Shown here: one piece after another, positions 1 through 64,000 of the stretch | Position numbering within the stretch: the stretch's first letter is position 1 | Layout of the letters: each line of letters begins with the position of its first letter | Source: an uncultured Chloroflexia bacterium | Lineage (GTDB): Bacteria; Chloroflexota; Anaerolineae; Anaerolineales; E44-bin32 | Length of the DNA stretch: 64,000 bases | Direction of reading: 5' to 3' | Assembly: GCA_963727915.1 (NCBI GenBank) | Contig: CAVSID010000001.1 | Location: 124,954 to 188,953, forward strand | Translations under genes and position numbers: made by a program | Notes under the pieces: generated by a model | What the model was told of the DNA's origin: nothing | Seen by the model: only the letters and a program-made list of their open reading frames with translations | The model's database searches: none

Positions 1-2087
1 GCGAGCCCCCCAAGGCCCACGCGGATCAGGGTGCTCGACGATCACACTCTTGACCGAGTCGGGTATGTCGAGAATGCCCGGGATCAGATAGGTTGAAAAA
101 TGGGCTGTTTCAACGTAGCCATCTTTTTGAACGAAATCCTCCAAAATCCCATAACCAGCCGCCTGGACCACTGCCCCCTCAATTTGACCTTCGACCTGTT
201 GAGGATTGAGGGCCTTGCCCACGTCATCGGCGCAGACCACCTTCAGAATGTGTGTTTGCCCCGTTTCTGTGTCAACTTCCACGGTGGCCGCTTCGGCCAC
301 GTATCCGTAGGCAAAGTTGGGCATTGACTCACCCGTCTTCGGATCCAGCATGGAAGTCTTGGGTGGATGGTAAACGAACTCGCCGATGGCGGGCCGCTCC
401 TCGGACTCCCACTGGCGCAGTGCGGCTTCGACGGCACCCTGAACGGCGTTCCCCGCCATGAAGGTCATGCGCGAAGCGGACGCGGAGCCGGAGTCGCCAG
501 AGGATGCGGTATCCGACATATCTAGATGGACTTTGTCGATTGAGATACCGGCCGCTTCGGCCGCCATCTGGGCGATCAGCGTGTGCGAGCCCTGCCCCAC
601 ATCGGCCCCCGCGTGTCGCACCCAGAGCTCTTCGATCTCACCACCTCCTCTCATTTCGACTCGCGCCTCACAGCTCTCTGGCGCGCCGAATGAGAAGCCG
701 ACGTTCTTGTAGCCGCAGGCAAATCCGATGCCGCGTTTGAGGTGTGGCTGGGACGGGGGCCCGAGGACTCTTGAACTTGGCGCCGCCCAACCCCGGTCGG
801 TTTGACCCCAACCTGCTTCCTCAGCACATCGCTGAATGACGGTCGTCATCGAAACACCCCCAGGCAGCTTGCTGCCCACCGGCAGGATCGACGATTCGGT
901 CAGGGCGTTGCGCATGCGGATTTCAACCGGGTCCATGTTGAGAGCTTGCGCCAAACGTGCAATTTGGGTCTCAGCCGCAAAGATGCCCTGAGGGGCACCA
1001 AAGCCGCGAAACGCGCCACCGGGGATGTTGTTGGTGTAGACGCTACAGGCGTCGACCTTGACGTTGGGAATTTCGTACGGACCGCTGCACATCAACGTGG
1101 CATTACCCAAGACCTTGGTCGAGGTGTAGGCGTAGGCACCGCCGTCCTGGATGACCTCCATCTCAGCCGCCACGATCTTGCCGTCCTTGGTGGCTCCCCA
1201 TTTGGCGCGAATGACGAAGGGGTGCCGCTTGTGGTGCCCGACGATCGACTCTTCGCGCGACCAGATCATCTTCACCGGCCGTTCTATGCCGCGCTGGTGC
1301 AGTTGGTAGGCAGCCAGCGCCAGGGCAATTTGGATCGACAAGTCCTCCCGCCCGCCAAAGGCACCGCCGATGGCGGGATAGACGACCCGAACTTGCTCCT
1401 CAGGGAGGTCGAGCGCATGCGCGATTTGCTGGCGATCCTCATGCGTCCACTGCCCCCCGACCTCGACCGTGACGCGGCCCTCCTCATCGATGTAGGCCAC
1501 ACCGGCTTCGGGTTGCAGAAAGGCATGCTCCTGGGCTGGGGTTCTGTATTCGCCCTCGACGATGACATCGGCCAGCTCGAAGGCCGCTGCGACATCGCCA
1601 TGGCGGATGTGGTATTCGCAGAAAGTGTTGTGTTCTCGATCGGGATGGAGCTGGAACGCGCCATCCTGCCTCGCCAAGAGTGGGTCGGTGAGCACGGGAA
1701 GGTCTTCGTACTCGACTTCGATCTTCTCCACCGCCGCCTCGGCCTGGGCCTCCGACTCAGCCACCACCAGGGCGACCTGGTCGCCGACGAACCGCACATG
1801 GTCAGCGTCTCGTTTGGCCGAACCTAGGCCGCAAAAAACAGGTTGGTCGGGCATGATCAGACCGTACTCGTTGACCGGGACGTCTTTGGCCGTGAAGACC
1901 GCCACCACGCCGGGCATGGCTTCTGCTTGCGAGGTGTCCAGTCGGGTGATTCGGGCATGGGGCCGGCCGGCGAAGAAGTCTTCGCCATGACCTGGTTAGG
2001 GCGATTGATGTCGCCGGGGTAGAGAGTCTTCCCGATCACCTTGTCCCTGGCATCCAAACGCTGGACGGATTGACCGATCACGGACAT
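1..2087 (-). CDS. Xanthine dehydrogenase/aldehyde oxidase family, molybdopterin-binding large subunit. The C-terminus runs off the window start. One frame break near 1990.
   Basis: ORF 1857..2087 opens MSVIGQSVQRLDARDKVIGKTLYPGDINRPNQ (a/b-hammerhead type N-terminus) and then leaves frame. Hand translation of the reverse strand, in the frame ending exactly at nt 1, reads FFAGRPHARITRLDTSQAE (1921-1980) and VAEAATVEVDTETGQTHILKVVCADDVGKALNPQQVEGQIEGAVVQAAGYG (near 100-300). No ORF is listed in that frame, consistent with the track omitting an ORF that has no in-window stop. Confidence 0.9.
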
Positions 2088-2102
2088 GCGTCTGACCTCA
2101 TT

Positions 2103-3851
2103 TCATGGTTGGGGTGCTGCGACTGCCTCGCTCGTTTGCTTCCGCCGGGACCCAAGGCGTCTTGCTTCGGATCGGAAAATGCTCCTCAGGACAGCCAGAC
2201 TGGTGGCATAAGTTGGATCCATTCCGTAATAGGAAAGCGTCCCGGCACCGAGATTGCGCCCTTTGCTCAACGGGGTATCCGACGCGTAGTGCATGATTCC
2301 CAATTCAAAGGGAAGCTCGTGGAGGTTCACAATTTCATTGTCGGGGTAGCGCTTGGGCCGGGCGAGTTCATAGATGGCCGACAGATACGGACCGGCTTCC
2401 ATCTCTATGTCCGTGTAGCCCTCCCGATAGAAGACATCCATGTATCTCGGAGTCTGAAGGAAGGTCCCCCGAACACTGACTGCCTTCTGGTTGTCCAGCA
2501 CGGTCCCGTACATCAGTTCCTGGTCGACATCGGATGCCTCGAAGCAGTTCTCAAACAGATAGGTGTTCTGAGACTGCTCGTCGTAGATCACTTGAGGAAT
2601 CATCACATCCCCCACCACGGCATTCAAGGTGGCTGCCTTGCCCAAGATATAGACCCCTCGCAGCTCGCCCACCCGCGTAGCGAGGTAGGCCAAAACCAGA
2701 TAAGCCGCCATGCCCAGCGGGTAGTCAATGTTCACGATCATGGCGTCGCTTCGTTTCAGCAGTTCCAAGTCTTCATCGGTCAGGCGGGGATCCACCCAGG
2801 TGGGCTCGATGGCGGACAGATCGAACACCTGGGCTTCAAGGTCGAAGCTGTGCTCACTCGGAACTCGGTGGATGCCCGATTTCCTCTCGTCATCCACAAG
2901 CTGGGCCATCAATTTGAAGGGGTCGTCAGAGTCCAGGTAGCGCTTGAGGGCGTAGTAGAGAAAGTTCTCGCGACTAGAGCGCACCTGCTCCGCCTCGATA
3001 CCCTGCCACTCCGCGGCCAGATCCGGATGCCCTGTGTCATCCACGAACCGGATCAGTTCGTCTTCGTGGCGTAGGGCGAAACCGGAGAGCAGGTTCGCCA
3101 GGCTGTGGGTGTTGCTCGAGACAAAGTACACCGGCCGGTTGAGCAACGTCGGCTCCAACTCCTCAACCCGTTCCCACCACAGCTGAGTTGCTCGCCGGTA
3201 CTCATTCAGAGAGCTCGAGAGGAGACGCACCTTCAGCCGCTTGCCCCCGGCGGCTATCGATCGCATCAATGGCCAGAATGCGTCCCCCCACACCCTTCGC
3301 AGCCGGCCAAGCTCGTCAAGGTCAACGCCCAGGCCTTGGGCGAAGTCTGCCAAATCATCATCACCATCCCCGGCCCGATCCAGGTAGGCTCGCACCTGCC
3401 GACCCGCCAGCAGACGGTGGAGCTTATTCCATTCGATCTGGAAGGCGGTCAGCAAGGGGATGATGTCATCGATGTCGGAGCGGCTGGCGATGTAGAAGGC
3501 GAGCGTGTTCTCGCCGTTGAAATAGCTCAACCGGCGACGTGCCCGGGCCGCGGCCGGCGTCCACGACTTAACGTCCCCGATCCCGTTCAAGCGAAACACA
3601 TCTTGGCTCTGACCGAGTATCACACGATCAACTCTGGCCATGCACTGTGGGAGACGAAGCGAGCTGTAGATGAAAGCCGAGAAGTCGGGCAATGCGGCAC
3701 GCGCATCCGGATGCAGCGCAGAGCCCATGCTGGCGTGAACCTCTTCCAGGGTGCGGATCTCCACGTCGGCTGTAGAGCGCAACAGAGAGTAGTAGGTCCG
3801 GATATAGAGCTCGATTTCTTCAGAGCCGGTGCGGGGAACCGTTCGATCCAT
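2103..3851 (-). CDS. Uncharacterised 582-aa two-domain protein. The C-terminal ~230 aa resembles the nucleoside phosphorylase / AMP nucleosidase (PNP_UDP) fold. The N-terminal ~350 aa is unassigned.
   Basis: Intact ORF. The blocks IVNIDYPLGMAAY, ILGKAATLN, VGDVMIP, DIEMEAGPYLSAI and GIMHYASDTPL align by eye with the VNIGVGPSNA / GHCGGL / IGD / AIDMESA / CVSDKPL blocks of E. coli AMP nucleosidase, recalled from memory and not computed. It sits between the xdh FAD/FeS and Mo subunit genes. Confidence 0.7.
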   Translation of the reverse strand: MDRTVPRTGSEEIELYIRTYYSLLRSTADVEIRTLEEVHASMGSALHPDARAALPDFSAFIYSSLRLPQCMARVDRVILGQSQDVFRLNGIGDVKSWTPAAARARRRLSYFNGENTLAFYIASRSDIDDIIPLLTAFQIEWNKLHRLLAGRQVRAYLDRAGDGDDDLADFAQGLGVDLDELGRLRRVWGDAFWPLMRSIAAGGKRLKVRLLSSSLNEYRRATQLWWERVEELEPTLLNRPVYFVSSNTHSLANLLSGFALRHEDELIRFVDDTGHPDLAAEWQGIEAEQVRSSRENFLYYALKRYLDSDDPFKLMAQLVDDERKSGIHRVPSEHSFDLEAQVFDLSAIEPTWVDPRLTDEDLELLKRSDAMIVNIDYPLGMAAYLVLAYLATRVGELRGVYILGKAATLNAVVGDVMIPQVIYDEQSQNTYLFENCFEASDVDQELMYGTVLDNQKAVSVRGTFLQTPRYMDVFYREGYTDIEMEAGPYLSAIYELARPKRYPDNEIVNLHELPFELGIMHYASDTPLSKGRNLGAGTLSYYGMDPTYATSLAVLRSIFRSEARRLGSRRKQTSEAVAAPQP

Positions 3852-3857
3852 GGCCGC

Positions 3858-4190
3858 TTAGCGCCCTCTGCTCCGGTAGACGCCCTTCTTGGCCTTCCGC
3901 CGCTTGGGGGTCGGGGCATCGGTCTCACTCGGCTTGATCGGGAACATGACGGCGTACACAAAGCTGACCAAACCAAAGCCCAACAGGAGGAACAAGAAAC
4001 CTACCACAAGCTTGGGCATCAAACCGTACGGCAACCAGGACGGCATGAACGAAGGCTGGACGGCCTCGGGTGGGATGTAGATCCAGCCATAACGAGCGTT
4101 GCTGACCAAGAACCAGCTCGAGAAGGCGTAGCCCGCCACGGAGAAGACCACCATCAAAAGGCAGCCCACCCCTCGCCAGATGGGATTCAT
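3858..4190 (-). CDS. Small membrane protein (110 aa, 2 predicted TM helices, Lys/Arg-rich tail), function unknown
   Basis: Intact ORF with hydrophobic runs GVGCLLMVVFSVAGYAFSSWFLV and LVVGFLFLLLGFGLVSFVYAVMF. Its stop lies 7 nt before the start of the 582-aa ORF. Confidence 0.6.
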   Translation of the reverse strand: MNPIWRGVGCLLMVVFSVAGYAFSSWFLVSNARYGWIYIPPEAVQPSFMPSWLPYGLMPKLVVGFLFLLLGFGLVSFVYAVMFPIKPSETDAPTPKRRKAKKGVYRSRGR

Positions 4191-4307
4191 CCGTTGACGT
4201 TCTTCGCGCTCTTTGTCAAGCTGTCGGTAGCGATAGGATTTCGCGTCCCATGAGCTTCCCCTTCGGGCTACCTTCCTGCCCTGGACTTGGATGTGAATTC
4301 GTTCAGA

Positions 4308-5756
4308 TCAATCCGCAGTTGAGCGCAGCGATGGGTCACTTTCCCTCGCCGCCTGCTCGACAGCCTCAATAATCTTGTAGTAGCCGGTGCAGCGGCAGAG
4401 ATTCCCGGTGATCGATTGCTGGATGTCCCAAAGTGTCGGCTGCTGGCGCTCTTCCAAGAGCTTGGCGCCCGACATCAAGAATCCCGGTGTGCAGTATCCA
4501 CACTGCACCGCACCTCGATCCAAAAACGCTTGCTGGATCGGGTGAAGCTCTTCGCCGTCCGCCAGACCTTCGATCGTGACGATCTCTGCGTTATGGGCAC
4601 GTGGCGCGGGCACCATACAGGCCATCACCGCCAAACCGTCCAGGTAGACGGTGCACGCGCCACATTCTCCCTCGGCGCAGCCCTCCTTGGTGCCGATCAG
4701 ATCACCCTCTTCGCGCAGCAACCGCAGAAGTGTCTTTCCCTGGCCGGTGTCAAACGTGCGTTCCTGGCCGTTGATCGTCGTTCGAATCAGCTTGTGGGCA
4801 TCGTGCGCCTCGGCCTCCTCGAGCATGCGCGTCCAGTGGTATTCGATTGGTCCCCACAAGGTGATGGGGCGATCAGGATATCCGTGCCGCTCATTTCCGG
4901 CGGCCAGGCTGCGGAGCGCTCGCCGGACCGTGGTTCGGACCATGTCTGAGCGGTAGGCGCTGCTCCCTCGCACATCGTCAATTGGGTGGGCGGCCGCCAC
5001 GGCGGCGTCAGCCGTGTCTTCAATGTTTTCCGGTGTCAGCGGCGCGCCTTGCAGCACTCGCTCAGCTGCCTCGGCGTGCACGACTGTAGGGGCCACAGAA
5101 CCCAGCGTGATGCTCGCCCGGCGAACGCTCTCGCCATCCATCTCGAGGAGCACGGCCGCGTTGACGATCGAAATTGCCTGCGCCCGGCGCAACCCCAGTT
5201 TGATGAATGTACTTCTGGATCCGGACGCCGGTAGGGGAAATGAGATGTCCACCAGCATTTCATCGGGCCGCATGACGGTCTTCCGCACGCCCTCATAGAA
5301 TTCGCCCAGGGGGACAAGCCGTTCCCCCGACGTCGAGCGCAATTGGACTTGGGCGCCCAAGGCCATTAGGGGCGCAATGGAGTTGTTGGCCGGTGAGGCC
5401 GTGATCAGATTGCCCGCCACAGTGCCCCGGTTGCGGATTTGGGGCGCACCCACTTCCCAACAAGCCCGCGCCAGCGCGTACGCCTGATCGATGATCAAGG
5501 AAGACGCGGCACAGTGATTGTGGGTTACCAGAGGTCCCATGTGCACCAGACCATCTTCGCCTGGCTGGATGATATCCAATCCCGGGATCCGGGTGATGTC
5601 GATTAGGGTCGTCACACCCGGGCGTTGACCCCGTTCGAGCTCCAGAATCAAATCGGTGGCACCGGCCACGATCCGGGCGTTGCCCTGATTGGCATGAAGC
5701 GCCCGGATCGCCTGATCCAGGCTGGTTGGCGTGAGGTAGCGGTCCCACAAGTTCAT
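4308..5756 (-). CDS. Xanthine dehydrogenase family FAD-binding subunit fused to a C-terminal [2Fe-2S] subunit
   Basis: The N-terminal part (IVAGATDLILELERG...RNRGTVAGNL...DDVRGSSAYR) matches the CoxM/XdhB-type FAD domain. The C-terminal part (GCAEGECGACTV...CGYCTPGF...GNLCRCTGY) carries the two 2Fe-2S cysteine clusters of CoxS/XdhC(E. coli)-type proteins. Confidence 0.9.
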   Translation of the reverse strand: MNLWDRYLTPTSLDQAIRALHANQGNARIVAGATDLILELERGQRPGVTTLIDITRIPGLDIIQPGEDGLVHMGPLVTHNHCAASSLIIDQAYALARACWEVGAPQIRNRGTVAGNLITASPANNSIAPLMALGAQVQLRSTSGERLVPLGEFYEGVRKTVMRPDEMLVDISFPLPASGSRSTFIKLGLRRAQAISIVNAAVLLEMDGESVRRASITLGSVAPTVVHAEAAERVLQGAPLTPENIEDTADAAVAAAHPIDDVRGSSAYRSDMVRTTVRRALRSLAAGNERHGYPDRPITLWGPIEYHWTRMLEEAEAHDAHKLIRTTINGQERTFDTGQGKTLLRLLREEGDLIGTKEGCAEGECGACTVYLDGLAVMACMVPAPRAHNAEIVTIEGLADGEELHPIQQAFLDRGAVQCGYCTPGFLMSGAKLLEERQQPTLWDIQQSITGNLCRCTGYYKIIEAVEQAARESDPSLRSTAD

Positions 5757-6580
5757 TCCGGCTTGGCTCCCTTGGCGCGGCGCTGCACGGGCGTGTGCGC
5801 CATCGACTCCCCTGATCCCCCTCGGCGCAGCATGATCACCTGCCCTAGTACGCTGACGGCGATTTCTTCGGGCGTTTCAGCGTTCAATTCTAATCCCATC
5901 GGTGAGGTGATTCGGGAAATCTGATCCTCTGGGACCCCCGCCCCCTTGAGTTGTTCCACAGTCGTCTGCCATCGCCGTCTCGACCCGATCACACCGATGT
6001 AGGCAGCCTGGGTTGCCAGCAGCTTCGGGAGACCCTCAACATCCAGATCCACGCCGCGCGTCGTCAGCAGGATATAGGTCTGTGAATGAACTTCCACCTG
6101 GTCGGTGATGTCCTTCATGGCACACGTCACGACGCGATCCACGTCGGGCACATCATCGGATTCAGCGAAACCTGGCCGGTCATCGACAACCGTCACGTCG
6201 AATCCCAACCACTTGCCGAGATGTGCGGTGGCGTTGCCCACGTGGCCTGCGCCGATCACCAGCAGGCTTGGCTTAGGTTTGACCGGTTCGATCACCACTT
6301 GTATTTCTCCTCCGCAAACCCCCACGTCGCCCTTCAAAGGATCTTGAAAGACGTAATCCCGAACGCGCAGCTGGCCGTCAGTAAGCGCGGCCAGCGCCTC
6401 GGTGATCACTCGATGTTCCATATCCCCGCCGCCGATGGTGCCCTCGGTCGATCCATCGGGCAGGACGAGCATCTTGCTGCCCTCGTGCCGGGGCACGGAA
6501 CCTCGGGCTGCCACGATAGTCACCAGTGCGGCCTCTTTGCCCTCGGCCTCCAGGGCAGCCAGACGCAAGTAGATGCTCAT
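5753..6580 (-). CDS. xdhC: XdhC/CoxI-family molybdenum cofactor insertion accessory protein
   Basis: The N-terminus AALVTIVAARGSVPRHEGSKMLV...GTIGGG is typical of XdhC_CoxI, followed by a Rossmann-like LLVIGAGHVG. It overlaps the downstream xdh gene by 4 nt. Confidence 0.85.
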   Translation of the reverse strand: MSIYLRLAALEAEGKEAALVTIVAARGSVPRHEGSKMLVLPDGSTEGTIGGGDMEHRVITEALAALTDGQLRVRDYVFQDPLKGDVGVCGGEIQVVIEPVKPKPSLLVIGAGHVGNATAHLGKWLGFDVTVVDDRPGFAESDDVPDVDRVVTCAMKDITDQVEVHSQTYILLTTRGVDLDVEGLPKLLATQAAYIGVIGSRRRWQTTVEQLKGAGVPEDQISRITSPMGLELNAETPEEIAVSVLGQVIMLRRGGSGESMAHTPVQRRAKGAKPE

Positions 6581-7924
6581 CTAGCCCTCGAGCAAAGCCA
6601 GGACCGTTGGCAGAAGCTGCTTCTTGCGTGAGACGACGCCTCTGGCGTCCAGCGTGCCATCGGGAAGGTGAGGAAAGGGCAGCTCGTCCAGGGCCGGCGG
6701 CGCCGACTGCAGCACCAACCGGCTGGAGCCGCCAACCACGTCGGTGATCATCAGCAAGCTGAAATCGAGACCTTGTTCTTTCTTCAGGGCTTCCAGGGCT
6801 TTCCGTAGGCCCTCAAGGTGGTCGGCAAGTTCCAGGTAATCGGTGACTTCAACCTGGGAAATGGCGAACTTATGCCCGCCTTCTTCATAGACCTTCAGAT
6901 CGCCGGTGACGACCGAATCTGGATCGTGCGACACCAGGCCGGCGCCGGCTTGCAGGAGCTGGCCTCCGAATGTCTCGATTGTCTCTCCCGCCAGCGGCCC
7001 GCCCCCGACGAAGGCCCAACGCGCCAACACCTCGGCGGTTCGGCGATCCCGGTCGGTGGTTGTGGGCGAAGCCAGGATCAGTGTGTCGGAGAGCAACCCG
7101 GCCAACAGCAGGCCGGCTTGCGGCGGCGGTGCGCTCAGCCCGGTTTCTTGAATGCGCTCAGCGACCAACGTACTGGTGCTGCCCACCGGTTCAATCCAGA
7201 ATCGGATCGGCGCCCGGGTGGCCGGGTTGTCCAGACGGTGATGGTCAACCACTTCAATCAGCTCGGCCTCGTTCAGAGAGCGCACAGACTGCTTGGCCTC
7301 ATTGTGATCCACCAAGATGATTCGCATGCGGGGCGGGTTTAGCAGATCTCGCTGACGGCAGATCCCCTGATAGGCGCCCCTCTCATCGATCACCCAGAAC
7401 TCGTTGCGTTCCTCACGCAAGATCCGGGGAAGTAGGTCTCTGATCCGCCAGGTGGCCTGGAACTTGGGGACGCCTTTGTCCGCTGCTGCTTCGCTCGGTT
7501 GGTTGAAGATCTCGGCCAGCTTCTGCTGAGGCTGGTCCGGCCTGTCGCCCACCAATTGGCTAAGATGGCGAAATAGGCTGAAGGCGGTGATCAAGCCGTA
7601 GGGCATGCCGTCGGAGTCGACAACGGGAGCAGCGAAGCCGGTCCGCCCGGCGATGGACCACGCCTCCCGGAGAGGCTGGCTGGGGAGGACGCTGTCCAGC
7701 CGCCGCGCGACGTCAGCGAACCGGGGCGAGGCGTCGGCCAGCAGTTCAGGCGGTTCGAGACCGAGGCGATCCAAGACCCACGCCGTCTGTCGATTGATGT
7801 TGCCCGCCCGTGCCGCAAGGACCTGATCCCCGTTCGTGGCGCTGAGAAGCCAGGCATACCCGACAGCAGATGCGATCGCATCTGTGTCAGGGTTAACATG
7901 GCCCACGACGTAGGTCTTGTTCAT
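6581..7924 (-). CDS. DHH/DHHA2 phosphoesterase with an inserted CBS pair (CBS-domain family II inorganic pyrophosphatase-like)
   Basis: Motifs GHVNPDTDAIAS, LVDHNE, VVDHHR and a C-terminal DHHA2-like SRKKQLLP. A ~120-aa insert lies between DHH motifs II and III, as in CBS-PPases. It abuts xdhC with no gap. Confidence 0.75.
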   Translation of the reverse strand: MNKTYVVGHVNPDTDAIASAVGYAWLLSATNGDQVLAARAGNINRQTAWVLDRLGLEPPELLADASPRFADVARRLDSVLPSQPLREAWSIAGRTGFAAPVVDSDGMPYGLITAFSLFRHLSQLVGDRPDQPQQKLAEIFNQPSEAAADKGVPKFQATWRIRDLLPRILREERNEFWVIDERGAYQGICRQRDLLNPPRMRIILVDHNEAKQSVRSLNEAELIEVVDHHRLDNPATRAPIRFWIEPVGSTSTLVAERIQETGLSAPPPQAGLLLAGLLSDTLILASPTTTDRDRRTAEVLARWAFVGGGPLAGETIETFGGQLLQAGAGLVSHDPDSVVTGDLKVYEEGGHKFAISQVEVTDYLELADHLEGLRKALEALKKEQGLDFSLLMITDVVGGSSRLVLQSAPPALDELPFPHLPDGTLDARGVVSRKKQLLPTVLALLEG

Positions 7925-7981
7925 CTCTCAATCCGCCTCGAATAACCGCCCCGCCCTTGGTCCTTAGTATGCCCGGGTCGC

Positions 7982-8509
7982 TCAGGCGTCCGACTCCCGG
8001 TTTGGGTTATCAGGATACAACCTCCACCCCAAGGAGTTGAGCATGGTCTCGTCTGTCGAACCTGCTGGCATGGGTGCCAGTGTGGCATCCGCTTCGGCAG
8101 CCACGGTCCCATCCGGAAGCCGGATCTCAGCGGTGGCGGTGGCCACCCGTCCCGCCGGTCGAGTGAGCCTAGCTTGGAGGTGAAGTCCTTGGCCGGTTGG
8201 GACGGGCTTACGATAGCGAATTTCCAGCTTGGCGGTCATCATGAACCGATTGTGCTGCCCGATCATCGCAGCCCGGCTGACCATCTCATCCAACATGGAG
8301 GCGACAACGCCTCCGTGGACCACGCCGGGATAGCCCTCAAAATGCTCAGGAACCGTGTAGTGGGACTCAAGAAGATCCGGGCCGAGCTCGTAGAACGTCA
8401 ACCCCAGGCCGTAAGGATTCTCGAGGCCGCAGGCGAAGCAGTTGCGTGAATTGGGCTGTTTGACGGTCCCGGCTTGGGCGGCGTGCGGATCGGATTGTAT
8501 AGCCATCAT
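7982..8509 (-). CDS. PaaI/hotdog-fold thioesterase family protein
   Basis: NCFACGLENPYGLGLTF...GYPGVVHGGVVASMLDE is the typical PaaI-type motif arrangement. Confidence 0.7.
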   Translation of the reverse strand: MMAIQSDPHAAQAGTVKQPNSRNCFACGLENPYGLGLTFYELGPDLLESHYTVPEHFEGYPGVVHGGVVASMLDEMVSRAAMIGQHNRFMMTAKLEIRYRKPVPTGQGLHLQARLTRPAGRVATATAEIRLPDGTVAAEADATLAPMPAGSTDETMLNSLGWRLYPDNPNRESDA

Positions 8510-8558
8510 TCACCCTCATATGGTCGTGGAGGGCGGCGATGGATGCTTGCCACCCCGG

Positions 8559-9557
8559 TCAAGCTAACGGGCTGAAAGTGTCGATTAGGAGCTCCACGCT
8601 CCCGCCCACGGGGTACAGGATCGGGCATGTGCAGCCGTGATCGATGTACTCCTGGACCTTGCGCTGGGCGTCTTCTGGTGTGCCCGACGCCGTGATCCGT
8701 TCGACCAAGTCATCCGGAACGAAATGCTTGGCTTGCTGGATTTGCTCGTGGGTCGCCGGCCAGCCGAGGATCCCCTGGATCTCGTCGACCACATCCTGTG
8801 AGACGCCGCTGGCCTTGGCAATATGTGGCTGTTGCGCCAGGTACTGAGTGAGCAGTTCGCGGCTGGTATCGAGCGCTTTGGCCCGGTCGGGATCCACCGA
8901 TGCCACCACCAATTGCGGCCGATCGATGCTCTCCAAGCTGCGACCCGCCCTGGCTGCGCCCGCTTCAAGTTGTTCCATGGCGGGGTCGTTGTATGCAGGC
9001 GGCACGCAGTAGTTCATCACGACACCGTCGGCGATCTCGCCAGCCAACTCCATCATCTTGGGGCCCGTGGCTCCAATATAGATCGGCACGTTGCGCGGTT
9101 CACGACGCCCGTGGACGACATCCAGCTCGATACCGTCCACATGGTGGAACTCGCCATGAAAGGTCACTCGCTCCATGTTGAGCAACCTTCGCAAGACCTC
9201 CACGGTCTCCTTCATCGCCGTCAGGGGTTTCCTGCGCTGTATGCCAACGTTCTGGGCCAGCGGATCCCACCAGGCGCCGATACCGCAGATCACGCGATTG
9301 GGTGCCAAGTCGTCCAGGGTGAGGAAGGTAGATGCCAGAAGGCCAATGTTGCGGGTCCAATTGTTGATTACCCCGGAGCCCACCTTGATCTTCTCTGTCA
9401 CGGCGGCGTAGGCAGCCATGGGCACGATGGCATCCCGCACCAGGCGCGATTCCGCCTGCCAGACAGCTTCAAACCCTTTGTCCTCGGCATAGCGTGCGTA
9501 GGCCAATCCGTCGCGCAGGTCGTGTGCATCTTGAAGATAGAGCGCCACTCGCTTCAT
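8559..9557 (-). CDS. LLM-class (luciferase-like, Mer-like) F420-dependent oxidoreductase
   Basis: 332 aa. Segments [17 protein letters not shown]...[14 protein letters not shown]...[24 protein letters not shown] fit the bacterial luciferase/Mer fold. It overlaps cofC by 4 nt. Confidence 0.8.
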
Positions 9558-10189
9558 GTTCCTGGAATCTCCTCGGCGGCTTTGATCGGCTGTCCCTGCT
9601 CTGACCTGAGGATCTCAAGGTCTTCAGGCAAATCCACGTCAAGGGCGAGCGATGGCAGCTCGCATACCTCCAACCTGGCACCCGAAGATTTCGCCCGAGC
9701 GACGTGCCTGGAGAAGCTGTTCGGGCCGAAATCATATTCTATCAAACCAGGCGGCGCCGACAGCAAAGCGTTCGTCCCGGTTCCGTGTCTGTCCGGCGCG
9801 ACGACCACTACCGGAGGGTCATGGGCCAGGGAGAGCAGGTGTTCCACGTCCGCACGTGTGATAAGAGGCAAGTCGGCGGGCAGAATCAGCACCCGAGAAA
9901 CGCCATACCCCCTCGCCACCAGAGTCGCGCGGATCAAGGCGCGGTTGAGCTCTGGTGTTCCGTTCTCCTGGACGGTCCGCGCGCCGAACTCACGCGCCAC
10001 AGACAGGGCCATCGAATCACGGCTTATCACCAGCGTGTGTTCGACTTCCGGCACGTCTCGGAGCACGTCCAAGGTGTGCGTAAGAAGCTCCCGGCTCAAC
10101 AGAGCCCGCTCTTCCACCGACAACACACCGGCGAGCCTCGATTTGGATCGGCGCAGGGGTTTAACAGGCACAATCGCCCAAAGCGTCAC
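9554..10189 (-). CDS. cofC: 2-phospho-L-lactate (or PEP) guanylyltransferase CofC/FbiD
   Basis: [21 protein letters not shown]...LVISRD...LPADLPLIT is the CofC signature. It has 4-nt overlaps with cofD upstream and the LLM gene downstream. Confidence 0.8.
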
Positions 10190-11139
10190 AGGATTGTCTC
10201 CGTTTTCAGCAAGGCAGTGGCAAGACCCAGTACATCTTCAGCAAGCGCCGCCCGCGCCGCTCCGTCAAGCATAACGGTCCCGGTCACGAGCGTCTGAATT
10301 CCCATCTCACGGATGGATGCGGCGAAATCTTCGTCCTGGTTGTCAATCACGAACCCGTCGAGCAGGTCGTTGAAGTGCCCGGCGACGGCCGCCGCATCAG
10401 CCCGCAATCCGAGCTCCCGGGCCATCTTAGCTGCCGGCCCCTTGATGGCTCGCCCCCCGACGATGGGCGAGACCCCCAAAACGGGTTTTGATGTGATGGC
10501 CTGGCGCACGCCGGGCACATTCAGGATAGGATCAAGGCTGACCCAGGGATTGGACGGGCAGAACACAACCACATCGGCCCATGTTAACGAATCCAGTACA
10601 CCCGGAGCCGGCTGCGCCCGTGAGGCGCCTTCAAAGCGAAATCCCTTGACTTTGGGCTCGCATCGTCTGGCCACGAAGTAGGTCTGAAAAGAAAGATCGC
10701 CCTCGTCGGTTTCAACCACTGTTGGTATGGAATCATCGCTCATCGGCAGAACGGAAACGGTCACACCCAGAGCGCGCGACACCTGCTGGACGAAACCGCT
10801 CAGGGTCATCCCCTCGTGAAGCGCCTGAGTCCGAAGCACATGCAGCGCAACGTCCTTGTCCCCCAATCGAAACCAATCTGGCCCGCCCATGGCCTTCAGA
10901 CTCTCCATGAAGTGCCAGCTGTCGTCCGCTCGCCCCCAGCCCGTTTCGGGATTGGCGATACCGGCCAATGTGTACAGGACCGTGTCCAGGTCGGGGCAGA
11001 TGTGTAGGCCCAGGTGGTCGAAATCGTCCCCGGTATTGACGACGGCCCTGAGGTGGCCGGGAGGCAGCACGGCCGCCAGGCCGTCAATGAGCTTGGCCCC
11101 CCCGACACCCCCGGCCAGAGCAGTTACCTTCAGCGCCAC
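10186..11139 (-). CDS. cofD: 2-phospho-L-lactate transferase CofD/FbiA. The start is probably the GTG at 11139, not the track start at 11226.
   Basis: KVTALAGGVGGAKLIDGL...VNTGDDFDHLGLHICPDLDTVLYTLAG...GWGRADDSW is the classic CofD N-terminus. The GTG at 11139 overlaps the stop of the nitroreductase gene. Confidence 0.9.
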   Translation of the reverse strand: MALKVTALAGGVGGAKLIDGLAAVLPPGHLRAVVNTGDDFDHLGLHICPDLDTVLYTLAGIANPETGWGRADDSWHFMESLKAMGGPDWFRLGDKDVALHVLRTQALHEGMTLSGFVQQVSRALGVTVSVLPMSDDSIPTVVETDEGDLSFQTYFVARRCEPKVKGFRFEGASRAQPAPGVLDSLTWADVVVFCPSNPWVSLDPILNVPGVRQAITSKPVLGVSPIVGGRAIKGPAAKMARELGLRADAAAVAGHFNDLLDGFVIDNQDEDFAASIREMGIQTLVTGTVMLDGAARAALAEDVLGLATALLKTETIL

Positions 11140-11744
11140 AGGACAACCTCGTCCAGCGTCCTGCGATCCCGATCGCGGCCTGCCTCGTCCGGGTAGCCTA
11201 AGGCGATCATCCCTTGGGCCTCCCAATCAGATGGAAGATCCAATTCCTGGCGCACAATGACCGGCGTGAACAATGGCGAGCACAGCCAGCATGCGCCAAG
11301 GCCTTCAGCGTGAGCGGCTAGCAGCAGCTGCCCGCCCGCCAAAGCGGCGCTCTGGACGGCCATGGTGTGCTCAGCGGTCCGACGGTCGCCATCCGGGTAG
11401 CTATCCATGTCCTGCATAGTGAGGAACAACATCACCACAGCCGCTGCACCCAGCATCCGGTCACGGCCGCGGGCCACAATTCGTTCGATCTCATCTGGCG
11501 GCAGACCATCGCGTGCCAGATCAGCCCGAAATGTTTCCGACATGGTCGCAATCAATTGTCTCCGAAGTTCATCATCCTGCAGCACGACGAACCGCCACGG
11601 CTGTCGATTGTGGGCCGATGGGGCCCGGCAGGCAGCCTCCAGGATCCGCCGCAGGACCGCCCTCTCAAGAGGTTGGTCGGTGAACTTGCGGATGGAGCGC
11701 CGGGTAGCGACAAGCTCCTGGAAGGCTTTCTGGGTATCTGTCAC
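11130..11744 (-). CDS. Stand-alone nitroreductase-family protein resembling the C-terminal domain of FbiB (candidate dehydro-F420-0 reductase)
   Basis: RRSIRKFTDQPL...APSAHNRQPWRFVVL...YPDGDRRTAEHTMAVQSAALAGGQLLLAAHAEGLGACW...DWEAQGMIALGYP. It sits inside the cof operon. Confidence 0.7.
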   Translation of the reverse strand: MTDTQKAFQELVATRRSIRKFTDQPLERAVLRRILEAACRAPSAHNRQPWRFVVLQDDELRRQLIATMSETFRADLARDGLPPDEIERIVARGRDRMLGAAAVVMLFLTMQDMDSYPDGDRRTAEHTMAVQSAALAGGQLLLAAHAEGLGACWLCSPLFTPVIVRQELDLPSDWEAQGMIALGYPDEAGRDRDRRTLDEVVLWR

Positions 11745-12175
11745 CTGTTGGTAAAGAAAGACTTGGCCCTAATTGTGTAGATGACCCGGGTTTGTCCTTC
11801 GGTCGATCTCGGAAAGCGATCAACCCCGTGGTACTTCAAAGCCAGATGGTCCAAATGAGCCTTGGCGTCTGCCTCGGTTCGGGCGACGACCTCGCCGCGT
11901 ACCTGAAGATAGCGATAGGGATTTTCGGGATCGATGATCGTGAGCGCCACTGCGCCTCGCTGGAGCATATTTCTATCCTTGATATTCCCGCTGGTCGTGT
12001 TCACTCTGAAGTCGCCATCCAGGACGTCAAACCACATGGGTGTCGCGTGCGGGCGTCCATCGGGCATCAATGTGGCCAGCACAGCGAAGGCCCTCTTATC
12101 GAACGACACCAAGTCCTGGGCTGATTCTGGGATTTGCATGCCAGGGTGAACCTCCGAGGCCAATTGCCACAGCAC
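11741..12175 (-). CDS. PPOX-class (split beta-barrel FDOR) probable F420-dependent enzyme. The ATG at 12139 is the more likely start.
   Basis: FAVLATLMPDGRPHATPMWF...NTTSGNIKDRNMLQRGAVALTIIDPENPYRYLQVRGEV fits the pyridoxamine-phosphate-oxidase-like FDOR family. GGAGG lies upstream of the 12139 ATG. Confidence 0.7.
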   Translation of the reverse strand: MLWQLASEVHPGMQIPESAQDLVSFDKRAFAVLATLMPDGRPHATPMWFDVLDGDFRVNTTSGNIKDRNMLQRGAVALTIIDPENPYRYLQVRGEVVARTEADAKAHLDHLALKYHGVDRFPRSTEGQTRVIYTIRAKSFFTNR

Positions 12176-12281
12176 CGGAGTGGAAGGGAGGCCCTTCCAC
12201 GATAGCGCCGGCCCTCACGGGCACCGGCACCTCCTATTCTAACGGATTGGCGCTTCCACCTGAATCACCCCTTTGTCTCCC

Positions 12282-13065
12282 CTAGCGGAACAGGTCCTCC
12301 GATTTGGGCCGCAGAAGCTCGCCCAGGGAGCCATCCCGCAGGGGATAGGGCAAACCGCGCACATGCACGAACGGGCGCCCCTCATCGGCCTGACCCATCA
12401 GCGCCGATGCCGCCGCGGCCAGTTCGTCTGCCAAACCAACTTGGGTGATCTTTAGCGGCTCGCCGAAACAGGTCTGGCCGCCCCCTCAGATCCAACAGCG
12501 CCGGGAAGTGAAACACGCCAATCGCTACACCCACCGTTCCCATGCGCCAGGCACGTCCGTGGGAATCGATGATCAGGACGCCAACTTCAGCTCCGGTTGC
12601 CGCTTCGAGAGTTTGGCCGAGGCGCCGGGCCGATGCATCCGGGTCCTGCGGCAGGAGAAGAACCCATGGTTCGTCTTCTCGGCCTGGCTCGCCGGCCACG
12701 TTCGAGTGGTCGACTCCGGCGTTGGCGCTGACGAACCCCAGCCGGTGCTCGACCACCAACACACCGGAGTGAGACCGGAGGACTTCGGAGCTTTCACCCA
12801 GAACAACCTCGACCAGGCGGGGGTCCTTGCCGACGTCTTGCGCCAGGCTGATGGCCTGGGGAGAAGCTACGACATCGTTGAGACAGACCAACCGCCCCTC
12901 GGACTTGGAAACCACCTTTTGGGCAACCACCAAGACATCACCCGATTGGAGAGCTATGCCACAGGCCTGCAATCCGGCCCGGACCAAGGCCGACAAATCG
13001 TCCCCCGGATGCACCAGCGGCACATCAGGCAGCGCGGTCAGCGTGAGTTGGTATGGGGCCGTCAC
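12282..13065 (-). CDS. cofE: Coenzyme F420-0:L-glutamate ligase CofE (one frame break near 12465)
   Basis: ORF 12382..13065 carries VVAQKVVSKSEGR...GFVSANAGVDHSN...IIDSHGRAWRMGTVGVAIG. After ...RGRPDLF the reading CTG TTT c GGC GAG continues in the next frame as GEPLKITQVGLADELAAAASALMGQADEGRPFVHVRGLPYP...EDLFR, with a stop at 12282. Confidence 0.85.
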
Positions 13066-13730
13066 TTCTTCAGTCCCACTACCTTGATTGATCCACGCAG
13101 GGATTTGTAGTGCTTGTTCATGCGGATGATCACGGCCGTCAGGCCTTCGATAACCACGGCGTTGTCGAGTCCGCCAGCGAAGTAGCCGTTCATCCCGGCG
13201 CCCTCTGCCAGTTTGATGACTTCCTCGGCAGCGGCCTCATCATCGGCGCAGATCAACACGTCCACATCGATGGGTTCTTCGGGTTTCTTCTTTAACACGA
13301 AGGCCGGCGCGGTTTGGAAGCCCGCCACGACGCGCACTCCCTCCCCGAGGATCTCCTGGGCGGTGCGTGCCGCCGACGGCGGCTCCGGCGGCCGGGCGTC
13401 GCGAAAGTCCACCCGGGCCGTCGTATCCACCAGAATCTTGCCCTGCAGATCATCCTTGAGACTCTTCAGGGCGGCGTCGTGGGCCGTGTAGTCCACGGTC
13501 AAGATGGCGATATCTGCTTTGCGAGCTGCATCCGCATTCTCCATCCCCTGGATGGTATCGAGGCCGAGCTCTTCATTGAGTTGGGCGGCCACCCCTTGCG
13601 CCTTCTCAGCCTGCCGAGATCCGATCAGGACCTGGTATCCGGCTTTGGCCCAACGGCTCGCCAGCGCCGGGCCCGACTGCCCGGTGCCCCCCAAGACGGC
13701 CAGGGTCAGGATCAAACGTTCGTCAGTCAT
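13062..13730 (-). CDS. npdG: NADPH-dependent F420 reductase (F420:NADP+ oxidoreductase)
   Basis: LAVLGGTGQSGPALASRWAKAGYQVLIGSR...ADIAILTV match the Rossmann N-terminus and length of NpdG/Fno. There is a 27-nt gap after ssnA and a 4-nt GTGA overlap with cofE. Confidence 0.8.
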   Translation of the reverse strand: MTDERLILTLAVLGGTGQSGPALASRWAKAGYQVLIGSRQAEKAQGVAAQLNEELGLDTIQGMENADAARKADIAILTVDYTAHDAALKSLKDDLQGKILVDTTARVDFRDARPPEPPSAARTAQEILGEGVRVVAGFQTAPAFVLKKKPEEPIDVDVLICADDEAAAEEVIKLAEGAGMNGYFAGGLDNAVVIEGLTAVIIRMNKHYKSLRGSIKVVGLKK

Positions 13731-13757
13731 GTACCCTCCAGAATCTCGTCCGACGCC

Positions 13758-15117
13758 CTAGTCGGGCGGTACGTTCTGGTTGTACCGTGCCCAAACGGCG
13801 GGAACACGCTCACGAGCCTTGGCCATGATTTCGGCTTCGTCCAGGGTCAGCAGCTCTCGGTCCCGCATGAGCAGGCGGCCGTCGACCATCGTGGCGGTCA
13901 CCATCAATTCGTGGAAACCAAACACAATATGCCAGGGGAGGTTGCCTGCATGGACTGGCGTCGTGGGATGGTAGTTCACCAGGATCAAATCGGCCCGGGC
14001 ACCGGTCTGGATAACGCCGAGCGGCGCCCCCGGGAAGAAGCCGCTCGCCAACGCTGCGTTGTTCACGACGGCCATCTGGGCCAGTTTGTCGGCCGGCATG
14101 CGGCGCGGATCACGATGCCACACTTTGTGCAGCAGGTAAGCCGTCTTCCATTCTTCCCACATGGCGTTGGAGAACCCATCGTTGCCCAGGCAAACCCGCA
14201 CGCCCATGCGCAAGAGCGAATCGACGTCCGCCACGCCGACGCCGTTGTTCATATTGGAGCGGGGCTGATGGCTGACCCAGCTTCCGCACTCCGCCAGAAG
14301 TTCCATCTCGCGTCCGTCCACATGGATGGCATGCGCCACGATTGTGCGTTGGTCGAGAATTCCGTGTTCAAGCAAGCGGTCGACGATGCGCGAACCTGAT
14401 TTCTGAAGACTATCGTACTCGTCGGCTTCATGCTCAGCGACATGGATATGAAATGCCGTGTCCGCAGGTGCGGCCCGACGGCAGGCATCCAAGCTCTCGT
14501 CGGACAGCGTCAGGCTGGCGTGCAGGCCAAAAGCAGCCGCCACGCGCCCGCCGGCGACCGAGCCGGTCGAGCAGCGCTCGATGAAGCGCACATTCTCTTC
14601 CCGTCCGGACGCCGATTTGGCTTCGCCATCCCGATCGGTGACTTCGTAGCACAAGACGGCCCGCAATCCGGAACGGTCGACGGCATCGGCGATTGTGTCC
14701 AGAGATCCGGCAATGGCGTTGGGGGAGGCATGATGATCGATCAAGGTGGTCGTGCCGTGGCGGATGGCGTCCACCAGGCAAACCAGCGCCGAGTAGCGCA
14801 CATCTTCGTCATCCAGAGCTTTGTCGAGCGGCCACCACAGTTTTCGAAGCACATCTGGGAAATCTCGCGGCGGGCGGCCGGGAATGGCCATGCCGCGGGC
14901 GAACGCGCCATAGAAGTGCGTATGGGCACAGATGTTGCCGGGCATCAACCATTGGCCTCGCCGCGTCCAGCGTTTCCTCGTCGGGGTGCGCCTGGGCCAG
15001 CTCGGCGGTCGGCCCTACGGCATCGATTGTGCCATTTTTCACAAATAGGGAATGGTCTTCGAGGATTTGGTTGGGCTGACCCCAGGTGACCAGGCAGGCG
15101 TGGGTGATGAGCATCAT
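13758..15117 (-). CDS. ssnA: SsnA-like putative aminohydrolase (amidohydrolase superfamily). One frame break near 14963.
   Basis: ORF 13758..14948 reads MPGNICAHTHFYGAFARGMA...LRKLWWPLDKALDDEDVRYSALVCLVDAIRHGTTTLIDHHASP...HIHVAEHE...RSNMNNGVG. This tracks E. coli SsnA blocks (LWWRLDRALDEE, VIDHHASP, ARSNMNN), recalled from memory. The N-terminal 55 aa (MMLITHACLVTWG...) lie in ORF 14809..15162. I chose the ATGATG at 15117 preceded by GGAG as the start. Confidence 0.8.
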
Positions 15118-15458
15118 CAACTCCTGGATGCTACGCGCTTCGCGCTGGGCCAGCGCGAGCATAGCCAGAGCAGCGGTTTACAACGCAGTTTAGAACGGTG
15201 GGAAATCAGCTGGTGAGGGGGCTGCGGCACGCCGGGAGAGGCGGAGGGGATCATGCTCGCCCCGCCGACATTGGTGGTGGCATTGTGTGCGGTATTGACA
15301 ATTCGGGCCTCGTGCCGTCCCATGCCCGGTCTCGTCCCGGGCACGTAGTTGTGCCTATCGGCAGCCAGCGCCTGGCTGGACCGTGAATTCAACCAACCGC
15401 CCATGAGGCACGCTATGCTGGCGGTGCAGGAGCGGTGGATGAATCCGCGGCAAGCGTC

Positions 15459-15487
15459 ATTCTAGCACGCAGATTCGAGGGAAACAA
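15459..15487 (-). promoter_or_regulatory. Candidate sigma-70-type promoter (TTGTTT - 17 nt - TGc TAGAAT) heading a ~335-nt leader to ssnA
   Basis: The reverse strand reads TTGTTTccctcgaatctgcgtgcTAGAAT, with -35 at 15482-15487 and -10 at 15459-15464. It lies 35 nt downstream of the hydantoinase stop. Confidence 0.5.
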
Positions 15488-15522
15488 ACCCACCGCCCTT
15501 CGCCACCTCCAGACCTGCTGTC

Positions 15523-16948
15523 CTAGACGATTGCGGCGCCCGAGAGCCGGTGCTGAAAGCGGCCCATGCCGGGTTTACCAAGCCATCGGTTGCCATCGAC
15601 GATCATTTCCCCGCGCAGGAACACTTTTTCGGGGAACCCCTGCAGTTCCCAGCCTTCGAAAAGATTGTAGTCCGTGCGATGCTTGGCATGGGCGACGCCG
15701 TACGTCAGCCGCCGTTCCGGATCCCAGATCACGATATCGGCGTCCGCCCCCGGCACAAGTGCACCTTTGCGAGGGTAGAGGCCGAAGATCTTGGCAGGAT
15801 TCGTGCTGGTGAGCGCCACGAATTGGTTGGGAGTCAGGCGCCCTTGGCCCACGCCGTATGACCACAGAACCGGGAGCCGATCCCCGACCCCAGGCAGGCC
15901 ATTGGGGATCTTGGTGAAGTCCTCGGCGCCGAGCTCCTTGCCAGGGATGGCCACCGGTTGTCCCTCATATTCAATCGGCTTCGTGCCATCAAAGAAGAAC
16001 GGACAGTGGTCGGTGCCCACCGTCTGAATCACGTCACGGCTCAGACCCTGCCACAATCCGCGTTGGTCATCCGGCGTGCGGATCGGCGGGGAACACACCC
16101 ACTTGGCGCCGTCGGGGCGTGAAAGCAGGTCATCACTAAAGAAGAGATATTGAGGGCAGGTCTCGCCCATCACCGGCAGCCCTTTTGACCTCGCGTAGGC
16201 CAGTTGATCGACCTCACCGGCGGTGTTCATATGCACAACGTACAGGGGAGAATCGGCCTGAGCCGCCAGGGCAACTGCTCTGAGGAAAGCCTCAACTGCT
16301 CCCCAGGCGGGCCTGGTGCGTGCATGGTACTCAGCCGATGTATGGCCAGCCGCCAGGGCTTCGCGTACAAGCACGTCAATCACATCGCCATTCTCGCCGT
16401 GCAGCATGGTGAGCATGCCGTGCTCGGCACCTCGCCGCATCACCTGAAAGATCTCCCCGTCCTGCAGCCTGAGCCTTCCGTTGTAGGCCGTGAACACTTT
16501 GAGGGTGGTGATTCCCAGGTCCACCAAGGACGGTATTTCGTCGAGAACCTGCTGGTCGAGGCGGGTGATGTTGGCATGGAATCCGAAGTCGATTGCCGCC
16601 CGTCCATCCGCCCGCTCGTGCCAGGCGTCAACGCCCGCTCGCAAACTTCCCTCGTCGAGCTGAGGGACGAAGTCAAGACGCGGTAGTGGTTCCCCCAAAG
16701 GCCGCTGCCTTGTGGCCAGTGTAGTGGTCATCGGATGACACTGTGTCGAACATGGGCAGGTTGAAGTGGGTGTGCGGATCGATGCCGCCCGGCATCACGA
16801 GTTTGCCGCTGGCGTCGACCACTTCCCCGTCCTCGCCATCGAAGTGCTCGCCGATGGCGACGATGCGCTGGTCATCGATCAGGATGTCGGCCGAAAAGGT
16901 TTCTTCGGCGGTGATCAGGGTGCCACCCTGGATCACTGTGCTTCCCAT
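15523..16948 (-). CDS. hydA: Dihydropyrimidinase / D-hydantoinase (cyclic amidohydrolase). One frame break near 16690.
   Basis: ORF 16673..16948 (GGTLITAEE...MPGGIDPHTHFNLP...AAAFGGTTT) and ORF 15523..16731 (LDFVPQ...AIDFGFH...TLKVFTAYNG...HGENGD...VVHMNTA...VGTDHCPF) form one enzyme. The junction ACC ACT ACC g CGT CTT GAC TTC carries one extra base. Confidence 0.9.
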
Positions 16949-17053
16949 GTTCGTTTCCTCCGCCCCTACCGGTGGACTTCGAGACTGACGGGCACCAACA
17001 TTATAGGCCCCCGGACGGCGGGAAGGTGCCCTGGCGGCGGATCAGGAAGAGGG

Positions 17054-17088
17054 TCTAAATCGCAAAGGCAGCCCGATGGGCTGCCTTT
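17054..17088 (-). terminator. Probable intrinsic terminator after the Zn-ribbon gene
   Basis: The reverse strand reads AAAGGCAGCCC-auc-GGGCUGCCUUU followed by GCGAUUUAGA. An 11-bp stem is seen directly in the sequence. Confidence 0.5.
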
Positions 17089-17111
17089 GTATGCGCCGAA
17101 CAACACCGGGT

Positions 17112-17630
17112 TCAGTTCAAGAAGTATTCGGTGCCGCAGTAGGGGCAGGTCACAACCCCTTTCCCCACGAGCTTGAGCTGCCCGCCGCAGTTTTTGCACT
17201 TGTCGAGTTCCCTTAGAGCTGACGCATCCTGAGAATACAGGATACCTTCATCCCAGTTGATGAAGCCGGTGAACAGCCCCATCCCCACCAAAGAATGGAT
17301 CTCCTCCTGCACCTGACTGCGGCTCGAGCCCAGTTCAAGCACCAGGTCGCTGATTGGCACCTGGCCCCGGCTCTTAACCTCATCCAGGATGCGCCTGAGT
17401 TCGGTGCGCTCGGCATCCTCCGCCGCTTCTCTTCCACTACGGACCAGCAAGAACATCCCGGCCCCGATCAGAGGTAGGACCACGATGGCCAGGAAGGCAC
17501 CCCCGAGTACTGCCCCGGTCACCTGCAGTCTGCCTCCAGTGACGCTGGCTACAAGCCACAGCACGCCGATCAGCGCCAGGGCAAGCCCGCCGCCGATCAG
17601 GAGTATTCCCATCAATCTTCCACTTCTCAT
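17112..17630 (-). CDS. Membrane protein with 2 TM helices, a winged-helix-like segment and a C-terminal CxxC...CxxC zinc ribbon. Function unknown.
   Basis: I trimmed the track ORF 17112..17960 to the ATG at 17630, giving MRSGRLMGILLIGGGLALALIG. The C-terminus is CKNCGGQLKLVGKGVVTCPYCGTEYF. The upstream 110 codons are out-of-frame DUF2207 tail sequence. Confidence 0.6.
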   Translation of the reverse strand: MRSGRLMGILLIGGGLALALIGVLWLVASVTGGRLQVTGAVLGGAFLAIVVLPLIGAGMFLLVRSGREAAEDAERTELRRILDEVKSRGQVPISDLVLELGSSRSQVQEEIHSLVGMGLFTGFINWDEGILYSQDASALRELDKCKNCGGQLKLVGKGVVTCPYCGTEYFLN

Positions 17631-17661
17631 GGCTGGTATGCTCCGTTGTTGGTCGTGGGCA

Positions 17662-19544
17662 TCATCCGAAACCGGCACTGCCGCCCCCGCCACCGCCCCC
17701 ACCGCTGAACCCTCCGCTGCTGAAACCGCCCGCCACCGCTTCCACTTGAAGACGGCGCCGAGCCCAAAACACGGCCAGTGCTGTTCAGCATCTGGGTCAA
17801 GCCGTCGCTCATGCTCTGCAATCCGCCCGACAGATTGTCGGACATCCCCTGCAACCCCCCGCTGCCAGAGCCAGTCATGGCCGGCGTGGTGCTGGCCAGG
17901 CCCCCAGGGCGGCCACTGCCGCCGCCCGTGCCATACGGGCCGCCATACGGAATGTACCAACCAGGGGCAGGGGTATTCGTCATGGTCGAGAACTTGTGCA
18001 CAAAGGATTGGTTCATGCCGAAGGCAATCGCGTACGGCAAGTAGCGTTCGAAAAGATCGCCCAATTCTTTGATGTCATTGAGCTGGTCGATCTTAGCCAG
18101 GTAGTTCTTGAAGGCTTTCCAACGTTCGGCCGCCTCGGCACCGGCCCAGGTCTTGGCAGGCATGAAATTGCCTGCCACCAGGGCTGCCACCCCGGAGACA
18201 CCCAGCGCCAAGGGCAGGCAGGTCAAAGCGCCGGCATAGGTCGCCAGAGGAAAGAGGATGAAGCCCGAGACGAAGGCGACGGCCAGAACTGCGATCCCGA
18301 TGCCAATCCACAACTTGCGTGTTCTGTCCGGGCTGGCCTTGAAGAAGCCGTGCGTCACGAGTTGTTTGTAAAGGCCCTTTTGGATATCGGGCAAGCGGGT
18401 ATAGAACTTGTTCTTCAGATCGCTCAGGTCGCGCTCGGTCTTGTGCCCAGTGAAGATGCCATGCATGATCTCGCGCTCGTAGTCATTGAGCTCGCTGAAA
18501 TCGTCCTTCTGCTTGCGGAATACGAAATCGGTGGACCCTAACCCGAGGAAGCCTTTCGTCTCGGACTCTTCGATGGTCATATACCCGCGGCGGGCCAGAT
18601 CAACAATGCTGGCCACTACGTCTTGCATGTCCGCCCGCTCATCGATCAGGGTGCCCAGAATTCCGGGTGGCAGATCCTCCGGAGGTTCGGTAACGTACTC
18701 GGGAACGTCAGCCACCTTGGGATCCCGACCCCGCATATACCACAGCAGATAGACGCCGAGAGGCCCGCCAAAGGCAAGCAGGACGGCCAACAGCCCGACG
18801 ATGCAGGTTGAGTGCCGGTCGAACGGTTCGGTCGTAGGCCTCGGCCTGGTCAACGCTGGCCTGCCACGCGGGCGGGTTGGATGGGATGATGCCGTGTGTG
18901 AACTCAACCCCGATTTCCATTCGGTCGCTGGCCGACATGCCGTTATCGGCCACAAACGAGACCGACGTGCCATCCGGACTCTGCCGCCATTGGGTGTTGA
19001 CCCCGGCCGAGTCGATGGTCATGAACTTGGCCCCGCTAGGTAGGAACACGGTCGTGCTGGCTTCCTCGATCGGGAAGTCCCGCTGGTTGTCAATGGCAAT
19101 CCACTGCAGCTTGTCGCCTGAGTCGTAGATCCTCACGCCGCCATGCACTGTGTAGGCAATGTCGTACGAACGCGTGGTATCGCTCAGCTGTGGGAAGTAC
19201 CAGTAGATCTCCAGATTGCCGCCGCTTTGCTCCGCGGTGAACGTGTATGGCGTGCCACTGTACCCGACTTGCTGGTACGTTTGCCCCCCGGGCTCACTGA
19301 TGGTCACATCGCTAATCCCATTGGTTTTGTCCAATGGAATCACCCGATAGCCGTGGGTGAAGCTGCCCGACGTGAAGCGGATTTGCTGATGCTCGACAAC
19401 TCGGAGATCCCCATTGGGCTGGATGCTCAGAGAGACGTCATAGCGGTCCCAAACCAGCGTCTTCGATTGTGCGCGGGCCGGGAAACTCGGTGCGAGGAGC
19501 AGGGTCGCAATGAGCGCCAGGACGAGCAGACGCAGTTTTCGCAT
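17662..19544 (-). CDS. DUF2207-family membrane protein with signal peptide and Gly-rich tail (frame breaks near 18830 and 17745)
   Basis: The N-terminus is MRKLRLLVLALIATLLLAPSFPARAQS...VWDRYDVSLSIQPNGDL. The middle part is LLWYMRGRDPKV...EPPEDLPPGILGTLIDERADMQDVVASIVDLARRGY. Re-framing the tail gives GGGGFSSGGFSGGGGGGGGSAGFG with a stop at 17662. Confidence 0.8.
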
Positions 19545-19617
19545 GAAGGGCCTCACATCCTGTGACGAGACACACATCCGAGACATTGTGATCAAGATCA
19601 TGGCAATCATACACGCG

Positions 19618-20104
19618 TCAAAGAAGGCTGTCGAGCTTCCTAGTATCCCCCCTTTCTTCCAACAGTCGCCAGAGCTGGTCCCGATCGGCGGAGGGAGGGA
19701 CGGTCAGGTCCGCCAAAGTCTTTGCCAGCAAAAGACGCTTGCCTGTGGTGAACAGAAACGTGAAGCGCTTCCATCCTCCGCTCAGGATCGGGACTCGGCA
19801 ACCTCTCTAACTCACCAATCTGAATTCGGTAGTAGGGTTCGTCCGCCCGTGGGTGGTCGGGCTCATCTCGCAAGAGATCCGACCGGGTGGTTAGCTCGAA
19901 GCCGCGCACAGGGGCCACATAGCGCACGCTCCAGCGTTCATCTCCGAATGCTCCTGTCTGGTAGAACGCCAGCCAGTCCACGCGCACCGTCTTGGGCGCC
20001 GACTGGAGCGGGATCCTGTACCAGCCAAGCATGCGGGCGATTTCGAGGTCCCTGCGGGCTTTGACGATCGCCACCAGCACCAGATCATCTGGATCCATGG
20101 CCAT
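19618..20104 (-). CDS. Conserved-looking hypothetical protein (~160 aa), frame break near 19791
   Basis: MAMDPDDLVLVAIVKARRDLEIARMLGWYRIP...VDWLAFYQT...DEPDHPRADEPYYRIQIGELERLPS, then the next frame reads PILSGGWKRFTFLFTTGKRLLLAKTLADL...LDSLL. The break coincides with a GGG run at 19790-19792. Confidence 0.55.
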
Positions 20105-20274
20105 TGATCTCCCCCTGGGCCCTGCACAGTGCTCCGTTCTGCCAGCAACCATAGCACAATCCGCCAGCCGACAGAGCCTGGATCCGGACGGCAGCCCGAC
20201 CCGATAAATGGACCTGGCCCCAGGCAGCGCCAGGTCCAAGGCCCTGCGCTAGGGATCAAATCGGTGGGTGAGGT

Positions 20275-21735
20275 TCAGGCGGCCTCGACATCCGCATTGA
20301 AGGCGTCGATAAGCTCATCAATCGCCTCAACTTGTCCCTGGAACCTTGTCCAATAATCCGGCGCGTACCACTGGTCGGTGATCTCGTCGAAAGTCCGACC
20401 CTGCTGTTCGACCCATGTGTAGTACTTGAGGTTGTGCACCCTCCGCCGATCCGTGTAGCGGAGTTCTTCCATGTGGTCGGTGGTGATCCCGGCCAGATAT
20501 TGTCCATGGGCGGCGGCCGCTTCCCGCTCGCCGAACTCACCGCTCTCGGCATGCATTTCTTTCAAACGACTCTGGTACAGGTCCATCGAGTCGGTCAGGA
20601 CGGTCAGGACGACGTCGTCCGGTCCCAGCTCGTAGTATTTGGCGAACTTGATGGCCATGGTCATATTTGCGATACCCGAGAAACCGAGAAGACCCAATTG
20701 GGACACGACACTCTCTGGGACGCCGGTTTCCGCAAGGTAGGCTCGGCCTGCGCTTTCGTTGAACAGGCGCGCCAGGTTGACCACGGTGGTGTCATCGATA
20801 TCCACCACCAGATCGGTGTTCTTGACATTGTGAATCCAAGGCACATGCTTGTCGCCAATTCCTTCGATGCGATGCGCCCCAAAGCCATTCTCGAGCAGCG
20901 TTGGGCACTGCCATGCTTCCCCGGCGGCGACCTTGCTGGTGGGGAACACTTGCTTCAGGTAGTCGGCACAGGCAATCGTGCCTGCGGAGCCGGTCGTGAG
21001 GACCACGCCTCGATACGTCCCGCTGTCCCCCAGTTCTCGTTCGAGCACCTCTTGCATAGCGTGGCCGGTGATCTCGTAGTGCCAGAGATAATTGCCGAAT
21101 TCCTCGAACTGGTTGAAGATCATCAGATTCTGGCCCGAGGCGCGCAGTTCCTTGCACTTGTCGAAGATTTCCTTGACGTTGGACTCGCTTCCCGGCGTCT
21201 TGATGGTCTCCCCGGCAATGTTGGCCAACCAGTCGAACCTTTCCTTGCTCATCCCTTCAGGCAGGATGGCAATCGACTCGGTGGCCAGCAGCGCCAAGTC
21301 ATATGCCCCGCCGCGGCAGTAGTTGCCGGTCGAAGGCCAGACCGCCTTCTGCTCGGTGGGATCGAACTGCCCGGTCACCAATCTCGGCACCAGGCAGCCG
21401 AAAGCGGCTCCGACCTTGTGCGCGCCCGTTGGGAACCACTTGCCTACCAGGGCAATCACCCTCGCTTCAACGCCGGTGAGGCTGGACGGCAGTTCGAGGT
21501 AGTTGACCCCCCCGAAGCCGCCGCCGGATTCCACCGGCTCGTTCTTCCAGGTGATTCGGAACAAGTTGCGGGGATCGACGTCCCATAGGCCAACTTTGGC
21601 CAGCTGCGCCCTGATCTCGTCCGGAACAAGGGCGGGGTTCTTCATTTGGGCAAAGGTGGGGATGCGAATACCGCGCTCTTTGGCGCGCTGGATGGCATGC
21701 TTGCGACGAGCGTTGTCGATGGTGAGGTCGATCAT
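20275..21735 (-). CDS. Fold-type-II (Trp-synthase-beta/cysteine-synthase-like) PLP-dependent enzyme of the long 'lyase/thiolase' type. Substrate unknown.
   Basis: Intact ORF. I chose the ATG at 21735 (AGGAG lies 10 nt upstream, just after the GT2 stop). WFPTGAHKVGAAFG contains the likely PLP lysine, and VVLTTGSAGT is a glycine-rich phosphate loop. Confidence 0.75.
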   Translation of the reverse strand: MIDLTIDNARRKHAIQRAKERGIRIPTFAQMKNPALVPDEIRAQLAKVGLWDVDPRNLFRITWKNEPVESGGGFGGVNYLELPSSLTGVEARVIALVGKWFPTGAHKVGAAFGCLVPRLVTGQFDPTEQKAVWPSTGNYCRGGAYDLALLATESIAILPEGMSKERFDWLANIAGETIKTPGSESNVKEIFDKCKELRASGQNLMIFNQFEEFGNYLWHYEITGHAMQEVLERELGDSGTYRGVVLTTGSAGTIACADYLKQVFPTSKVAAGEAWQCPTLLENGFGAHRIEGIGDKHVPWIHNVKNTDLVVDIDDTTVVNLARLFNESAGRAYLAETGVPESVVSQLGLLGFSGIANMTMAIKFAKYYELGPDDVVLTVLTDSMDLYQSRLKEMHAESGEFGEREAAAAHGQYLAGITTDHMEELRYTDRRRVHNLKYYTWVEQQGRTFDEITDQWYAPDYWTRFQGQVEAIDELIDAFNADVEAA

Positions 21736-21742
21736 TCGAGGG

Positions 21743-22711
21743 TTACTCCTGTGAGTTGGTTTGGTCGGGCCCGTCATCGGGTCCATGGCTGACGATGTAA
21801 AGCGGACGCCCTTTTGCCTCGTCGTACAGACGGCCGATGTATTCACCCAGAATGCCGAGAGAAATCAACTGCACGCCACCCAAGAAGAGCACAGCCAGCA
21901 GCGTGGAGGCCTGGCCGAAGAATGCCTGATTTCCCATCAGGCGAAGGATGATTACAACTGGGATGGCGACAGCACTGATTCCGGCACTGACGAACCCGAG
22001 ATAGGTGGCAATCTGCAGGGGGAAATACGAGAAACCGGTGACCGCATTCAGTGCGAAGCGCACCATCTTGCTGAAGGTGTACTTGGTTTCCCCGGCAAAC
22101 CGCGCCTCCCGAGTGTATGGCACGCCAATCTGCCGGAAACCCACCCACGCGGCCATGCCCCTCAGAAAGCGGTGGCGCTCCCGCATCTGCTTGAGCGCCG
22201 CCACAACTTTTCGGTCGATCAGGCGAAAATCACCGGTGTCGAGGGGAATGTCAACATCCGTGATGCGGTAGATGAGACGATAGAAGACAGAAGCCGTCAC
22301 GCGTTTGAACCACGTTTCGCCCTTGCGTTCGGCGCGAACGGCGAACACGACTTCATAGCCCTGGCGCCACTTGTCTACCAGCTGGGGAATGACCTCAGGC
22401 GGGTCCTGCAAGTCAGCATCAATGATCACCACCGCCTGGCCACGGCTGTGGTCGAGCCCGGCTGTTACAGCGATCTGGTGTCCGAAGTTGCGCGAAAAGA
22501 TGATGGGGCGTACGTGAGGGTCTTGCCGGCCAAGATCGAGGATCCGCTGGGTGGACATGTCACGCGAACCATCGTCCACCATGAGCAGCTCCCAAGGCTG
22601 GCCGAGCGCTTCCATGACGGCCCCGATTCTCCGATGAAGCTCTTCAACCGAATCAGCTTCATTGAAGACGGGCACGATGATCGAGAAGGTGACAGCGCTT
22701 GGATCGCTCAT
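21743..22711 (-). CDS. Family-2 glycosyltransferase, polyprenyl-phosphate sugar synthase type (GtrB/ArnC/DPM1-like) with 2 C-terminal TM helices
   Basis: FSIIVPVFNEADSV...LLMVDDGSRD...VIIDADLQDPPE gives the DXD-type GT2 core, and the C-terminus is hydrophobic. Confidence 0.85.
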   Translation of the reverse strand: MSDPSAVTFSIIVPVFNEADSVEELHRRIGAVMEALGQPWELLMVDDGSRDMSTQRILDLGRQDPHVRPIIFSRNFGHQIAVTAGLDHSRGQAVVIIDADLQDPPEVIPQLVDKWRQGYEVVFAVRAERKGETWFKRVTASVFYRLIYRITDVDIPLDTGDFRLIDRKVVAALKQMRERHRFLRGMAAWVGFRQIGVPYTREARFAGETKYTFSKMVRFALNAVTGFSYFPLQIATYLGFVSAGISAVAIPVVIILRLMGNQAFFGQASTLLAVLFLGGVQLISLGILGEYIGRLYDEAKGRPLYIVSHGPDDGPDQTNSQE

Positions 22712-22727
22712 TCTCTCAAGGACGTCC

Positions 22728-23996
22728 TCATGCGCCTTCCACAACCTCCCGCAAGGCATCCAGACTGGGCTCGATCACCTGCGCTTCGCCGGTGGCTTGC
22801 ATGGCAGCGTCGACGTCTTTCAGCCCACTCCCCGTGACCATCACCACGACGGTCTCGTCTCTTCCCAGCAGCCCAATGTCGACGGCTTTGACCAGCCCGG
22901 CCTGCGCCGTGGCGCCGGCCGGCTCGGCGAACACTGCGGCTTGCTGTCCCAACTGGCGCATGGCGGCCAAAATGTCTTCATCCTCAACATGCACATAGGC
23001 GCCCCCTGTGTCACGGACGGCCTGCAACGCTCGATAGCCATCTCTCGGCAGGTCGACCGAGATGCTGTCAGCCAGCGTGTCGGCCCGGACGGGTTCGATC
23101 GTATCCGACCCGGCCGTGAAGGCATTGTAGATCGCCGAAGAGCCGCTGGCCTGAACCCCGATCAATCTCGGGATCTCTTCAATCCAGCCCAAGGCATGCA
23201 GATCCTGGAAACCCTTGTGGAGGCCGCTGATGATATTGCCGTCACCTACCGACACCAACACAACCTGCGGGGCCGTCCAACTTGCCGGGCCGCCCGGGCT
23301 GGCTGCCACGCCGAGTTGTTCGCAGATCTCAAAAGCAGCCGTTTTCTTCCCCTCGGCTGTAAATGGATTGTATCCGGTGTTGCGACAATACCAGCCGAAG
23401 GCGTCAGAAGCTTTGATGGAGAGATCAAAGGCATCATCGTAGGTGCCGTCCACGAGGATGACACGTGCCCCAAACATCAGAAGCTGTGCCACCTTGGCCC
23501 TGGGCGCCGAGCGCGGCGCGAGGATCACGGTTGGCATGCCGGCTGCCGCCCCCATGCCAGCCAGGGCAGCACCGGCATTGCCGGTGGAAGCCGTCACCAC
23601 CAACGAAGCGTGGATCTCCTCAGCTCGACGGACGACCACGGCGCTGGCCCGATCCTTGAAGGAGGCCGTCGGGTTGCGGCCGTCGTCCTTGACCCACAGG
23701 TGGGGCATTTCCAGGGCGAGCCGCAACCCGGGTGGCCCTAGCAGCGGCGTCATCCCGACCGACCTCAGTGCCGTTCCAAAATGACCCGGATCCGATACCG
23801 GCAGCAAGGGAAGATAGCGCCAAATGGACCTCTCGTTGCTGCCAAGAATCTCACACGATGAACACGACGAACTTATCCGCTTGAAATCAATCTGAACATC
23901 GAGATTGGAACCGTCAGTCGGGCAGGTGTAGAAGATGTCTGCCGGCGGATAGGTCCGGCCACATGCCGGGCAGTGATAGCCCAGGTAGGTGCTCAT
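22728..23996 (-). CDS. Threonine-synthase-like fold-type-II PLP enzyme with N-terminal zinc ribbon
   Basis: YHCPACGRTY...YTCPTDGSNLDV, then NPTASFKDRAS (PLP lysine motif) and TASTGNAGAALA. Intact ORF. Confidence 0.75.
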   Translation of the reverse strand: MSTYLGYHCPACGRTYPPADIFYTCPTDGSNLDVQIDFKRISSSCSSCEILGSNERSIWRYLPLLPVSDPGHFGTALRSVGMTPLLGPPGLRLALEMPHLWVKDDGRNPTASFKDRASAVVVRRAEEIHASLVVTASTGNAGAALAGMGAAAGMPTVILAPRSAPRAKVAQLLMFGARVILVDGTYDDAFDLSIKASDAFGWYCRNTGYNPFTAEGKKTAAFEICEQLGVAASPGGPASWTAPQVVLVSVGDGNIISGLHKGFQDLHALGWIEEIPRLIGVQASGSSAIYNAFTAGSDTIEPVRADTLADSISVDLPRDGYRALQAVRDTGGAYVHVEDEDILAAMRQLGQQAAVFAEPAGATAQAGLVKAVDIGLLGRDETVVVMVTGSGLKDVDAAMQATGEAQVIEPSLDALREVVEGA

Positions 23997-24138
23997 CGCT
24001 CACCTCGGTTGCCGGCATCGGCCTTCGGTTGCCTGAGACGTGTCTGCATAGGAGAACCGACTTCCCTCCGTGGCCCACGTGAAGGGCGAGGCCGGTTACA
24101 TCGATATTCATACGCCAAACAGGACAAGTGGGTCTCCC

Positions 24139-25137
24139 CTATTCTTGCTCGAACGGGATGCCGAGGGACCCCGGAGGGGAGGCGCGGAGCGAACGCAAAA
24201 TGCCCGTGATCAACCGTCGGGTCGAATCGGGAAGCGCCGCCAGCGTTCGCTGGACCCACTCGGTGCTGCCAATGTTGACCAGCAAGAGCGCCAGGATCAT
24301 CAGCGGGAAGGGCGCCACTTGAAGTACCTGAGATGGGACCCCCGGGAGGCTCGGCTGCAATACGATCCCCAGCCACTGCACCAAGGCAAACAGGTACACT
24401 CCAAAGGCCGCACGGATGGGGTCCCACGCCCCAAAGATCGCAATCGCAAGGGCAATCCAGCCAATCCCGTCCAAGCCGGTTTGGGTCCCCATCCAGCCTG
24501 ATTTGATATTCAAAGTGTAGGCCGGGCCCGCCAAACCCACCAATGCCCCGCCAAGAATCGTGTACAGATAGCGCAGCCGGTTGACATTAGCGCCCCGCAC
24601 GAAAGCAGCCGCTGGCCGTTCGCCGATCCCGCGTAGCATTAAGCCTGGACGTGTCCGGTACAGGTACAACCACAGCAGGAAGATGAAGACAATGCTCATA
24701 TAAATCAGGATGTTCTGCCGGAAGAATAGGACGCCAATGACCGGGATATCTTTCAGTAAGGGGATGGGCAGAGCCGGCAGCGAGGGACCTGAGAGGTTCA
24801 TGTACGGCACGCCCAAGAAGTAGGAGAGATCGCGGCCAAGAAGGGTCAGCACGAAACCGACCGCCACCTGAGATAAGTGAAGCTCTATGCTGGTGAAGGC
24901 GACGATGAGGGCCACAAGGCCGCCAATGGCCATCCCTGCCAGAAAACCCAGTACCAGGCTCCCGGTGCTGTAAGCCACAGCAAAACCACCCATGGCCGAA
25001 AGGAGAATCGTGCCGTTCAGCGAAAGGTTGATCACACCTGCCCGCTCGGTGATCGTCTCGCCGAGCACAGCGAACATCATCGGCATGGCGGCAGCAACCA
25101 CGCCCGCTAGGCCGACCAAGATCGAGTTGGTGGTCAT
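24139..25137 (-). CDS. ABC transporter permease (BMP/nucleoside-type uptake system)
   Basis: 332 aa and polytopic. AVLGETITERAGVINLSLNGTILL is typical of BPD_transp_2 permeases that partner BMP lipoproteins. Confidence 0.85.
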   Translation of the reverse strand: MTTNSILVGLAGVVAAAMPMMFAVLGETITERAGVINLSLNGTILLSAMGGFAVAYSTGSLVLGFLAGMAIGGLVALIVAFTSIELHLSQVAVGFVLTLLGRDLSYFLGVPYMNLSGPSLPALPIPLLKDIPVIGVLFFRQNILIYMSIVFIFLLWLYLYRTRPGLMLRGIGERPAAAFVRGANVNRLRYLYTILGGALVGLAGPAYTLNIKSGWMGTQTGLDGIGWIALAIAIFGAWDPIRAAFGVYLFALVQWLGIVLQPSLPGVPSQVLQVAPFPLMILALLLVNIGSTEWVQRTLAALPDSTRRLITGILRSLRASPPGSLGIPFEQE

Positions 25138-25145
25138 TCCGTCTC

Positions 25146-26184
25146 CTAAGGCCGCTTAAGAATCCGCTGGCGGGCACCTTCACCGATCAGCAAGACCAGA
25201 ACAAGTAGGTCCTGCAAAACCCCTGCAAAGGACGCATCGAGCTTGTAAACAATCTGCAGCTGCACACTACCGATATTCATTGCAGCGAACAGAAACGCCA
25301 CCGGCGCGGCCCAGAACGCCTGATAGTTGATCAACATGGCCACAAGCAGACCCAGGAAACCGTAGCCGTTTGAAATGTTGGGCAGGAGGCGGTGGTAGAC
25401 GCTGGTGACCTGTATCGCTCCCGCTAGGCCGACGATGGCTCCACACAGTAGAAAGGCCAACATGCTGTACTGCCAGGTCGGCACGCCCAACAGGAAAGCG
25501 GCGCGTATGTTCTTGCCCACCGCCTTCAGGCGCAGACCGAAGTGCGTGCCGCGCAGCAAGAAAAAGACCATCACCATGACGGCCAAGGAACCACCCAGTG
25601 CCCAAAGGCTGAGTTCGGTGTGGGGCAGTGCTGGCAGCCAAAGGCGTTCGGGGAAAGGCTGGGTTCCCGACATCGACCCAACGCCGGGCCGCTTCCACGG
25701 CCCAAAGACAAGGTAGATGGTCAGCGCCGTGGCGACGAAATCCAGACCCAGGCCACCGAAAATCTCATTGACGCCGCCGAAGACCTTGAGCGCGCCGGCA
25801 AGAGCCGCCCAGAGCGCCCCGCCCACCATCCCAGCCACGATCCCCAGGATGATTATCAAGGCAGGCGACAGGGAGCTATCCTGCAGAAGGCGAAGCACCC
25901 CCGTAGCGAAAATCGAACCCAGAACCATCTGGCCTTCCACACCGATGTTCCACAGCCCAGCCGCAAAGGTGATCAGCACGCCGGCTGTGGTCAACAGCAG
26001 GGGAGACCAGGTGATCAGGATTCCATAGATGTCGCCCATGGAGCCGAAGGCGCCTTGCACAATGCTGAGATATACCTGGAGCGGCGGCGCACCGGCAGCC
26101 AGCAAGATGAGGGTTGTGATCAAGAGCGCCAACAAGAGGGCCCCGAGTTGAAAACCAAGAATTCACCCAGGTGCGATTAGTCAT
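25146..26184 (-). CDS. ABC transporter permease (second subunit). The N-terminus is probably disrupted by a frame break near 26160.
   Basis: The track ORF 25146..26135 is polytopic. The ATG at 26184 overlaps the ATPase stop (caATGActaat) and reads MTNRTWV before slipping into the permease frame (ILGFQLGALLLALLITT). Confidence 0.75.
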
Positions 26185-27689
26185 TGGCCCTTGTCCGATG
26201 TCAGTTCCGACCACCCGCTGCCACCGATCAGCTCGCCGAGCTTGTCGGTGGTCAGTTTCCCCGCATCCAACGGTGGAGTCATATCGCCGCTGAAGAACAC
26301 GAGCACGCGGTCACTGTACTGCAGGATTTCCTCTAGATCCGACGAAACGAAGATGATCGACGTGCCCTGCCGACAGCGCTCTTTGAGCTTGCTCCAAATG
26401 TAGATCGCCAATTCGATATCCAGCCCACGGGTGGGGTGCTCGAGGATCAGAAGGTTCAGCGGATCTCTCAGAAGCGCCAGCAACGCCCGTTGTTGATTTC
26501 CCCCCGAAAGCAACTCGACAGGGCTGGCCGGCGTGCCACGAATATCGTACTCCTTAATTCGTTTCTCCGCGAGCTGCGAGCCCTTGTCCCAATTCACAAA
26601 GAAGCCCTCAGCCTCTTCGGCCAGGATGAAATGCTCCGTCAGGGACAGACCAGGAACCATGCCCTCTTCCAGGCGCGATGCCGGAAGGAAGGCTACGCCC
26701 TGGTCCTTGTAGGCGTGGTAGGAGCGACCGGTCATGTCCACGCCATTGATCAAGATCCGGCCACCAACGGTCCGCGCCAGGCCCGAGATATCACGCAGAA
26801 ACACGCCTTGGCCGCTCCCTGCCATGCCAGCCAAGCCGATGACCTCTCCCCGATGCACATCTAGGGTGATTTCCCGCAGAGCTATATGGTAGTCCTCGGC
26901 GGAAACTCCGCGCAGGGAGAGGGTTACTTCTCCCTCCATGTTCGAGACACGATCTCCGACCGAAATGGTCTTCCCAAACATCATCTCCACGAGCTGCTTG
27001 GTAATGTAGGGGGCCTTGGTCTCGCCCACAAGATGGCCCTGGCGCAGCACGGCCACTCGGTCGCACAATCCTTCAACGTCCTCCAGCTTGTGCGAAACGA
27101 AGAGGATGGTTTTCCCCTGAGATGCCAACAAGCGAAGGGCAGCGAATAGCGCCTCCTTCTGCGCGCCGCTGATGCCGGTGGTCGGCTCGTCGAAGATCAG
27201 CGCTTTGGCCCCCAGCCAGATCAGGCGCAGAATCTCAAGCTGCTGGCGCTCCCCGACCGTGAGCGTATCGACATAGGCTTCCGGATCGAGCGAGAAAGAG
27301 AACTGATCCGCCAGCTTCTTGAGCTCGATGCGCGCCTCGGCCTGGCCGGTGAGAAAGTGCCCCTCCTGTCCGAGGACGAAGTTGTCGATCAGGCGCATCG
27401 GCGGGAAGTCCAACGGATCCTGGTGGAGCATGCCCACCCCATGATGGATGGCATCGGCCGGGGATGCGATGGTCACCGATTGTCCGTCAAGCAGGATCTC
27501 TCCCTGGTCGGCTCGAATGAAGCCGGAGAGAATCTTCATCAAGGTGCTCTTGCCCGCCCCGTTTTCCCCGAGCAAGCCCATTACAGTTCCGGCGGGGATA
27601 GACAAGGTGATGCCCGCATTGGCGTGCACCGCGCCGAAAGACTTGTGTATGTCTCGAAGTTCAACCTTCATGGATGAACTCCCATCCAT
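26181..27689 (-). CDS. ABC transporter ATP-binding protein with duplicated ATPase domains
   Basis: There are two Walker A sites (GENGAGKST and GMAGSGQG), an LSVGERQ-type signature (LTVGERQQ) and LSGGNQQ. An alternative start at 27671 (MKVELRDI) has the better SD. Confidence 0.9.
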   Translation of the reverse strand: MDGSSSMKVELRDIHKSFGAVHANAGITLSIPAGTVMGLLGENGAGKSTLMKILSGFIRADQGEILLDGQSVTIASPADAIHHGVGMLHQDPLDFPPMRLIDNFVLGQEGHFLTGQAEARIELKKLADQFSFSLDPEAYVDTLTVGERQQLEILRLIWLGAKALIFDEPTTGISGAQKEALFAALRLLASQGKTILFVSHKLEDVEGLCDRVAVLRQGHLVGETKAPYITKQLVEMMFGKTISVGDRVSNMEGEVTLSLRGVSAEDYHIALREITLDVHRGEVIGLAGMAGSGQGVFLRDISGLARTVGGRILINGVDMTGRSYHAYKDQGVAFLPASRLEEGMVPGLSLTEHFILAEEAEGFFVNWDKGSQLAEKRIKEYDIRGTPASPVELLSGGNQQRALLALLRDPLNLLILEHPTRGLDIELAIYIWSKLKERCRQGTSIIFVSSDLEEILQYSDRVLVFFSGDMTPPLDAGKLTTDKLGELIGGSGWSELTSDKGQ

Positions 27690-27720
27690 GCGCCTCGAAG
27701 GCTCGCCCTAGAGGCAGGAA

Positions 27721-27749
27721 TCGGGGGGAAGGCCAGGCCTTCCCCCCGA
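27721..27749 (-). other. Perfect GC-rich intercistronic hairpin between the SBP gene and the ATPase gene
   Basis: tcggggggaaggcc-a-ggccttccccccga is a 14+14 nt inverted repeat seen directly in the sequence. Confidence 0.6.
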
Positions 27750-27760
27750 TTGACGGTTGT

Positions 27761-29051
27761 TTACTGAGAAACGCTCTGCCCTTGCATACCCTCGAGCAGC
27801 TGGGGCAGGTACCAGACTTGCTGATCGGTGGCGGCCACACCATCTGTCAGGTAGGGCGTCCCGTCCTGCAGATTGATCGGGCCGGTCCACAGGTCCAAGC
27901 CACCGGCCAGTTCCGAGATGAACCCGTCCAACTGAGTGGAGGCGTCGGCCGACAAGCCGGCGCCCTTGGTGAAGCCCACGCGCGCTGGTGTCCGGGTTGT
28001 TGATGTCGGCCCAATCCGGACCATTCCACTGGAAGCCTTCCTGCCACGTGCCGTCGGCGGCGGATTTGACCGCCGTCAGGAAGGCGGGGCCCCAGTTGAA
28101 GTAAGGCACGCCCAGACAGATGTCAGGCGCCACGTTGCAGTTGTCCTTGTAATCGTAGGCGAGGGCAAACGTGGACTGGCCAGCGTCGTGCATCTTCTTG
28201 GCCTCAACCAAGGCTTCCGTCGTATCGATGCCGGAGATGACCACGTCAAAACCGCTGTTGTAGAAGTCGTCAGCAACCTGAGTTGGGTCGGAGGTGACAC
28301 CGGGGATGTTGAACCAGAAGCCGATCCAGGTAACCTTGAACTGCAGGTTGGCTGCATCCTTGTTAAGGACGTGGGTCCAGCAGTACTTGGCGCCGAGGTA
28401 GGCCGAAGAGGCCAGCCGGCGCGTCTCGTCGTTGATCAGGGGTCCAAGATAGCCGATCTGGCCGGTTTGGGTTGTGAGCGCAGCGGCGCATCCGGCGATC
28501 ATCTTGCCATATTCCATGCGGCCCATGATATCGATCTGGTTCGGCGAGGCCTGGTAGTTCTTGCCATCCTTCCATGTCCAGTCATCTGATACACCGATGA
28601 CATCGATAGTGGGATTGGCCTGGGCGAACTTGAGCGCCTCATCCTTCATATCATCCGAGTTGAAGATGACAAGCTGGGCGCCTTGCTGCACCAGTTGCTG
28701 GGCCAATTGCGAGGCCGTCTGTCCGGGGTAGGAAGGAGAACCGGAATACACGTTCTCAAGGTAGACCATCTTCGAGCCTGGCAGGTTCTGTTCGACATAT
28801 TGCCCGCCCTCAAAGGTCGCCTGGCTCCACCCCTGGTCATTCTTGGCACCGACCAAGAGCATGCCGAATGTGAACGGCTGCTCAGGTGCCATCGTCTCGG
28901 CGGGGGCCGACGTCGCCTCAGACGCCATAGTCGCTTCAGGCGCTGTCGTTGCCGGGGCCTGGGTTGGCGCTGCCGCCGGGCCGCAGGCCGCCGCCAGTAA
29001 GGCGACGATCATCAACCCTCCGAGGACCCGCCATTTCATGGTGCTACTCAT
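27761..29051 (-). CDS. BMP-family ABC substrate-binding lipoprotein (nucleoside/purine-type). Frame break near 27982.
   Basis: AAGGAGGAG lies upstream of the ATG at 29051. The signal sequence is MSSTMKWRVLGGLMIVALLAAACG. The body is FTFGMLLVGAKNDQGWSQA...GIDTTEAL. After ...NNPDTSA the true C-terminus VGFTKGAGLSADAS...LLEGMQGQSVSQ lies in ORF 27761..28024. Confidence 0.9.
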
Positions 29052-29150
29052 CTGTCGCTCCTCCTTGTTGAAGAGATCAAGTTTGCGCATACTCCGTTTG
29101 ATCAGAGATCGATATGCCGTGTGCCTCCTTTCCCTCATCCAAACCACAGA

Positions 29151-30111
29151 CTAGGGGACAATTCGTGTGCCGGTTTCTCCCTGCAAAGCCCGCCGGATGT
29201 TGGGCGGGTCGGTGATCAGAGCTTCCTTGCCCCCGCGTTCGAGGTAGCCGATGACCGCCCGGATCTTGGGCTCCATACTCCCTTTGGCAAAGTGACCCTC
29301 GGCCAGATAACCCTTGGCCTCGGCCAAGCGTCATCCTGTCCAACTTCTTCTCGTCGGGCTTGTTGTAGTTCAAGGCGACTTGCTCGACGGCCGTCGAGAT
29401 CAGAAACAGATCGGCGCCGATACTGGAAGCCATCAATGATGAGGCGAAGTCCTTGTCAATGACCGCCTCCACACCCTTGAGGGCACCCTCTTCGTCGGCG
29501 ACGACAGGGATCCCGCCGCCGCCCACGCTGACCACGATGAAGCCGGCCTTGATCAGCGTCTCGATCGCGTCTCGCTCCACGATTCGCTTGGGGGTCGGCG
29601 ATGGAACCACCCTCCGCCACCCGCGACCGGCGTCCTCGACGACTGCCCAGCCTTCGTCCTCAGCGTGCTGCTTGGCGGTGTTTTCGTCCATGAAGGTGCC
29701 GATCGGCTTGCTCGGATTCTGGAAGGCGGGGTCTTCTTTGTCGACCTCCACCTGGGTAACCACAGTGGCTGCCTGGCGATTCAGACCGCGGGCTTTGAAC
29801 TCGTTGTGCAGCGCCCGCTGGAACATGTAGCCGATGGCGCCTTGCGTGTCGGCCCCGCAGTAATCCAGCGGAACCGGATGAAGCTCACCCATCGACAGCT
29901 CCGACCGCCGGAGGATAAAGCCTACCTGCGGCCCGTTCCCATGCGTGACCACCACATCCCAGCCGGCTTCGATCATATCGGCCAGATGGGACATGGATTC
30001 ACAAGCCGCTGCGTACTGATCGGGGATCGTCTGGTGGGTCTTGTCCTTGATCAGGGAATTCCCCCCGACCGCCACCACGGCCAGCTTTCGATCGTTCTTT
30101 GTTTGATCCAT
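29151..30111 (-). CDS. arcC: Carbamate kinase (frame break near 29325)
   Basis: LAVVAVGGNSL...VVTHGNGPQVG...DYCGADTQGAIGY...GGGGIPV...EAVIDKDFASS. After KKLDRMTL the next frame reads AEAKGYLAEGHFAKGSMEPKIRAVIGYLERGGKEALIT...TRIVP with a stop at 29151. GAGGAG lies upstream of the ATG at 30111. Confidence 0.9.
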
Positions 30112-30119
30112 GGGTCTCC

Positions 30120-31101
30120 TCAAGCCATCGTCAAGGCCATCACGGCCTTTTGGGCATGCAGTCGGTTTTCGGCTTCGTCGAACACAACGCTGTGGGGGCC
30201 ATCGATGACGCCATCGGTGACTTCGATGTTGCGGTCGGCCGGAAGCGGGTGCATGTAGATGGCATCTGACTTGGCCAAAGCCATCTTCTTCTCATCCGTG
30301 ATCCAGTCCTTGTACCGATCCTGGATCTCCTTGCCCTTCTCCGAGTCCGTCGTCGTCAACAGCGGCCCCCAGGACTTGGCATAGACCACGTCGGCGTCTT
30401 TGAAGGCCTCTTCCATATTGTCGGTTACTTCGAAGCCTGTGCCAAACCGCTTGGCCTGCTCCCGTGCCTGGTCCATGATGTCCGGCATCAGCTTGAACTC
30501 CGGCGGATGGGCGAGAGTGATGTCCAGGCCGAAGCGCGGCATTTGCAGGATCAAAGATTGAGGCACCGAGATCGGCTTCAGATACGACGCAGCGTAGGCC
30601 CACGAGACGACCATCTTCTTCTTGCGCAGATCGCGGCCCTTCTTTTCGATGATTGTCATCAGATCGGCCAGGATCTGATGGGGGTGGTAGAAGTCACACT
30701 GCATGTTGAGCACGGGCACACGTGAGGCTTCAGCCACAAGGTTCAGGTAGCGGTTGCCGATCCCCCAGTCGACGTGCCGGATGGCGATGCCGTCGAAATA
30801 GCGGCCGAAGATCTCGCCCATCTCCTTCTCGGTGTCACCGTGGGCGATCTGGGTTGTCCGCGAATTCGATAAATGCCGCGTGGCCGCCCAACTGCGCCAT
30901 GCCGGCTTCGAATGAACCCCGCGTGCGTGTGCTGCTGAAGAAGAACAGCATCGCCAGCACCTTGTCGCGCAGATAAGCGTGCGGCTCACCCAATGCCCGT
31001 TTGCGCTTGAGGTCAAACGCCACGTCGAGGACAGTCTCCACCTCTTCGCGACTGAAATCGAGGTCGCTGATCAGATCGCGACCGCGCAGATTGGTTTGCA
31101 T
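30120..31101 (-). CDS. ygeW: YgeW-type (knotted) carbamoyltransferase family protein. Frame break near 30855.
   Basis: The N-terminal ORF 30835..31101 has FFSSTRTRGSFEAGMAQLGG. The C-terminal ORF 30120..31016 has QIAHGDTEKE, VLNMQCDFYHPHQILADL, VSWAYAASYLKPISVPQS, RFGLDITLAHPPEF and MEEAFKDADVVYAKSWGP. These match E. coli YgeW blocks (SQIAHGETV, LVNLQCDIDHPTQ, WAYSPSYGKPLSVPQ, RFGMDVTLAHPEGY, MEEAFKDADIVYPKSWAP), recalled from memory. Confidence 0.8.
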
Positions 31102-31161
31102 GCTTTCCTCCTGCTTCCGACTTGAGCCCCGGAGATTGCACCCCAGGGCCGTCGCCGTCCG

Positions 31162-32112
31162 CTACTCCATCATCCCCAGGACCAATGCCAACAAGGACAT
31201 GCGCATGACGACGCCGTTGAACGCCTCCACCCAGTAGCGGGCGTGGCGGGTGGCGTCAACCTCTGGCAGGAGCTCGTCCATCCGAGGCAGCGAATGCAGG
31301 ATGATCGAGTCCGGCTTGGCCTGCTTCATGACGTCCAGAGTGACCTGGTAGTTGGCCGGTGTGAGGCCGACGTCGCCGGATCGCTCGTCGCGCGCCTTGG
31401 TGTAATCCGGCTGCACAACCGGCTCCATGTAGATCACATCGGCGTCAGCGATGGCGTCCTTGATGTGATCGACTTCCCGATAGCGTAGGTTGCTTTTGTC
31501 GATCTCGGCCTTGAACTCGTCGGTGAGCGACATCTCGGGGGGCGAGATATAGGTGGCTTCAATGTCGAATTGCGACATGGCGTAGCTCATGGAATGCATG
31601 GTCCGCATGCGCATGTCACCCACCAACAGGAAATGCAAGCCATCCAGCGTGCCCCGCTCCTTGTAGATGGTGTACATATCGGTCAGGACCTGGGTGGGAT
31701 GTTCTCCCCACCCATCGCCAGCATTGATGACGGGAACGCTCGCCCAGCGGGCGGCCTCAGCCGGCGCCCCCTGCTGGAAGTGGCGCATTACGATCACATC
31801 ACCATAGAACTCCAGCATATGGACGGTGTCCTTGATCAACTCCTGGTAGAAGTCGCCGGCGCGTGTGTTCTTGACATCTGCGAAACCGAGCACATGGCCT
31901 CCCAGACGATGCATGGCGGCTTCGTGGGCCATCCGGGTCCGGGTGCTGGGCTGGTAGAAGGCCGTCAGCATGATCTTTTGGGCCAACAGATCGGTGTTGC
32001 GTCGATCGCGGGCAAACGGCGCCAACTCGTCGGCCACCTCGAATACCCGGAAGTACTCTTCACGTTCAAATTCCTTGAGCGACAGGATGTCGCGGCCAGC
32101 AAAACTGCGCAT
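31162..32112 (-). CDS. Aspartate-carbamoyltransferase-like (PyrB-like) paralogue, probably with a different second substrate
   Basis: The intact 316-aa ORF has STRTR, MHRLGG, VMRH, GEHPTQ, GDMRMRTMHS and HSLPRMDEL. However, it reads VIYMEPVVQPDY where E. coli PyrB has ILYMTRVQKERL (Arg229/Gln231), and it has no GKKGE lysines. Confidence 0.75.
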   Translation of the reverse strand: MRSFAGRDILSLKEFEREEYFRVFEVADELAPFARDRRNTDLLAQKIMLTAFYQPSTRTRMAHEAAMHRLGGHVLGFADVKNTRAGDFYQELIKDTVHMLEFYGDVIVMRHFQQGAPAEAARWASVPVINAGDGWGEHPTQVLTDMYTIYKERGTLDGLHFLLVGDMRMRTMHSMSYAMSQFDIEATYISPPEMSLTDEFKAEIDKSNLRYREVDHIKDAIADADVIYMEPVVQPDYTKARDERSGDVGLTPANYQVTLDVMKQAKPDSIILHSLPRMDELLPEVDATRHARYWVEAFNGVVMRMSLLALVLGMME

Positions 32113-32177
32113 CTCGCTATCTCCTCTATTCTCGAATAACGCTCTTCATCGATCGGAAGACGCCTCACGCGTCAATA

Positions 32178-32193
32178 TGTGAAATATCTCACA
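32178..32193. promoter_or_regulatory. Perfect palindrome TGTGA-N6-TCACA (candidate operator) upstream of the carbamoyltransferase operon
   Basis: tgtgaaatatctcaca sits in a local AT-rich patch about 66-81 nt upstream of the ATG at 32112. A second palindrome, TATTC-tc-GAATA, lies at 32127-32138 next to the SD. Confidence 0.45.
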
Positions 32194-32224
32194 AGTCGCC
32201 GAAATTGCCGCCTCCTCCCTCGAC

Positions 32225-32973
32225 TCACCTCGCTTGTTCCACCCGGCGTACCACATGAAAGCGGAAAGTGCCGGGCAAGAAATAACTCCGCGAATGGTCA
32301 ACAACTCGACCGGATAAGTCGTACAGGCAGGCTTCCAGATACAACAGTACGTCGCCGCGCTGAATGCCGAGGCTCCTGGCGATCTTCGGGGTGGCGGTGG
32401 TGGCTGTGATCTCCGCCTGCGAGCGATCGAGCTCCGGTTCGCCACGCTTTTGCAGGATCTCGAGCACAGAACCGCCAAAGTTGTCCTGAAGCGATTCGGC
32501 AGAAAGAATGTCCTGCGGGACGCTGTCCACAAGGTAGGCGACTGGCCGGCCTTTGGCGACAATCACGCGGGAGACGTCGACCACGTGCTCCCCTTGCGGG
32601 GTCTGGAGCGGGCTCCCATCCGGCCCTTCGACCCGACGCACGCTGACTTCCAGGTCTTTCATCTCGACCGTCATCCCCATGCGGGATGCCAGAGCCTGGA
32701 TGCTGGTGAGAACCTCCAGGCCCGTCTCAATCACCTGCGGCGGCTCTACGACATACGTTCCGACACCCTGTCGTCGAACCACGCGCCCCTTGGCTTCGAG
32801 CGGCCGCATGGCTTCCCGAAGGGTGGCGCGGGACACTCCCAGCTTCTTGGCCAGATCAGGCTCGGACGGAAGGAAGGTGCCGGGGGAAAGCCCGGCCAGC
32901 ATGGCCTCCAAGGCATCGGCTGTCTTCTGGTACAGGGGCCGGGTCCGCTTGACTTCGCTGTTCTGCGTGCCAA
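32225..32973 (-). CDS. GntR-family transcriptional regulator, HutC subfamily (wHTH + UTRA). The N-terminal frame is uncertain.
   Basis: RPLYQKTADALEAMLAGLSPGTFLPSEPDLAKKLGVSRATLREAMRPLEAKGRVVRRQGVGTYV, then a UTRA-like C-terminus. The only SD-preceded start (TTG at 32973, after GAGGAG) is one frame off, which implies another indel near 32950. Confidence 0.8.
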
Positions 32974-32974
32974 G

Positions 32975-34782
32975 CTAATTCTCCTCTTCAGCCACAACCG
33001 GGATGACGGCGAAGGTCTCCACATCCACCAGGCCGCGATCAGAAATGCGCAATTCGGGGATCACCACCAGGGCCAGCAAGCTGAGCTGCATGTTGGCGTT
33101 GTTCAGGCTGCAACCGCAGGCCTTCATGGCCGCCAGGACCAATTCGGCCTTGTCGGCCACGACCTCGGCGCGCTCGTCGGACATCAAGCCGGCAATGGGC
33201 AGCTCGACCAGTGCCTGGACTATCGCCATCGCGCACGACGATTTGTCCGCCGCCGATACGGGCCAATTCGTTGGCGGCCACCGCCATGTCTTCATCGCTC
33301 GTGCCCACAATCAGCATATGGTGGGAGTCATGCGCCACGGTGGACCCAAAGGCACAGGGCAGGTTGATCCCGAAGCCCTGCACGAAGCCCACCTGCACTT
33401 CGCCGGTTCCACGATGGCGTTCAACAAGCGCCACCTTGGCAACATCTTGATCCTTGTCGATCAGCACGTTGCCCTGCGCCACCGGCAGGTGCAGGCGCAG
33501 ATGACGAGTCGGCGCCTGGTTCTCGATGACGCCGATGACATTCGACTTCGACCTTGTCGTGGCCCCGGGTGCGGCACAGCGAAATCGTCCGCCGTCAACT
33601 GGCCGCCCGAGCCGGACCGAAGCCTTGACCTCGGCCGGGTAGCTGAACGGGGGCACATCCAGACAGCAGCTCGCCCCTGGCTGGCAGCCATCCGGCCCCG
33701 AGCGATGACTTGATCTGCCCGGAAGTCATGCAGGTCACGGACCAGTACGATGTCCGCATAGCGGCCGGGAGCGATCTGGCCGATGTCGCGTGCCAGCCCA
33801 AAATGCTCGGCCGGATTGAGCGTTGCCATCTGCAGGGCGACCATCGGATCGAGGCCCTGATCGATCGCGTGCCGCACGACGCGATCCATATGGCCGTCGT
33901 GCACCAGGGTGCCGGAGTGAGAATCGTCGGTCACCAGGATGAAGTGCCGCGGATCCAGCCCCATGCTCGGTGATCGCCGGGAGCTGGCTGGCGACGTCAT
34001 ACCAGGCCGAGCCCAGACGAAGCATGGCTTTCATCCCCTGCCGGACCCTGGCCACGGCGTCCTCGAGCCGCGTTGCCTTCATGATCGTCTTCCGGGCCCC
34101 CGGCGACGTAGCCATGGAACGGGAGCCCGAGATCGAGCGCGGCGTAGTGGCCCCCAATGACCTTGCCCGCCTGCCGCGTGCGCGCCATCTCGGCGTGCAT
34201 CTTCTCGTCGCTGTTGAACACGCCGGGGAAGTTCATCATCTCGCCCAGCCCAATGATCCCGGGCCAGGTCATGGCCTCAGCCACATCGTCCGGCCCCAAC
34301 ACAGCGCCCGGCGTTTCAAGGCCGGGCGCGGACGGGACACAGGAGGGCATTTCAACCCAGACATGGACCGGCTGGAGGGCGGCTTCATCCACCATCATCC
34401 GCACGCCCTTCAGACCGAACACATTGGCGATTTCGTGCGGGTCAACGAACATCGCCGTCGTCCCATGCGGCAGGACGGCCCGCACGAACTCCGTCACAGT
34501 CACCATGCCCAATTCGACGTGCATGTGCCCGTCGATCAGGCCGGGGACCAGATACCGGCCATCGGCTTCGACGATCCGCGTGTCGGGGCCCAGGCAATGC
34601 CGGCTGCCTTGGCCGACGTAGGCGATGCGCTCGCCCTTGATGGCGACGTCAATGTCATCGATGATTTCGCCCGATTGGACACACACCCAATTCCCCTCAC
34701 GAACAATCACATCGGCCGGTGTGCGCCCCATGGCGACATCGGTCAATTCACGCGAGATTTCGCTCCAATCCCGGTCCGGCAT
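32975..34782 (-). CDS. ade: Adenine deaminase (amidohydrolase). At least 5 frame breaks.
   Basis: Fragments 33997..34782 (VPGLIDGHMHVE...VDPHEIANV), 33735..34157 (TRLEDAVARVRQGMKAMLRLGSA), 33461..34000 (FILVTDDSHSGTLVHDGHMD...ALQMATLNPAEHFGL), 33039..33656 (VALVERHRGTGEVQVGFVQGFG...GSTVAHDSHHMLIVGTSDEDMAVAAN) and 32975..33310 (LPIAGLMSDE...) line up in the order expected for Ade. Confidence 0.85.
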
Positions 34783-36202
34783 GCAAACACCTCGTGAAAA
34801 CCAAGGACAAAGCGGCCGAGATCAGTCGCCCACGCACAGAGCTCGAGGCCGCCCGATTGTGTTTTTCGATCAGGATGTCCATGTCAACTCCGGTCACCCG
34901 GCCCTGCTCGACGACCGGTCTGTCCATGGACGTAGTTGAATGCCACGTTGGTTGGCGAACAAAACACCGCCGCCGCCACGGGATCGTGCAGGCCCCCGGC
35001 ATAGGCGATTTGACTCAGATCCAGACCGATGAAATCGGCGCACATGCCCGGCGCCAACGCCCCGATGTCCTCTCGCCCAAGCACGGCCGCCCCGCCAAGT
35101 GTGGCCATCTCCAGCACCTGCCGGGCGGTCAGCATGCCCTCCCCCGGATCGGTCTCGGGTGATATCGCCGAGCCGACGCGCGAAAGGAGCATCGCCTGGC
35201 GTGCTTCCGCCAGCAGATGCGAACTGTCGTTGCTGGCCGAGCCATCCACCCCCAGCCCGACATCAACGCCGGCCCGCCGATAGCGCCTGACCGGCGCCAG
35301 CCCACTCGCCAGCCGCATGTTGGAGCCCGGGCAGTGGGCCACCCCGCTTCCGACGTCTGCCATGCGGCCTACTTCTCCGGGTTGATGTGCACCGCATGGG
35401 CGAACCACACGTCATCGCCCGCCCAATCCAGCGCCTCCACAAAGCCAGCGGCCGGTGGCCGAAGGCCTCCAGGCAGAAGGACTCTTCGTCCAAGGTCTCA
35501 GCCAGGTGCGTGTGCAAGTGCACGCCAGCCGACCTGGCCAAGTGCGGCCGATTGGCGCATCAGGTCAGGGGTCACCGAGAACGGTGAGCACGGCGCCACC
35601 ACCACCTGGACCATGGCGCCCGGTTCGGGTTGGTGGTAGCTCTCGATCACCCGCTGCGTGTCGCGCAGGATTTCGTCTTCATCTTCCACCACTCGATCCG
35701 GCGGCAGGCCGCCCTGGCTCTCGCCCAGACTCATCGACCCACGCGAGGCGTGCAGCCTCAGACCGATGTCCTGGGCAGCAAGGATTTCATCGTCCAACCG
35801 GCAGTCATTGGGGAAGATGTACAGGTGATCCGAGGCGGTCGTGCAGCCGGAGAGCGCCAGCTCTGCCAAGCCAAGCTGGGTGGAAAGGCGGATGTGTTCC
35901 GCCGACATCCGCGCCCAGATCGGGTACAGCGTCTTGAGCCAGCCGAAGAGGTTGGAATCCTGGGCTGCCGGGACAGCCCGCGTGAGAGTTTGATACAGAT
36001 GGTGATGGGTGTTAATCAGGCCGGGCAACACCAGGTGGCCCTGGGCGTCGACCACAACATCCGCCACGCCGGGCAGTTGGTCGGACGGGCCGACCTGCTC
36101 GATCCACCCATCCCTGGCGAATAGCCCACCGTTGGCGATCTCCCGACGCTCCTCGTCCATGGTAACCATGACCGAGGCGTTGCGGACCAGAAGCGTAGGC
36201 AT
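34748..36202 (-). CDS. 8-oxoguanine-deaminase-like amidohydrolase (guanine/chlorohydrolase group). At least 4 frame breaks. The true stop may be at 34822.
   Basis: Fragment 35498..36202 reads MPTLLVRNASVMVTMDEERREIANGGLFARDGWIEQVG...PGLINTHHHLYQTLTR...LFGWLKTLYPIW...HASRGSMSLG. Fragment 35263..35541 reads GVHLHTHLAETLDEE. Fragment 34884..35408 reads VAHCPGSNMRLASG...GLGVDGSASND. A C-terminal piece lies in 34748..35002. Confidence 0.75.
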
Positions 36203-36226
36203 GGCGCCTCCTGGGAATGTAGATTC

Positions 36227-36268
36227 AGTCTAGCACCGGCGAGATACGGCGTCAATTGTCTGACAATT
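36227..36268 (-). promoter_or_regulatory. Candidate promoter (TTGACG - 17 nt - TGc TAGACT) overlapped by the perfect palindrome AATTGTC-n-GACAATT
   Basis: The reverse strand reads ttgAATTGTCaGACAATTGACGccgtatctcgccggtgcTAGACT. -35 is at 36250-36255, -10 at 36227-36232, and the palindrome at 36254-36268. It lies 25-65 nt upstream of the ATG at 36202. Confidence 0.5.
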
Positions 36269-37196
36269 CAACCTACATATGACATTCGTCCCCATCTCGG
36301 CGGGGCAGATCTCAGCTTACGGAGGCGCGCTGCGGCGGCTTTCAGGGTGCTCTGAAGCAGCATGGCAATCGTCATTGGGCCGACGCCGCCAGGCACGGGC
36401 GTGATCGCCCCGGCCACTTCCAGGGCCTCGTCGAAGGCCACATCGCCCGCCAGGCGATAGCCCTTCTCGCGGGTCGGATCGTCGACGTGGTTGATCCCCA
36501 CATCGATCACAAACGCACCGGGTTTGATCCAATCGCCACGGATCATCTCCCCTCGCCCGATGGCGGCGATCAGCACATCCGCCCGTCGGCACACGGCGGG
36601 AAGGTCCTGCGTACGGGAGTGGCAGATCGTGACCGTGGCATTTTCGCGCACCAGCAGAAGGGACACGGGCATGCCCACGATATTGGAGCGACCGACGACG
36701 ACGGCATTGGCGCCCTCCAACTTGAGCTCCAGCGTGCCTGAGCAGTTCGATGCAGCCCGCCGGGGTGCAAGGAACGAAGGACGGCTCCCGGCCCTTCTGC
36801 GCCAACCGGCCGAGGTTGACCGGATGGAACCCGTCCACATCCTTGTCCACGCTGACCGTATTCAGCACCGCCTCTTCGTCGTTGCCCGGCGGGAGGGGAA
36901 GCTGGACCAAGATGCCGTTGCACGCGCTGATCAGCGTTCAGATCTCGGATGAGCTGAATGATCTTCTCTTGCGGCGTGTCTGCCGGAAGCTCATGATGGA
37001 AGGACACGATCCCGGCTTCTTCGCACGCCTTGCGTTTGGAGCGCACATAACTGTGCGAGGCTGGGTCATCGCCCACCAGCACCGTTGCCAAACCGGGCTT
37101 GGGCATGCCTTTGGCCTCGAGCGCCGCTACCTGGCGGGCCACATCGGCTCGAATCTCAGCCGCCAGGGCCGTTCCATCGATCAATTTCGCAGTCAT
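36268..37196 (-). CDS. folD: Bifunctional 5,10-methylene-THF dehydrogenase / 5,10-methenyl-THF cyclohydrolase FolD (frame breaks near 36918 and 36729)
   Basis: [19 protein letters not shown]...[30 protein letters not shown], then GILVQLPLP...[12 protein letters not shown]...[11 protein letters not shown], then [18 protein letters not shown]...[15 protein letters not shown]. These lie in three successive frames. Confidence 0.9.
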
Positions 37197-37229
37197 GTTC
37201 TTCACCTTCTTGGTTGGGGCGTGGCGCAG

Positions 37230-39251
37230 TCAGGGCCGCCACGCCGCGTCAAAGTTGAGCCCGGTGTGCGATGTCAGAACGGTGTAGTTGGCACAACTTG
37301 ACGTGACCATGGCGATTTCGTGATCGACACCGGTTGGCCACGTTTCAAACGCCAGCCACTGCCCGTCGGGGGACCAGGCCGGCTCTCCCATGGGTTGAAC
37401 CGAGAGAGGGCCTTCAGGGCAAATGCGCGAACTCTGGCGCGCCTTCCTTGTACTGCATTGCCACCAGGCGCGATACGCCTCCGACAACCTGATCAAATGC
37501 CAGGTACTTACCGTCTGGCGACCAGCTGGGTTGAGAATCCTCCCTCTCCCCACTGCGTGAGAAGCGCACGGGGGCTCCCCCAGAAGACGGCATGATCCAC
37601 ACCTCCGCCACCTTATTTCGGACGGAGGTGAAGACGATCTGACTCCCCGACACCGACCAGCTGGGATCGCTGTCGGAAGCACGGTTGTCGCTCAAGTTCG
37701 TGCGCCCCGATCCGTCCAGGTTCATGACATAGATCTGGGGTCGGCCGTCTTCTAGCGACGTGAAGGCAACCTTGTCACCTGTGGGCGACCACGCCGGATC
37801 GAAGTCGCCCCCCGGTGCCGAGGCCAGGATGCGCAACCCTGTGCCATCCGTGTTGATGATCCAAACGCTTGAGCCTGGATACTGGCTGCGGTTGGACCGA
37901 CAGGGCGAGGTGAACGCCAGCTGGCTTCCCGTCGGGGACCATGCCGGCTGGCAAGCGCCATCGGACAGGTTAGTGACCTTCCGGACGCCGGTGCCATCGA
38001 CATTCATGATGTACACCTGCGGCAGTCCGTCCCGGTTTGAAGCAAACGCCAATTGGCCGACCCCACCCCCAGGCGGTGTGGGAGTCGGGGCTTGGACTTG
38101 CGTCGGCTGAACCACTGCAACTGTCGAAGTGGGCACGCCGCCTGTCCCTGGCTGTGTAGCCTCCGGCGTGCCTTCGCCTGGCTGCCCAGCCTGAGTGGCG
38201 ATGCCGCCTCCCGTCGTCGCCGAGGGGTTGGTGCGGCCCTGCCCGAGCCCGGGCAGAGCATAGATCGCCCCGGCCAAGATTGTGAAGCCTGTCACAATCA
38301 ACAGGCCATAGACGGGCCAGCGGCGCCGCTCGGGTCTTGGCTTGAATGCCGGCACCGGCGACTGGCCGACCACCGTCTTGGCGGGGGGCACGATCGTTCG
38401 CTCGAGATAGGGATAACCCTTAGTGTTGGCCGGGCTGGTGGCCGAGCCGCTGGCCGCCAGGGCCGCAGCGAACTCGCTCATGGATCTGGAAACGCTCATC
38501 CGGGTCCAACGCCAGGCCCCGCTCGATTGCCCGCGACAGTGCGGCCGAGACTTTTGGATTTCGCCGGCGAATCGGAGTCAGCATCGCGCCGGCCCATGGC
38601 CCGCTCGAGCGAATCCTCGGGAATGGATGCCGTAAGCGCGGTATATAGCGTTGCCGCCAGGGCATAGATATCGGTCCGCGGGTCTGTCCGGCCGGCGCCA
38701 TACTGCTCCGGGGGCGAAAATCCCGGTGTCATTGCCTTGGCGCCGGTGGTGGTGCTCCCGCTCTCCTCGAGCACTTTGGCCAGACCGAAGTCCACCAAGA
38801 CAGCCTCGTTATCGGGTGTGATCTTGATGTTTCCAGGCTTGATGTCCCGGTGCACAATGGGGGGCGTGCGGGAATGGAGGTAGGCCAGCGCATCACAGAC
38901 TTCGACGAACCAGCTAACAGCCGTGTCTTCACTGACAGGCCCATCGCGTTCGAGCCGTTCGCGGAGATCCTCCCCCTCGATGAAATCCATCACAAGGTAC
39001 TGGCCCTCGCCTTCGATGACAAAGTGATCCGTCACGCGGGGCAGAGCAGCGTGACGGAGGCTGGCCAGTATGGTTGCTTCGCGTCGAAATTGCCGGGCGT
39101 ATTCTTCCGTTGTGAAGAGGTTTTCTTTGACGGCGACTTGGACCCCCAGGTTGATGTCAGTGGCACGGTAGACAGCGCCCATGCCGCCCTGGCCGAGGGT
39201 TTCTTCGATGCGGTAGCGTTGCCTCAGCATTTCGCCGACTTTTAGCGGCAT
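37230..39251 (-). CDS. Ser/Thr protein kinase with a TM segment and C-terminal PD40/TolB-like beta-propeller repeats (about 3 frame breaks: ~38590, ~38484, ~37430)
   Basis: The kinase core reads GQGGMGAVYRA...VAVKE...HRDIKPGNI...DFGLAK...TPGFSPPEQ. A TM segment follows (WPVYGLLIVTGFTILAGAIYAL). Then come repeated ...AWSPTG..LAFTS / PSWSPDGKYLAF motifs. Confidence 0.85.
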
Positions 39252-39397
39252 GCAGAATTCAACCCGTGGGTGGTCCGAGGTTCTCAGCGGTGGTTTGCGA
39301 GAGTATTGTAACGAATGGGGATGCTTTTGACCACCATCACGTGTTATTTGAGACGATTCTGTAAGTTCCCGGGAAGCTCCTCGTGTGTGTCGGTTGC

Positions 39398-40660
39398 TTA
39401 GCCCGAAGCGAAAACGTCGGTCTCGCTTGGTTCAAAATCGGGGAAAACCTGACCCACAGCCGGGTTTTTGAGCCGCTTTCGGCACAGCTCGCCGAGAACA
39501 TCTCGGTAGTCGGTAGTCACGGCCAGATCCCCCGGTCCGAACAGCTGGCCTTCGCCCATGCCTGGCCAGCTTCCGTGCACCTGTCCGCCGCGCACTTTTC
39601 CGCTCAACAAGAGAAGGGCACCTCCGTGGCCGTGATCGGTGCCCAAGCTGGCGTTCTCGTAGGCCCGACGCCCGAACTCGGACATGACCACAACCGACAC
39701 GCCGTCCATCCCCTTCCCCAGGTCGGCGTGCAGGGCCGCAAGCCCCCCGGCCAAATCGTCCATCAACCCCGACATCAACCCCTGGCTGGCGCCTTGGGAG
39801 AAGTGCGTGTCCCATCCACCCAAGTCGATCGCCGCCACTTCCAGACCGACTTCGGCTGTGATCAACATCGCCACCTGCTTGAGACCCATGCCAAAATCCG
39901 ATGACGGATAGCGTGCACCGGCGGACGGCACATAGTGGGACGGGTCCAGCTTCTTCAGAGTCCGCAGGACATCCAGGGTCTCCTTACCTACCCCTGCCAG
40001 GGCTTCATCGCTCTGGTACAGACTCGAGAGAATCGTTTGCATGCGCGCCGTCGCCTGCAGGTCGCCCCCTAGGTGAAAGTCGGCGATCGACTTCAGCGCC
40101 GTCACCGGAACCCGCCCACGCAGGCTGCGGGGCGCCTGTTCACCCAGGCCGATCGCCCGCAGGGGTGAGGCGTTGCCCGTGTCGAGGCTGGCCAAGTGCC
40201 GTCCGACCCAGCCGGAAGCCGGGCCGCGCTCGTCGGTCACACCCCGCTCCATCAGCTCCATGGCCCGAAAGTGGCTGCGCGACTCGTCCGGCGCTCCGCA
40301 GGCGTGGACGATCCCCAGGTGACCTTCTCGCCAGGCTGGCAGGAGAGGCGCCATCGACGGGTGGAGCCCAAAGAACCCATCCAGGTCAACCACGCGGTCG
40401 GAGGCCTTGGCGCGCTTGTCATCCGGCCGCGGGATCCCGAGCGTCGGGCGCATCTGGTAATAGGCCTCCTCGCCGTGGGGTACGACCATGTTCAGCATGT
40501 CGGCGGCGCCTCTCAGGAAGACCACCAGCAGCACATCGCCTCGGGGCGCCTTGCCGCGTGGTGCGAATGCCATGCGCGGCAGCCAACCGGGCCAGTTGGC
40601 CTCTTCCGGGACGTGCACGCAACAGTCAAGCACCTGCTCTCGGGCAGGGGACCAACTCAT
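39398..40660 (-). CDS. DUF1501-family protein (sulfatase/alkaline-phosphatase-like)
   Basis: Intact 420 aa with LGGWDTH, MSEFGRR and GTDHGHGG. Confidence 0.85.
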   Translation of the reverse strand: MSWSPAREQVLDCCVHVPEEANWPGWLPRMAFAPRGKAPRGDVLLVVFLRGAADMLNMVVPHGEEAYYQMRPTLGIPRPDDKRAKASDRVVDLDGFFGLHPSMAPLLPAWREGHLGIVHACGAPDESRSHFRAMELMERGVTDERGPASGWVGRHLASLDTGNASPLRAIGLGEQAPRSLRGRVPVTALKSIADFHLGGDLQATARMQTILSSLYQSDEALAGVGKETLDVLRTLKKLDPSHYVPSAGARYPSSDFGMGLKQVAMLITAEVGLEVAAIDLGGWDTHFSQGASQGLMSGLMDDLAGGLAALHADLGKGMDGVSVVVMSEFGRRAYENASLGTDHGHGGALLLLSGKVRGGQVHGSWPGMGEGQLFGPGDLAVTTDYRDVLGELCRKRLKNPAVGQVFPDFEPSETDVFASG

Positions 40661-40664
40661 CGGA

Positions 40665-42154
40665 CTACCTCCATTGAAAGGCGGGGGATGCCAACAGGCC
40701 GGCGGTGATCACCGAGGCCACATCTTGGGTTGAGTCGGCGCCGGATTGGCGGAGGCCCTCGGAGAGAGCGTGGGCGACATCAGGCGCCGGCGCCCTTCCT
40801 AAGAGCAGCAGGCTGAAGGCTGTCAGGATCTGGCTCGCTGAAGACGCTCTGGAAGCTTCGACCAGCACTGGCAGGCGCGCCCGAGTTCCCTCGAGCTCAT
40901 CCTGGGCCAACTCAAGGGCGAATGACCAGCGGGAAGCAGGTTGCTCGCCCAGGCCTCCTCCACGTCCGGTGCCCCATCTGGCGTGGGCCAATCGAACAGA
41001 CCTTGCCCCATGGCCGACAGGTGGCTCTGAACGGTCGCCCCGCCATCGCTTTCGGCCTGCAGAAGTCTTAGAGCCGATGACACAAAATCCGAAGGCCGCT
41101 TGAGCTTTGGGGGCAGCGTGAATTCGGACCGGGCCAGGTTATCCAACAGGATCGTCTTGAGCACAGCCTTGATCTCGCCACCAGAATCAAGGAAGGCCTG
41201 GGCGGCTGCCGCAACCAATATCCGGGGCGGCAGCCAGCGGATGATCCACAACGAACCGCTCCACCAGTTGGGCGGCGAGGTGCTGAGCTGTCGCCGGGTG
41301 CAAGGCCAGCCGCGCCAGCACCTCTTCTGCCTCGCCTTCGTCCCCCTGGTTGTATTACCTGTCCCAGCACCTTCTTCGTCCCCCCGGCATGCTGGTCGGG
41401 ATCGAATTGGAATTGGCCGCGCCAGAAGTTGCGCTTGACCCCCCATCCTGTAAGGCAGCGCGCCAGCTGCATGACATCCTCCTGGGTATAGCCGCTGCCC
41501 ACACCCAGGGTGTGAAGCTCCATGACCTCCCGGCCGTAGTTCTCGTTCGGCGCCGCCTTCTCATTGGCCTGGTTGTCCAGATAGACGAGCATGGCCGGTG
41601 AGTGGGCGGAGGCCAACAGCAGATCCCGGAAGTTGCCCAACGCGTGCTTCCGCACCACCTCCCTGTCGTCCACGACCTTCAGGAACCAACAGTCGCCCTT
41701 GGCCACGTAGATATTGAAATGGTCGGTCCAGAACTCAACCATTCGCTCGTAGAGCTGACGGTTGGCTGTGTTGGCGCCGGATCAGGGTGGACCGACGGAG
41801 CTGATCCACCACCGTGTCCTGCTCCCAATCAGCCAGCGCATCGGCCCGAAGCGCGAGCGCATCGTATGGCCGCAGGCGAATCTCCAATCGCGTGTCATCG
41901 ATCGCTTGTGGTTCGAGTTGGCCCTCGATCCAGGCCGCCAGGCCGTCGTCGGCCGCCGTTTGCCGCTCGATCGGCAGCGGCCCGTAGGTCATGCGCAGCA
42001 GCTTGCGGAAGATAACCTCCCCAGCTTCGGGCCAGGCCTCAGCGGCCGTCCCGAACTCCGCCAGCCGGTCATATGTCGGGGCACAGGCCGTGATGGCAGC
42101 CGTCCCGGCCACCCATCCGCTAAGTCGCAGAAAATCACGCCGACTGAGGCTCAC
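40665..42154 (-). CDS. DUF1800-family protein with Tat-type signal (at least 3 frame breaks)
   Basis: MSLSRRDFLRLSGWVAGTAAITAC (41735..42154), then MVEFWTDHFNIYV...NENYGREVMELHTLGVGSGYTQEDV (41068..41742). The tail fragments are 40823..41446 and 40665..40991. Confidence 0.8.
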
Positions 42155-42682
42155 CAGCCAAGCTCCCTTCGACGCCCTTCGGGCTCGCGCCTTCGGTCTG
42201 CGGCTCTGGCAGCCACCCCAGCAGAGCGAACAGGCTGGCTCCTAGGCAGACGATGATTGTGATGGGAATCACGATCAGCCAACCCAGGAAGGGGAAGGCA
42301 GCCGCCAACTCGAGGGCCAGCGCACCGCCCAAGAAGGACCGGAGGTTGGTGGGCGACCAATCCATCCGCACGGCGAGGTGCTTCCCCATCGATGCCGCCA
42401 AACCCGCTGCGCCGAAGCTGGCGACGATCAGGACAAACATCAGCGTATGCTGGCGATGAACTTGGTCGGACCAAAGGGCATCGCAAATAGGATCAAGATG
42501 GGCACGCTTAGCACGACGGCGCCCAGCAGGCCGAAGGCCAGAGTTCTCCCCGGCGTCTCACTCAGGCGCAACTCAGCCCGGGCGACGATCCTGGGAAATA
42601 GGAGCCACCAGGCGGTCAGCATGCCGGGAAAGACGATCCCCAAAGCCAAGAGCGTTCCGAACACAGCGTACACGTCTGCCAT
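42135..42682 (-). CDS. Polytopic membrane protein, paralogue of 43375..43896 (frame break near 42440)
   Basis: ORFs 42440..42682 and 42135..42440 join as ...GPTKFIASI|LMFVLIVASFG.... GAGGAGG lies 5 nt upstream of the ATG at 42682. Shared pattern with the paralogue: FP..(V/I)..R....SPG....G(L), then PF(L/V)GW. Confidence 0.6.
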
Positions 42683-42977
42683 TGCAGCCTCCTCGGACTG
42701 GCGTATGTCGCCGGCTTCTAAGGTTAACTACAGGGGCGGGGCGCGGATTGTCGCGATCGACGGCGGGGCCCACCAGTTGACGGCGCTATCTAATGGACAT
42801 TTCAGGCCGACGCGTGCTGGTGCGAGAAGAACGCACCGACGGCGACGTGATGGGCGCTGCCAGGGCGACTCCGGCCTAACCTATCGAGTAGGGTCGAGCC
42901 TGTTCGCGCGGGCTGGTGGAATTCAAGAGAGAGGGAGACTCACTGATAGGGGATCGCCGAAAGCTTGAGAGAATCAA

Positions 42978-43021
42978 GCCTCCCGGGCTGCCTGGACCAC
43001 TATCCAGGCGGCTCGGGAGGC
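42978..43021 (+). other. 19-bp stem / 6-nt loop hairpin. All pairs are Watson-Crick or G.U when read on the plus strand. There are two A.C mismatches when read on the minus strand.
   Basis: GCCTCCCGGGCTGCCTGGA-ccacta-TCCAGGCGGCTCGGGAGGC. I checked the pairing base by base. Confidence 0.6.
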
Positions 43022-43075
43022 TTGCGTATAGCTCGGATCAGGCTTATCCGGCGCCTGAAGTGCCTGCCAAGAAGA

Positions 43076-43147
43076 CTACTGCAGGACGGACCGAGGCGTG
43101 AGCAGAGCGCATGCCAAGAAGAACAGGACGACCATAAGGATGGTCAT
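43076..43147 (-). CDS. Candidate 23-codon hydrophobic small ORF (MTILMVVLFFLACALLTPRSVLQ)
   Basis: Hand-translated. GGAGGA lies 3 nt upstream of the ATG. It has its own promoter-like element (next feature) and is followed 55 nt downstream by the long hairpin. No homology evidence is possible. Confidence 0.3.
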   Translation of the reverse strand: MTILMVVLFFLACALLTPRSVLQ

Positions 43148-43167
43148 ATGTCCTCCAATCTGGCTCC

Positions 43168-43196
43168 AGCGTAGCACGGATTTGGTCGGATTTCAA
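43168..43196 (-). promoter_or_regulatory. Candidate promoter (TTGAAA - 17 nt - TGc TACGCT) for the small ORF
   Basis: The reverse strand reads TTGAAAtccgaccaaatccgtgcTACGCT, with -35 at 43191-43196 and -10 at 43168-43173. Confidence 0.45.
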
Positions 43197-43374
43197 TAGG
43201 CAAACTACCCGATCGTATAGGTTGTTTGGGGGCATTGTCCTACCCAAGGGCGGCAGAATCCCATGCATAGGGGTAGGCCAAGGTAGGGAATTGGCTCGAG
43301 GCAAGCTCAAGCAGGGTGAGACGCAGGTAGGATCTGTTCGACTGACCAGGGCTGTCCGAGCTGAGGGCTGGAGC

Positions 43375-43896
43375 TCAGGCGTCCGCCTCCGGGACCGCGT
43401 CCCCCTGTTTGCGGAACAGGCTGAGGATGAATCCACCGATCCCGAAAAAGCTGACGTAGGGCAGCACGCCAAACCACCCTACAAATGGGGTCAGGCAGGC
43501 CAGCACCAATCCGATGCCGCCCAACAGCGTCCTGTGCCGTGGCCGAGCGCTCGGGAAAAGACGACCGCCGACCAACTGCGCCGATCCTGTCAGGCCGAAG
43601 GTCAGCAGGCCGACCAGAATGGCGAACAGGGCCACAGCCGGCGCACGCAGCAATGCGAAGCCCAGGCCATCGGCCAGCCCCGCCAGGGCCAGGGCTATCC
43701 CGCCCATGAACAGGCTGTTGACCAGGCCGATGGCGAAGGATGCGCCTGGGGAAGACTCCATGCTTCGGTGTGTGCGAGAAGTGACGGCCGGAAAGAGTGC
43801 CGCCACGACGGCGAAGAGGGCGACCAGCGTCAGCCCGACAGCGATGGTTAGGAGGACGATGGATCCACCGTTATTCATGTTGATCTCCATTGGCAA
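43375..43896 (-). CDS. Polytopic membrane protein downstream of the anti-sigma gene (paralogue of 42135..42682)
   Basis: Intact 173-aa ORF with 4-5 hydrophobic segments. It starts 5 nt after the anti-sigma stop. Confidence 0.65.
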   Translation of the reverse strand: MPMEINMNNGGSIVLLTIAVGLTLVALFAVVAALFPAVTSRTHRSMESSPGASFAIGLVNSLFMGGIALALAGLADGLGFALLRAPAVALFAILVGLLTFGLTGSAQLVGGRLFPSARPRHRTLLGGIGLVLACLTPFVGWFGVLPYVSFFGIGGFILSLFRKQGDAVPEADA

Positions 43897-43900
43897 GCGA

Positions 43901-44493
43901 TCATGCCGATCTCCTGTCCTCGTGCCGCGGCTGCCCAGCCCGGGTCAGGATCAATCCGTTGGCGGCCAGGCCTGCCAGAAGCAGCCCCACCAGCAGCACT
44001 GCCCAGCCAGTCACCGGAAGGGCTGCCGCCAGCGGGGCCGTAGCGCTGGCCGAGAGCGATTCGACCGCCGAGATGCCCAGTTGGATCGGCGTGACCAAGG
44101 AACGCAGCCAGATCGCCGGGTCGCCCGGATTGAACCACGCCTGGAGTGACACCGCCAGACTGGAAGACCACGCCGGCGGAGTCAAGTCTAGCCAGCTCAA
44201 CGCTGCGACCAATGAACCGGCGCCGAGAGCCAGCTCGGCCACCAGGAGCCAGCGGGCGACCGAGCTGATGGCCCGCCTCGGCTCGAGGCGGGCCAGGACG
44301 CCGGGGACGAGACTTCAAATCCGGCACTGTCTCCGGAAGGGATTCGATCCGCTGCGTACAGCTGCTGGAACGATCGCAGCCTGGCCATGCACGACTGGCA
44401 TCCATCGAGATGATCGGTTACCAGAACATGCCGGGCCGCGCTCAACTCGCCGTCGAGGAATGCCTGGAGGTCGGCGTCGCTGATATGGTTCAT
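43901..44493 (-). CDS. Anti-sigma factor (zf-HC2 N-terminus, TM, extracytoplasmic tail). At least 2 frame breaks near 44250-44360.
   Basis: MNHISDADLQAFLDGELSAARHVLVTDHLDGCQSCMARL carries the H-x3-C-x2-C motif. The TM/C-terminal part lies in ORF 43901..44242. It overlaps the sigma gene by 4 nt. Confidence 0.7.
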
Positions 44494-45044
44494 CCCAGCC
44501 CTTCCGATCTCAGCTGATCGGCCAGTGCCTTTCGGGCCCGGTAGAGATGTGTCTTGACCTCGCTCATGGTCAACCCCAACGCCCCGGCGATCTCGGCATA
44601 GCTCAGGTCCTGATAGTGTCGAAGCTCGATCACTGCCCGGTAGTGCGGCGGCAGCGCCTGTAGAGCTGCCATCACGCTCTGTTCCCTCTCCGCCCTCTGC
44701 AGTTCCTTTTCCGGCTCACCAAGGCTGGCGACCGCGTACTCGCCAAACTCCTCTTCCAGAGGAGCAGTGGCGGGATCTGCGCGGTTGAGATGATTGAGGC
44801 AAACATTGGTCGCCACCCGTCGGATCCAAGGCCCAAACGGCCGATCGACGTCAAACGTTTCGAGGCGCCGGAAGGCCCGCACAAAGGCGTCTTGCGCCCG
44901 GTCTTCGGCTGTTTGACGCTCCCCCATCAAGCGATAGCAGACATTGTATACCGACGTCTGATAGCGCTGCACCAGCTCTCCATAGGCCTGGACCTCTCCG
45001 CGCAGGGTGCCCAACACCAGTGCTTGGTCTGTCAGTTCGGGCAT
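44490..45044 (-). CDS. ECF-type RNA polymerase sigma-70 family factor
   Basis: Region 2 reads YNVCYRLMGERQTAEDRAQDAFVRAF...GPWIRRVATNVCLNHL. Region 4 reads LSYAEIAGALGLTMSEVKTHLYRARKAL. Confidence 0.9.
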   Translation of the reverse strand: MPELTDQALVLGTLRGEVQAYGELVQRYQTSVYNVCYRLMGERQTAEDRAQDAFVRAFRRLETFDVDRPFGPWIRRVATNVCLNHLNRADPATAPLEEEFGEYAVASLGEPEKELQRAEREQSVMAALQALPPHYRAVIELRHYQDLSYAEIAGALGLTMSEVKTHLYRARKALADQLRSEGLG

Positions 45045-45139
45045 CTGTCCTATCCATCATACACGTCGGGGCCGGCGAAAGTCGCGCCCGCTCTGGCGGG
45101 CGGTGGATCGTCACCGCGCAGCCGACCTACCACGACCCG

Positions 45140-45169
45140 TGGACGTTCCCGCCGGGCCTGTGTTATACT
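45140..45169 (+). promoter_or_regulatory. Candidate extended -10 promoter for rplS (TGGACG - 18 nt - TGt TATACT)
   Basis: Seen in sequence: cctgTGtTATACTcg, with the -10 at 45164-45169. Confidence 0.4.
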
Positions 45170-45224
45170 CGTCTCCCATGCCGCCCGCAAAGGGCGGCCG
45201 GCTATCTAACCACCAAGCATAAGG

Positions 45225-45602
45225 GTGAACGACATGAGCGACCAGACAGAGAACAGCGCGCCCGTGCGCGTACCGGTGGCGCCGGACAATGAGAATATCC
45301 CCCAATTGCACCCCGGCGACAGCGTGAACGTCCACGTCCGCATCAAGGAAGGCGAACGCGAGCGAATTCAGGAGTTTCGCGGCACCGTCATTCGCATTCG
45401 GAACGGCGGCAACAGTGCCAACTTCACGGTTCGCCGCGTCGCCTCTCACGGCATCGGCGTCGAGCGCACGTTCCTGATACGGTCGCCCGTTGCTGGACAA
45501 GGTAGAGATCGAGCGCAGCGCTCGGGTACGCCGAGGTCAGCTCTACTATTTCGTGACCGAACCGGGAAACGCGCCCGGCTCAAGGAAAAGCGGCAGACTT
45601 GA
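45225..45602 (+). CDS. rplS: 50S ribosomal protein L19 (two compensating frame breaks near 45489 and 45551)
   Basis: HPGDSVNVHVRIKEGERERIQEFRGTVIRIRNGGNSANFTVRRVASHGIGVERTFLIRSP, then the +1 frame reads LLDKVEIERSARVRRGQLYY, then the original frame resumes with RDRTGKRARLKEKR. Confidence 0.9.
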   Translation: MNDMSDQTENSAPVRVPVAPDNENIPQLHPGDSVNVHVRIKEGERERIQEFRGTVIRIRNGGNSANFTVRRVASHGIGVERTFLIRSPVAGQGRDRAQRSGTPRSALLFRDRTGKRARLKEKRQT

Positions 45603-45622
45603 CATCCTCCTGGTTTGACCAA

Positions 45623-45655
45623 GTGCAGCCGGTGGCTGCACCTTTTCTTTTTTGG
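45623..45655 (+). terminator. Intrinsic terminator after rplS
   Basis: GTGCAGCC-ggt-GGCTGCAC followed by CTTTTCTTTTTTGG. Confidence 0.8.
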
Positions 45656-45719
45656 TAACTCCTGTTAGCCTGCTCCATATGTGGCGCCGTCAAGCTGATC
45701 CCAAGCACGGTCCCAACCA

Positions 45720-46565
45720 ATGCCCCCGAGCCCTGCCATGAGCGATTCCCGACCGATTGGCGTTTTTGACTCCGGCGTCGGCGGCCTTTCAATCTTGGCC
45801 GCCATCAAGAAGGCTCTCCCTGATGAAGACGTCATCTATTTCGCCGACCAGGAACACGTCCCCTATGGCCCTCGATCTTTGGAGGAAGTCGCCAGCTTCA
45901 GCCTGGGAATAACCCATTTTCTGCTGGGGCTGGATGCCAAGCTCATTGTCGTCGCCTGCAACACGGCCTCGGCGGCCGCGCTCACGGGGCTACGACAGGC
46001 TCTTCCCCAGGTGCCCTTTGTTGGCATGGAACCGGCGGTGAAACCGGCGACTGAGGTCACCAGGAGTGGGCACATCGGCGTGCTGGCCACACCCGCCACA
46101 TTTCAGGGTCAGTTGTTCGCGTCCTTGGTGGAACGGTTTGGCGAGGGGCTCGACATCCACCAGGCCACGGCGCCCGGATTGGTGGGGCGCATCGAAGATG
46201 GCGATCTTACCAGCCAGGCCACGCGGGAGATCCTGACCCGCGCCATTGCACCCTTACTGGCTCTAGGCATCGACACTCTCGTGCTCGGCTGCACCCACTA
46301 TCCCTTCATCATCCCTATGCTGGAAGACGTCGCCGGACCGACTGTGACCGTCATCGATCCGGCTCCCGCCGTCGCCCGGCAGACCCGCCGCCTGCTCGAA
46401 ACCCATCACCTTCTCGCCCCGGACGGCCACGCTGCTTCGCTGACTTATCTTTCGTCTGGTGATGCGGAACGACTGGCTTCTTTGGCACTGCAGCTAATCG
46501 GCCTCCACGGGTCAGCCCGTAGGGCCATCTGGAGTGTAGATGGCGGGCTGTTCCTCGACGGGTGA
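45720..46565 (+). CDS. murI: Glutamate racemase
   Basis: IGVFDSGVGGLS...YFADQEHVPYG...VVACNTASA...LGCTHYP. Confidence 0.9.
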   Translation: MPPSPAMSDSRPIGVFDSGVGGLSILAAIKKALPDEDVIYFADQEHVPYGPRSLEEVASFSLGITHFLLGLDAKLIVVACNTASAAALTGLRQALPQVPFVGMEPAVKPATEVTRSGHIGVLATPATFQGQLFASLVERFGEGLDIHQATAPGLVGRIEDGDLTSQATREILTRAIAPLLALGIDTLVLGCTHYPFIIPMLEDVAGPTVTVIDPAPAVARQTRRLLETHHLLAPDGHAASLTYLSSGDAERLASLALQLIGLHGSARRAIWSVDGGLFLDG

Positions 46566-46605
46566 GTGCGATGCTTTGATATCGATCGAGCCCATCCTTA
46601 TGCTG

Positions 46606-46642
46606 AAAAAAAGACCGCCGATCTATGGATAGATAGGCGGTC
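46606..46642 (-). terminator. Intrinsic terminator after gyrA
   Basis: The reverse strand reads GACCGCCuAUCUAUccAUAGAUcGGCGGUC followed by UUUUUUU (the A7 run at 46606-46612 on the plus strand). Confidence 0.75.
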
Positions 46643-46671
46643 CGGCTCTCGCAGCCGTGCTTGCGCAGTCC

Positions 46672-49243
46672 CTAGCGCTTGGTACCTCCACGAGGCTTGC
46701 TGGCTGTCCCCTTGCCCTTACGTGTCGTCTTGACCTTGGCTTCATCACCCACAGCGCTTGCAGCGTCTTCTTCGGCCTCCCCCTGGACGCCGGCTTGTTC
46801 GAGCTCGCGGGCGGAAATCCGCGCCACGCCTGCCACCGTTTCGCCCTTCTTGAGGTCGATGACGTGGACGCCCATCGTCGCCCGGCCGGTTTGGCTGATG
46901 CTGTGGACCTTGGTGCGAAGGATGATCCCGCCAGAGGAGATGATGCTCAGATCATCGTCCTTTTCGACCACCCGGGCGGCCACTACCTTGCCGGTCTGTT
47001 TGATCTTGTCCCGGCTGAGAGTTAAGACCCCTAAGGTCCCGCGCCCCTTGATCGGGTACTCACTCAGCGGCGTGCGCTTGCCGAACCCGTTCTCGGTGAC
47101 GACCAGCAGATCGGCCTTCTTGTCCACCACATCCATGGACGCCACGTAGTCGCCCTTGCGCAGCCCGATGGATTTCACGCCCGCAGCCGGTCTGCCCATG
47201 GCACGCACATTCTTCTCGTGGTAGCGCAGCGACTGCCCGTTGGCGGTGACCAGGATAATGTCGTCCTTGCCACTCGTCAGTCTTGCCCAACCCAGAGTGT
47301 CCCCCCTCGCCAGGTTCATGGCGATCAGCCCGGATGGACGGACTGATGAGAACTCTGACAGCGCAACACGCTTGATCTTGCCTTTGCGCGTGGCCAGCGT
47401 GCAGAAGCTGGCATCGTCGAAGTCTGCCACCACGGTGATGGCGGTAATGGTTTCGTCGGCATCCATACTCAGGATGTTCACCATCGGGATGCCGCGCGAC
47501 GTGCGATCTGCATCAGGGATCTGATAGACGCGCTCCGAGTACACCTTGCCTTTGTCGGAGAAGAACAACATGGTGTCCAGCGATCGCGCTGGCACGAGCA
47601 TCACCACTTCGTCTTCTTCACGCATCGTATGGCCGATCAACCCGCGTCCCCCCCGCCCCTGGCGCCGATAGGTAGAAGCGGCGACACGCTTGACGTAGCC
47701 GCGTTCCGTGACGCTCACGAGCACGGCCTCGTCGGCGACCAGATCTTCTTCGTTGAATTCTTCGCTTGCCTCGGGAGCGATCCGGGTGCGACGCTCGTCC
47801 CCGTACTTCTCAACCGCCTGATCGAGCTCTTCCTCTACCAGCTTGAGCATCTTCTTGGGGTGCGCCAGCAGATCTTCCAGATACTTGATCTGCTTGACAA
47901 TGTCCTTGTGCTCGTTCTCAATCTTCTCTCGCTCGAGGGCAGCCAGCCGGCGCAACTGCATATCCAGAATGGCTTGCGCCTGTAGCTCGGAGAGCTTGAA
48001 CTTCTTCATCAAGTTCTCTTTGGCCACGTCAGCATCGGCTGATTGCCTGATGGTCTTGATGACAGCATCCAAGTTGGCAAGAGCTATGAGCAGGCCTTCC
48101 AGGATATGCCCGCGAGCGCGTGCCTTCTCTAGTTCAAACTCCGAACGCCGCGTGATGACGCGCTGCCGGTGAGTGATGTAGATTTGAAGGGCTTTCTTGA
48201 GTGTCAGAAGGCGCGGCTCGCCGTCTACCAAGGCCAAGAGCTGAACCCCGAACGTGCTCTGTAGTGCGGTGTACTTGAAGAGCTGGTTGAGGACCTTCCT
48301 GGGTTGAGCGCCCCGCTTCAGCTCTACAACCACGCTCATGCCGCGCCGATCTGAACTCATCCCGCAGGTCGGAGATCTCATCCAATCGGCCCTCGCGGGC
48401 CAAATGGGCGATACGCTCGATGAGCCCGGCTTTGTTGACCTGGTAGGGGATCTCGGTGACGACGATCCTAAAACGGTTGCCGCCCATCTCCTCGATGTGC
48501 GCCACCGCCCGCATGACGATCCTACCCCGGCCGGTGCTGTACGCTTGCTTGATCCCCTCTACGCCGACGATCATCCCGCCGGTTGGGAAGTCCGGACCCT
48601 TCACGAACTGCATCAAGTCCTCGACGGTCACGGAATCCTGATCGTCGTCGTGATCGATCATGAACTTGATCGCTTGAGCCAACTCGCGCAGGTTCTGGGG
48701 GGGAATGTTGGTGGCCATGCCCACGGCGATACCGGAGGCGCCGTTCAGGAGCAGATTCGGAAGGCGTGCCGGCAGGATATTCGGTTCCTGGATTGACCCG
48801 TCGAAGTTATCCGAAAAATCGACCGTGTTCTTCTCGATATCGACCAGAAGTTCTTCGGCGATCCGGGCCAGGCGCGCCTCGGTGTACCGCATGGCCGCTG
48901 GCAAGTCCCCGTCGATCGAGCCGAAATTCCCCTGCCCATCCACCAGCGGGTAGCGCACGGAGAAGTCTTGCGCCATGCGGGCCATAGCATCGTAGATGGC
49001 CAAATCGCCATGCGGGTGGAACTTGCCGAGAACGTCACCGACAATTCGGGCCGATTTACGGTAGGATGAGTTGGCTCGGATCCCCATGTCGTGCATCGCA
49101 TACAGGATCCGGCGCTGCACCGGCTTCAGGCCATCCGCCGCATCGGGGATGGCTCGGGCGACGATGACACTCATCGCATAGTCAAGGTAGGCGCCCCGCA
49201 TTTGTTCGTCGATGTCGACTTGGCGAACAGTTCCAATTTCCAT
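46672..49243 (-). CDS. gyrA: DNA gyrase subunit A (single frame break near 48354)
   Basis: ORF 48134..49243 reads [32 protein letters not shown]...HPHGD...[10 protein letters not shown]. After ISDLRDE the sequence GAT GAG t TCA GAT CGG continues as [29 protein letters not shown]... in ORF 46672..48381. Confidence 0.95.
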
Positions 49244-49440
49244 AGGTGCCTGTTCTTTCAGGTGATCTCGGGACCAGAAATGGCCCGGTTTCGGGGCCGG
49301 AGTCTTAACCTCCTAATTATACCGCGGCGGCCCCCTTCTCGCCCCTAACACAAGGCTGTTTCGGCTCATTTGTTCTACCATGGCGGCACGCGGAATCGAT
49401 TGGTTTGGCGGAAGGTGATCGAGCTTGCCGGTTGCCTGAA

Positions 49441-49470
49441 TTGACAAGCGTGCGACCTGGTGCTAGAAAT
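49441..49470 (+). promoter_or_regulatory. Strong sigma-70-like promoter (TTGACA - 17 nt - TGc TAGAAA(T)) for the acylase gene
   Basis: TTGACAagcgtgcgacctggtgcTAGAAAT, followed by GGAGG 5 nt before the ATG at 49501. Confidence 0.6.
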
Positions 49471-49500
49471 CATCCCCATTCTCAAGCCTCGGAGGCTTCC

Positions 49501-52041
49501 ATGACAATGCAATCTCGTCGCCGGTTGATGGTCGGGCTGTCCGTCATCGCCGTGCTGGCGATCATCTTGGGCGGGCTTGGATGGATGGCCGTCCAGAGAT
49601 CGATGCCGGTCGTGCAGGGGAACCTGACTGTGCCCGGTTTGCACGGACAAGTCGACGTCTTCCGCGACGCCTATGGCATTCCCGAACATCTACGCCTCCG
49701 ACGAGCATGACCTTTTCATGGCACAAGGGTACATCCACGCCCAGGACCGTTTCTGGCAGATGGACTTCTGGCGTCACGTTGGGTGCCGGCCGCCTGGCGG
49801 AGATGTTCGGCGCATCACAGGTTGACACCGACAAGTTCCTCCGCACCTTGGGCTGGGAACGCGTTGCCCAGCAAGAACTGGACCAGATCGATCCCGACAC
49901 ACTGGCCATCCTTCAGGCCTACACCGATGGCGTCAACGCCTACTTGGCCGACCATAAGGGCACGTCACTTTCCGTTGAGTACGGGATTTTGAAGCTGCTC
50001 AGTCCCAGCTACCAACCAGCTCCCTGGTCACCGATCAACACGCTGACGTGGGCCAAGGCAATGGCCTGGGATCTGGGCGGGAACATGGACGGCGAAATCG
50101 AGCGGGCCCAGCTTCTTGAAGACTCTGTCGCCAGCCCAGATCAATCAACTCTACCCCCCATATCCCGCCGATCACCCCACCATCGTCAAGGACTTTGGTT
50201 CGGCCAGCGCCCAGGTGCCGGAAGCTCAGTCCAGCGCCATCCTCCAATCCGAACCGGCGCTGGATGCGCTTTCTGGGCAGGTTACCCGCCTCAACACGCT
50301 TGCTCGGCGGCGGCCTCCCGGGAATCGGATCAAATAACTGGGTGATTGGCGGGCAGCGAACCCAAACCGGCCAGCCCATCCTGGCCAACGATCCCCATCT
50401 CGGCATTCAGCTGCCTTCGATCTGGTACCAGATCGGCCTGCACTGCCGCACGGTTGAACTCCAGCTGCCGTTACGATGTCGGTGGCTTCTCGTTCGCCGG
50501 GGCGCCGGGGGTAATCATCGGGCACAATGGCCACATCGCATGGGGCCTGACCAACGTCGGCCCGGACGTACAGGACCTGTTCATCGAGAAGGTCAACCCG
50601 AACAACCCCGACCAGTATGAGTTCAACGGTCAGTGGCAGGACATGACGGTCGTGCACGAGACGATTCGGGTGGCCGGCGGCCAGGACGTCGACCTCGCAG
50701 TCCGCTACACCCGCCATGGCCCAATCGTCAGTACAACTTACGGCAAGCTCGAGAATTTCACCGACAACGCCGGCATCGACCTGCCTGAGCCCTACGCCTT
50801 GTCACTTCAGTGGACGGCACTGCAACCTTCAAGGGTGTTCTCAGCGGTGTTGGAATATGACCGCGCCACCGATTGGACATCCTTCCGCGATGCGCTCCGG
50901 GATTTCGCCGTCCCATCCCAAAACTTCGTCTACGCTGACACACAGGGTAACATCGGCTACCAGATGCCCGGCAGCGTGCCTGTCCGCGCCAATGGCAACG
51001 GTTGGCTCCCTTCTCCCGGCTGGACGGCAGATTTTGACTGGACCGGGATGATCCCCTTCGATCAACTTCCCACAGCCTTCAACCCGAGCGACGGCTATAT
51101 TGCCACGGCCAACAACGCCGTGGTCGGGCAGCGGCTACCCCGATTTCATCAGCCGGGATTGGGACTACGGCTACCGGGCCGCCCGCATCGTGCAGATGAT
51201 CGAGGCCACACCCAAACTCTCTCTTCAGGACATCCAGGCCATCCAGGGGGACGATTTTGACGCCGGCGCTGCGATCACCTTGCCCTACCTGTCGAAGCTT
51301 CAGTTCGACGATCCCGTGGTAAGCCAAGCCCTGGCTAGTCTCATGAGCTGGGATCAGCAGGACAGGCTGGACTCCGGCCCGGCGGCGGTCTTCAACCTAT
51401 TCTGGCGCCAATTGATCCTCCAGACATTCTCTGATGAACTGCCAGACGGACCGCTTCCGGATGGTTCGCGAGCGTTCACGATCTTCACAAGCCTGCTGGC
51501 GACGCCCAAGAGTCCCTGGTGGGACGATCACACGACCGACGCCGTGGAAACCCGAGACGAAATCCTGCGCTCCGCCTTCACGCAGGCCATCAACGACGGA
51601 AAATCTCTCATGGGATCGGACCCTGCCAGCTGGCGCTGGGGCGACCTCCACACGGCAACCTTCCGCAACCAGAGCCTGGGCGAGTCCGGTGTACCGCCCA
51701 TCGAAGTCCTCCTGAATCGCGGTCCGTTCGCTGTCAGCGGGGGAACCTCGATCGTCAATGCCACTGCCTGGAAGGTGGACGAGGGATTCGAGGTTTCCTC
51801 CCTGCCTTCGATGCGCATCATCAACGATTTGGCGCATTGGGACGACACGGTGTGGATTCACACCACAGGCGAGTCCGGCCACGCCTTCAATCCGCACAAC
51901 ATCGATCAGACCGATGCCTGGCGGCAAATCGAATATCTGCCGATGACCTGGTCTGAAACGGCGGTGGTATCGGCGGCCGCCGATCACCTTTCGCTCAATC
52001 CGGTGAGCAGATACCAGCCCTGGAGGCGTTCCGACGAGGGC
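49501..52041 (+). CDS. Penicillin-acylase / Ntn-hydrolase family protein (S45) with N-terminal TM anchor. At least 6 frame breaks, and the natural stop is not identifiable.
   Basis: [25 protein letters not shown]. Re-framing gives [29 protein letters not shown], then [11 protein letters not shown] (Ser nucleophile context), [37 protein letters not shown] and ATANN. Breaks lie near 49690, 49786, 50112, 50300, 50455 and 51125. Confidence 0.85.
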
Positions 52042-53355
52042 ATGAACGATCTCACCATCCGGCCCACTCCTGATCGGCATCTGGAACGGCTGAGCCTGCA
52101 AGCTGAAGCGCTGCGCGGGGAGCTGGACGCCTTCGTCCGAGCTCAGCACGTTGAGGCTCCGCAGAACATCCTAACGTCGCTGACCCAGATGTCCCACCTG
52201 CTTAGAGGTATCCAGGGAGAGGTCGCCCGGGGGGAACAACAACGAGGCAACCTGCTGGCCCTGGCCGAGATCAGCAGGATGGTCAACTCCTCGCTCGACC
52301 TGCAGACGGTGCTGCGCGAGGTGATGGACACCATCATCCGGCTAACGGGTGCAGACCGCGGCTTCCTGATGTTGAAGGACGAGACGGGAGAGCTTCAGAC
52401 TGCGCGTCGGCACGCAATTGGGAGCGGGCCTCCCTGAAGCCACAGGAGATCCACGTCAGCCGAACGGTGGTCGATTGGGTTGTGGCCCATGCCACCCCCA
52501 TTCTTACGACCAATGCCCTGGATGACCCTCGTTTCTCAGCGCAAGAGAGCGTGGTTGCCTACGCCCTGCGATCCATCCTTTGCGTGCCGTTGAAGGCCAA
52601 GGACCGCCTGATCGGCGTTCTCTACGCCGATAGCCGACTGAAAGAAGGATTGTTCAACGAGGAAGACCGGACACTCCTGACTCTGTTTGCGCACCAAGCG
52701 GCTGTGGCCATCGAGAATGCGCGCCTTTTCAATGCCCTGGCGGAGGCCTACGATCAGACCCTCGACGCGCTCGTTGCTGCGCTTGACACCCGCGACCGCG
52801 GAGACCGAGGGCCATTCCCAACGAGTGGTCCGCTTCGCCATGCTCATCGCCGCCCACCTGGCATATCCCGACAGCGACCTGAATGACCTGCAGCGAGGCG
52901 CCCTGCTCCACGACATTGGCAAGATCGGCATTCCGGATGCTATCCTGCGCAAACCGGGAGCCTTGGATGACGATGAATGGGAAGTCATGCGCAAGCATCC
53001 GGAATTCGGTCGGCGCATGTTGGCCGGCATTCCATTCCTCAACCGGCCACTCGATGTGATCTATACCCACCAAGAGCGCTATGATGGCACGGGCTATCCT
53101 CAGGGCCTGGCTGGCGAGGTGATCCCGCTCGGCTCGCGGATTTTCGCTGTTGCGGACACATTCGATGCCATTACTTCCGATCGGCCGTATCGCAAAGCCC
53201 AGTCCCTGGAAGTCGCCCGCCAAGTCATCCGAGACAACAGCGGCACGCAGTTCGACCCCAAGGTCGTGGACGCCTTCTTGTCCCTTCCCGACAAAGTACT
53301 AGTCGCCGAAATGCAAAACTCCCGCCAGCAACCAAGCGGCGGGAGCGATCAATAG
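52042..53355 (+). CDS. GAF-domain / HD-GYP-domain signalling phosphodiesterase-like protein (frame breaks near 52405 and 52800)
   Basis: The GAF domain reads LLALAEISRMVNSSLDLQTVLREVMDTIIRLTGADRGFLML...ILCVPLKAKDRLIGVLYAD. The HD-GYP domain reads GHSQRVVRFA...LLHDIGKIGIPD...HQERYDGTGYPQGL. Confidence 0.8.
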
Positions 53356-53421
53356 CGGCGGCAGGTTGCCCGCCGGTCTGCCGGGGTCAGACGTCTTTGT
53401 GATCAGCCTGGCTCGAACCCG

Positions 53422-53631
53422 TCAGTAGGGCCAGATCTTCTGCGTCACCAGGAGCACCATCAACCCCATCACGATCACGGCGAGTAACAAGAGAACCGAC
53501 AGCAGTAGGCGCTGCCCGGCAGTCATTCCGAACATCCGCTTCTGCAACGTGGGTTCATTGTAATTGTCGAAGGATTTCTCCTCGTAGGGAGATTCCTCCT
53601 GGTCGCTTAGATTTCGAAGATCATCATACAT
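53422..53631 (-). CDS. Small single-TM protein (69 aa), unknown function
   Basis: It has an acidic N-terminus, then LLLSVLLLLAVIVMGLMVLLV. The coding assignment is by ORF shape only. Confidence 0.45.
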   Translation of the reverse strand: MYDDLRNLSDQEESPYEEKSFDNYNEPTLQKRMFGMTAGQRLLLSVLLLLAVIVMGLMVLLVTQKIWPY

Positions 53632-53688
53632 CTTGAGCTCCTCCCCTCTTAGGGGTGCGCCTCATCGAACCAGTCTAAACCAGTCGCC

Positions 53689-54474
53689 CTAGCTGTCAAT
53701 CGGCCTCAGAGAGGCGCCTTCGCCGCCGATTTGGGTTGGGCCGGAGCTTTGGACGTCGACCTCAACAAACCCCCTCGAAGTCAAGCCCACCAACACCCCC
53801 TCGACCGCTCCGGATGGGACCTCAACCCGCACTTTCTCACCTTTGAACGCCAGGTGCTCTTGCCAGGCTTGGAGCAATGCCGGTGAGCCAACATCACGCA
53901 CCCCCGACGCCAGATTGGCGAGGATAGCGATCAACAGCTGGTGGCGATCGACCTTGGCATCGAGCTCAGCTTCGAGGCATGTCGCCGGGAAGGCAGTCCT
54001 GCTCAAATCGGGGACCGACTCCGGGCGAACGTTGACCCCCACGCCTACCACGACACAATCAAGGGCGTCGCCCTGCCAGGCGGCCTCGGTAAGAATCCCG
54101 GCTACTTTGGCGTTGTTGATCAAGACATCGTTCGGCCACTTGATCTCTGCTCGGCCGCCCAGTTCTTCGATGGCCCTTACCACGGCAAGCGCCCCGAGGG
54201 CGTTCATCCCGCCAATCTGATCGGGCGCGAGGCCGTCGGGCCGCAGGACCAGGCTGAAGGCGATGGCAGTGTGAGGCGGCGTCGACCACTGATTCTGCCC
54301 TCGGCCACGCCCAGCGGTCTGTTCGTCGGCCACCACCAAGGTACCGTGGGGGGCACCTTGCTCGCCCAGTTCGCGCGCATACTCGCTCGTGGAGCCAATG
54401 GTGCTAAAAAAGTACAGCGGCTCCCCGAGCCCGTCGACGGGCAATCCGGCACGCAGTCTCTCAACGGTCAACAT
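53689..54474 (-). CDS. birA: Biotin--[acetyl-CoA-carboxylase] ligase
   Basis: STSEYARELG...VVADEQTAGRGRGQNQWSTPP...KWPNDVL. The ATG at 54474 lies 6 nt after a TACAAT box, so the mRNA may be leaderless. The track start at 54513 is the alternative. Confidence 0.85.
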   Translation of the reverse strand: MLTVERLRAGLPVDGLGEPLYFFSTIGSTSEYARELGEQGAPHGTLVVADEQTAGRGRGQNQWSTPPHTAIAFSLVLRPDGLAPDQIGGMNALGALAVVRAIEELGGRAEIKWPNDVLINNAKVAGILTEAAWQGDALDCVVVGVGVNVRPESVPDLSRTAFPATCLEAELDAKVDRHQLLIAILANLASGVRDVGSPALLQAWQEHLAFKGEKVRVEVPSGAVEGVLVGLTSRGFVEVDVQSSGPTQIGGEGASLRPIDS

Positions 54475-54529
54475 GATCGCATTGTAGCTTGGGTGCAATC
54501 CCCGTGCCATCAAGCAGGAGGACCTTGTA

Positions 54530-54538
54530 TGTTAGAAT
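54530..54538 (+). promoter_or_regulatory. Extended -10 element TGtTAGAAT upstream of the HIT gene
   Basis: Seen in sequence 14 nt upstream of the ATG at 54552. Confidence 0.4.
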
Positions 54539-54551
54539 CTGGAAACCGACC

Positions 54552-55025
54552 ATGAAGCATGTCTGGGCGCCCTGGCGAATGGCCTATATCGAGGACAACT
54601 CCAAGAGCAATGGCTGCGTTTTTTGCAGTGCTTTGAGCCAATCCGACGGCCCGGGCAATCTGATCCTCCACCGCGGCGACAAGGCATTCATCATCCTGAA
54701 CCGCTACCCGTATACCAGTGGGCATGTCATGGTTGTTCCCCTCGTCCACGAGCCAACCCTGGAACGGCTTGATGATGCAACACTGATCGAGCTGATGCAC
54801 CTATCCAATATGGCGCTGGCGCGCATCCGCCAAGCCTACCAGACCCAGGATTTCAATCTGGGGATCAACATTGGCCAGGCCGCCGGCGCCGGGATCGTGG
54901 GGCATGTTCACATCCACATCGTGCCCCGCTGGAATGGGGACACGAACTTCATGTCGACCACATCGGACACACGCGTGCTCCCCGAGTTCCTCGAGGAGAC
55001 CTATGCCCGGCTCAGCCAGGGTTAG
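54552..55025 (+). CDS. HIT-family nucleotide hydrolase/phosphorylase (Ap4A-phosphorylase-like)
   Basis: MKHVWAPWRMAYI...CVFC...NRYPYTSGHVMVVP...GAGIVGHVHIHIVPRW carries the histidine triad. Confidence 0.8.
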   Translation: MKHVWAPWRMAYIEDNSKSNGCVFCSALSQSDGPGNLILHRGDKAFIILNRYPYTSGHVMVVPLVHEPTLERLDDATLIELMHLSNMALARIRQAYQTQDFNLGINIGQAAGAGIVGHVHIHIVPRWNGDTNFMSTTSDTRVLPEFLEETYARLSQG

Positions 55026-55086
55026 GGTTGTTCGCCAGACCTGCCGGCCCGCCCTTGGCGCCTGATCCGCGGCATGGAGAGAATCC

Positions 55087-56295
<1,209 letters not shown>

Positions 56296-56345
56296 GACGC
56301 CTCCCCACCAACCCCCCACCACGATTTAACCAGGAGCCGCTCTCA

Positions 56346-57194
56346 ATGGATATCAAGAAGATTCTCGTCGTCGGTGCAGGCACCATGGGCAACGGAATCG
56401 CCCAGACCGCCGCCGTCTCAGGCTACCAGGTCACCATGACTGATGTGGACGATGACGCCGTCGCCCGCGGGCAGAAGACCATCGCCAAATCGGTTGCCAA
56501 GCTGGCCGAGAAGGGCGCTATCACCGACGAGCAGAAAGAAGCCGCCTTGAGCGTCGCCACGGCGCTCGACTTTGAGGCCGCCCGTGACGCCGATCTCGTG
56601 GTCGAGGCGGCCACCGAACACCCGACGCTCAAACTTGACCTTTTCGCTCAGCTGGACAAGTTGGCTCCGGAGGAAACCATCCTGGCGTCCAACACCTCCT
56701 CGATCTCCTTGACTCGGATCGCCGCCGCCACCAAGCGACCCGATCGCGTCGTGGGGATGCACTTCTTCAACCCTGTGCCTCTGATGCGCCTGCTTGAGGT
56801 TGTGCGCGGCCTGGCCACTTCCGACCAGACGGCCGAGGCGGCTACCGAGGTCGGTCGGCGAATGGGCAAAGAGCCTGTGAAGGCCGCCAATTCACCGGGC
56901 TTTATCTCCAACCGCATCTTGTGCCCGATGATCAACGAAGCCGTCTTTGTGCTCCAAGATGGGGTCGGCACCCCGGAGGCGATTGACACAGTCATGAAGC
57001 TGGGCATGAACCACCCAATGGGACCCCTGACGCTGTGTGATCTGATTGGTCTGGATGTGGTTCTGTATGTGATGGAGGTCCTCCAGCGAGATCTGGGCGA
57101 AGACAAATACCGCCCGGCGCCGTTGCTTCGCAAGATGGTCGACGCCGGCTATTTGGGCCGCAAATCGGGCCGGGGCTTCTACACCTACAGCTAG
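56346..57194 (+). CDS. hbd: 3-hydroxybutyryl-CoA dehydrogenase
   Basis: [15 protein letters not shown]...[10 protein letters not shown]...[16 protein letters not shown]...GFISNRIL. Confidence 0.9.
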
Positions 57195-57323
57195 CTCCGG
57201 GCCCGCCGTCAAGCCCTGCAGAATCTAAGCGCCACCGACCGTTTCTGGCTCGACCAAGGTCCTGTACAATGTTCGGGTTATCGGCGGTAGTCCGTTTATG
57301 AAATTTCTCACAAAGAGGTAATC

Positions 57324-58710
57324 ATGCGACTCAGACTTTGGCTGACGGTGGGTATGCTCGTTGCGGTTGGGTTGGCTTGCGCCCTGCCCAGCGCCACGCC
57401 TACAGCCAACACGCAGGCGCTCGCCACCGGCGTGTCGGCCACCCTCACGGCCCTCGCGCCTGGCCCGAAGACCCCCGACCAAGAAACGCCAGCTCAGCCA
57501 CTGACCGAGCCGACAGAGGCCGCGCCAACCGCTACTCCGACCCCGGCAGAGCCCTTCGGCCCGCCATCCGCCTTGGTCGTCGTGTACACCGACTCCGGTA
57601 ATGCGTGGCTTATCGACGGCGATTCTGCTGCCGTCCAGCTCACCAACAGCGGTCAGGCCTACAAGGTTCTGATTTCGAGCGATGGCGAGCGCGTCGTCTA
57701 TCTACAGCGCCCGCCCAACCAGTCGGTTCCATCCGAGGTACGCGTTGTCCACAGCGATGGCTCGAACGATGCGGTGCTTCTGACACCCCAGCAGTGGGAT
57801 GGCCTCTACCCACTTCAGGATTTCGAGCACAACGACGTCTCTCAGATGGCCTTCATCCCCGGAACCCACCGCCTGCTGATGAACACCAGAGCCACCGCCA
57901 ATGGCCCGGGGCTGTTCAAGTACAACGATTTGCTGCAGTTGAACGTCGATAGCGGCCAGTTGACCACCGTCTTTGCCCCCGGTGCGGGCGGCGATTTCAC
58001 CCTCTCCCCGGACGGCACCCGAGTGGCGATCGTGCAGCCGGAATCGATCAGCTTGTCTGCCGTGGATGGCACTGAGCTGCACTCGAACGTCATCGGCTAC
58101 CAGGCGGTGACGACCTACAGCGAGTATCAGTACTATGCCCAGCCGATTTGGCGACCGGATTCCTCCGGTTTCGGCGTGGCCCTTCCCTCGGCGGATCCGC
58201 TGGCGCCAAGAACCAGCGGCACGATGTGGTCCGTCTCAGTGCCCGATGGCACGGCCACCCAGCTGGGGCAGATCAGTGGGGATTTCTTCTTCATCCAGTC
58301 CGGTGCTGGCCCCAGCCTGTCGCCCAACCTCAGACTGGGTCGGGTTTCTGCGGCCGGGTGCCTCCAGCAGCGCCCCACCCAACTTGGTCTTGGCGCACCC
58401 CGACGGCTCGGCGCTGGCCACCTACGACCAGGGCCAGATCAGGTGGGAAGGATGGTCCCCCAACGCCGTCCGATTCGCTTATGGCTCGGGCGGTCCATTC
58501 CAGCTTCACATTGGGGTGCCGGAGGCTCCCGGCTTGCCAATGGGCCAGGGCACCGACCTGCGCTGGCTGAACGACGACCAATTCCTCTATCTTGAGGGAT
58601 CGACGGGGAATTGGACGCTGGCACGGTTCGAGGGCGGTCCTGTGCCAAAGACGCTGGCCACACCAGGCGGCGACTTCGTCAGTTACGATTTCGCCCCGCC
58701 AGCCCCTTAG
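57324..58710 (+). CDS. Secreted/lipoprotein-like protein with a Thr/Pro-rich linker and beta-propeller-like repeats. Frame break near 58335.
   Basis: MRLRLWLTVGMLVAVGLAC..., a TP-rich linker, and segments such as ISSDGERVVY and LSPDGTRVAI. The C-terminus continues in ORF 58135..58710 (LAHPDGSALATY...WSPNAVRFAY). Confidence 0.65.
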
Positions 58711-58728
58711 CTGTCCGGCTCCGCTGCT

Positions 58729-59226
58729 TCATCCCGCGCGTGCCACGCCATGATTGCCAGACGTTCCCGGCCCCTGCGCGAGCCGGATGAACACATCCGC
58801 CAAGCCCCGAATTCTCCGGAAGTACGGAGGTAGGCTATCTGACCGGGTCATGTCTACGAAGCCGAACCGCTCGTAGAAGGGAGCCAGTCCTGAGCGGCAG
58901 GTCAACCACAGTGGCCTCCCGCCCTCGACTTGGAGTTTGGCGATCAGCGCCGCCGCCACGCCCTGCTCACGCCATGGCGGCAGGACCACCAGCGACGCTA
59001 GTTCCCGGCTGCCGTCGCCGTGGGGCTTGACCTGACCGCAGGCGATGACTTCCCCGTCAGCCATCTCAGCCAACCAGAAATGCCGCCAGTTTAGGCTGAG
59101 CGGATTGAGGTGTTCATTCCGAATGAAGGACGTGATCAGGGATTGATCTTCTTCGCGGGCCGGCCGCAGCCCGAATCCGGGACCGGCCAGAGGATGGGTG
59201 ACTCTCGACACCGGTGGAGATGTCAT
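58729..59226 (-). CDS. GNAT-family N-acetyltransferase
   Basis: LASLVVLPPWREQGVAAALIAKL...FYERFGF is the acetyl-CoA binding motif A. It overlaps gatB by 4 nt. Confidence 0.75.
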   Translation of the reverse strand: MTSPPVSRVTHPLAGPGFGLRPAREEDQSLITSFIRNEHLNPLSLNWRHFWLAEMADGEVIACGQVKPHGDGSRELASLVVLPPWREQGVAAALIAKLQVEGGRPLWLTCRSGLAPFYERFGFVDMTRSDSLPPYFRRIRGLADVFIRLAQGPGTSGNHGVARAG

Positions 59227-60665
59227 TCAGTAAGCAAGTCCTGGAGGACCTTCTTGACCGCCTGCGGGTTTGCCTTTCCCTGAGTTTCTCGCATCACCTG
59301 ACCCACAAACCACCCGATGACGGTCGCCTTACCGCTCTTGTATGTGGCCACCTGTTCGGGATTGGCTCTCACGATTTCTGCCGCAATGCGTCCGAGCGCC
59401 GCCTCGTCCGAAACTTGCGCCAGCCCCTCGGCTTCCACGATATCCTGCGGGGATCGTCCGCTCTCATCAACCCTCTCCAGTAGTTCCTTGCCGGTGTTGG
59501 TCGTAATGTCTCCGCGTTCCACCATGCCCACGATCTGCGCCAGGTGCTCTGGTTTCATGGCCAGATCGGCTGCTGCGCCGTGCCGTTCACGGATCAGGCG
59601 CAACACGTCATTCATCAGCCAGTTGGAGATGGCCTTGGCGTCGACGTCCGCGGCAGCAACAGCGATTTCAAAATACTCGGAAAGGCTGCGCTCTTCGGTC
59701 AAGATTTCGGCGTCGTACTCGGGCAGGCCGTACTGCTCAGTGAACCTCGTTCGCCGAGCCAAGGGGAGCTCAGGAAGGCCGGCCAGGATGTCTGCTTTCC
59801 AAGTATCGGATAGGACAATGGGGAGCAGATCGGGCTCGCGAAAGTAGCGATAATCCGCCTCTGTTTCCTTCGACCTCATCTTGTGCAGGGTGCCAGTATC
59901 TTCGTCCCAGTTGAGGGTCCATGCTTGGACCATCCCGCCCTGACTTACCTCTCGAATCTGCCTTTCAATCTCGGTTTGGATGGCTTGGCGAACAGCCTCG
60001 ATCGAGTTGACGTTCTTGATTTCCGTTTTGGGATTCAGGCCTGTCGACCCTACCTCGCGTATCGAAACATTGGCGTCGCAGCGTAGCTGGCCCTTCTCCA
60101 TATCGCCTTCGGAGACCCCCAGCCAGCGCAGCAGCTGCCGCAGCCGGATTAGGTAATGTGCCGCTTGATCCGCTGAACGAAGATCGGGTTCGGTGACCAT
60201 TTCAACCAGCGGGACTCCGCAGCGGTTGAAATCGATCAGCCGCCGGTCCTTCTCCCGGATGGTCTTGCCGGCGTCCTCTTCCAGGTGCAGCTTGGCAATC
60301 CGCACCTGCAGGGAGAGGCCGTCTTCCAGCGGCAGGATCATCTCCCCGCCCCTCGCCAGAGGCTCGTCGTACTGGCTGATCTGATAGCCCTTGGGCAGAT
60401 CGGGGTAGAAGTAGTTCTTCCGCGCGAAGTAGGAGACGGGCTGGATCGATTCGGCTTGCATGGCGGCGGCCAGAAGAACCGCTTTCTCCACGGCGGCCGA
60501 ATTCAGCGTCGGAAGCACTCCGGGGAGTCCGCAGCACACTGGGCAGATGTTGGTGTTGGGCGGCTCCCCCCACAAATCGGCCTTGCACGCGCAGAAGATC
60601 TTGCTGTCGGTGTTGAGCTGGATGTGAGTTTCCAGGCCGATGACGGCTTCAAAGTCAGGCATCAA
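59223..60665 (-). CDS. gatB: Asp-tRNA(Asn)/Glu-tRNA(Gln) amidotransferase subunit B
   Basis: FEAVIGLETHIQLNT.SKIFC...CPVCCGLPGVLP...RKNYFYPDLPKGYQISQ...CDANVS...NSI. Confidence 0.95.
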   Translation of the reverse strand: MMPDFEAVIGLETHIQLNTDSKIFCACKADLWGEPPNTNICPVCCGLPGVLPTLNSAAVEKAVLLAAAMQAESIQPVSYFARKNYFYPDLPKGYQISQYDEPLARGGEMILPLEDGLSLQVRIAKLHLEEDAGKTIREKDRRLIDFNRCGVPLVEMVTEPDLRSADQAAHYLIRLRQLLRWLGVSEGDMEKGQLRCDANVSIREVGSTGLNPKTEIKNVNSIEAVRQAIQTEIERQIREVSQGGMVQAWTLNWDEDTGTLHKMRSKETEADYRYFREPDLLPIVLSDTWKADILAGLPELPLARRTRFTEQYGLPEYDAEILTEERSLSEYFEIAVAAADVDAKAISNWLMNDVLRLIRERHGAAADLAMKPEHLAQIVGMVERGDITTNTGKELLERVDESGRSPQDIVEAEGLAQVSDEAALGRIAAEIVRANPEQVATYKSGKATVIGWFVGQVMRETQGKANPQAVKKVLQDLLTE

Positions 60666-60744
60666 TCCCTGGTCCTGATGGCGATGCTGGCGCGGCGGTG
60701 ATATTGGTCACGCCGCCGTCGTGCCGGAGGCATGCTGGCTGACA

Positions 60745-60780
60745 TGCAAAACACGGCCACATTATACCTATGGCCGTGTT
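60745..60780 (-). terminator. Probable terminator after the cytochrome oxidase operon
   Basis: The reverse strand reads AACACGGCCA-uagguauaaug-UGGCCGUGUU followed by UUGCAUGU. The loop contains TATAAT, which could double as a gatB -10 box. Confidence 0.55.
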
Positions 60781-60826
60781 CAGGTGAGGTCTCGCATCGG
60801 CCCGCCAACAGCACGGGCGGCGACGG

Positions 60827-61123
60827 CTAGGGGACCGGGGGAAGCGGCACGCGGGTGACGAAGTCCCCGACGGTCAGGATGATTAGGAACGACAACCACA
60901 AGAAGCCGGCGCCGGCCACCATCCATGTCAGGCGATTGCTGCCCTTCAAGTGCATGAAGAAGATCATGACGATCAGGGCCTTGGCGATCGCCACCACCAC
61001 GGCCACCGTAGCCCTCCAGGTGCCCACGTCAATGAAGGAGCCCCAAACAGTCAGGGCCAGCAAAACCATCAGCCCCAAAAAGGCGAGGATCAACGTTCGG
61101 ATGGAAGAGGTCTCTTGGCTCAT
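60827..61123 (-). CDS. Cytochrome c oxidase subunit IV-like small membrane subunit
   Basis: 98 aa with 3 hydrophobic helices. It sits immediately (ATGA overlap) after subunit III. Confidence 0.65.
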   Translation of the reverse strand: MSQETSSIRTLILAFLGLMVLLALTVWGSFIDVGTWRATVAVVVAIAKALIVMIFFMHLKGSNRLTWMVAGAGFLWLSFLIILTVGDFVTRVPLPPVP

Positions 61124-61767
61124 CAGCTTCTATCTATCAGGTAGAGGAGCGGGAACAAGAAGATCCACACAATGTCGACGAAGTGCCAGTACAGACCGAT
61201 CAACTCGACCGGGGTGTGTTTCAGTGACGTGAACCTGCCCCGCCAGCCAAAAACGGCCAACGCCATCACGAGCCCAATGCCGACCACAAGGTGAAAGGCG
61301 TGGAGGGCGGTCATTACAAAGTACATTCGGAGAAACAACCCCACCTGCACGGGCATGCCTGCCGGTAGACTAAAACCCAGTCCCGGGAGCAAGTGCTCGG
61401 TGTACTTGTGGTAGTACTCGAACCCCTTCACGCCCAAGAAGAGCGTCCCGAGAGAAGCCGTCATGAGCAGGAAGAAGACCATTGTGCGGCGATTGCCCAA
61501 CTTCGCTGCGTGCAGCGCCAGAGCCATCGTCAGACTGCTTCCCAGCAGCACTGCCGTGTTCAGCGTTCCCAAGTTGAGATCCAGGATCCGGCTGCCGGCG
61601 TCCCAGGCACCGGGGAAGATCACCCGATAGATGGTGTAGACCGAGAAGAGCCCACCGAAGAAGAGTACCTCCGTGGCCAGGAAGACCCACATCCCCATGG
61701 TCTCGGCATCGTGCTCCTGCTCGAGGGTGGAGAAATGGTGGGCGACCAGCGATTGACTTTCAGCCAT
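61123..61767 (-). CDS. ctaE: Cytochrome c oxidase subunit III
   Basis: [41 protein letters not shown]...[17 protein letters not shown]. Confidence 0.9.
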
Positions 61768-63391
61768 CCAGTTCTCCTTGGGCTTGGGCCATGTGGGCGT
61801 AGTCATAGGCCTCGTGTGTCATCACCGGAGGCTCGTCAAAATTGTCTTTCGGCGGCGGGGACGAAGTCTGCCACTCAAGGCTGGGGGAGTTCCATGGATT
61901 GGATGGCGCCGGTGCCCCCTTAAAGACCGACCACACCAAATAGAGCACCGGGAGAATGTACCCGATCGCCAGGATCGAGGCGCCTGCGGTCGAGGCGACG
62001 TTGAGAACCTGGAACTCGGGAGGATAGGCATAGTAGCGTCTCGGCATGCCTTCCAGCCCAAGGATGAACTGCGGGAAGAAGGTCAAGTTGAAGCCGACAA
62101 AGATGATGATGGCCGCGAACTGTCCCCAGCGCTCGGGATACATCTTCCCGGTGATCTTGGGGAACCAATAGTGCATCCCGCCGAGAAAAGCCATCACCGT
62201 CGAACCGACCATGATGTAGTGAAAGTGCGCCACCACGAAATAGGTATCGGTTACATGAACGTCGAAGGCCAGCGAGGCCAGCATGACCCCGGTCAGGCCG
62301 CCGATGGTGAACAGCCCGATGAAACCCAGGGCGTAAAGCATGGGGGTCTTAAAGGAAATGTGGCCCTTGTTGAGTGTGGCGGTCCAGTTGAAGACCTTGA
62401 TGGCGGAAGGAACGGCCACGACAAAGCTGAGGAATGAGAATACCGTGCTGGCATAGGGCGACTGGCCGGCGACGAACATGTGATGGCCCCACACCATGAA
62501 ACCGAGCGCCGCGATTGCCAGGCTTGAGAACGCCACCACCTTGTAGCCAAAGACCCTGCTCCGGCTGAAGGCGGAGATCAGTTCGCTGACCACGCCCATG
62601 GCTGGCAGGATCATGATGTAAACAGCAGGATGGCTGTAGAACCAAAACAGATGTTGGTACAGGATCGGATCACCGCCCGCCGACGGATCAAAGAACCCGA
62701 TTCCGAACGCGTGATCCAGGCCGATCAACAACACGGTGATCGCCAAGATAGGGGTGGCCAAAACCATGATTAAGCTGTTGGCATAGTTCGACCAGACAAA
62801 GAGTGGGAGCCTGAACCAGGTCATGCCGGGGGCACGCATCTTGTGCACCGTCACGATAAAGTTGATGCCGGTGAATATCGATGAGAAGCCGACGATAAAG
62901 ATCCCAGCCGTGGCTATAACAACCGACGTGTTGCTGTACAGCGTGCTGTAGGGCACATAGAAAGTCCAGCCGGTGTCGATCCCGCCGGTCACGACGGCGC
63001 CCATGGTGAAGATCGCCCCGACGATGAAGACATACCAGCTGGCCAAGTTCAGCCTCGGAAACGCCACGTCTTTGGCCCCGATCATCATCGGTATGAAGAA
63101 GTTGCCGAGCACGGCCGGGATGGCAGGTATCATGAAGAACCACACCATGATCACGCCATGCATGGTGAATAGCTTGTTGTAGGTTTCCGGTTGAACCAGA
63201 TCGCCCCGCGGCGTCAATAGCTCCAACCGCATCATTGCGGCAGCCGTGCCGGCAATGGCAAAGAAGACGATGACCGAGAACAGGTACAAGATCCCGATCC
63301 GCTTGTGGTCGGTCGTCAGCAGCCAAGAACGTATCGTGGTGCTGATGTTCAAGTAGTTGGGTTTCAATTCAGAGTGTGTTGTTTCCATCAC
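61760..63391 (-). CDS. ctaD: Cytochrome c oxidase subunit I
   Basis: [12 protein letters not shown]...WFFMIPA...[17 protein letters not shown]...MVWGHHMF...HFHYIM. Confidence 0.95.
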
Positions 63392-63411
63392 CTAGCACCT
63401 GGATTCCACGT

Positions 63412-64000
63412 TCACTGCGATTGTGCCAACGACTTGATGTAGTCCATCAGGTCGGTAAGCTGCGTGTCATTGATCTGGCCCGCATAGTCGGGCATGACAG
63501 GTTGATACCCGGCCACCACCTTGGCCATCGGATTACGGATGGACTCCACGATATAGGCTTCGTCCGCCGTGACCGTTTGCCCCGATTCGAGCTTCACCTG
63601 GCTGCCGAACAGTCCGTCCCACGACGGGCCAACGCCCGAGCCATCAGGCTTGTGGCAGGAGAGGCACCCCAGCGTCGTTGCGAGCTGCTCTCCGGGCGAC
63701 ATGTCGGCCTGGGCTTCCATGCCCCCCAAGTTGAGCCAGGTTTCGTAGTCCACCTGAGTCATGACCACGATGTCGCCGATCATGGCCGAATGGCCCATGC
63801 CACAGTATTCAGCACAGAACAAATGGTACGTCCCCGGTTTGGTCGGTTGGAACCACAGCTCGGTCGTCCGGCCCGGGATGACGTCCTGCTTGATTCTGAA
63901 GGCGGGAACATAGAAGCTGTGGATGACATCCTGCGAGGTCATGATCAGGCGCACCGGCCGACCCACTGGTACATGTAGCTCGTTGATTTCCCGGTAGCCA
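63412..64000 (-). CDS. ctaC: Cytochrome c oxidase subunit II with fused C-terminal cytochrome c domain (caa3 type). The N-terminus lies beyond the window end.
   Basis: The CuA site is HSFYVPAFRIKQD...LFCAEYCGMGHSAM, followed by the CLSCH heme-c motif. Confidence 0.9.
   Translation of the reverse strand, partial: GYREINELHVPVGRPVRLIMTSQDVIHSFYVPAFRIKQDVIPGRTTELWFQPTKPGTYHLFCAEYCGMGHSAMIGDIVVMTQVDYETWLNLGGMEAQADMSPGEQLATTLGCLSCHKPDGSGVGPSWDGLFGSQVKLESGQTVTADEAYIVESIRNPMAKVVAGYQPVMPDYAGQINDTQLTDLMDYIKSLAQSQ

Follow-up and report, generated by a model that had tools for sequence, protein, structure and literature searches.

In a 64,000-nt stretch of DNA from an uncultured Chloroflexia bacterium (hereafter, the window), genes for the biosynthesis and use of the deazaflavin cofactor F420 follow the amidohydrolase gene ssnA, and it is the Mer-like luciferase-family oxidoreductase (LLM), rather than the PPOX-type F420-dependent oxidoreductase (FDOR), that is the conserved partner of ssnA. 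We consider it rather probable that a variant, found in Anaerolineae, of the reductive uric-acid (2,8-dioxopurine, or "yanthine") pathway has its core here, with a deazaflavin system taking the place of YgfK/UacX. The genes run on the minus strand in the order hyuA, ssnA, npdG (Fno), cofE, FDOR, nitroreductase (NTR), cofD, cofC and LLM (Table 1), and were identified by curated HMM searches with bit scores compared to family cutoffs; the start of cofD (11139) was set by alignment to its orthologue in locus L001.

Table 1. Features of the window (coordinates in nt).
Feature	Position	Strand	Basis or remark
Mo-binding subunit	1-1917, cut by window edge	minus	Pfam/NCBIfam; tblastn with E. coli Xdh proteins
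DUF6909	2103-3851	minus	Pfam/NCBIfam
Small ORF, hydroxylase module	3858-4241	minus	
Fused FAD + 2Fe-2S subunit	4308-5756	minus	Pfam/NCBIfam; tblastn with E. coli Xdh proteins
XdhC-type maturation factor	5753-6580	minus	Pfam/NCBIfam; tblastn with E. coli Xdh proteins
DHH-CBS phosphoesterase	6581-7924	minus	Pfam/NCBIfam
Hotdog thioesterase	7982-8509	minus	Pfam/NCBIfam
LLM, Mer-like luciferase-family F420-dependent oxidoreductase	8559-9557	minus	PF00296; F420-LLM families top NCBIfam matches
cofC/fbiD, guanylyltransferase	9554-10189	minus	TIGR03552, 167 bits (cutoff 105)
cofD/fbiA, 2-phospho-L-lactate (or EPPG) transferase	10186-11139	minus	TIGR01819, 310 bits (cutoff 257)
NTR, stand-alone nitroreductase-fold protein, FbiB C-terminal-like ("FbiE")	11130-11744	minus	TIGR03553 and PRK13294 top matches
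FDOR, PPOX-class F420-dependent oxidoreductase (FDOR-B, Rv1155-like)	11741-12139	minus	TIGR03618, 92 bits (cutoff 79)
cofE-FDOR intergenic region	12140-12281	minus	TAGAAT box 12241-12236, GCCGG...CCGGC hairpin, GGAGG ribosome-binding site before ATG 12139
cofE, F420-0:gamma-glutamyl ligase	12282-13065	minus	TIGR01916, 189.5 bits (cutoff 181)
npdG/fno, NADPH-dependent F420 reductase	13062-13730	minus	TIGR01915, 176 bits (cutoff 150)
ssnA, amidohydrolase	13758-15114	minus	NF005540, 461 bits (cutoff 444)
ssnA upstream leader	15115-15467	minus	Promoter-like box TTGTTn-17-TAGAAT (TAGAAT 15464-15459) and conserved blocks
hyuA/hydA, D-hydantoinase/dihydropyrimidinase	15523-16948	minus	TIGR02033, 408.6 bits (cutoff 393)
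PALP2	20275-21735	minus	
GT2	21743-22711	minus	
PALP1	22728-23996	minus	
Bmp-type ABC transporter	24139-29147	minus	
Carbamate kinase	29077-30123	minus	
YgeW-like knotted carbamoyltransferase	30120-31016	minus	Truncated or frameshifted
ATCase-like protein	31162-32112	minus	
Amidohydrolase fragment	33461-34000	minus	Split
8-oxoguanine-deaminase-like gene	34884-36202	minus	Split
FolD fragment	36570-37205		

The test put forward in the first-pass annotation, co-occurrence across genomes, bore out the linkage from both of its ends. Among the species-level loci retrieved via SsnA (a sample of 80 species-level genomes), npdG directly follows ssnA in 61 of 65, cofE, cofD and cofC are in place on the same strand in 57/61, 49/57 and 46/51, respectively, and LLM is the last gene of the operon in 44 of 50. 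In four of those scored as lacking LLM, cofC is followed by an insert of preT/preA and an ssnA paralogue; LLM lies past the insert in one of them (L060), and the sequence stops at the insert in the other three. In the reverse search via LLM, ssnA was upstream of LLM in 23 of the 25 metagenome loci. The juxtaposition is thus not confined to one genome but recurs in species-level relatives, about 100 related species in all, and because of this recurrence the arrangement is far above chance. Within the cluster, LLM is also the gene conserved best: its median identity across loci is 79% (SsnA, 65%; FDOR, 46%; npdG, 45%).

It might nonetheless be supposed that the F420 operon stands beside ssnA by inheritance or co-regulation only and that LLM acts on a non-purine substrate. 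One client enzyme is indeed common in cofactor operons, a promoter-like element lies between cofE and the second unit, and the cluster is without FO synthase: no CxxxCxxC radical-SAM motif occurs in the genuine ORFs of at least 70 aa in the window, and none of the 10 largest ORFs of 41-64 kb matched the CofG/CofH/FbiC models, so that the motif scan and the model search both agree with the first-pass annotation. The adjacency of ssnA and LLM, however, is kept in both search directions and among species with SsnA merely 62-72% identical, and it survives without the cof genes in L057, L061 and L074. In L061 (Caldilineales), the order is an XdhD-type hydroxylase, M20 peptidase, deaminase and ssnA-npdG-LLM, and in L074 an XdhD-type gene, two PALP genes, ssnA, LLM and CN-hydrolase. 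Also, the geometry in the window, which we could reproduce, is tight: npdG (start, 13730) lies 27 nt from ssnA (stop, 13758-13760) and overlaps cofE by 4 nt (13062-13065), with no terminator found within this stretch. In the second unit, the overlaps are 4 nt (FDOR/NTR), 10 nt (NTR/cofD), 4 nt (cofD/cofC) and 4 nt (cofC/LLM). We hence regard a merely embedded cofactor operon as quite unlikely.

The gap of about 100 nt described between cofE and FDOR holds (106 nt) with the FDOR start at GTG 12175, but becomes 142 nt with ATG 12139, which we prefer because the conserved GGAGG site points there. This intergenic region, which does carry the TAGAAT box noticed earlier, is nearly free of mismatches when the window is aligned with L001 and L083, as compared with ~80% identity over the aligned, mostly coding DNA of the loci, and is probably an internal promoter or a leader of the second transcription unit; a sigma-70 consensus scan did not call its TAGAAT element. 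Several blocks of the leader upstream of ssnA, among them CTCCTGC, the complement of the ssnA ribosome-binding site, are kept in the same three loci. This leader gave no Rfam match, a fold z-score of -0.59, and no covariation support among the three sequences.

As to the enzyme itself, the 17 best HMM matches of LLM are all F420-class LLM families, none of which reaches its cutoff, and the solved structures closest to it all belong to F420 enzymes: namely, Mer (E 1e-43, TM 0.80), followed by FGD, Adf and FGD2. The invariant G62-V63 of LLM aligns with G61-V62 of Mer, the Gly-Val backstop with its non-prolyl cis-peptide, and N182 with the beta6 carboxamide. By predicted fold and motif, LLM is of the F420 type, with a structural model of moderate quality (pLDDT 73, lowest in the active-site loops). 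Given that Mer is the closest characterised and solved relative, that the JGI annotation names LLM homologues Mer, and that a FolD fragment lies in the window (36570-37205), LLM might be taken as a genuine 5,10-methylene-tetrahydromethanopterin (or methylene-tetrahydrofolate) reductase of C1 metabolism. This is extremely improbable, however: with the Mer equivalog models, LLM scores 180-182 bits where 349 and 276 are the cutoffs, its gene surroundings are those of purine catabolism, and the pterin-binding Asp96 and Phe233 of jMer are replaced by Trp97 and Gln238, with no aligned counterpart of Glu6. Because of these replacements, the substrate of LLM is expected to differ from that of Mer.

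The other reductase of the operon, FDOR, passes the cutoff of the F420-dependent PPOX family, and menaquinone, tetracycline and biliverdin are listed among the varied substrates that FDORs reduce (review PMC8498797); it might thus be FDOR, not LLM, that reduces the ring with F420H2. FDOR was found, nevertheless, in merely 33 of 60 loci with the low median identity given above, and is missing in many loci with ssnA and LLM, those of Phototrophicus, L061 and L074 among them, making this role very improbable; FDOR is an accessory, optional gene. The nitroreductase-fold protein matches the FbiB C-terminal domain (TIGR03553) with E 2e-50 and 171 bits, under the cutoff of 250, and a comparable stand-alone FbiB-C homologue is employed by Thermomicrobium roseum, as cited from Braga 2020 in the same review (PMC8498797). 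NTR is probably a dehydro-F420-0 reductase, and hence a biosynthetic enzyme but not a substrate reductase.

SsnA of E. coli cleaves the reduced ring of 2,8-dioxopurine. Homologues of SsnA have 451 aa with identities to the window protein of up to 91%, and a full-length alignment of the protein from a close relative (P0002) with SsnA of E. coli gives 34% identity. The adjacency of ygfK and ssnA in E. coli was verified; the two genes co-localise, and the activity of YgfK on yanthine is detectable solely when coupled with SsnA (PMC12507026), YgfK being an NADPH:2,8-dioxopurine oxidoreductase (bioRxiv 10.1101/2025.04.24.650524). No YgfK homologue was found in the window or in the 80 loci, and YgfK and PydA-type reductases were not found in the window or in nearly all related loci; PreT/PreA-like genes occur in merely five loci, in four of which they are beside a second SsnA paralogue in the same operon; these four loci weigh against the proposed replacement. 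Of the earlier proposal that NpdG with FDOR and/or LLM replaces YgfK, therefore, the part on LLM is supported by the co-occurrence and the absence of YgfK, but that on FDOR is not, given its patchy distribution. The first-pass annotation further held that no F420-dependent purine step had been described, which, as far as hypotheses go, is out of date: the same was independently suggested by Li et al. 2025, in whose genome-neighbourhood network the SsnA neighbours in Chloroflexota include a PF00296 "putative F420-dependent" enzyme, not YgfK/UacX (PMC12507026).

The window also encodes further components of reductive uric-acid breakdown: HyuA (39% identical to E. coli HyuA, across two frames), carbamate kinase, the YgeW-like carbamoyltransferase, the Xdh-type Mo hydroxylase with XdhC, the 8-oxoguanine-deaminase-like gene, and the Bmp-type transporter. 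The PALP1-GT2-PALP2 block is found upstream of ssnA in L013, L034, L074, L081, L097 and Phototrophicus as well.

LLM and F420 might serve purine catabolism at another step, either by reducing another oxopurine or ureide or in the service of the DUF6909 Xdh-type hydroxylase, for example as its redox partner or with its product as the substrate, and SsnA would then be a mere frequent neighbour. The purine-hydroxylase module (1-8509) follows LLM with its gene order repeated in L001 and Phototrophicus, and an XdhD-like gene, missing from this lineage, is downstream of LLM in many relatives. Also, in a sister clade (L166-L170, four species-level contigs), npdG-cofE-NTR-cofD-cofC-LLM is kept, but ssnA was not found in the locus; the XdhC-FAD/FeS-DUF6909-Mo module is kept in three of the four contigs (L168-L170), and L166 has DUF6909 alone of the module. 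The F420-LLM operon can, therefore, occur without an ssnA next to it. The LLMs of this clade, however, form a small divergent subfamily (50-54% identical) with changes at loop residues invariant in the ssnA-linked type (N66I, W97H, D98E and H245A), LLM still adjoins ssnA in the three loci without cof genes, and a reductase is required before SsnA, for which no other candidate was found. We thus view a different step as possible but unlikely, and favour LLM as the reductase acting before SsnA.

In this assembly, 1-nt insertions were noticed in ssnA, cofE, hyuA, DUF2207 and one small ORF, while ssnA, cofE and hyuA are intact in close relatives; the first-pass annotation had overlooked these three frameshifts. 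As assembled, ssnA is split between two frames (15114 to ~14960 and 14948 to 13758), and a one-base deletion within 14954-14963 restores the 451-aa SsnA. Likewise, cofE spans two frames in tblastn and ends early at 12382, its TIGR01916 match breaking off at profile position 185/244, and a one-base deletion within 12462-12471 gives a 260-aa CofE ending at 12282. The frameshift of hyuA is near 16634-16677, with an intact 474-aa orthologue in L001. Five insertions per ~8 kb relative to an intact relative, together with further split-looking genes (YgeW-like, two amidohydrolases, GyrA and FolD), could mean that the module is decaying in this genome through real pseudogenising mutations, which would be independent of the role of the intact system. 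Unrelated genes including gyrA are hit too, however, about once every few kb, each of the five sites examined is a single-base insertion, and the remaining frames are 80-92% identical to intact orthologues; for these reasons, indel errors of the assembly explain the pattern better than does selective decay, which we consider unlikely.

In the pathway that we propose, NpdG/Fno would reduce F420 with NADPH, and LLM is a candidate F420H2:2,8-dioxopurine reductase coupled to SsnA. What LLM acts on, in which direction it works and that it really employs F420 are inferred; the parallel with YgfK makes 2,8-dioxopurine the likely substrate, to the pyrimidine ring of which the hydride of F420H2 would be transferred. 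Since ureidomethyl-hydantoin and 5-ureido-dihydrouracil are reported as products, we expect the hydride to go to C6 and a proton to C5. SsnA would hydrolyse the dearomatised ring at once and thereby pull the unfavourable reduction forward, HyuA would open the second ring, and the ureido groups would be harvested by the carbamoyltransferase and carbamate kinase. CofC, CofD and CofE with the FbiB-C-like nitroreductase, encoded in two back-to-back transcription units, would convert FO to F420; FO itself would have to be made by genes at another place in the genome or be obtained from the surroundings. While E. coli has the Fe-S/flavin ring reductase YgfK (DOPOR) beside ssnA, the F420 genes and LLM are beside ssnA here, and the deazaflavin system may play the role that is taken elsewhere by YgfK or by UacX, its PydA-like substitute.

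All of the cluster genes lie on the minus strand of the window (G+C, ~61%), and the names that they carried in the first-pass annotation were confirmed by curated HMMs (see the table). Identity to the E. coli counterparts is 39% for HyuA and, over the full length, 34–36% for SsnA; homologues of SsnA, all of 451 aa, point to an Anaerolineae/Anaerolineales (Chloroflexota) bacterium as the source, with the best match being 91% identical, and number in the thousands in metagenomes. The gene layout was also reproduced: ssnA is followed after 27 nt by npdG (alias fno, the former name coming from the picrate system), npdG overlaps cofE by 4 nt, the junctions of the second unit overlap by 4, 10, 4, and 4 nt (4–10 nt had been claimed), and a TAGAAT box is found between the two units. 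The spacer between cofE and the PPOX-type enzyme FDOR does exist, but its length is not ~100 nt but 142 nt if FDOR starts at ATG 12139, which is the most likely start codon because a conserved GGAGG precedes it. FO synthase had been described as absent from the window, and indeed, no CxxxCxxC radical-SAM motif was present in genuine ORFs of at least 70 aa; furthermore, the ten largest ORFs in 41–64 kb had no match to the FO synthase models (CofG/CofH/FbiC), and where other loci carry inserts between cofE and FDOR, the inserted genes likewise had no radical-SAM motif.

Features of the cluster and its surroundings in the window, with the best-matching models and the fraction of genome loci having each gene downstream of ssnA
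Feature	Coordinates	Strand	Model, bits (cutoff)	Loci
Mo-binding hydroxylase subunit	1–1917 (cut by window edge)	-	PucD, below cutoff	
DUF6909	2103–3851	-		
Fused FAD/2Fe-2S		-		
XdhC		-		
DHH-CBS		-		
Thioesterase		-		
LLM	8559–9557	-	17 best NCBIfam matches all F420-class LLM families, none reaching cutoff	44/50
cofC/FbiD		-	TIGR03552, 167 (105)	46/51
cofD/FbiA		-	TIGR01819, 310 (257)	49/57
Nitroreductase		-	TIGR03553, 171 (250)	45/58
FDOR, PPOX-class F420-dependent (FDOR-B)	most likely start, ATG 12139	-	TIGR03618, 92.3 (79.05)	33/60
TAGAAT box, cofE–FDOR	12241–12236	-		
cofE (one base must go for read-through)	ends at TAG 12284–12282	-	TIGR01916, 189.5 (181)	57/61
npdG/fno		-	TIGR01915, 176.3 (149.8); also PF03807	61/65
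ssnA (one base dropped)	15114–13758	-	NF005540, 461 (444), even from truncated ORF	
ssnA leader	15115–15467	-		
TAGAAT box, ssnA leader	15464–15459	-		
hyuA, D-hydantoinase (frameshifted)	insertion at ~16634–16677 (vs intact close relative)	-	TIGR02033, 408.6 (393)	
PLP–GT2–PLP	20275–23996	-		
Bmp-type ABC transporter		-		
Carbamate kinase		-	NF009007, 339 (266)	
Carbamate kinase with the two carbamoyltransferases (YgeW/AOTCase-like and ATCase-like)	29077–32112	-		
YgeW-like knotted carbamoyltransferase (truncated ORF)	30120–31070	-	TIGR03316, 172 (500)	
Split amidohydrolase fragment		-		
8-Oxoguanine-deaminase-like		-		
Both of the preceding amidohydrolases	33461–36202			
folD	36570–37205			
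gyrA	46672–48381			

As written in this assembly, ssnA, cofE, and hyuA are not intact, which the first-pass annotation did not notice. When searched by tblastn with the intact orthologues from L001, a close-relative locus (SsnA, 90% identical), each of these genes was found to run on in a second frame, and local DNA alignments at five sites revealed one inserted base per site. Indeed, dropping one base within 14954–14963 gives a 451-aa SsnA, and dropping one within 12462–12471 gives a 260-aa CofE. DUF2207 and a small ORF likewise have 1-nt insertions, the last two of these at least five sites being ~18804–18880 and ~19790, and the YgeW-like gene, the two amidohydrolases, folD, and gyrA also look split or truncated. 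Because unrelated genes including gyrA are hit at about one site per few kb, and because all five sites examined are 1-nt insertions, the pattern suggests assembly indel errors rather than decay or pseudogenes.

Co-occurrence of ssnA with the F420 genes across genomes, which had been proposed as a test of the linkage, was examined in both search directions, and the linkage holds in both. The forward set comprised 80 loci from species-representative genomes, almost all of Anaerolineae, retrieved via SsnA alignment (SsnA, 62–72% identical); the gene rates (see the table) were counted on the ssnA strand among the loci with enough downstream sequence. YgfK, the 2,8-dioxopurine (yanthine) reductase of E. 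coli, was found in 0 of these 80 loci at the coverage filter. In the reverse set, namely 80 metagenome loci fetched via LLM, an ssnA orthologue was located upstream of LLM in 23 of the 25 loci that extend 7.5 kb or more in that direction, and 53 loci have cofC directly before LLM, while 2 have ssnA there. The arrangement hence recurs across species and is not unique to this genome. Ranked by median identity, LLM comes first among the cluster proteins (79%), followed by SsnA (65%), CofE and CofC (60–61%), and NpdG, FDOR, and the nitroreductase (45–47%). Furthermore, three loci depart from the standard synteny: a Caldilineales MAG (L061) encodes an M20 peptidase, a fused hydroxylase of the XdhD type, a deaminase, and a transporter together with ssnA–npdG–LLM, and lacks cof genes; a MAG binned as Acidobacteriota (L074) combines ssnA and LLM with an XdhD-type hydroxylase, the two PLP enzymes, and a carbon–nitrogen hydrolase; and in a second MAG binned as Acidobacteriota (L057), LLM comes directly after ssnA. 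These three loci argue for SsnA and LLM, usually with Fno, as the conserved functional pair. The full cluster is also present in the complete 5.63-Mb genome of Phototrophicus methaneseepsis (L164; CP062983.1, 4064777–4085784), which we take to be a cultured isolate. Its gene order is PALP1–GT2–PALP2–hyp–SsnA–NpdG–CofE–NTR–CofD–CofC–LLM–...–XdhC–FAD/FeS–DUF6909–Mo subunit (NTR, nitroreductase; PALP1 and PALP2, PLP-dependent enzymes), and its LLM is 71% identical to that of the window.

The first-pass annotation had proposed that NpdG plus FDOR and/or LLM may replace YgfK. This comparative test favors LLM as the candidate and speaks against FDOR; indeed, because FDOR is optional across the loci and poorly conserved, it was rejected as the core reductase and is treated as an accessory gene. 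A role of the nitroreductase as the substrate reductase was also rejected: its best match is FbiB's C-terminal domain (TIGR03553; E, 2e-50), and BluB and the classical nitroreductase families score far below that domain. In Thermomicrobium roseum (Chloroflexi), the stand-alone homologue called FbiE is described as reducing dehydro-F420-0 (PMC8498797). Given the match to the FbiB domain and this precedent, we assign the nitroreductase, which is missing from 13 of 58 loci, a putative role in cofactor biosynthesis and not in substrate reduction. The cluster resembles the bacterial F420 biosynthesis systems (FbiE of T. roseum and FbiD/FbiA/FbiB of mycobacteria) in combining CofC/FbiD, CofD/FbiA, and CofE with a separate FbiB-C-like nitroreductase, but differs from them in that its neighborhood contains no FO synthase, the nitroreductase falls short of the cutoff of TIGR03553, and the operon lies inside a catabolic island.

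Mer is the nearest solved relative of LLM by both sequence (E, 1e-43) and fold (TM, 0.80; PDB 8QPL and 1Z69); after Mer come FGD1, Adf, and FGD2, and FMN-dependent monooxygenases come later. All of the 22 best-ranking folds in PDB belong to F420 enzymes; the AlphaFold model of LLM, built from a shallow alignment (27 sequences, 84–95% identity) with a moderate pLDDT of 73 and values below 50 in the active-site loops, was used for fold-level matches alone. Could LLM then be Mer itself? Mer is the first NCBIfam match, but the scores of LLM, 180 bits with TIGR03555 (cutoff, 349) and 182 bits with NF002619 (cutoff, 276), are below the cutoffs, and the two proteins are ~30–35% identical. In jMer, a non-prolyl cis-peptide at Gly61-Val62 backs F420, Asp96 and Phe233 contact the pterin, and Glu6 is catalytic (PMC11094777). 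In a HMMER alignment of LLM with jMer, read against that mutational study (PMC11094777), Gly61-Val62 aligns to the invariant Gly62-Val63 of LLM, and the β6 carboxamide of the F420 site to the invariant Asn182; the pterin-binding residues are replaced (Asp96 by Trp97 and Phe233 by Gln238), and the Glu6 region finds no aligned counterpart in LLM. LLM hence shares with Mer the TIM-barrel luciferase-like fold, the Gly-Val backstop, and the carboxamide, but is set in a bacterial purine context with no adjacent C1-carrier genes. We thus reject the identity of LLM with Mer and conclude that LLM keeps a predicted F420 site and would act on a substrate other than that of Mer. In the JGI database, the homologues of LLM are labeled “5,10-methylenetetrahydromethanopterin reductase,” and thousands of proteins are so named; since the F420 site appears to be kept and the substrate to differ, this name is probably a systematic misannotation in Chloroflexota, and wrongly suggests a methanogen-type C1 metabolism.

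In the uric-acid pathway of E. coli and Clostridium, XdhD reduces urate to 2,8-dioxopurine (yanthine), which is dearomatized by YgfK, an NADPH-dependent Fe–S flavoenzyme, or in C. difficile by the PydA-like UacX; SsnA then converts the reduced ring to ureidomethyl-hydantoin and 5-ureido-dihydrouracil, and HyuA, YgeW/YqeA, YgeY, and YgeX complete the route to pyruvate and ammonia (PMC12507026; bioRxiv 10.1101/2025.04.24.650524). The activity of YgfK was detectable solely when it was coupled to SsnA, which the authors ascribed to unfavorable thermodynamics and tied to the co-localization of the genes (PMC12507026). Indeed, as the first-pass annotation had stated, ssnA sits beside ygfK in E. coli, where ygfK ends 2 nt before the start of ssnA, and the putative reductase gene set of the window is likewise placed directly beside ssnA. 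The window further shares with the E. coli/Clostridia clusters the orthologues of SsnA and HyuA, a carbamate kinase, a carbamoyltransferase resembling YgeW, a Mo hydroxylase of the Xdh type accompanied by XdhC, and genes for a purine deaminase and a transporter. It differs from them in lacking YgfK, UacX, YgeY, and YgeX, in having the reductase slot taken by Fno and the Mer-like LLM with the F420 biosynthesis genes embedded, and in having no XdhD-like orthologue adjoining the cluster in the window's lineage. A precedent in terms of described function is found in picrate catabolism of Rhodococcus and Nocardioides (Fht/Npd), in which Fno feeds F420H2-dependent hydride transfer to an aromatic ring (PMC8498797); there also, an NADPH:F420 oxidoreductase supplies a hydride transferase that dearomatizes an electron-poor ring to be used as a C/N source, but the ring is nitroaromatic and not an oxopurine, and the phylum is another. 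The idea of an F420 enzyme in the uric-acid pathway is already published as a remark by Li et al. 2025 (PMC12507026), which lends the inference independent support; in the literature library searched, no other paper combined F420, Chloroflexota, and uric acid. A 2021 review on F420 never mentions purines (PMC8498797).

Along the route that we propose, where the genes, with their order and conservation, and the lack of YgfK are what we observed and the substrate, the reaction direction, and the cofactor use are what we infer, Fno would charge F420 from NADPH, and LLM would pass the hydride on to yanthine, at its pyrimidine ring. The hydride would be added at C6 with protonation of C5, because both of the reported products of SsnA have C6 as CH2 and C5 as CH; such chemistry would be close to the hydride transfer by Mer to an iminium carbon. 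Hydrolysis by SsnA would pull the equilibrium, and HyuA and then the pair of carbamoyltransferase and carbamate kinase would carry the pathway on. Taken together, the observed linkage is confirmed, and its interpretation, sharpened to LLM as a putative substitute for YgfK, is supported by the comparative evidence; we regard the system as a variation on an established pathway, not as something new in kind. A broader proposal, to which we give somewhat less than even weight, is that Anaerolineae make F420 chiefly for purine ring reduction, with LLM serving together with SsnA as a single-subunit, Fe–S-free F420H2:2,8-dioxopurine oxidoreductase. Nucleobase catabolism would thereby have its first step that depends on F420, and Anaerolineae the first physiological role defined for this cofactor, with F420 biosynthesis, its recharging, and the client enzyme co-transcribed with the pathway.

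The cluster sits in a long minus-strand purine island, in which the genes from the thioesterase to the Mo-binding subunit are located downstream of it and those from the PLP–GT2–PLP block to the 8-oxoguanine-deaminase-like gene upstream. Carbamate kinase is 47% identical to E. coli YqeA, the YgeW-like gene product is 39% identical over 265 aa, and the Mo-binding subunit is 28–29% identical to E. coli XdhA/XdhD. In tblastn searches of the window, YgfK, YgeY, PreT, and PreA of E. coli gave no match, and YgeX gave merely a weak one (29% over 79 aa), namely to the threonine-synthase-like PALP1. We also noticed that a GT2 glycosyltransferase has a PLP enzyme on either side, one threonine-synthase-like and the other, with 93% conservation, CysK-like, and that this block recurs upstream of ssnA in six related loci (L013, L034, L074, L081, L097, and L164), among them L074, the MAG binned as Acidobacteriota; the two enzymes are candidates for supplying the missing YgeX-type step. 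Another observation is that two carbamoyltransferase genes, one YgeW/AOTCase-like and the other ATCase-like, lie beside carbamate kinase. Speculatively, both ureido groups might be removed phosphorolytically, which would account for the missing YgeY peptidase. In terms of urate reduction, YgfM-like and XdhD-like genes, the latter 36–39% identical to E. coli XdhD, are found downstream of LLM in many relatives, and the pair is placed between the thioesterase and DHH genes in L088, L097, L099, L103, L105, L123, L128, L139, L140, and L142; it is missing in the window (cf. 7924–8509) and in the two close-relative loci, L001 and L083. Separately, a ~585-aa DUF6909 protein is encoded between the FAD/2Fe-2S and Mo-binding subunits of the Xdh-type hydroxylase in the window, L001, L164, L166, and L168–L170, in an order common to both LLM clades and Phototrophicus, and may be an uncharacterized subunit or maturation factor of this hydroxylase.

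A search of representative sequences with LLM gave full-length relatives at 50% identity or below, in a continuum down to the level of Mer, and led to a sister clade. The LLMs of this clade (proteins P0391, P0393, P0395, and P0396; loci L166–L170) are 50–54% identical to that of the window and are encoded in an npdG–cofE–NTR–cofD–cofC–LLM operon; genomes of the clade include GCA_964602375.1 and GCA_034437635.1. XdhC, FAD/FeS, DUF6909, and the Mo subunit follow in three of the four species-level contigs (L168–L170), and L166 has DUF6909 alone of this module; ssnA and PALP2 are absent from the locus in all four. Because the sister clade keeps the operon without ssnA in the locus, the F420-LLM operon is seen not to be strictly bound to ssnA, and its link with the DUF6909-type hydroxylase is no less faithful. 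At loop positions where the ssnA-linked type shows no variation, the LLMs of the sister clade carry other residues (N66I, W97H, D98E, and H245A), which would fit a changed substrate. Invariant in LLM are N65-N66-W67, W96-W97-D98, H245, and Q9-D10-x-H12. A ~800-aa protein after LLM in Phototrophicus and the sister clade was considered as a relative of the unknown domains of YgfK and rejected; by eye it is hydrophobic and probably membrane-spanning, and it has no Pfam match. PreT/PreA-like genes, of the dihydropyrimidine-dehydrogenase type, occur in just five of the 80 genome loci (L043, L050, L053, L058, and L060). In four of these, a preT/preA-like pair and a second SsnA paralogue (41% identity) are inserted after cofC; all four were counted as lacking LLM, but LLM lies past the insert in L060, and the locus sequence ends at the insert in L050, L053, and L058. 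In L043, just a PreT-like gene follows cofC, where the contig ends. Within one operon, an SsnA copy is thus paired with a reductase gene for a second time, as ssnA is with ygfK in E. coli.

As for the expression of the cluster, a TAGAAT box is conserved among the window, L001, and L083 in both intergenic regions, namely the ssnA leader and the cofE–FDOR spacer. The ssnA leader (~350 nt) has a TTGTTn-17-TAGAAT box ~345 nt upstream of ssnA, conserved blocks in the three sequences (GGTTGAATTCACGG, a CCCGG/CCGGG hairpin, and GAGGCCCGAATTG), and an invariant CTCCTGC complementary to the Shine-Dalgarno region of ssnA. Rfam gave no match in the whole window at gathering thresholds nor in 12100–15600 at E ≤ 1, and thus no known riboswitch in either leader; a sigma-70 consensus scan of 8000–17500 returned no promoter, the evidence for the TAGAAT boxes being their conservation in three close relatives, and terminator-like sites in the same range were no commoner than in shuffled sequence. 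The fold z-score of the ssnA leader was −0.59, and its three-sequence consensus had a positive covariation term, giving neither fold nor covariation support to these intergenic elements. A different clade of Anaerolineales has a 35-nt motif (AAAAnnCTAACrrGAATCTTATGCACnTTTGATACACT) once per locus downstream of cofE, between cofE and FDOR or the nitroreductase (L017–L050, L063, L070, L133, L147, L154, and L162). Among 27 matches in 2.1 Mb, 26 are on the operon strand, and 26 lie between cofE and the next operon gene; the motif resembles an operator or a conserved internal promoter (extended −10, TGnTACACT). At this position, a different element, which includes TAGAAT, is conserved in the clade of the window, and these cofE-downstream elements support the two-unit architecture with an internal promoter/operator.

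In conclusion, while the idea itself is not new (Li et al. 2025), we have added a quantification of its conservation with searches run both ways, the embedding of the entire supply chain of the cofactor in the cluster, the distinction among LLM, FDOR, and the nitroreductase, the sister clade without adjacent ssnA, and a named organism with a complete genome, P. methaneseepsis, that is open to direct experiments on the hypothesis. If LLM is indeed an F420H2-dependent yanthine reductase, it would add to YgfK and UacX a third solution, unrelated in structure, for the dearomatization step of anaerobic urate degradation, which is thermodynamically difficult, and such a simple one-subunit enzyme could interest engineers of uricolytic strains. 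F420 chemistry would then extend to nucleobase breakdown. Anaerolineae are a mostly uncultured class abundant in digesters, sediments, and sludge, and F420 would thereby gain a concrete function in these bacteria.

Follow-up and report, generated by a model that had tools for sequence, protein, structure and literature searches.

A reductive route of urate breakdown, the 2,8-dioxopurine pathway, was published in 2025; it passes through 2,3-diureidopropanoate, an intermediate with two ureido groups. In the published biochemistry this compound is the substrate of YgeW, which together with carbamate kinase yields ATP, and the second ureido group is removed by YgeY, an M20 hydrolase; in the pathway as published, only one of these groups contributes to energy conservation. 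Published accounts disagree on the regiochemistry of the YgeW step; Liu et al. assign the 3-ureido group to YgeW. SsnA is a marker enzyme of the pathway, and in the SsnA clusters of Chloroflexota an F420 luciferase-family enzyme replaces YgfK (Li et al.). The pathway is also pursued for gout therapy.

Among described carbamoyltransferases, UGTCase Rxyl_2847 (pseudo-ATCase group 1) is an ATCase-like catabolic enzyme that adjoins carbamate kinase in a purine-degradation cluster and phosphorolyses one ureido group of the diureido acid allantoate, as part of an oxidative pathway with uricase and allantoinase. Pseudo-ATCase group 2 was named in 2013 from one organism, Nocardioides sp. JS614, and given no function (Barba et al., PMC4016543); it is an ATCase-branch paralogue annotated as ATCase, reads H[ST]LP rather than HP[LG]P, has no RxQ, and adjoins a ygeW homologue in a neighbourhood that also has xdh and hyuA. 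The DPTCase of zwittermicin and viomycin biosynthesis, which interconverts diaminopropionate plus carbamoyl phosphate and beta-ureidoalanine (albizziin), is an anabolic enzyme of the OTCase branch with an HDLP motif, found in antibiotic biosynthesis clusters.

Here we describe a PyrB-like gene, a ygeW-like gene and arcC that stand in tandem in a 64-kb stretch of DNA (the window) from an Anaerolineales bacterium. We hold, with slightly better than even confidence, that this triad is best explained as the energy-conserving end of reductive uric-acid/purine degradation, where the PyrB-like protein (pATC) would act as a phosphorolytic counterpart of YgeY. The PyrB-like family and its adjacency to ygeW homologues have already been described (PMC4016543); the new evidence is the alternation with YgeY across 42 loci.

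Organisation of the locus

The features of the window are listed in Table 1. Tandem order, coordinates and gaps of at most 60 nt were given correctly in the preliminary description: 60 nt separate the PyrB-like and ygeW-like genes, and only 8 nt lie between the latter and arcC. The coding strand has no terminator-like site in either gap.

Table 1. Annotated features of the 64-kb window, with strand and supporting evidence
Feature	Coordinates	Strand	Remarks
Xanthine-dehydrogenase-type molybdoenzyme	1..5876	-	Mo subunit 1-1995 (cut by window edge); fused FAD/2Fe-2S subunit 4308-5876
DUF6909 gene between Xdh subunits	2103-3857		
F420-related block	8559..13757	-	luciferase-like oxidoreductase 8559-9614, CofD 10186-11226, F420-type NADP oxidoreductase 13062-13757; Pfam
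SsnA aminohydrolase	13758..15014	-	NF005540 464.5 vs 444; 36% identical to E. coli SsnA
D-hydantoinase/dihydropyrimidinase (HyuA equivalent)	15523..16939	-	frameshift near 16680; TIGR02033 408 vs 393
CysK/SbnA-like PLP enzyme, N-terminal extension	20275..21846	-	syntenic with triad across phyla
Threonine-synthase-like PLP enzyme, after operon	22728..23999	-	Pfam PALP; TIGR00260 181 vs 167
Bmp-family ABC transporter: binding protein, ATPase, two permeases	24139..29039	-	Pfam Bmp, ABC_tran, BPD_transp_2 on orthologues; tblastn
Carbamate kinase (arcC)	29151..30111	-	319 aa without frameshift near 29327
Short YgeW-type (knotted-type) carbamoyltransferase	30120..31101	-	about 326 aa without frameshift near 30866; intact in L002-L004
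PyrB-like "pseudo-ATCase" (pATC)	31162..32112	-	316 aa, intact; Pfam OTCace_N + OTCace
GntR/UTRA-family regulator, directly upstream of triad	32225..32911	-	Pfam GntR + UTRA on orthologue
Adenine deaminase, four frameshifts	32975..34782	-	orthologue passes TIGR01178 (506 vs 472)
8-oxoguanine-deaminase-type amidohydrolase, frameshifted	34829..36202	-	orthologue 663 on NF006055, cutoff 532

All three genes had been read as intact, which holds for the PyrB-like gene but not for the other two, each of which had been read silently through a 1-base frameshift. In the ygeW-like gene an extra T in GAATTCG leaves two overlapping ORFs in different frames, and arcC is shifted once; further frameshifts break the genes for the Bmp binding protein, adenine deaminase, folD (two) and gyrA. 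With about ten frameshifts within roughly 16 kb around the operon, it could be argued that the shifts in the ygeW-like gene and arcC are genuine and that the cluster is decaying and non-functional in this organism. We consider this very unlikely. The essential genes folD and gyrA are split as well, the shifts are accompanied by neither in-frame stops nor raised substitution (the protein sequence to both sides of them matches relatives at 86-98% identity), and in loci of relatives with a 97% identical PyrB-like protein the carbamoyltransferase is intact (326-327 aa). The carbamate kinase is likewise intact (319 aa) in L002-L004, and is split in L001, which is another long contig. With intact genes in close relatives and breaks in folD and gyrA too, the frameshifts look like assembly indel errors rather than marks of pseudogenes.

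The window holds several parts of the reductive urate pathway besides the YgeW-like protein and ArcC, namely SsnA, the hydantoinase, Xdh and the F420-type genes; YgeY, YgeX and YgfK are not encoded within its 64 kb. The hydantoinase, present in two pieces, is 39-40% identical to E. coli HyuA; it also matches dihydropyrimidinase models, and it reaches 179 on the allantoinase model, whose cutoff is 358. Homologues of the luciferase-like protein adjoin SsnA and pATC in three other loci (L030, L034, L041), and the protein of the window is a candidate substitute for YgfK, the dearomatising reductase. The threonine-synthase-like PLP enzyme, which reaches only 47 bits on the diaminopropionate ammonia-lyase model, is syntenic in 10 of 15 large loci, none of which has YgeX; it is a candidate stand-in for this absent diaminopropionate ammonia-lyase. 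The position of the GntR/UTRA regulator is conserved in many loci, and the Bmp-family transporter probably serves purine or nucleoside uptake.

The two carbamoyltransferases and carbamate kinase

The YgeW-like protein resembles YgeW/YTCase (E. coli, PDB 3Q98) in its knotted signature, a proline-rich loop WAYxxSYxKPxSVPQ and an extended 120s loop (relative to OTCase, "hvdwgignryl" and "swayaasylkpisvpq" are inserted, and both align with AOTCase and YgeW without gaps), and in being followed immediately by carbamate kinase, as YgeW is associated with YqeA. The proposed second-substrate residues of YTCase are kept in nearly all of 29 family members: Q98, Q160 and K270 in all 29, K203 in 28 and S200 in 27. 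It differs from E. coli YgeW in sharing only 35% identity, in reading HPLP instead of HCLP, and in size (326 vs 396 aa), with gaps where YgeW has its extra N- and C-terminal helices and extended 240s loop; it also misses the NCBIfam YgeW cutoffs (NF005538, 196.5 vs 453; TIGR03316, 188 vs 500). The HPHQ pointed out earlier in this protein is indeed present but is ordinary family variation, the third residue of HPxQ being F in 17, H in 11 and T in 1 of the 29 members. We propose that the protein carries out the YgeW step and phosphorolytically removes the first of the two ureido groups from 2,3-diureidopropanoate. The frameshift-corrected ArcC passes TIGR00746 (388.2 vs 358.25) and NF009007 (413 vs 266), and its proposed role is to make ATP out of the carbamoyl phosphate from both transferases.

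The catalytic chain of PyrB and pATC have the same fold and 36-41% identity; an AF2 model of pATC (pTM 0.82) finds ATCases as its best PDB matches, with TM about 0.8. The motifs STRTR, VMRH, HPTQ and HSLPR noticed at the outset are all present, and every carbamoyl-phosphate and catalytic residue is kept (S52, T53, R54, T55, R105, H134, Q137, L267), as is R167, which binds the alpha-carboxylate in ATCase. What is lost is the aspartate signature (K84Y, T228E, R229P, Q231V, R234D, and HPLP to HSLP). In HMMER alignments against PDB ATCases and in MAFFT alignments, YMEPVVQPDY stands opposite YMTRVQKERL of E. coli PyrB, as the preliminary description had it, and E-P-V-V-Q-P-D opposite RxQxER, the motif whose R229, Q231 and R234 bind the beta-carboxylate. 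The Lys83/Lys84 loop had been called missing; the lysines are in fact replaced (K83F, K84Y), as is S80 (S80R), but the 80s loop itself is present, rewritten and one residue longer (NTRAGDFYQE vs NTSLGKKGE).

These replacements are not peculiar to one protein. In all 36 family members compared, drawn from several phyla, other residues stand in the aspartate-specific positions, the invariant changes relative to ATCase being E50Q, S80R, K84Y, G85Q, T228E, R229P, R234D and P266S; Q54, R84 and Y89 stand in 36/36 opposite ATCase E50, S80 and K84, and HSLPR is found in 36/36, with RxQ absent. An alternative alignment to E. coli PyrB, obtained with BLASTP, places an 8-residue insertion (EPVVQPDY) ahead of TKARDER, which then stands opposite TRVQKER; here the family has K, Q or A opposite R229 and an invariant Arg opposite Q231. 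The alignment check for equivalents of Arg229 and Gln231 consequently gives the same answer both ways: neither alignment restores RxQxER. Compared with PyrB, the 240s loop is extended by about 8 residues and contains a conserved Arg241. By homology to ATCase, E230, D236 and R241 may line the pocket of pATC; the model has low confidence at residues 80-89 (80s loop) and 230-250 (240s loop).

Database sources name pATC an aspartate carbamoyltransferase, and it does pass TIGR00670 (254.3 vs cutoff 236.95), so one might take it for the true biosynthetic enzyme of the organism. This we regard as hardly credible. Whichever alignment is used, RxQxER, K84 and S80 are missing, the protein fails NF002032 (224 vs 263) and every other ATCase model, and the gene sits with carbamate kinase in a catabolic operon, not in a pyr operon. 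Authentic ATCases are found alongside pseudo-ATCases in the same organisms (Barba et al., PMC4016543); the 1.3 Mb of flanking sequence searched contain no canonical ATCase with RxQxER.

Judged by published motifs, context and the Nocardioides homologue L034, pATC most likely belongs to pseudo-ATCase group 2. The L034 protein is 68% identical to pATC, and its locus has the order pATC, YgeW-like, YgfM/XdhD-like, HyuA. In contrast to the published group, pATC is found in Chloroflexota, Actinomycetota, Planctomycetota, Verrucomicrobiota and Eisenbacteria, here always with carbamate kinase and in alternation with YgeY; the "GX[SC]" given for group 2 at 230-232 is unmatched in the pATC family, which reads P-V-V or E-P-V there, though the alignment may differ. 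UGTCase, with HPLA and AIA/AIS/SIA at 230-232, was considered as an identity for pATC and rejected on HSLP and EPVV and on the neighbouring cyclic amidohydrolase, which passes the hydantoinase but not the allantoinase model.

Alternation with YgeY and the proposed pathway

The triad is conserved across several phyla. In loci with at least 8 kb on both sides, pATC and the YgeW-like protein are present in 15/15 and ArcC in 14/15, frequent neighbours being SsnA, HyuA, Xdh, and YgfK or luciferase-like genes. YgeX occurs in none of the 36 pATC family loci and YgeY in a minority of them. This conservation, together with the context of SsnA, hydantoinase, Xdh and F420/YgfK-type genes, supports the earlier view that both transferases would act catabolically with carbamate kinase. 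The companion suggestion of two different ureido intermediates is also favoured by the pathway, whose 2,3-diureidopropanoate has exactly two ureido groups.

For a sample unbiased with respect to pATC, we fetched metagenome loci with the YgeW-like protein and scored the 42 that extend 2.6 kb or more upstream of its gene. In this upstream region, usually in the slot next to the gene, 22 loci have pATC only, 13 have YgeY only, 5 have both and 2 have neither; "pATC only" is scored at the locus, and YgeY could be encoded elsewhere in those genomes. The alternation gives a Fisher p = 4e-5 by a test that ignores phylogeny, which is addressed only by the count of switches: the two states are scattered over the YgeW-like tree, each needing 8 or more independent changes. 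The YgeY of the surveyed loci is true YgeY (TIGR03526, 450 vs 321.5). Because both genes co-occur in 5/42 loci, pATC is not a strict replacement of YgeY and could serve a different step.

The substrates of both transferases had at first been called unknown. For the YgeW type this is outdated, the substrate having been shown in 2025, and for pATC its alternation with YgeY allows the choice to be narrowed. We infer a variant of the known pathway in which adenine deaminase, the 8-oxoguanine-type deaminase, Xdh, the F420-type reductase, SsnA and the hydantoinase would together take purines as far as 2,3-diureidopropanoate. Like E. coli YgeW, the short YgeW-type enzyme would phosphorolyse one ureido group to give carbamoyl phosphate and mono-ureido-2,3-diaminopropanoate. 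Most likely, pATC would then act as a decarbamoylase that strips off the remaining ureido group by phosphorolysis (mono-ureido-2,3-diaminopropanoate + Pi -> 2,3-diaminopropanoate + carbamoyl-P), and this step would take the place of the hydrolysis done in E. coli by YgeY. Carbamate kinase would then turn both carbamoyl phosphates into ATP, giving two ATP per purine instead of one. As the literature disagrees on which ureido group YgeW removes, the isomer that pATC cleaves may be either albizziin or 3-amino-2-ureidopropanoate, and the DPTCase reaction is one of these two candidate reactions, although DPTCase belongs to another branch. YgeY and pATC would share the step and do share the region upstream of the YgeW-like gene; YgeY, in contrast, has an unrelated fold and is hydrolytic, releasing NH3 + CO2 with no ATP.

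The changes in the active site can be read along the same lines. Next to a retained ATCase carbamoyl-phosphate site and Arg167, the cationic pocket for the aspartate beta-carboxylate (K84, R229, Q231, R234) would have become neutral or acidic (Y89, P231, V233, E230, D236), and such a pocket would suit a side chain bearing a free ammonium. The labour might also be divided the other way round within the same pathway, pATC cleaving the 2-ureido group of 2,3-diureidopropanoate, as ATCase deals with N-carbamoyl-aspartate and UGTCase with allantoate, and the YgeW-like enzyme then taking the 3-ureido group of albizziin. The precedent of a group 1 pseudo-ATCase acting on a diureido acid, the retention of the alpha-carboxylate binder Arg167, the carbamoylation of the beta-amine of diaminopropionate by OTCase-branch enzymes and the assignment by Liu et al. 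are all in keeping with such an order. We nevertheless think it rather improbable: the gain of E230 and D236 and the loss of three cationic residues fit a cationic mono-ureido substrate better than a diureido acid, which is anionic with an uncharged side chain, the alternation is with YgeY, the second-step enzyme, and not with YgeW, and the YgeW-like enzyme keeps the YgeW substrate residues.

Less probable still, in our judgement, is that pATC, as a catabolic carbamoyltransferase, acts on a different ureido compound (allantoate, oxalurate, N-carbamoyl-beta-alanine or N-carbamoyl-aspartate) and has only a loose link to the YgeW pathway. Pseudo-ATCases are diverse, the hydantoinase of the window matches dihydropyrimidinase models too, and pATC and YgeY do stand together in five loci. 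However, no locus map shows allantoinase or uricase-type neighbours, the hydantoinase falls far below the allantoinase cutoff, the motifs of pATC are unlike those of UGTCase (HSLP vs HPLA, EPVV vs AIA/AIS/SIA), and the linkage to the YgeW-like protein, ArcC and SsnA is tight across phyla and is joined by the alternation with YgeY.

Implications for the pseudo-ATCase family

Returning to pATC as the phosphorolytic counterpart of YgeY, we put forward, at even chances, a broader proposition: environmental bacteria, including Chloroflexota, Actinomycetota and others, would run a fully phosphorolytic reductive urate pathway in which a descendant of ATCase cleaves N-carbamoyl-2,3-diaminopropanoate, has repeatedly displaced YgeY, and doubles the ATP. 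The passing of TIGR00670 by pATC-type proteins, which are widely labelled aspartate carbamoyltransferase, amounts to a systematic database error. If the proposed reading is true, it would provide the first function for an orphan pseudo-ATCase family that has been without one since 2013, and a clear example of an ATCase active site in which a cation-rich pocket gave way to one with acidic residues so as to accept an amino-bearing substrate; the specificity of pATC (albizziin vs the 2-ureido isomer) would then bear on the order of ureido cleavage. It would also define a pathway variant with twice the ATP yield, which would be relevant to energy-limited anaerobes and to the engineering of urate-degrading strains.

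The transferase-kinase triad and its reading frames

The preliminary description reported a PyrB-like gene, a YgeW-like gene and a carbamate kinase gene (arcC) in tandem, and its coordinates are correct and correspond to those of the repaired genes. The intergenic gaps are 60 and 8 nt, and no terminator-like site was found between the triad genes on the coding strand. Pfam assigns OTCace_N and OTCace to both transferases and AA_kinase to the kinase, which after repair of its frameshift clears the curated carbamate-kinase cutoffs. A promoter and terminator scan and an inverted-repeat search in the spacer between the GntR-type regulator gene and the PyrB-like gene gave nothing usable.

Features of the window discussed in the text
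Feature	Position	Strand	Remarks
PyrB-like ORF	31162-32112	minus	316 aa
YgeW-like carbamoyltransferase	30120-31101	minus	one-base frameshift near 30866 as assembled
Carbamate kinase (arcC)	29151-30111	minus	one-base frameshift near 29327 as assembled
Threonine-synthase-like (thrC-like) PLP enzyme	22728-23999		
CysK/SbnA-like PLP enzyme	20275-21846		N-terminal extension
F420 block: luciferase-like oxidoreductase, CofD, F420-type NADP oxidoreductase	8559-13757	minus	adjoins SsnA
DUF6909 protein	2103-3857	minus	584 aa; Pfam 736 bits, no NCBIfam match
SsnA			passes NF005540
D-hydantoinase			passes TIGR02033
Xdh-type molybdoenzyme			
Adenine deaminase, 8-oxoguanine-type deaminase			
Bmp-family ABC transporter, GntR/UTRA regulator			

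The frameshifts in the triad are treated as assembly indel errors because the affected genes are intact in close relatives and because folD and gyrA are broken too. Four loci encode a PyrB-like protein with 97% identity to that of the window, and in them the carbamoyltransferase is an intact protein of 326-327 aa; the 319-aa kinase is intact in three of these loci (L002-L004) and split in the fourth (L001). The intact PyrB-like, YgeW-like and ArcC genes of L003 lie at 3383-4333, 4391-5374 and 5383-6342. Further frameshifted genes are those of the Bmp binding protein, adenine deaminase (x4), folD (x2) and gyrA. The YgeW-like junction read as ..FIEFADNTQIAHGD.. is wrong; intact relatives give ..FIE/SRTTQIAHGD.. 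(the slash marks the junction). Frameshifts were located by protein-level HSP frames, since the DNA comparison with L001-L003, only ~83% identical and with ~107 gap openings in 13 kb, is useless for counting sequencing errors. No contig on record encodes the exact PyrB-like protein of the window, and a 97%-identical relative (P0002) stood in for it in the locus search.

Single-base frameshifts number ~10 in 16 kb (window 22000-49400; for example at 30866, 29327, 33200-34100, 36700-36950 and 48134-48558), and the conserved genes broken include folD and gyrA. The contig looks like an unpolished long-read assembly, and any annotation of it from ORFs would therefore be fragmented.

Second-substrate sites of the two transferases

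The PyrB-like protein shows 36% identity to E. coli PyrB (BLASTP) and, over a structural alignment, 41% to the Pyrococcus abyssi enzyme, and its AF2 model (pTM 0.82) has the fold of aspartate carbamoyltransferase (ATCase), with TM ~0.8 on ATCases. It passes TIGR00670 (254 against a cutoff of 237), which is why relatives carry the label 'aspartate carbamoyltransferase' in the source databases; P0002, P0018, P0088 and most JGI entries are systematically annotated 'aspartate carbamoyltransferase (catalytic subunit)' while lacking the aspartate-binding motif.

We aligned 36 family members with 43 canonical ATCases, the latter being ordinary archaeal enzymes (L043-L085) that form about half of the genome-contig scan and came back because the scan pattern is generic. 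All carbamoyl-phosphate and catalytic residues are retained in the 36 members, R167 likewise, and the changes relative to ATCase that are invariant in the family are E50Q, S80R, K84Y, G85Q, T228E, R229P, R234D and P266S (giving HSLP); the position of Q231 is occupied by V or I. An alternative BLASTP alignment introduces an insertion of eight residues, after which TKARDER lies opposite TRVQKER. There, family members have K, Q or A at the R229 position and always Arg at the Q231 position, so that RxQxER is absent under both alignments computed. The loss of the aspartate-binding residues R229 and Q231 claimed earlier is borne out, and the earlier observation of the triad and its altered PyrB-like protein holds overall. 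The caveats concern the 80s loop, the frameshifts and the existence of a second alignment.

On balance, the predicted second-substrate pocket is poorer by three cationic side chains and richer by two acidic ones. The confidence of the AF2 model is low in precisely the 80s and 240s loops, and the model therefore decides neither the 240s alignment nor whether R241, E230 and D236 reach the ligand; the conserved R241 of the longer 240s loop is a possible carboxylate ligand. Judged by these residues, the PyrB-like protein is almost certainly no ATCase. No canonical pyrB was found in 1.3 Mb of locus flanks.

A search of 1.84 billion representatives delimits a tight PyrB-like family at >=64% identity, followed by a gap, with the next relatives at 42-49%. 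It also recovers a wide ATCase-like clade that has the 80s loop '[TS]-R-AGD-[FY]Y-x-E' and is without RxQ. The 240s motifs of that diverse clade (P0128-P0270; loci L042 and L069) include MESLK, LMGTT, MNGLT and IGxNHP with HPGP, and the clade looks like an assortment of many uncharacterised substrate specificities outside the three groups of 'pseudo-ATCases' named by Barba et al. 2013 (PMC4016543). In that classification, Rxyl_2847, a demonstrated ureidoglycine carbamoyltransferase (allantoate + Pi), falls in group 1, and group 3 is marine; group 2, with H[ST]LP and no function given, was known solely from Nocardioides sp. JS614, where next to the gene come a ygeW homologue and then xdhABC and hyuA (PMC4016543). 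Because the window protein has HSLP and a Nocardioides homologue (L034, 68% identical) has the group 2 gene arrangement, also found in the window, we provisionally file it under group 2, with the one reservation that the paper's 'GX[SC]' motif is not matched in the present alignment, a comparison that does not include JS614. We refer to the protein as pATC.

The YgeW-like protein shows 35% identity to E. coli YgeW, and two hallmarks of knotted transcarbamylases, a proline-rich loop and an extended 120s loop, are present. It belongs to a family that keeps the proposed YgeW second-substrate residues (Q98, Q160 and K270 in 29/29 sequences, K203 in 28/29, S200 in 27/29). It has neither the extra terminal helices nor the long 240s loop of YgeW and scores under the NCBIfam YgeW cutoffs; by its sequence marks it is a transferase of a short YgeW type. 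Its HPHQ, singled out earlier in place of HPTQ, was rejected as a specificity clue and is ordinary variation, since family members have F, H or T as the third residue of HPxQ.

Gene neighbourhood and alternation with YgeY

With one genome scanned per species, 36 family loci were found, in Chloroflexota, Actinomycetota, Planctomycetota, Verrucomicrobiota and Eisenbacteria. At the 15 loci with >=8 kb on both sides, the neighbours are a YgeW-like gene (15/15), ArcC (14), a thrC-like PLP enzyme (10), a cysK-like PLP enzyme (9), Xdh (7), SsnA (6), HyuA (5) and YgeY (2); YgeX occurs at none. Identity across the five phyla is unusually high, at 63-81% for pATC and mostly 63-86% for the YgeW-like protein (51% in L021, from Phycisphaerae), which suggests that the module travels horizontally as one unit. 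Inserts of 1.7-2.2 kb lie between pATC and the YgeW-like gene in L009 (11022-13142; an ORF of 706 aa that matches no NCBIfam model) and in L014 (6700-8600; including a Bmp-like binding protein that weakly matches the B6 ABC substrate-binding model), and the insert of L029 (4800-6500) lies between the YgeW-like gene and ArcC.

For the reciprocal test, 80 metagenome loci were fetched with a YgeW-like seed, blind to the presence of pATC, and 42 of them were informative, the YgeW-like gene having >=2.6 kb of sequence upstream. Upstream, usually in the adjacent slot, 22 of the 42 carry pATC only, 13 YgeY only, five both and two neither (Fisher p = 4e-5, uncorrected for phylogeny). The M20-family protein is genuine YgeY (TIGR03526 score 450, cutoff 321.5). 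When the YgeW-like proteins are placed on a neighbour-joining tree, the pATC and YgeY states are interspersed, with at least eight changes each, and hence the two unrelated enzymes have repeatedly replaced one another at one operon position. Strict replacement of YgeY by pATC was rejected: true YgeY lies directly upstream of pATC in 7/36 genome loci and 5/42 informative metagenome loci, the order being YgeY, pATC, YgeW-like where both occur. pATC alternates with YgeY and at times coexists with it; replacement is not obligatory, given the five metagenome loci with both, and a route that yields ATP may operate alongside an irreversible hydrolytic one.

The thrC-like and CysK/SbnA-like genes come after ArcC in several phyla, in pATC and YgeY clusters alike (besides the window, L016, L021, L025, L028-L033, L036-L040, L092, L145, L153 and L165), frequently with a GT2 glycosyltransferase gene between them. 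YgeX (diaminopropionate ammonia-lyase) is never present in clusters with this pair, and the two PLP enzymes are candidate YgeX replacements or albizziin-acting enzymes.

A probable role in reductive urate degradation

The reductive urate pathway was established by two studies of 2025, together with a commentary. Urate is reduced by XdhD to 2,8-dioxopurine, which YgfK dearomatises, and ring opening by SsnA and HyuA yields 2,3-diureidopropanoate; YgeW then phosphorolyses one ureido group, carbamate kinase turns the carbamoyl phosphate into ATP, YgeY hydrolyses the other ureido group and YgeX converts 2,3-diaminopropanoate to pyruvate (2025 studies). YgfK, YgeY and YgeX are absent from the window. 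In Chloroflexota SsnA clusters an F420 luciferase-family enzyme replaces YgfK (Li et al.), and the window, with its luciferase-like gene and no YgfK, agrees with this variant. In the actinobacterial loci L030, L034 and L041, luciferase-like homologues of 62-67% identity are directly flanked by SsnA and pATC, which accords with the published replacement and extends it to Actinomycetota. The DUF6909 gene is wedged between the Mo-subunit and FAD/Fe-S-subunit genes of the Xdh-type enzyme; no DUF6909 gene was found in the ±10 kb flanks of the 36 genome-scan loci (L006-L041) or on the metagenome-locus maps.

Our literature search turned up no mention of a second transferase of ATCase-like type in this pathway. 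Published work already covers the gene family and its pairing with a ygeW homologue, and the functional assignment of pATC and its alternation with YgeY appear to be new.

Both transferases are very probably catabolic enzymes of purine degradation. The earlier proposal that they act catabolically on ureido intermediates of purines is supported, and the pathway context and the alternation with YgeY make it specific. One alternative that we keep is that the diureido acid is the substrate of pATC, which would then act first; the action of the group 1 enzyme on allantoate is a precedent for it. The simplest reading is analogous displacement, and we lean, by a little, towards pATC as the counterpart of YgeY. 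The re-charged pocket would fit a substrate with a free ammonium side chain, a feature common to both candidate intermediates, albizziin and 3-amino-2-ureidopropanoate; the isomer used fixes which nitrogen pATC decarbamoylates, and the two 2025 papers disagree on it. As the counterpart of YgeY, pATC would produce 2,3-diaminopropanoate by taking off the second ureido group, with phosphate where YgeY uses water, so that carbamate kinase would harvest a second ATP.
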